Below, piece by piece: positions 1 through 19,575 of a stretch of 19,575 nucleotides of DNA. The stretch covers positions 1 through 19,575 of the forward strand of contig JBLIRP010000070.1 in NCBI GenBank assembly GCA_049472355.1, read 5' to 3'. The translations under genes and the position numbers were made by a program. The stretch's first letter is position 1. Each line of letters starts with the position of its first letter. This DNA is from a bacterium (GTDB lineage: Bacteria > SZUA-182 > DTGQ01 > JAFGSM01). The notes under the pieces were generated by a model that did no database searches, had not been told where the DNA came from, and saw only the letters and a list, made by a program, of their open reading frames with translations.

Positions 1-582
1 GTTATCGGGTTACTCACCATTGCATTATTGGTGGTTGTGGTGCCGTACGCCAACGCGGTCATTCTCCCCACTGCTCCAGTTTCCCCGACCGCGCCGACGG
101 CCCTGATGCTGGCCCCAACCCCCACCACCTTTGCCCCCGGCATCGGAGGTCTCGGATTCTGGCCGACCGCCCTGATGCTGCCGACAGTCGCTCCTACAGT
201 GCCGACAATCGGTGCGGCATTTCCGGCCCTCATGACCGCTCCTATTCCGACCACCGCCCCGACCTTCGGGGGAGGTTTTGGCATAACACCCCTCATGCTC
301 GCACCAACCACCCCGTTTGGCGGGACGACATTCTGGCCGACCTTTCCGACAGCACCGACCCCGACACCCACGACCTTTCCCGCTCTCATGACCACTCTTC
401 CGACATTCGCGCCCACTCCCAGCCCGAGCTTCGCAATAAGCCCGCTCATGTTTACGCCGACAACATTCTTTGGCGGCGGCGGTGGGATTTCATTCTGGCC
501 GACGGCGATCATGCTCCCGACAACAGCGCCCGTTCCGACGACCGGCGCACTGTTCCCGGCTGCCATGCTCCCGGTTATTTAA
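1..582 (+). CDS. Secreted Pro/Thr-rich low-complexity repeat protein (5' partial)
   Basis: Frame 1 is open from base 1 (VIGLLTIALLVVVVPYANA-VILPT...) to TAA at 580-582. It has a hydrophobic signal-peptide core with an A-x-A cleavage site, internal FWPT/FPALM/PLM repeats, and downstream terminator hairpins. The start codon lies upstream of the window. Confidence 0.75.
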   Translation, partial: VIGLLTIALLVVVVPYANAVILPTAPVSPTAPTALMLAPTPTTFAPGIGGLGFWPTALMLPTVAPTVPTIGAAFPALMTAPIPTTAPTFGGGFGITPLMLAPTTPFGGTTFWPTFPTAPTPTPTTFPALMTTLPTFAPTPSPSFAISPLMFTPTTFFGGGGGISFWPTAIMLPTTAPVPTTGALFPAAMLPVI

Positions 583-600
583 TGGAGCTGTAAAGAATAA

Positions 601-679
601 AAGGGCCTTCCGGTAGTGGGGGAGGCCTTTGAAACGCCACAGGGCCCGCGGTGTACGATGCATCGCGGGCCTTTGTTTT
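601..679 (+). terminator. Tandem stem-loops; the second is a Rho-independent terminator
   Basis: Hairpin 1 is AAGGGCCTTCC/GGGAGGCCTTT (601-630). Hairpin 2 is GGCCCGCGGTGTA-CGA-TGCATCGCGGGCC (643-671) followed by TTTGTTTT. The wobble pairs are G-U on the + strand. The hairpins lie between convergent genes. Confidence 0.8.
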
Positions 680-788
680 AGGCAAACCTCTGGTGGGGTG
701 TGCAGAAGATGCTCAGAGGAGGTTTATATGAAGTATCCAATGAATTATCTGTTTTTATAAACGTTCATTCCTGGCTGTGATCGAACGA

Positions 789-2615
789 TCATGGGGGTGA
801 GCTCGAATCCCCCGGGGGACGATTCCCCGATGGCTCCTTCCGTTGAGGAAGTGGTCCCTGTGTGTGCAGGGTGAGCTGCGTAAAGGGGATGGTCCACCCA
901 TGGGTCCCGCTTGCCTCCACACAGATCCGTTGGATCGCCCTCTCCAGGAGCAGGTAATCCTGTGCAACCTCTCCTGAGAAATCGGCCAGGATCTGAAGAT
1001 CCAGGGAGGAGGGCCCTGCCTCCTTGAACTCCACCGTGAGACCGAGAAGCGCTGCTCCATACCCCTCCCCGCGAAGCTCCTCCCTGACAGTCTTTTCCAG
1101 GATCTCCGGCACTGCGCAGGTGCTTATGGCCTGATGCCGGTAGTCGATACCGAAGGTTACATTGAGCCGAAAATTGGCGGAGATGTTGTTCGGGTTCTGC
1201 CTCAAGAACTCCATGGTGGGATAAACCTTGTGACTGCCCCCCAGGAGGATGATCTCCACCATTTCAGGTGTCTGGTTGAGTACCCTTCCGTGTGTTCCGT
1301 CTGCCAGGATCACCCAGTCATTCTCCTTGCAGGGGAACCATGGCTCGTCGTGATGGTACGGACGCGAGTGCAGGCCGGTGAGGTCCCGCAGGGGGAGTCT
1401 GATCATCCCACCCTTCAACAGGGGATTGACCAACGGGCTGAGAAAGTTTAATGACTGGACCCTCCAGGGAATGCCGTTGATGACGATTCGTTCGTTTTCC
1501 TTCACCGGGCCGAGGTTTAACAGGAGCTTCATCTGCTCCCAGAAAGGAGGCAGCGCCTGCCGGGCTGCGAAGGCAAGCCCGAAGAGAAAGATAAGGGCAA
1601 GCCCGAGGAGCACCCAGTCCCCGGAAATATAGAGGACGAGCAGCAGGGCGGCGGTGGCGGCCAAAAAGGAAAAGATATGATAGAGCAACGCAATGATACG
1701 GGAATAGAGGGACTGCAGTCGTGATTTTTTCGAACAGATAAGACTGCACAGGAGGTTATAGAGATAGTGGAAGAGGAGCCAAACGAATGCGAAGGCAACA
1801 AGGGAAAGGAGGAGGTTCCTCCCGCGGCTCTTGAAGAACCTCCTGAGGAGATTCTGTACGGATTTCAGGAATGAGGTATGTTTCCTCATCCGTTCCGATA
1901 ATTGATATTGAGCCACTGCCAACTGATTGGATAGGTTTTGCTCCTTTGCGATCCAGTTCTCCCTAAGACGCTCAAGGTTTTCCCGTACATCCTGATCGCG
2001 AATCTCGTCCAAAAGCCGTTGTATATTACCGATCCCTTTTTGAATAACGGGGAGGCGCTCTTTGAGAAAGTCGATATCGCTGCGAAGTTGTTCAATCTCG
2101 CGGGGGTGAGCGGTTACCTTCCGTATCTCCTGGATGATCGGGCCGAAAAGCTCCTGTAATTCCTTCTGCCAGTCGAAGCCATCCTGAGGTCTTGCGGCAA
2201 ATCGTTCAAGATCGACGCCGGTGGCGATGGTCTCGAGACTCTTCTCAAGGGTTTCCCTACGTTTGAGGAGTTCATTGATCTCGTTGACGAGTCTGATTTT
2301 TTGGTCCTCGGTCAGCGCCTCACCGAGCCGTTCCTCTTTTTTCTTGAGATCCGTTTCCAGTGCCTCCATGGATCGCACAATCACCTCAAGGGTGACCGTG
2401 GTGGCCATGGCATCATCGAGGGAATTGGGATCTTCCACGATAAACGGATCGTGAGGGGGTGGTTGCCCGCAGGCCGCGCCAAGGATGAAAAATATGGTGA
2501 GGAACGTGCAGATGAGCAGCGATACGCCGAAGGGGATTGCCCTTTGGGCCACGAAGACCTTTGTATCGCTCATGATCGTCGGTTGGGGCGGACGCCCCTG
2601 CCATGTAGTCATCAT
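789..2615 (-). CDS. MscS-family mechanosensitive channel with a long N-terminal coiled-coil region
   Basis: N-terminal hydrophobic leader, about 200 aa of helical coiled-coil, three TM segments, then an MscS-like cytoplasmic region (VTFGIDY, FKEAGPSSLD, IPFTQLTLH). ATG 2615 (or 2612) has an AAGGAG Shine-Dalgarno at 2621-2626 and is preferred over the TTG at 2651. Confidence 0.8.
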   Translation of the reverse strand: MMTTWQGRPPQPTIMSDTKVFVAQRAIPFGVSLLICTFLTIFFILGAACGQPPPHDPFIVEDPNSLDDAMATTVTLEVIVRSMEALETDLKKKEERLGEALTEDQKIRLVNEINELLKRRETLEKSLETIATGVDLERFAARPQDGFDWQKELQELFGPIIQEIRKVTAHPREIEQLRSDIDFLKERLPVIQKGIGNIQRLLDEIRDQDVRENLERLRENWIAKEQNLSNQLAVAQYQLSERMRKHTSFLKSVQNLLRRFFKSRGRNLLLSLVAFAFVWLLFHYLYNLLCSLICSKKSRLQSLYSRIIALLYHIFSFLAATAALLLVLYISGDWVLLGLALIFLFGLAFAARQALPPFWEQMKLLLNLGPVKENERIVINGIPWRVQSLNFLSPLVNPLLKGGMIRLPLRDLTGLHSRPYHHDEPWFPCKENDWVILADGTHGRVLNQTPEMVEIILLGGSHKVYPTMEFLRQNPNNISANFRLNVTFGIDYRHQAISTCAVPEILEKTVREELRGEGYGAALLGLTVEFKEAGPSSLDLQILADFSGEVAQDYLLLERAIQRICVEASGTHGWTIPFTQLTLHTQGPLPQRKEPSGNRPPGDSSSPP

Positions 2616-2712
2616 CGTCGCTCCTTTATGGACAAGGCAACAGCAGGGCAAAAAAGGGACGGATAAACGGTATTCAACGACGCGAAGTCCGTCAACTCCT
2701 CATGGCGATTGT

Positions 2713-3318
2713 TCAGGAACGTGGTGTTTCGATTTTCTTTACGAAGATGACCTTTGAATCCCCCGGGGAATAGAAATCCTTCAGGACCGCCTCCTTTTCA
2801 TACCCGTGTGCCTCATAGAACGACCGAGCCGGATGATACTGCTCCCGTGAGGAGGTCTCGATATAGATGCGCCTGCCCCCGCTCTCCTCGATAAGGAATT
2901 CCGTTTTTTCAAGAAGTCTTGTTCCAAGCCCCACCCGCCGGAGGTTTTTTTTCACCGCAATCCAATAGAGATCAAATCCACCGATGGTCCCTGGAATGGG
3001 CCCATAGCAGGTATATCCGGCAACCTCGCCATGGATCTCGGCAAAGAGGAAATGATACCCGCTGCGCACCCCCTCCCGCACCCCTTGATCAGCCAGTTCA
3101 AGGGCGATGTCCACCTCCGCCGGGGAAAAGACACCCGCCGATTCGACGATCTCCCGTATCCGCTCCCTGTCCTCAGGAAGGATGGCCGTGCGGAGTGTAA
3201 TCTTGTGCCCGTTGGTGAAGGTCTTTAGGGTATCCGTATGATCGTCCATGGTTACTGTGGTTCTCTCCATCTCATGACACCTGAAAAATGTGTTTATATC
3301 GACCCCTTCGTCGCTCAT
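2713..3318 (-). CDS. GNAT-family N-acetyltransferase
   Basis: Acetyl-CoA motif A (IAVKKNLRRVGLGTRLL) and ARSFYEAHGY. ATGA overlap with the upstream ligase stop indicates translational coupling. Confidence 0.9.
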   Translation of the reverse strand: MSDEGVDINTFFRCHEMERTTVTMDDHTDTLKTFTNGHKITLRTAILPEDRERIREIVESAGVFSPAEVDIALELADQGVREGVRSGYHFLFAEIHGEVAGYTCYGPIPGTIGGFDLYWIAVKKNLRRVGLGTRLLEKTEFLIEESGGRRIYIETSSREQYHPARSFYEAHGYEKEAVLKDFYSPGDSKVIFVKKIETPRS

Positions 3319-4304
3319 GATTGAACAGGGGTCGCGCGAATGATCCGGTCAACCACCTCGGTGTACCCAAGCCCTGCGCGCTCCGCTGCCGCCGTGAAAC
3401 CGGCATCGGGTGCAATGCATGGATTGGTGTTGATCTCCAGCACCCAGGGGATGCCCGTCCGGTCCACCCTGAAATCCACCCTGGCATATCCGCGCAGGCC
3501 GAATATGTCCCAGCACCGTGTGGCAATGCGCCCAAGCTCTTTGAGCAATGGTGCATCTTCGGGAGGAAACTCGAAACTGCGGATGGTATGGCGGTACTCG
3601 AAGGAGTCCTTCTCCCACTTTGCCCGATAGTCCACAATGGCGTGCTTCCCCTCGGGATAGTCCACAAAACGGATCTCTGCCGCGGGCAGCACATCGGGAC
3701 CATCCCCGTTTTCGAGAAGGGAGGTGTTGAATTCCCTTCCCTCGATGAAGACCTCGGCAAAACATTCCCCTCCGGTCTCCTCCAGGCGATGCCGGATCGT
3801 ATCGCCCGATGCGCCGTCCTCCCCGCATCGGACGATCGAGCGCTCATTCAACCCCTTTGATGCATGCTCCCAGACGGACTTGATGATGTAGGTGCGGCCA
3901 TCCGGAATGATCGCCGGCCCCGGGTACTCCTGGGTGATCCATTCCGGGGTTGCTATGCCCGATAGGGCGAGGACCCTCTTGGCAAGGAGTTTGTTCGAGC
4001 TCAAGAATATCGCCTCTGTCCGTGATCCGGTATAGGGGAGAGGCAGCACATCCAGGATCGCGGGCGCGGTGTGGATGAGTCGGCCCTGTCCGCTCACCGA
4101 TTCCACCAGGTTGAAGGCCATTTCTGCCTTGACCTCGCGCAGCCCCCTGATCGATTCCTCGCAGTTGAGGGAAAAGGGGAACAAAACGGGGATATGCCCC
4201 AAGTCGGTGAGTGCATCAAAAACAGCGCCGCACTGCACCAGGGTATCCTGTTCGTCCGCGGATGCACCCTCGGGAACCTGATCGTGCACTATGACAATAT
4301 TCAT
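3315..4304 (-). CDS. D-Ala-D-Ala-ligase-like ATP-grasp enzyme (second paralog)
   Basis: FNLVES, LPYTGS, IIKSVWEHASKG, EVFIEGREF, GYARVDFRV, LEINTNP. Start placed at MNIVIVHD (4304), 8 nt after the upstream stop. Confidence 0.88.
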   Translation of the reverse strand: MNIVIVHDQVPEGASADEQDTLVQCGAVFDALTDLGHIPVLFPFSLNCEESIRGLREVKAEMAFNLVESVSGQGRLIHTAPAILDVLPLPYTGSRTEAIFLSSNKLLAKRVLALSGIATPEWITQEYPGPAIIPDGRTYIIKSVWEHASKGLNERSIVRCGEDGASGDTIRHRLEETGGECFAEVFIEGREFNTSLLENGDGPDVLPAAEIRFVDYPEGKHAIVDYRAKWEKDSFEYRHTIRSFEFPPEDAPLLKELGRIATRCWDIFGLRGYARVDFRVDRTGIPWVLEINTNPCIAPDAGFTAAAERAGLGYTEVVDRIIRATPVQS

Positions 4305-4312
4305 AGAGCCCT

Positions 4313-5359
4313 TTACTGGGTCGAGCCCATGGGGATATCCGGACCGCCCGCGCCCCCGGCATCCTCCGTGATCAGTGTGGGCGCCCGATCCACCCTTTTC
4401 AGGGCCGATTGCATGATCGAGTCGATCAACCATCGAAAGGTCATGCCCTTCTTCCGGCAGAGTATGGGCAGGTCCGAGTGCTCAGGATTCAGCCCTGCCA
4501 AAGGATTCACCTCCAGTACGTGGGGAATGCCCCGGACGTCCGCCCTCAAATCGACCCGTCCCGCGTCCCGGCACCCGAATCCCTGCCAGACAGCCAGGGC
4601 CATCTGCCCCGCCCGCACCGCCATGGGATCATCAACCATCCGGTACTCCACCACATCCTCGTAGTGCTCCTTATTGAAAAAGGAATACGAACCTTGTTCC
4701 GCATTCTCCCCGAATATGATCTCCATTATCCCGATGACCTTCCCCTCCTTGCCGGTGCCGATGATTCCCGCGGTAAACTCCCTTCCGGGCAGATAGGTTT
4801 CAACGAGCACCGGCTGACGATATCGAGCGAGGAGTTCGTTGCACGCGGCAGCCAACGCACGCCGGTCATGAACCTTCGATGAGGCGCTGATACCCTTACC
4901 GGTGCCCTCGGCCACCGGTTTTACAAACAGGGGAAACGGGAGCCCCACCCGTGCCGCATCCGCCTCTGATGCCACAATGGCGAAGGCAGGGGTGGGTATG
5001 TCAAGATCCCTGATAACCCGCTTGCACATCCCCTTATGAAGGGTCAGGGAAAGCACCAGGGGATCCGAAAAGGTATAGGGAATGTCATATGCATCCAAAA
5101 GGCAGGGAACCTGGGCTTCACGGCCGAATCCCCTTACCCCTTCGGCGATATTGAAGACCAGATCCCACCGCTCGCCCCGAACAAGACGCCCCATGAGATT
5201 CTTTACATGTCCGATACGCTCGGTCTCGAAGCCTTCTTGCCGCAGTGCGCTCTCAATGGCGTCGATGGTCTCCGGCTTGTCAAACTCCGCCGTTTCTTCC
5301 ATGTCGTATCCCTCGGCGAGGTATTCCTCCCGAAGGTCATAGGTGATCCCGACAATCAT
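4313..5359 (-). CDS. D-Ala-D-Ala-ligase-like ATP-grasp enzyme (first paralog)
   Basis: FNIAEG, IPYTFSD, FVKPVAEGTGKGI, VETYLPGREFT, GRVDLR, LEVNPLAGL. It lacks the HGxxGEDG motif of canonical Ddl. Confidence 0.9.
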   Translation of the reverse strand: MIVGITYDLREEYLAEGYDMEETAEFDKPETIDAIESALRQEGFETERIGHVKNLMGRLVRGERWDLVFNIAEGVRGFGREAQVPCLLDAYDIPYTFSDPLVLSLTLHKGMCKRVIRDLDIPTPAFAIVASEADAARVGLPFPLFVKPVAEGTGKGISASSKVHDRRALAAACNELLARYRQPVLVETYLPGREFTAGIIGTGKEGKVIGIMEIIFGENAEQGSYSFFNKEHYEDVVEYRMVDDPMAVRAGQMALAVWQGFGCRDAGRVDLRADVRGIPHVLEVNPLAGLNPEHSDLPILCRKKGMTFRWLIDSIMQSALKRVDRAPTLITEDAGGAGGPDIPMGSTQ

Positions 5360-5438
5360 TGCATTTCCTCACGCCGACCACAGGGCCGGGCACCGGGATT
5401 CGATCAGCGAATCGATGCCGCCGCCTTCCATGGCCGCC

Positions 5439-5813
5439 TTATTCTTCCGGCGAAGGTTCAGTAACGTGCCCGCCTTCGTTCTCGTCATCCATTTCTTCCG
5501 GGTCCTGATAGCGCCCGTCGCCAGGCTCTCCTTCAAGGGGAAGGTATCTGAACATATCCTCGTCCTCCGATTCCACGGCAGGGGGCACAAACTGATTCTC
5601 CTCCATCTCCTCCCCTTCCTCGTGCAGGAGATACCAATCCTTGTCCTCCTGCTCCTCCATCTCCTTCGTATCTGCATACCGATAACCCGATGCAGCAGCC
5701 CTTGCAACAACCATAGGTGATTCCGCTTCCAGGGAGCCGGCAAGGGCATGTGAGCTGATACACACAAATCCAAGAAAACAAATGATGCCGAGCATCAGGA
5801 TTCTTCCTTTCAT
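5439..5813 (-). CDS. Secreted, highly acidic hypothetical protein (124 aa)
   Basis: Strong SD (AGAGGAGG) before ATG 5813 and a signal peptide MKGRILMLGIICFLGFVCISSHALA. About one third of the mature part is Asp/Glu. It is co-oriented inside the operon. Confidence 0.75.
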   Translation of the reverse strand: MKGRILMLGIICFLGFVCISSHALAGSLEAESPMVVARAAASGYRYADTKEMEEQEDKDWYLLHEEGEEMEENQFVPPAVESEDEDMFRYLPLEGEPGDGRYQDPEEMDDENEGGHVTEPSPEE

Positions 5814-5891
5814 TTCATCCCCTCCTCTAATGGAAACATGCATAGATTCACCCGGCAACGGGGCCGGGACTCCATAACTGACCAATTTTGC

Positions 5892-7211
5892 TCAAAGAGC
5901 CTGCTGACAGCGTGTGCCGGCGGTTCCGTCGCGGTCCGGATAACGGTAGGTGCGCCCCTCATAGTTCCGCAACACAAGATAGTCCCCCTCTTTCCCAAGG
6001 ACCGTCTCGGGGAAAAGGGGGATCTTCCCCCCGCCCCCCGGCGCATCGATGACGTAGGTGGGGACCCCATAGCCGCTGGTATGCCCGCGAAGCCCCATGA
6101 TAATATCGAGCCCCTTCTCCACCGGAGTTCGAAAGTGGCCGGAGCCTGGGACCGGATCGCATTGATAGAGATAATACGGCCTCACCCGGATCCTGAGCAG
6201 GCCGTGAACCAGTCCCTTCATGGTCTCCACCGTGTCATTGATGCCCGAGAGCAGGACGGTCTGGCTTCCCAAAGGAATCCCGGCATCCGCCAGACGCACG
6301 CATGCCTGTCCCATTTCCGGGGTAATCTCATCGGGATGGATTATATGGAGACTCATCCACAGCGGGTGATACCGCTTCAATGTCCGCACCAGTGAAGAGG
6401 TTATGCGTTGCGGCAACACCACCGGGACCTTTGTGCCGATTCTGAGCATCTCAACGTGCGGGATCCTGCGCAAACGATCGAGCAGCCATGCCAATCGCTC
6501 ATCAGGCAGGGTGAGGGGATCGCCGCCGGACAGCAGTACATCGCGAACCGAGGTATTCCGCTCGATATACGCGATGGCATCCCTCCAATGGGACAGATCG
6601 AAACGGGAACGGTCTCCGATGCCGATCATCCGGGAACGGGTGCAGTAGCGACAATACGTAGAGCACATGTTGGTTACCAGGAACAGCACCCGGTCCGGAT
6701 AGCGATGGACAATGCCGGGAACCGGACTGTGGCTGTCCTCTTTGAGAGGGTCATCCTCCTCCCCCGGACTCCTTATGAACTCCGCGTTTACCGGAATAAC
6801 ACAGCGCCGTATCGGGTGAAGGGGATCACAGGGATCGAGCAGGCTCGCGTAATAAGGGGTTATCTTCAAGGGGAGAGAGCCCTGGTGACGGTCGATTCCC
6901 TCTCGTTCAGCATCGGAAAGGCGTATGATCCGTTCCAGGGATGCCATGCTGGTGATGGAATGTCGAAGCTGCCACCGCCAGTTGTTCCATTCGGAGGCGC
7001 TCACATCGGGGAAAAACCGCCTGCGGAAACGGGAGGCGCGGTCATTTGCATCGAATGAATCAAGGCTATTGACCAGCCTGATCGGAGGGGAGGATAATGT
7101 TGTGGTATAAGGCCCGCCTTCGTCAGAAGTGGGCCTTATACCCGGAGGTTCGACTTCTTCTTGCACACACAGGGATTCCATTTGCCGAGAGACACACTCA
7201 TTTCTTTGCAT
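5892..7211 (-). CDS. kamA: KamA-family radical SAM/PLP 2,3-aminomutase (lysine 2,3-aminomutase-like)
   Basis: HRYPDRVL, CSTYCRYC (CxxxCxxC), LLSGGDPL, PYYLYQCD, GHTSG, and YVIDAPGGGGKIP containing the PLP lysine. Confidence 0.93.
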   Translation of the reverse strand: MQRNECVSRQMESLCVQEEVEPPGIRPTSDEGGPYTTTLSSPPIRLVNSLDSFDANDRASRFRRRFFPDVSASEWNNWRWQLRHSITSMASLERIIRLSDAEREGIDRHQGSLPLKITPYYASLLDPCDPLHPIRRCVIPVNAEFIRSPGEEDDPLKEDSHSPVPGIVHRYPDRVLFLVTNMCSTYCRYCTRSRMIGIGDRSRFDLSHWRDAIAYIERNTSVRDVLLSGGDPLTLPDERLAWLLDRLRRIPHVEMLRIGTKVPVVLPQRITSSLVRTLKRYHPLWMSLHIIHPDEITPEMGQACVRLADAGIPLGSQTVLLSGINDTVETMKGLVHGLLRIRVRPYYLYQCDPVPGSGHFRTPVEKGLDIIMGLRGHTSGYGVPTYVIDAPGGGGKIPLFPETVLGKEGDYLVLRNYEGRTYRYPDRDGTAGTRCQQAL

Positions 7212-7277
7212 CGTTATCGTTCCATTCCTTTTTCCAGTAGCTGTTATAGTAAAATAATACGGTCAGTTTTTTGAAAA

Positions 7278-7538
7278 TCATTCCTCTTCGAGGACTTCAT
7301 AGCTTTCCACCGTGATGATCTTATCCCCATACTCATCCTCCTCGATGACCCCGGTGACCCTGATATTCTGAAAGACCAGATCAAGCAGCTCCGCACCTTC
7401 AGGGGTATCCTCGATGATATACTCCTCTTCGTCCGGCGTGGAAATACTCACCGCGATCACATTATCATCCTCATCCCAATCCACCGCGGTGATGATGCCG
7501 GTAAGGGTCACCTTTTTTTTGCTCACCTTGCTTTTCAT
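7278..7538 (-). CDS. Small acidic hypothetical protein, predicted beta-rich (OB-fold-like), 86 aa
   Basis: SD GGGGAG before ATG 7538. Alternating beta-strand pattern (VTLTGII, IRVTGVI, ITVESYEV). It is the first gene after the sigma54 promoter. Confidence 0.8.
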   Translation of the reverse strand: MKSKVSKKKVTLTGIITAVDWDEDDNVIAVSISTPDEEEYIIEDTPEGAELLDLVFQNIRVTGVIEEDEYGDKIITVESYEVLEEE

Positions 7539-7605
7539 GATACGTCTCCCCGTTTCCCTTGTTAAACCCCATTAATACCCTCCCGTATATGGGATCAATA
7601 GTATA

Positions 7606-7621
7606 AGCAAGGCACATGCCA
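7606..7621 (-). promoter_or_regulatory. Sigma54 (-24/-12) promoter
   Basis: The minus strand reads TGGCATGTGCCTTGCT, an exact GG-N10-GC and a near match to the consensus TGGCAC-N5-TTGCW. It lies about 70 nt upstream of the 7538 start and next to a sigma54 activator gene. Confidence 0.88.
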
Positions 7622-7626
7622 TCACA

Positions 7627-7639
7627 CAATCTATTGTTT
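7627..7639 (-). promoter_or_regulatory. IHF-like binding site
   Basis: Minus-strand AAACAATAGATTG versus consensus WATCAANNNNTTR (one mismatch), with an A-tract on its 5' side. It sits between the promoter and the candidate enhancer sites. Confidence 0.55.
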
Positions 7640-7672
7640 TTATTGCTTTTTATCTACAAACCTCTTAAAATC

Positions 7673-7860
7673 GGAACTCCGATTTCTCATATATCCTTCG
7701 GCACGACGTCCAAAAAGGAATGGTAAGGAGTGAATGATGGCATCCTCTATCATAAGTCCTTATACGATGCGACATTTGCTTTATTCGTGCGACGGTCGAG
7801 GAAATGCAAAAATAGGAATTGACAATTCAGAAAATAGAGAAACAGGAACCGGGAGTTCCT
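7673..7860. promoter_or_regulatory. Three candidate enhancer (UAS) sites, GGAA-N7-TTC(C/T/A)
   Basis: GGAActccgatTTCT (7673-7687), GGAAttgacaaTTCA (7815-7829), and AGGAACcgggaGTTCCT (7844-7860), which has perfect 6-bp dyad arms. Confidence 0.55.
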
Positions 7861-7875
7861 ATTGTATCGGCACCC

Positions 7876-9312
7876 CTATGCGGATGCATCCGATTTCACG
7901 GAGGACCTTTTGAACTCCTCTTTCCGGATGCCGTATTTGGATAAAAGCTTGTGGAGTTGGCGGGGGGTTATCCCCGCACTCTTTGCGGTGCAGTTGATTC
8001 TGCCTTCATTGAGGGCAAGGAGCTGTTTCAGGTAGCTCCGTTCGATGTTTTCAATGCCCCGCTGCCGGACCTCCGACAACCTGAGGGAGATATCCAGAGG
8101 GACCTGGGTCTGGGGGGTATCGAACACGAAAAGCTCGCTGGGAAAGCTTTCAGGGGTAAGGAAGGAAGAGGTTTCCAGGATATAGGCACGTTCGATAAGG
8201 TTTTCCAGCTCGCGGATATTTCCCGGCCAGGAATACGACACAAACGCCTCCATCACCTGGGGATGAAGATCGTTGATATTCTTCTGGTACAGCTTATTGA
8301 GGTTTCTCAAGAAGATCCCTACAAGCAGCGGCATATCCTCGATCCTCTCCCGCAGAGGGGGGATCTCAATGGGAAACACGTTGAGCCGGTAGAAGAGATC
8401 CTTGCGAAGGACCCCGTCAAGGCACATCTTCTGGAGATCCATGTTGGAGGCGGCGATGATCCTGACATCCGTCTCGATACTCTCCTCCCCGCCAACACGC
8501 TGGAATGTCCTGTCCTGGAGGACCTGAAGCAGCTTGATCTGTGTTGAGGCGGTAATGGTCCCGATCTCGTCCAGGAAGATCGTTCCCCCGTGGGCGATCT
8601 CGAATTTTCCCAGCTTCCTCTGAAAGGCGCCGGTAAAGGCCCCCTTTTCATGTCCGAACAGCTCGCTCTCGATCAGGGTATCGGGTATTGCACCGCAGTG
8701 GACGGAGATGAACTGATTGTCACATCGATTGCTGTGGCGATGGATGAGCTTTGCCAGCACCCCCTTCCCGGTGCCGGTCTCTCCGGTAATGAGCACGGTT
8801 GTTCGTGTGGGCGCCACCAGCTTCACCTTGTCAAAGACCTTCTTCATGGAAGGGGTGTTGGTGCGCACCACCGCGAGCGAATCATTCTGCCAGAACTTGT
8901 CTCGAAGGTAATCGAGCTCCGACTGAACCCGGATCGATTCATACAAGCTCTCGGTGATATATTTCACCTCTTCGGGATTTATGGGATAGGTGAGATAATT
9001 GCTGGCCCCTGCCTTCACCGCATTGACCAATTCCCTGATCATATCCTGGGAGGACATAACGATGATCTCGGCAATGGGGAACACCTGCCAGAAGGGCTGC
9101 AGCCGCTTTTTGTAATCGACGAGGCCGTTCTCCGTTTCCACGCCTCTAAGAAAAAAGATATCGATGAAGATGAATTCGTATCGCTTCTTGCGGATATCCT
9201 CCAGAGAAAAACCAGGGGTCGATATGACGTCGATCCGGTAGTCCGGGCCGAAGCAATTCCTGATCACGCTGCACGCCCTTTGGTTATCAGAGGCAACGAG
9301 AATGTACTTCAT
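7876..9312 (-). CDS. Sigma54-dependent enhancer-binding protein (NtrC family: receiver-like, AAA+, HTH)
   Basis: Walker A GETGTGKG, ESELFGHEKGAFTGA, FLDEIG, RIIAASN, DLFYRLNV, WPGNIRELEN, and a C-terminal Fis-type HTH. Confidence 0.95.
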   Translation of the reverse strand: MKYILVASDNQRACSVIRNCFGPDYRIDVISTPGFSLEDIRKKRYEFIFIDIFFLRGVETENGLVDYKKRLQPFWQVFPIAEIIVMSSQDMIRELVNAVKAGASNYLTYPINPEEVKYITESLYESIRVQSELDYLRDKFWQNDSLAVVRTNTPSMKKVFDKVKLVAPTRTTVLITGETGTGKGVLAKLIHRHSNRCDNQFISVHCGAIPDTLIESELFGHEKGAFTGAFQRKLGKFEIAHGGTIFLDEIGTITASTQIKLLQVLQDRTFQRVGGEESIETDVRIIAASNMDLQKMCLDGVLRKDLFYRLNVFPIEIPPLRERIEDMPLLVGIFLRNLNKLYQKNINDLHPQVMEAFVSYSWPGNIRELENLIERAYILETSSFLTPESFPSELFVFDTPQTQVPLDISLRLSEVRQRGIENIERSYLKQLLALNEGRINCTAKSAGITPRQLHKLLSKYGIRKEEFKRSSVKSDASA

Positions 9313-9585
9313 GAGATATCCCCTGTCACTTCCTCACCATTCAATATGCAGGGCATTACGAAAAATAACACCCACCTTATTGATCGCAGCACATTAGCAT
9401 ACCAGTAACAATAAAACAATATCGTACAGGTCATCCCTGCAATTCAAATTTCGATGTGCCGACACTCCGGTTCAACGTTGGAATTGCCAGGGACATCACA
9501 GCGGTCCCCTGTCAGGTTCATGCGGTCGCTTGTGAGAACCCTGCTGTTTTTCCTCCGCTCAACCTATTCCGCCAATGATCATATT

Positions 9586-10992
9586 TCATGCAAGGCTCAC
9601 CTCCTGGTTGTATGCGGCCACGGTGACCTCCCATCCGGTGCGCTCCCTTACCCCGGCAGCGAATGCCTCGGCTGCGTTTTCCTCCCCATGAATCACAAAC
9701 AGGTGCCGCGGAGGCCTTTTCAGTGCCGCCAGCCATTGAAGAAGTTCCTCCCGGTCCGCATGGGCGGAAAAGCCATTGATCTTTTCCACCCTCGCCTTCA
9801 CCTGTCGCTCCTCTCCCAGGATGCGAACGGATTCAGCGCCTTCCAGTATCTCCCGTCCGAGGGTTCCCCTGGCTTGGTATCCAACGAACAAAATTGCGCT
9901 CTCCGGCCGGCTGATGTTATTGATGAGATGATGCTTGATGCGACCGCCGGTGCACATGCCCGAGCCTGCAATAATTATCGCGGTGCCCCTGATATGGTTG
10001 ATCATTTTTGACTCGTCCACGGTACGGACCATGATCAGGCCGGGGAAGTCGCATGGATGCCGCCCCTTTTCTATCAAGGCGCGTGTTTCCTCGTCAAAGA
10101 GATCCCGGTGGCGGCCGAACACCTCCGTGACCCGGACGGCCATAGGACTGTCCACGAAAACCGGCAGGTGGGGAATGCGATCCTCTGCCAGAAGCCCGCT
10201 GAGCCTGTACAGCAGCTCCTGGGTCCGCTCCACGGCAAAACTGGGGATCACGATATTTCCTCCCGCCTGGTGGGTTTCGTTGACGATCCGGGCAAGTTCC
10301 CGCGATATGGTCTCCTGCCCTTGATGGAGCCTGTTTCCGTACGTTGACTCCACCAATACGTAGTCGGCGTGATGGAATGTCGCCGGATCCCGCAAGATGG
10401 GGGAATTCCGCCGTCCCACGTCTCCGGAAAAAAGGATGGTGATCTCCGTCCCCTTGAGGTTCATCTGCACCGTTATCATGGACGAACCCAGGATATGGCC
10501 GGCGTCGTGAAAGGTAACGCTCACAACCTTATTCAGGGCAACCGGGTGTTCATAGGCAACAGGGGTAAGGAACGGAAAAACGGATTCTGCGTCTTCCAGT
10601 GTATAGAGGGGGACCTCAGGGTGAGCCCCTTCCCTGCCCTCTCGCTGGTGACGCCTTTTTTTGGCTGCGGCATCCTCCTCCTGGATTGTGGCTGAATCCA
10701 TGAGCACAATCCGTGCGATATCCGCTGTGGCTGCGGTACACACAATTCTGCCATGAAATCCTTCACGGACCAATTTCGGAAGGAGTCCGCAATGATCAAG
10801 GTGGGCGTGGGTCAAACATACGGCATCCAGACCCTCGGGCGGGAAGGGAAAGGGCTCCCAGTTGCGATGCCGAAAATCCCTCTCCTGATAGAGGCCGCAA
10901 TCAACGATGAATCGCGTACCGTTTGCCTCCATATAGAAGCAGGAGCCGGTGACGTTCCGTGCCGCCCCCAGGAATCTGAGTCGTGTCTGCAT
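9586..10992 (-). CDS. Metallo-beta-lactamase beta-CASP family ribonuclease
   Basis: All motifs are present: VDCG, THAHLDH, AGHILGS, FSGD, VESTYG, FSAHAD, IHGE. SD AGAGGA lies upstream. Confidence 0.93.
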   Translation of the reverse strand: MQTRLRFLGAARNVTGSCFYMEANGTRFIVDCGLYQERDFRHRNWEPFPFPPEGLDAVCLTHAHLDHCGLLPKLVREGFHGRIVCTAATADIARIVLMDSATIQEEDAAAKKRRHQREGREGAHPEVPLYTLEDAESVFPFLTPVAYEHPVALNKVVSVTFHDAGHILGSSMITVQMNLKGTEITILFSGDVGRRNSPILRDPATFHHADYVLVESTYGNRLHQGQETISRELARIVNETHQAGGNIVIPSFAVERTQELLYRLSGLLAEDRIPHLPVFVDSPMAVRVTEVFGRHRDLFDEETRALIEKGRHPCDFPGLIMVRTVDESKMINHIRGTAIIIAGSGMCTGGRIKHHLINNISRPESAILFVGYQARGTLGREILEGAESVRILGEERQVKARVEKINGFSAHADREELLQWLAALKRPPRHLFVIHGEENAAEAFAAGVRERTGWEVTVAAYNQEVSLA

Positions 10993-11085
10993 GAAGTGGA
11001 TTCCTCTCCTATCTGTGTAATCGATATCCGGGCATTGTTCACTATGCTATAGGATATGAAGGTGGGGTTCAAGCGGGGATAGGCC

Positions 11086-11136
11086 TTACTGGAGTCCGGG
11101 AGGGGGCAGCACCTGCCCTCTCCCGGATTCCGGTAA
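11086..11136. repeat. Long inverted repeat (24-bp stem, 3-nt loop)
   Basis: TTACTGGAGTCCGGGAGGGGGCAG-CAC-CTGCCCTCTCCCGGATTCCGGTAA gives 21 Watson-Crick pairs plus 3 pairs that are G-U on the + strand. Confidence 0.85.
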
Positions 11137-11164
11137 CCTCTTGTTAAGAATCTCTCATTGTCAA

Positions 11165-12193
11165 TCAATTATCATAGGCATCCACATTGGTCATCACATC
11201 CAATTCCAGCGTCTCATCACACGGGACCGAAGGCTCGAACGACATGCTCTCCGCCTTGAAATTGCCCTCGAAATACTCCTGTGCCGTATCCGCCTCAAAT
11301 TTCTCTGAATCGGCGTCATCCACCGGAGCGATAACGGAGCGCAACATGACGATATTTATGGCCGCCACTCGGGTCAATTCCTCCCTGGCCCTGTAGATGA
11401 GTTTATAGCTCCCGGGCCTTAACACATAGATACAAGGTCTCGCCCTCTCATACGGTGGATAGTAGACATTCCAATGACATACATCCTGCCAATGCCATTC
11501 ATTATACTGGGCACTTGGATTGAATTCGTATCGGTCATGGGCGGTTTTGACCAAGTAAAAGTCCCCACTGTAATTTGTCGCAGGAAACGGAACACGCACA
11601 TCTCCCCTCTTGATCTCGACATAGAAGGAATCATGCCCGCAGTCTTTCGCCCAGACCAGGTTGCTTATCTTATAAATCCCCCATTGCGAAATCTTGAAGG
11701 AATAAATCGCCTCGGCATCCGTTTTCCTATCCGTGCATTTTACCAGCGAGGTGACATAGGCCTTTATATCCTTATAAACCCTTTTCCCGTCAAAATAATA
11801 GTTGTAGTTTTCAGCATATGGTGAGTCCTCTGCGTGAAACTTTACCATCATCTCCCCTGTTAATTCCCCATCCTCCGGCGCATTTATCCGGATAACCCTG
11901 GGGGCAACCTCAATGGGTTTTGGCTGTACCGGTTTGGGCTGTATGATCGTCGGCAAAATCTGTCCCACTGTGGTGCTGGTGACCGACCTGGACAAGGATG
12001 GCGTATAGTAGGGCATATATTGGTTGGTAAGGCTCAATTGAGGAACAACACCAACGGATAAATAAGGATACATCAGTTTTGAATAAAGGCTGTAGTCAAC
12101 CTGCGCATAACCAGTGGACACTGCAAAGGAAAGACTGATGCTTACCATAAGTATCAATATACAGAAAAAAAATTTGCTATTTTTGGAGTTCAT
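11165..12193 (-). CDS. Secreted hypothetical protein with a putative carbohydrate-binding-like beta-sandwich
   Basis: G-rich SD before ATG 12193 and a signal peptide ending STGYA-Q. A Tyr/Ser/Pro-rich linker is followed by a jelly-roll-type pattern (FHAED, GIYKI..VWA..HDSFYVEI, WHWQ, LRPGSYKLIYRARE) and an acidic tail. The domain call is by eye. Confidence 0.75.
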   Translation of the reverse strand: MNSKNSKFFFCILILMVSISLSFAVSTGYAQVDYSLYSKLMYPYLSVGVVPQLSLTNQYMPYYTPSLSRSVTSTTVGQILPTIIQPKPVQPKPIEVAPRVIRINAPEDGELTGEMMVKFHAEDSPYAENYNYYFDGKRVYKDIKAYVTSLVKCTDRKTDAEAIYSFKISQWGIYKISNLVWAKDCGHDSFYVEIKRGDVRVPFPATNYSGDFYLVKTAHDRYEFNPSAQYNEWHWQDVCHWNVYYPPYERARPCIYVLRPGSYKLIYRAREELTRVAAINIVMLRSVIAPVDDADSEKFEADTAQEYFEGNFKAESMSFEPSVPCDETLELDVMTNVDAYDN

Positions 12194-12240
12194 CTTGTAT
12201 CCCCCCTGAAACAAATAAGAGATTAAACATTCTTCCATTA

Positions 12241-12292
12241 ACCAAATTTGCAGAATCTGCCAAATCTGCCCAATTTACCAAATTTACCAAAT
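12241..12292. repeat. Degenerate 9-bp tandem repeat (RCCAAATYT, about 5.8 copies)
   Basis: ACCAAATTT GCAGAATCT GCCAAATCT GCCCAATTT ACCAAATTT ACCAAAT. Confidence 0.75.
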
Positions 12293-12895
12293 GATCTTCA
12301 TACACTCTGATAAAAAACAATCAAATAATAATCTCTCCCCCTCCTTGAGATTAACGTGTCATTTTCAAGTGAGAAAAAATAATCTGTCCACTATCGTTGA
12401 CGGCATCACCTCCCTTCCTGATCTCAAGGATATAATCCCTTACACATCCCTTCTTCGTTTTCCCTTCCTGCAAGGCACAAGGGCCTGCATACCCCCACGA
12501 ATTTGCGCGTTCCATGGCGTTATTATCATCAATTGTGAACGGCCGAGCGGCTCGTTCCGGCATCGAATAAGCAGGCATTTTCGCGTGAATCCCCGCGGCA
12601 TCGATATTCCGGTTGCCGATCGGATGGGGTATCTTTCCGATTCCGTTTTCATACATAATAGAGGTCAATGCCGTACAAAAACCTTTCACTATTTATTCTG
12701 GGGTGTCGTACGATTGCTTTGGCGGCAGGTTAGAAACAAATTGGAATTTTTTGTTGAAATATTATATAGTTATAATTTTATCTTATTGATATTTTTAAAT
12801 ATTGCTTCCCTTAATCCCTCAATTGATTACTAAAGGCAGGCCCTGCACGGAAGGTGGGAGCGTGCGGCAATGGACTGCGAACAGGCGCTACGAAT

Positions 12896-13510
12896 ATGAC
12901 TCTCCATAATACACATACTTCCGATACGGAGCTTCTCGGTGAGTGCCTGAGGGGCAAGGAATGGGCATGGGAACTATTCTATGAACGATTCTCACGGCTC
13001 GTTTCTTCGGTGGTGAAAAGGGCGGCCTCACGATATGCATCCGTTTCAACCGCAGAGGAGATAAACGATTGCACACAGTTTGTCTGGGCTTCCTTTATAG
13101 AAAAGGAGTGTTATATATTAAAAAAATGGGGGGGGAAATGTTCGCTTGCCACCTGGCTCAGGGTGTGTGGCAGCCATGCTGCATCCGGATATTTCAAATC
13201 GATGGCCAAACAGATCCATACAATCCCTGTCGACGAGATCCCTCCCATGTCCGTATCGGTCAACGTCAATACACCACACAATACATTTGATGCGGTAAGC
13301 AGGAATGAAATGCTCGAAAAGATCCTGTGGATCGTTGAAAACAGGTTGTCCAAGCAAGAGAGGCTCTTTGCGAAACTGTACTGGTTCAAGAAACTCTCTT
13401 TTGACGAAATCTCCAAAATCCTGGGCATCTCCCTGGAAAATGCACATCTTCTGAAACACAGGGCTGAAAAGAAGATAATGAGGTATATGAAAACTGTAAG
13501 GAATAATTGA
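12896..13510 (+). CDS. ECF-type sigma-70 family RNA polymerase sigma factor
   Basis: Region 2-like (AWELFYERFSRLV...EINDCTQFVW...SLATWLRV) and region 4 HTH (LSKQERLFAKLYWFKKLSFDEISKILGISLENAHLLKHRA). An alternative GTG start is at 12854. Confidence 0.88.
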   Translation: MTLHNTHTSDTELLGECLRGKEWAWELFYERFSRLVSSVVKRAASRYASVSTAEEINDCTQFVWASFIEKECYILKKWGGKCSLATWLRVCGSHAASGYFKSMAKQIHTIPVDEIPPMSVSVNVNTPHNTFDAVSRNEMLEKILWIVENRLSKQERLFAKLYWFKKLSFDEISKILGISLENAHLLKHRAEKKIMRYMKTVRNN

Positions 13511-13581
13511 TTTTTTATCTCTATATACTACAAAGGCGGGGTTAGATCCGCGATGGAACTTCTTATTACAGGGGATTCACC

Positions 13582-14325
13582 ATGAAGGATGACGATTTTG
13601 ACGATCTGATGTACCAGGCATTTGCCAGGGAGGAAAAGCCGGGGATGGACCCGGGACAAGACCGGAAGGATAGACACGAGTGTCTCTCCGACGAGACCAT
13701 CTCCCTGTATCTGGAATCCCTTCTTTCGGATGCCGAACGGGACAGGGTGCAAGAGCATCTTTTCTCCTGTCCCTTTTGTCTTGAATTGGTCATTGATGTC
13801 GTCGAATCGGAGGCATTGGAACGGCAGGAGATATCCAGGGTGCGGGGAAGAATGGAATTGGAGCACACGGCAAAAACGGGTCTTGCCGACGTGATAGGTG
13901 CGGTTATAAAACCCTTGCGGATTTCCCTGGCCTGGGTTGGAGGGCATCTCACGATAAAGGAAACGGATGCCGAGTGTATCCCCTTTTGGAATGAATTGAG
14001 GCCCGTCCTGGTGCGAGGTGGCTCCAATAAAAAGGCCCTCTCCCTGCCCCCCTTTTCAAAATCCTTTGAAGACTATATGGTCAAGGTCCGTATCATGGAA
14101 GAGGAGGAAGGGAAGTGCGCCATTCAATGCGAGGTCGTTCCATTGTCTGAAACAAAAGAACGTGGACGAATCAAGGTTGAGTTGATGAAGGCCGGTCGCA
14201 TGCTTCGTTCCTTTCTCCTTGAGGATGATTCCCTTCAATTCCAGGGAATCTCTAAGGGTGAATATGCGATCAACATTCGCGATGATAACCAATTGATCGG
14301 TGATATATCCGTACAAATAGAATAG
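13582..14325 (+). CDS. Soluble zinc-finger (zf-HC2/ZAS) anti-sigma factor with a C-terminal beta-sandwich
   Basis: CLSDETISLYL...EHLFSCPFC (HxxxCxxC) directly after the ECF gene. No TM helix is visible. The C-terminus FQGISKGEYAINI is typical of Ig/prealbumin-like folds. Confidence 0.85.
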   Translation: MKDDDFDDLMYQAFAREEKPGMDPGQDRKDRHECLSDETISLYLESLLSDAERDRVQEHLFSCPFCLELVIDVVESEALERQEISRVRGRMELEHTAKTGLADVIGAVIKPLRISLAWVGGHLTIKETDAECIPFWNELRPVLVRGGSNKKALSLPPFSKSFEDYMVKVRIMEEEEGKCAIQCEVVPLSETKERGRIKVELMKAGRMLRSFLLEDDSLQFQGISKGEYAINIRDDNQLIGDISVQIE

Positions 14326-14338
14326 AAGGTAGAGTGCT

Positions 14339-16393
14339 ATGAGCCGTTCCGATCCCCCCAAAAAGGACCAAGCAGGCACGATTATCGATCTCAAGATCCT
14401 GCATGAAGCACCGGGCCAAAAACTCAGTCTGTTTTTCGAGGAAAAAAGGAAGGGTGAGGAAGGCCCCCTTCAATCCTACATCAATACCAATGTTTCTCCC
14501 TGCGGCCTCAAGTCCATCTCCGATGAGATATATTCCCTCCTGTATGCCTCCACCTATTCCTCGGAACATGGCGCGGGGAATATCACAAAAAAATTGCAGC
14601 AGGCCGGCCTGGATCTCTATAATTCCATATTCCCCCTGCCGATCAAGAAAAGGCTGGCTGCTGCCGGCTCCACAAACCTCTACCTGACCATCAGCGAATC
14701 CCTTCTCCATATCCCCTGGGAGCTTGCCTATGACGGCGAGGCATTTTTGTGCCTGCGGTTCAATATGGGCAGGAAGGTCTACACCTCGCATCAGGTAGTC
14801 GGCTACAAGGCCCCGGAATGCCAGAGAATCAGGATGTTGATCCTTGCGGACCCCAAGAACGACCTGCCGAAATCCTATCAGGAGGGGATCCTCCTTCATA
14901 AGAAACTGGAAAACTGGGGGGACCTTCTGGATGTGAATATCGTTACCACATCTATAGATTCAAAGATGGTCTCCCGCCAGATCTTTGAATACGATATCCT
15001 GCATTATGCAGGTCATGCCGTATACAATCAGGATAATCCGGATATGAGCGGCTGGGTGCTTGAAGACGGCACTTTAAGCGCTCAAAGGATCATGCAACTG
15101 GCAGGATGCAAGAAACCGCTCCCCGGCCTGATATTCTCGAATGCCTGCCAGAGCGGGCAGACCTCGGAATGGTCCAAGACCGATCAAAAGAATTGGAGCC
15201 ACTACTATGCCTATGACCTGGTAAACGCCTTTCTGCGCTCAGGCGTGCAGCATTATATCGGTACATTCCAGGAGGTGCGGGATCTGTCCAGCCTCTCCCT
15301 GGGACTCCACTTTTACGAATCAATGGCCCAATCCTGCAGTATCGGCGAGGCCCTTCGCAAGGCACGCATGCGGTTCATACGGGGATGCGAAGAACATGGC
15401 AAAGACAACCTCATATGGGCCCATTACATGCTCTATGGAGACCCCACCATCCACTATTTCAACAATATTCAAGCGCACCGGGAAACTGGAAAAGGGGAAT
15501 ACATACGCGAGATAAGGGAGCAAAACCGTGCTGATGAGCTCTTAGTAGGGTCTCCCGGCCTTGCCGGGGACGATACACGGGCAAAGGGCTCATCAGGAGC
15601 GACCTCCGCCCGAACCGGGGATGAGGCATTCGAATCCGCCGATCATAGGGGCACAAGAGCGGCGAAAGGTATCCATATGTCCAAGAAATGGGGGAAATGG
15701 GTTGCCCTGGGCATTATCGCAGGCATGGTCCTTTCCCTTTTTTTCATGAAATTTCGGGAACGGCCGGCAATGGAACATGCCGGTGGGGTTCACAGATATA
15801 CGGACCTTGAGTGGGAGGAAAAAAAGTGGGAAATCGTTGAACGAATCATGGAGGGCATGAGACAGGGATACAGGCCGGGGGACTCAGATACGGCCAGGAA
15901 TGCGCCTCTCTCCGGATCCTCTTCCATTGCCCCCGCTCACTACACGCTGTGCATTATCCCGTCCGATCCTGTTATAAAGGATACGGACACGGAGCTCCTG
16001 GTGGAAGAACTGCTCACCTTTTTTGAACAACAGCCGGACTATATCGTGGTGGAAAGGGAGCGGCTCGATTTTGTGATCAGGGAGCTTGCCTTGAAGACAC
16101 TGAACCTCACCGAAGACAAGCTCCGGTTTTCCTTGGGGGCGATCTTCGATGCCCGTGGAATCCTGTTTGTAAAGGTATTCGAACTCCCTCATCGTCTTCC
16201 CCGGTTGACCCACAGGAAGGAGGCGTTCCTTCGTTTGGTGGACACGAAGACGACGGCCATAACAGCTCGGGCCGCGGATTATCTCGACCCGTATGATATA
16301 AAGGGTGCGGCTGGACACCTTGGCGAACAACTCATCGCATCCTTGGAGAAGAGGATGAAAGACGGTACGGGCAATGATGGACAGGCCAAGTGA
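14339..16393 (+). CDS. Membrane-anchored CHAT (caspase-like) protease with a C-terminal CsgG-like domain
   Basis: CHAT motifs LHIPWEL, LILADP, ILHYAGH (His226), FSNACQSG (Cys270), AFLRSGV, FY...IGEALRKAR, WAHYMLYGDP. A single TM helix lies at about aa 454-470, followed by YIVVERERLDFVIRELAL...LRLVDTKT. Confidence 0.88.
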   Translation: MSRSDPPKKDQAGTIIDLKILHEAPGQKLSLFFEEKRKGEEGPLQSYINTNVSPCGLKSISDEIYSLLYASTYSSEHGAGNITKKLQQAGLDLYNSIFPLPIKKRLAAAGSTNLYLTISESLLHIPWELAYDGEAFLCLRFNMGRKVYTSHQVVGYKAPECQRIRMLILADPKNDLPKSYQEGILLHKKLENWGDLLDVNIVTTSIDSKMVSRQIFEYDILHYAGHAVYNQDNPDMSGWVLEDGTLSAQRIMQLAGCKKPLPGLIFSNACQSGQTSEWSKTDQKNWSHYYAYDLVNAFLRSGVQHYIGTFQEVRDLSSLSLGLHFYESMAQSCSIGEALRKARMRFIRGCEEHGKDNLIWAHYMLYGDPTIHYFNNIQAHRETGKGEYIREIREQNRADELLVGSPGLAGDDTRAKGSSGATSARTGDEAFESADHRGTRAAKGIHMSKKWGKWVALGIIAGMVLSLFFMKFRERPAMEHAGGVHRYTDLEWEEKKWEIVERIMEGMRQGYRPGDSDTARNAPLSGSSSIAPAHYTLCIIPSDPVIKDTDTELLVEELLTFFEQQPDYIVVERERLDFVIRELALKTLNLTEDKLRFSLGAIFDARGILFVKVFELPHRLPRLTHRKEAFLRLVDTKTTAITARAADYLDPYDIKGAAGHLGEQLIASLEKRMKDGTGNDGQAK

Positions 16394-18518
16394 CTACTCC
16401 AAAGAGTATATCCGTATCCTTGTTCTTTTCATCCTCCTTCTCTCGGGCTGTGCCGTAGCTGAGCGCTCACCCTGCCTGCACGAAGCTCCCCCCCCTGAGT
16501 GCATGCGCCGTTATGACTGGGAGTGCTGTTATCGAAGCGGCCTTGCCTATGCCCGAGGCGGGTGTTTGGATAAGGCGATAGCGGAGCTTCGCTCCGCCAT
16601 GACGCAAAATCCAAAGGACAGATGGAGGACCAGGACATATGGCATGCACTTCCTGGATTATTTCCCGCACAGGGAACTGGGGATCATCTACCTCAGCCAG
16701 GGACGCATCAGGGAGGCCATGGATGAGCTGTCGCAATCCCTGGCATCGGCGGACTCCGCCAGGGCAACCTATTACCTCAACCAGGCACGGAGACAGTGGC
16801 TGGAAGAAACAGGGCTCGATACCACGCCGCCCTCCATCCTCATTGCCAGTAGGGTTGATGACGAGCATACCGCACTCTACACCTCTCAATCCACGTATAT
16901 AATAGAGGGAGAGGCACGGGATGACTATTTTGTATCCGCAATCACCATACACGGTGAACCGCTGTTCGTGGATCTGGCGCGGCCTGCCGTTCCATTCAGG
17001 AGGGAGGTTTCCCTGAGCCCGGGAGAGAACATACTGCATTGCGAGGTGTCCGACCTCGCAGGCAACCGTGCCGTCACCCGCCTTCGGGTCATCCTGGACC
17101 AGCAAGGCCCGATCGTCATGGTTGCACCGGTTTCCCATGAGGATATTTCCCAGGGGGCCGGGTGCATCATGACCGTGGTAAGGGGAATCGTCTACGATTC
17201 ATCGGGAATAGGGAAGTTCGTCGTGGATGATGAGGAAGTACCCATCATCCATGATGGAAATATTCAGGAATTTGAAACAAGGGTCCCTTGTTACTCACCG
17301 GTAACCTTCTGCGCGTGGGACCGGGCAGGAAATGCCACCACAGGCACCCTGGGTCCCCTATGGGAGCCCCCGAAGGATGCCTCACCTGCTCCATCTGGGG
17401 AGATCAGGGTATGTGCGAGCCGCATCCTGCCTCTTCTTGCGAAGGGGGATACGGACGGCCCAATAATCCATGTGGAGCCCTGCCCGTCTATGGTTTTTGA
17501 ACCCTTTGTGGTGATCACCGGATGGGTGGAGTCACCCAGGGAGATCCTCAATGTGTGGATCAATGAAGAATCAATCCTGTCAAGGGATGAGTCCGAGGCA
17601 CTGATCCCCCGTTTCCGCAGGCTCTTCCATAGGTATCGTTCGTACCTGGTGGGAGACAGGATTCGTTTCTCATTTACCCGCACCATCCCCCTCACGGAAG
17701 AGGGGAAAAACCTGATCACCATTTACGCGCAGGACAGCGAGAACATCTCCCCCCTGCAGAAGGTTCGGGTTGAGTATAGGGTCTCGGAGATACAAAAAAT
17801 CGGGAGACGGTGGGCCATGGCAATCCTGCCCTTTGATATCGTCAAGGAGGGTGAGGTGCCCATTTTTGCACCGCCTGCACAGGGCTCGATCGCGTACATC
17901 ACGGAGAAGCTCCAGGCATCCCTTTTTGATACCGGACGCTTCAGGATTCTGGAACGGGAAAGGATCGATGCGGTCATGCACGAATTGAACCTTTCCTACG
18001 GGTGCAGGATTGATCCGAATACGGCCCTGAATATAGGAAAGGCCGTAGGCGCCGAGATACTGCTTGCCGGGTCCTTCTATGAACACTGGGAGGGACAAAA
18101 CCGCTGCCTGGAGATCTATGCCCGGCTGATCGATGTGGAGACCCAGGAGATAGTAGGTATACAGAACCTCTACAACCATTGGAGGGAATCGGGGGATATT
18201 GATTTCGTGTCAAAGGGCCTGTCACAGCGGTTTGTCGAGGAGTTCCCCCTGGCGCAGGGCGAAATTGAGGAGATCTACGACGAGACCTTTGTGATAGACC
18301 TGGGCACGGAGGATCGCATCAAGAGAGGAATGCGGCTGTGGGTATACCGGCCCAAGAAGGAGAAACAGGGAATCACGAAGGCACTGCACGCCGGAGACGT
18401 CCGGATAATCGGTGAAGGAAGGATAGAGGAGGTATCCGGGGGAGGAGCTGTTGTGCTGCCGGCTCAGAAGGGGATGCTGCATGGCTTCAGGGTAGGAGAC
18501 CGCGTGATTACGAAATGA
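16374..18518 (+). CDS. Lipoprotein with TPR, Ig-like repeats, CsgG-like and FlgT C-terminal-like domains
   Basis: Lipobox LLSG-C26. TPR-like helices around RTYGMHFLDYFPHRELGIIYL. Ig-like units (DTTPPSI...LSPGEN...SDLAGN; AWDRAGN; EGKNLITIYAQD). CsgG-like region AILPF...FRILERERIDAVMHELNL...IGKAVGAEILLAGS...ARLIDVET. C-terminal IDLGTEDRIKRGM...VGDRV. It overlaps the CHAT gene by 20 bp. Confidence 0.85.
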   Translation: MMDRPSDYSKEYIRILVLFILLLSGCAVAERSPCLHEAPPPECMRRYDWECCYRSGLAYARGGCLDKAIAELRSAMTQNPKDRWRTRTYGMHFLDYFPHRELGIIYLSQGRIREAMDELSQSLASADSARATYYLNQARRQWLEETGLDTTPPSILIASRVDDEHTALYTSQSTYIIEGEARDDYFVSAITIHGEPLFVDLARPAVPFRREVSLSPGENILHCEVSDLAGNRAVTRLRVILDQQGPIVMVAPVSHEDISQGAGCIMTVVRGIVYDSSGIGKFVVDDEEVPIIHDGNIQEFETRVPCYSPVTFCAWDRAGNATTGTLGPLWEPPKDASPAPSGEIRVCASRILPLLAKGDTDGPIIHVEPCPSMVFEPFVVITGWVESPREILNVWINEESILSRDESEALIPRFRRLFHRYRSYLVGDRIRFSFTRTIPLTEEGKNLITIYAQDSENISPLQKVRVEYRVSEIQKIGRRWAMAILPFDIVKEGEVPIFAPPAQGSIAYITEKLQASLFDTGRFRILERERIDAVMHELNLSYGCRIDPNTALNIGKAVGAEILLAGSFYEHWEGQNRCLEIYARLIDVETQEIVGIQNLYNHWRESGDIDFVSKGLSQRFVEEFPLAQGEIEEIYDETFVIDLGTEDRIKRGMRLWVYRPKKEKQGITKALHAGDVRIIGEGRIEEVSGGGAVVLPAQKGMLHGFRVGDRVITK

Positions 18519-18582
18519 TCGAGTTTTGTGAAGGATCATGGTTATTGATTCGCTCCGGCCTAACGGAGTTTGGTTGAACAAA

Positions 18583-18658
18583 TGAAACGCCCATGAGCCT
18601 GATGAAACTGCGAATGTAGAATGTAGAATGTAGAATGTAGAAGTGAAACGCCCATGAG
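18583..18658. repeat. 7-bp tandem repeat (GAATGTA x4.4) flanked by 15-bp direct repeats
   Basis: TGAAACGCCCATGAG occurs at 18583-18597 and 18644-18658. The GAATGTA array spans 18612-18642. Confidence 0.9.
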
Positions 18659-18735
18659 ACTTCGGCTCACAAGGAAACATGAAAATGCCGGATAGGGATT
18701 TTCAGGTGAAATGTTTAAATGACCATACGATTACG

Positions 18736-19575
18736 ATGCGTTGTAGATATGGTCTTCATATCGTCATTGTGATGACCCTGTCGTTCGCCATCCTTCTAGT
18801 GCCTCGGGCAGCAACGGCCCAGGAGCCGATAACTCCCGTGAGCGGTTCTGTTCGGCCCGTTACACGATTCTCACAAATTGACGAGGCAGAACCTGCCAAC
18901 ATCGATCCAAAGGTTGCAGACCGATATGAACCGGACAATATCACCGACGAGGCCAAACCCGTTGCCGTTCAGATAGACACGGGTAGGGTTCTCAAACAGG
19001 TCCGCACATTTCATTCCGAAACCGACAGGGACTGGATATACTTTTACGGGTTAAAACAGTTTCAGTACTATTTTTATATAGAGGTTTTCACAGAAGGGGA
19101 TGAAAGCGTGCGCATGTCCCTGTTCGATGCAACAGGGGTGGATGCGGTATGGCGCGACCAGGTCATCAAAAATGCCTCCCACTGCTGGGAATGCCCACGA
19201 AACGGTCACTTCACCCTGCAGCTTGAGCCTGTATTCACTCCCGCCTCACCATCCCCCACGGATGGGAATGCATTCACCTACAGGTTTTGGATGAAGGGGG
19301 TTCCTCCGGCGCCGATAACGCTATCGGGAGGTGTGTACGGCCGCGTCATAAACCAGGATGGAAACGGGATCAACAGGGTACATATATCACTCAAAAATGG
19401 CGGGGAGATACGAGAAGATATGACGGATAGTATAGGGGAATTATGGGAAATCCCCCTTGAACCGTCAAAAATCGATGGATGGTTCTTCATTGACGGACTG
19501 TATGCGGACAGCTCATATGAATTGCTTGTGACAACGGAAGAGGACCCCAACAACTATCTGGTACCCCCCTTTACG
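18736..19575 (+). CDS. Secreted protein with PPC-like and CarboxypepD_reg-like domains (3' partial)
   Basis: Absent from the ORF track because it has no stop in the window. Frame 1 is open to the end: MRCRYGLHIVIVMTLSFAILLVPRAATA-QEP, then DRYEPDN...QVRTFHSETDRDWIYF, then GGVYGRVINQDGNGINRV...DGWFFIDGL...YELLV. In-frame alternative starts are at 18679, 18685 and 18706. Confidence 0.8.
   Translation, partial: MRCRYGLHIVIVMTLSFAILLVPRAATAQEPITPVSGSVRPVTRFSQIDEAEPANIDPKVADRYEPDNITDEAKPVAVQIDTGRVLKQVRTFHSETDRDWIYFYGLKQFQYYFYIEVFTEGDESVRMSLFDATGVDAVWRDQVIKNASHCWECPRNGHFTLQLEPVFTPASPSPTDGNAFTYRFWMKGVPPAPITLSGGVYGRVINQDGNGINRVHISLKNGGEIREDMTDSIGELWEIPLEPSKIDGWFFIDGLYADSSYELLVTTEEDPNNYLVPPFT

Follow-up and report, generated by a model that had tools for sequence, protein, structure and literature searches.

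How a signal from the envelope could reach an ECF sigma factor when the cognate anti-sigma factor lacks a membrane segment is the question raised by a four-gene cassette in the 19,575-nucleotide stretch of DNA analysed here (the window), which is an entire contig, truncated inside a fifth co-oriented gene for a secreted protein (Table 1). The initial annotation, made from the letters alone, had described four co-oriented genes, and the ORF positions agree: the sigma and anti-sigma genes are spaced by 71 nt, the anti-sigma and CHAT genes by 13 nt, and the CHAT and lipoprotein genes overlap by 20 nt. The sigma ORF is given from its ATG at 12896, and the longest ORF begins with a GTG at 12854. 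In the two long orthologous loci closest to this one, the fifth gene is followed by one more secreted protein and then by a barrel-type gene; a search of the rest of the host assembly, which is 87.5% complete and encodes Omp85 proteins, did not recover this operon continuation with its barrel. The product of the divergent gene is 69.7% identical to that of a gene adjoining the cassette in one close relative (L001), and no match to the promoter motif described below was found upstream of it (score 4.9); since adjacency is kept in that one close relative, this gene may or may not belong to the cassette.

Table 1. Features of the window discussed in the text
Feature	Positions	Strand	Basis
ECF-type sigma factor, 204 aa	12896..13510	+	TIGR02937 (E 5.7e-17, above cut-off); Sigma70_r4
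Soluble anti-sigma factor, 247 aa	13582..14325	+	zf-HC2; no TM helix; AlphaFold2 model; fold searches
Single-pass CHAT protease, 684 aa	14339..16393	+	PF12770; hydropathy; fold and profile comparison
Lipoprotein, 714 aa	16374..18518	+	lipobox; TPR, Ig-like and CsgG matches
Secreted protein, fifth co-oriented gene, truncated at contig end	18685..19575	+	
Divergent secreted-type protein, no known family	11165..12238	-	no Pfam or NCBIfam match
Predicted ECF promoter, ahead of anti-sigma/CHAT/lipoprotein genes	13495..13525	+	-35 TGTAAG 13495-13500; -10 TCTCTAT 13518-13524
Arg145 codon, predicted P1 of cut site PVLVR/GGS	14014..14016	+	conservation; loop in model

Our preferred reading, which we hold with somewhat better than even confidence, is that this cassette encodes a protease-gated ECF sigma pathway spanning the envelope, in which the CHAT protease would cut the anti-sigma factor after Arg145. 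The anti-sigma factor matches zf-HC2 above cut-off (E 1.5e-6), as had been expected of a zinc anti-sigma factor, and PF13490 is matched by 76 of the 80 family members; its CHCC zinc domain (C34, H59, C63 and C66) fits the ZAS pattern (C/H)-x-HxxxCxxC. A hydropathy scan agrees that there is no TM helix, the maximum being 1.44 and no 19-residue window exceeding 1.5. The zinc domain is followed by a beta-hairpin, by a loop with Arg145, which is unstructured in the AlphaFold2 model, and by an Ig/FnIII-like C-terminal sandwich. Only two positions are invariant across 80 anti-sigma factors at about 20% identity, Cys66 and this linker Arg (PVRG consensus), and Arg145 is also invariant in 33/33 and in 53/53 held-out full-length sequences. 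The idea that the anti-sigma factor is cleaved, already put forward in the initial annotation, gains with Arg145 a specific predicted site. Fold searches using the model gave generic Ig/FnIII matches only (best Z 7.5), and the fold matches listed included no CalpT or Csx30 chain, a result that leaves room for a shared fold. CarboxypepD_reg was weakly matched by 6 of the 80 anti-sigma factors, and a phage search with the window protein gave no match.

The protease has a domain of about 85 aa at its N-terminus and matches PF12770 over residues 90-368 (E 5.6e-30, 105.2 bits against a cut-off of 24), and its catalytic dyad is intact as first described, with His226 (codon 15014) and Cys270 (codon 15146) both invariant in 80/80 relatives. 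Acidic residues of the CHAT domain are also conserved (D171 in 77/80, D175 in 73/80 and E182 in 80/80), and no alignment was obtained with separase, in which Asp2151 lines the S1 pocket for the P1 Arg. Topology was judged by hydropathy and charge: the one hydrophobic segment, at about residues 454-472 (15698-15754), lies after the CHAT domain, as the single TM helix of the initial annotation does, and the TM helix is C-terminal to CHAT in 99 of 111 cases. Lys and Arg residues flanking it were more numerous on the CHAT side in 70 of these 99, equal in 14 and fewer in 15; the positive-inside bias is modest. Together with the TM order, it agrees with the earlier placement of the CHAT domain on the cytoplasmic side, which is predicted from sequence, and an adenylate cyclase is fused on that side of the protein in 51/78 loci. 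The outer domain (residues 529-684) had been called CsgG-like, and this held at the level of fold (CsgG/LpoB/TolB_N; ESM Atlas features 0.94, TM 0.60) and by hhalign to the CsgG domain of the lipoprotein (99.6%, 131 columns), but not by a direct match to Pfam CsgG. Searches of PDB sequences gave a weak match to one CHAT protein only (8tl0, E 2.7e-4) when the window protein was used, and nothing useful with one relative. The C-termini of CHAT relatives include CsgG-fold, DUF4384, TPR, kinase and trypsin domains, and 11 plasmid matches were found for the CHAT domain.

The Arg motif recurs in the protease itself. The linker between its CHAT domain and TM helix carries T-R-A motifs at Arg414 and Arg440, and the pattern [VIALT]-R-[GS], which was derived from the anti-sigma alignment after some linkers had already been viewed, was found in 33/93 CHAT-to-TM linkers (10.7 on average and at most 21 in shuffles) and in 18/53 cyclase-to-CHAT linkers (shuffle mean 5.8, maximum 13). 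Past the TM helix, stretches of equal length had it in 1/99 cases against 6.5 in shuffles, and a Lys version was not enriched.

Whether the genes co-occur elsewhere had been left as a question, and a neighbourhood survey recovered the cassette order in other genomes. Sigma, anti-sigma and CHAT genes follow each other in 36/47 metagenome loci with enough flank, the anti-sigma gene is directly upstream of CHAT in 52/66 metagenome loci, and the full order including the lipoprotein is present in 21/47 CHAT rows (own genome and relatives, window included); the loci counted are related rather than independent. Conversely, among 93 CHAT genes preceded by 1 kb or more of sequence, 20 lacked an anti-sigma gene in the vicinity. 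Of 16 anti-sigma loci taken by their own match, one lies at a contig end and six have no adjacent CHAT gene; the genomes of these six also hold other family members. The anti-sigma profile matched 151/401 genomes; most of these matched by the zinc domain only and were excluded from the family. Ten relatives were looked up by cluster, and no cultured host was named.

A predicted ECF promoter lies ahead of the anti-sigma gene. Its motif was found in 77/86 sigma/anti-sigma intergenic regions against 0-3 in shuffles, these regions also being the training set; in a hold-out test it was recovered in 20/42 regions against 2 in antisense, and the window's own site passed. Only 5/81 regions upstream of sigma genes carried it. 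A raw genome-wide scan fell below its control, with 74 matches against 114 in the reversed genome, and we therefore relied only on a strand-controlled scan of upstream regions, which at a score of at least 13 gave 19 sense and 4 antisense matches, the host's three paralogous sigma factors being indistinguishable in this count. Signal-peptide-like proteins were encoded downstream of 11 of the 19 sense matches, compared to 533/1947 in the background. One RNA run contained 0.11 of the words and yielded 20 short, shallow contigs; since such contigs cannot show transcription, no reading of expression was drawn from it.

The fourth gene does encode a multidomain lipoprotein, with a lipobox (LSG-C26), TPR, Ig-like repeats and a C-terminal CsgG domain (E 1.8e-7), and a PDB sequence search with it gave no match. 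This lipoprotein accompanies CsgG-type CHATs in 54/78 loci, compared to 0/17 with other outer domains, and a FadL-like barrel does so in 35/78 compared to 0/17; in the metagenome survey, the lipoprotein was present in 35/78 loci and absent from many.

Taken as a pathway, the preferred reading would run as follows. The soluble zinc anti-sigma factor would hold the sigma factor, as its ZAS domain and the gene order suggest, while the CHAT protease would be anchored in the inner membrane, its catalytic domain facing the cytoplasm. A periplasmic change would activate the protease via its CsgG-fold domain, and probably also via the homologous domain of the lipoprotein. The protease would then cut the anti-sigma factor after Arg145, between the zinc and Ig-like domains, and probably also its own linkers at the same conserved motif. 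Because the zinc domain would survive cleavage at 145 intact, a second degradation step would be needed, in which the sigma-bound fragment is cleared. The freed sigma factor would, judging from the promoter motif, transcribe its own anti-sigma/protease/lipoprotein operon as feedback, and also genes whose products are large secreted or surface proteins. A bolder version, in which the protease would be a bacterial receptor caspase and which we find unlikely, is that the CsgG-fold domains of protease and lipoprotein oligomerise in the periplasm and are coupled to a FadL/PorV-like outer-membrane barrel, and that this assembly clusters and activates the cytoplasmic caspase-like domains. These would cut the Arg motif in the anti-sigma factor, in the tether that holds them to the membrane and, for many relatives, in the fused adenylate cyclase. 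If that was the case, one surface signal would give sigma and cAMP outputs, and neither TonB nor an intramembrane protease would be involved.

The initial annotation knew of no characterised system with such an architecture, a statement not supported in view of HetF (PMC9457339) and HetZ (PMC13342950). In Anabaena sp. PCC 7120, HetF is reported to have a CHAT-TM-periplasmic layout with a cytoplasmic CHAT domain and to cut PatU3 after Arg117 (PMC9457339), and HetZ, which PatU3 inhibits, is reported to be an ECF sigma factor (PMC13342950); the HetF-PatU3-HetZ chain is a join of two papers, since HetF goes unmentioned in the main text of the 2026 paper (PMC13342950). HetF and the window protease have in common a CRISPR-free setting, a CHAT domain on the cytoplasmic side (predicted for the latter), one TM helix and a periplasmic domain. 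In the HetF system as published, a soluble inhibitor is cut after an Arg, an adjacently encoded ECF sigma factor is blocked, and the sigma factor drives the inhibitor gene; the window cassette would follow this logic with its predicted Arg cut, its adjacent ECF sigma factor and its predicted inhibitor-gene promoter. Its CHAT domain shares homology with HetF-like proteins (hhalign 98.9%) but belongs to a separate clade, and it was unmatched at E 0.1 by the NCBIfam HetF model, which scores cyanobacterial HetF-like proteins at 726-911 bits; we thus rejected orthology with HetF. Homology of the inhibitor to PatU was likewise not detected (hhalign probability 0.2-0.3%, within the shuffled range, which still allows a shared fold), and 27/28 PatU sequences have an Arg at the matching site. 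The inhibitor is PatU3 in Anabaena and a ZAS anti-sigma factor in the window, the window sigma factor is an ordinary one of 204 aa, unlike HetZ, the outer domain is TPR in HetF and CsgG-fold in the window protease, and only in the window system do protease, lipoprotein and barrel belong to the operon of the sigma factor. The logic of the proposed, widely conserved switch matches a known cyanobacterial pathway, while these parts and their outer-envelope partners are undescribed.

Other CHAT/sigma systems share some of these traits. The predicted EACC2-caspase/ECF sigma/DUF1822 systems, a computational proposal of a caspase-TM-variable sensor module (Kaur et al. 2021, PMC8195603), are reported to combine a constant N-terminal domain and caspase with a variable C-terminus (TM, extracellular sensors, kinase or trypsin) and an adjacent ECF sigma factor, and the window family likewise has a variable C-terminal sensor next to an ECF sigma factor. 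CHAT homology to cyanobacterial loci with EACC2-like gene order reached 97.6%, the EACC2 label on these loci resting on gene order rather than on the alignment of that paper, and for the N-terminal domain homology to its cyanobacterial counterpart went undetected (profile match 1-5.5% only). DUF1822 also has a conserved Arg ahead of a C-terminal beta-rich domain and is replaced in the window by the ZAS anti-sigma factor: PF08852 had no match in the genome or among the 80 anti-sigma factors, and a global alignment to DUF1822 was weak (13.3, where 40 shuffles reached 5.5 at most; probability 1.5%). The proposal of Kaur et al. was autopeptidase activation rather than cleavage of an anti-sigma factor (PMC8195603). 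DdvA/DdvS of Myxococcus xanthus is likewise described as an envelope pathway with an ECF sigma factor, a CHCC zinc anti-sigma domain and CHAT; DdvA is reported as one TM protein with a periplasmic CHAT that uses RseP (PMC11506125), whereas the window has a soluble anti-sigma factor and a separate CHAT protein, N-terminal to its TM helix and predicted cytoplasmic. A DdvA-type TM anti-sigma factor with periplasmic TPR-CHAT was rejected on these grounds. In Type III-E, the CHAT protease Csx29 is reported to cut Csx30, a soluble two-domain sigma inhibitor whose sigma-binding part is left whole, and CASP-sigma to regulate its own locus (PMC10028731); the window would resemble this in its predicted CHAT cut of a two-domain inhibitor and its predicted own-locus promoter. 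Csx29, as described there, is a soluble TPR-CHAT activated by Cas7-11 and RNA with no membrane step. The profile search had no match to Csx29 or Csx30 models, PADLOC had none for any of the four proteins, no cas1 was found in the genome at 87.5% completeness, and the window's listed repeats included no CRISPR array; Craspase membership was rejected, and the CRISPR independence claimed at the outset is supported. Next to the ECF54 sigma factors of Actinobacteria, position +1 encodes a carboxypeptidase-regulatory-like protein, and a CHAT protein lies in the neighbourhood (PMC7826278 supplement); ECF54 is described as uncharacterised and without an anti-sigma factor, has a subtilase and TPR-CHAT (PMC7826278), and its published promoter (GTATCAG/CTCC) differs from ours. 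The earlier comparison with the SAVED-CHAT system was loose: there, PCaspase cuts the sigma factor itself, and SAVED-CHAT cuts neither sigma factor nor PCi.

Several alternatives were weighed against the preferred reading. The protease may cut at Arg145 with the lipoprotein and barrel being outputs of the sigma regulon for surface-protein export or anchoring rather than sensors, and with the protease constitutive or set by an unrelated cue. Every downstream gene does lie behind the predicted sigma-dependent promoter, a position from which the lipoprotein may be an output; the barrel resembles the PorV and BamG families below cut-off and adjoins large secreted proteins, and the HetF CHAT domain is reported to be active in a soluble form lacking the TM and periplasmic parts (PMC9457339). 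We nevertheless consider this unlikely, since the lipoprotein strictly tracks the outer-domain type and shares its domain, as would not be required of a simple regulon member, and since cyclase-fused CHATs without sigma genes still keep it. It also appears quite unlikely that the loop around Arg145 serves as bait or for docking, letting the anti-sigma-like protein inhibit the protease or tether to it, the main substrates of the protease being its own linkers or other proteins and the sigma factor being freed by partner switching with no cleavage. Clan CD proteases have pseudosubstrate inhibitors (securin, PCi), and the enrichment of the Arg motif in the linkers fits such a scheme; against it, securin inhibits by replacing the P1 Arg, which is invariant in the anti-sigma factors, and the inhibitor in the HetF system is reported to be cut at its Arg (PMC9457339).

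An anti-phage or conflict system resembling Craspase, CalpL/T/S, DdvA/DdvS or the proposed EACC2, in which envelope damage would turn on a defence regulon, would fit the role of most characterised CHAT/sigma pairs in the literature consulted, and the several family copies per genome with variable C-terminal domains are reminiscent of conflict systems (PMC8195603). We judge it very unlikely, considering the missing PADLOC, cas1 and array matches given above, the same housekeeping neighbours retained in orthologous loci and the secreted nature of the predicted targets. Least probable of all is that the sigma factor and its ZAS anti-sigma factor form a conventional pair sensing redox state or zinc, with the CHAT gene a co-transcribed target only: a weak RsrA match of the anti-sigma factor (E 0.022) and the 6/16 loci without adjacent CHAT speak for it, but it leaves the invariant Arg and its recurrence in CHAT linkers unexplained, and distant anti-sigma factors of the same build (L217 and L227) adjoin CHATs of another clade and keep the V-R motif.

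Under the preferred reading of a protease-gated envelope pathway, sigma release by caspase-like proteases would not be confined to CRISPR loci and cyanobacterial development but would also occur in a compact, operon-encoded family present in several bacterial lineages; this reading supplies testable specifics: a cut site, catalytic residues, a promoter and a likely periplasmic partner. We know of no activator of HetF-type membrane CHAT proteases; the swappable outer domains and built-in sigma reporter of this family make their activation testable, and the system could become a modular signalling part.

Re-derivation of the coordinates upheld the four co-oriented genes of the initial annotation, with gaps of 71 and 13 nt and then an overlap of 20 bp, and a family scan identified an ECF-type sigma factor, a zf-HC2 anti-sigma factor, a protease with a CHAT domain spanning residues 90-368 and a lipoprotein matching TPR, Ig-like and CsgG families. 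The CHAT protein has, as had been described, the His226/Cys270 dyad and a single hydrophobic segment (about residues 454-472). The CsgG-like outer domain also attributed to it was missed by Pfam CsgG, but a CsgG/LpoB/TolB_N fold was assigned using the ESM Atlas, and this domain and the lipoprotein's C-terminal domain are homologous (hhalign 99.6%). Since the host genome (87.5% complete; the window is its entire contig C117) has four Omp85 matches, an outer membrane is likely.

The expectation that the four genes co-occur elsewhere was borne out: their full order was found in 21 of 47 CHAT rows from the host genome and its relatives (window counted), and two further complete cassettes lie on host contigs C73 and C138. 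A metagenome scan confirmed 471 relatives, and 78 loci were kept; the anti-sigma gene is immediately 5' of CHAT in 52/66 loci whose flank covers 400 nt, and both sigma and anti-sigma genes are 5' of it in 36/47 whose flank covers 1,700 nt, all these counts coming from loci that share ancestry and are not independent samples. In the host's class, 15 of 20 genomes have a full-length anti-sigma match, versus 8 of 381 genomes sampled outside it. At E 1e-30 or better, the anti-sigma profile retrieved 193 cluster representatives; of the 150 that were listed, 12 are long repeat proteins matching through the C-terminal domain only. Omnitrophota, Myxococcota and Armatimonadota are most frequent among Atlas clusters resembling the anti-sigma; Nitrospirota and Pseudomonadota are among the names given to CHAT relatives in databases.

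Coordinates of features in the window and in related loci (L handles)
Locus	Position (strand)	Feature
Window	28-582 (+)	Pro/Thr/Ala-rich low-complexity ORF at contig start, imperfect repeats; sequence similar to how a top predicted promoter target on G000:C102 (genome:contig) begins
Window	789-2651 (-)	620-aa membrane protein, coiled-coil N-terminal part, without Pfam match; PADLOC gives a weak LmuB match alone, across the coiled coil
Window	2713-7211 (-)	Clustered lysine 2,3-aminomutase, two D-Ala-D-Ala-ligase-like ATP-grasp proteins and GNAT acetyltransferase; product may be a beta-lysine-containing small molecule
Window	7876-10992 (-)	Sigma-54-type response regulator and beta-CASP metallo-beta-lactamase; ordinary neighbours
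Window	12896-13510 (+)	Sigma factor
Window	13582-14325 (+)	Anti-sigma factor
Window	14339-16393 (+)	CHAT protease
Window	16374-18518 (+)	Lipoprotein
Window	18575-18661	Gap between lipoprotein and fifth gene: four GAATGTA-type heptamers flanked by a 26-nt direct repeat
L056	709-1107 (+)	133-aa gene matching the anti-sigma C-terminal half only, preceding a cyclase-fused CHAT
L060	9013-9411 (-)	As L056
L073	7714-8946 (+)	Cassette with additional ~400-aa gene: zf-HC2 anti-sigma-like part fused to sigma domain
L077	4660-5856 (+)	Cassette with additional ~400-aa gene
L080	2317-9891 (-)	Very large secreted protein, LVIVD repeats and Peptidase C13 domain; such proteins lie 3' of several cassettes
L063, L078		As L080
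L217	4900-9118 (-)	Distant cassette: sigma, zinc anti-sigma with V-R loop, soluble TPR-CHAT of another clade
L227	3387-7693 (+)	As L217

What stays constant is the core of sigma, anti-sigma and CHAT; the remaining parts vary. C-termini of related CHAT proteins include CsgG-fold, DUF4384, TPR, kinase and trypsin domains. A comparison set of 130 CHATs, 111 of them non-redundant, contains 78 complete proteins with a CsgG-type outer domain: the lipoprotein lies nearby for 54 of these and a FadL-like barrel for 35, versus 0/17 for both with other C-termini. Where the flanks are wide, the lipoprotein is present in 37/45 versus 0/5. The lipoprotein, which had been proposed as the sensor, could instead be an output. 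In 51/78 metagenome loci, CHAT carries an adenylate cyclase as an N-terminal fusion; among fused cyclases, 64/65 keep the first metal-binding Asp motif and 49/65 the GDxVNxAxR motif. Where no anti-sigma gene lies nearby, 14 of 20 CHATs bear the cyclase.

No signal-like segment was seen N-terminal to the CHAT domain of the window's protease. Among 111 relatives, a hydrophobic stretch precedes CHAT in 2 and a TM helix follows it in 99, the remaining 12 being truncated, slightly below the TM cut-off or devoid of a TM helix. Lys/Arg residues around the helix are more numerous on the CHAT side in 70 proteins, equal in 14 and more numerous on the other side in 15. Because of this TM placement, these counts and the cyclase and kinase fusions, the CHAT domain is probably cytoplasmic.

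The predicted P1 residue of its cut is Arg145 (R145) of the anti-sigma. C34, C63, C66, R145, L201 and Y228 are invariant in the first 33 anti-sigmas, and in a second set of 57, from loci found via the CHAT gene, an Arg column is invariant in the 53 left after dropping 4 partial sequences (de novo alignment); when these were placed into the first alignment, 46/57 had it at the R145 column. When 80 anti-sigmas were merged, most of them ~20% identical to that of the window, C66 and R145 were the only invariant residues. The Arg follows a hydrophobic residue and precedes Gly or Ser. In an AlphaFold2 model (mean pLDDT 75.9, pTM 0.52) it falls in an unstructured loop that connects a beta-hairpin to a C-terminal beta-sandwich. 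Using a pattern fixed after some linkers had been seen, this motif was found in 33/93 CHAT-to-TM linkers and 18/53 cyclase-to-CHAT linkers (each above all 1,000 shuffles) versus 1/99 stretches after the TM helix, and no enrichment of a Lys version was found in the protease linkers. The simplest account of this distribution would be an Arg-specific protease acting on the cytoplasmic side only. A cut at 145 would spare the zinc domain, so that sigma release would need something more, a point also raised about Csx30 (PMC10028731).

When 16 anti-sigma loci were fetched through their own match, CHAT was adjacent in 9 (one visible just as a start with a cyclase, where the contig ends, and two being TPR-CHATs of another clade) and not adjacent in 6, and 1 locus ends at a contig edge. 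The 6 loci without an adjacent CHAT are all in genomes having other family members, and 5 keep the Arg as judged by eye, which is compatible with cleavage in trans and also with a looser link. L217 and L227 suggest that cytoplasmic CHATs use the same substrate design too. Kaur et al. predicted modules that join a caspase to a sensor and are accompanied by ECF sigma and DUF1822 (PMC8195603). The DUF1822 proteins of cyanobacterial loci (L200-L211, L270-L297) have a conserved F-R-S/G or A-R-G right before the C-terminal domain, and these may be anti-sigma factors, so far unrecognised, that CHAT cleaves.

A motif, TGTAAGAA-N14-CGTCTATT, lies between the sigma and anti-sigma genes in 77/86 loci (shuffles, 0-3) when trained on this same set; trained on 44 metagenome loci, it is passed by 20/42 others versus 2 on the opposite strand, and by the window's site at 13495. 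It is rare 5' of sigma genes (5/81). From its ECF-like form and position, we infer that the adjacent sigma would read this predicted promoter. An unfiltered scan of the whole host genome was not above control; among upstream regions, 19 sense versus 4 antisense matches scored 13 or more, and 11 of the 19 sense matches precede proteins with a signal-peptide-like start versus 533/1,947 overall, by crude gene calls and a hydropathy rule.

The view that no characterised system has such an architecture did not hold, given the similar HetF-PatU3-HetZ system: in HetF, a CHAT domain is joined to a TM helix and to TPRs in the periplasm, and the enzyme cleaves PatU3 between R117 and S118 (PMC9457339), and HetZ is an ECF sigma that is inhibited by PatU3 and activates patU (PMC13342950). 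By analogy with this layout, this cut after Arg and this ECF sigma under PatU3, the cassette would work like HetF-PatU3-HetZ. It is no member of that system, since the protease has no match to the HetF model and forms its own group apart from HetF and cyanobacterial EACC2-type proteins in a 42-row tree (weak support, 92/67), and since no similarity was found between the anti-sigma and PatU. DdvA has a topology opposite to that of the window's protease (PMC11506125). Csx29 (PMC10028731) and SAVED-CHAT (10.1101/2023.06.23.546230) are CRISPR-driven. In the source consulted, the genes of ECF54 form a comparable set in which no anti-sigma is recognised (PMC7826278), and other ECF groups may match too. 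A 2012 survey had already pointed to metacaspases that are cytoplasmic and carry extracellular receptor domains, and to operons that combine metacaspases and sigma factors (PMC3501461). In separase an Asp binds Arg (PMC10317155). A search of full-text literature, covering few subscription journals, found no paper on a soluble zinc anti-sigma with a membrane CHAT protease, a CsgG-fold lipoprotein and a barrel.

The cassette is real and conserved, and is probably a protease-gated sigma pathway. To the known systems, this locus adds the tie of outer-domain type to lipoprotein, the occurrence of the motif in linkers of the protease itself (checked against a topological control), a cyclase variant and a predicted regulon of secreted proteins.
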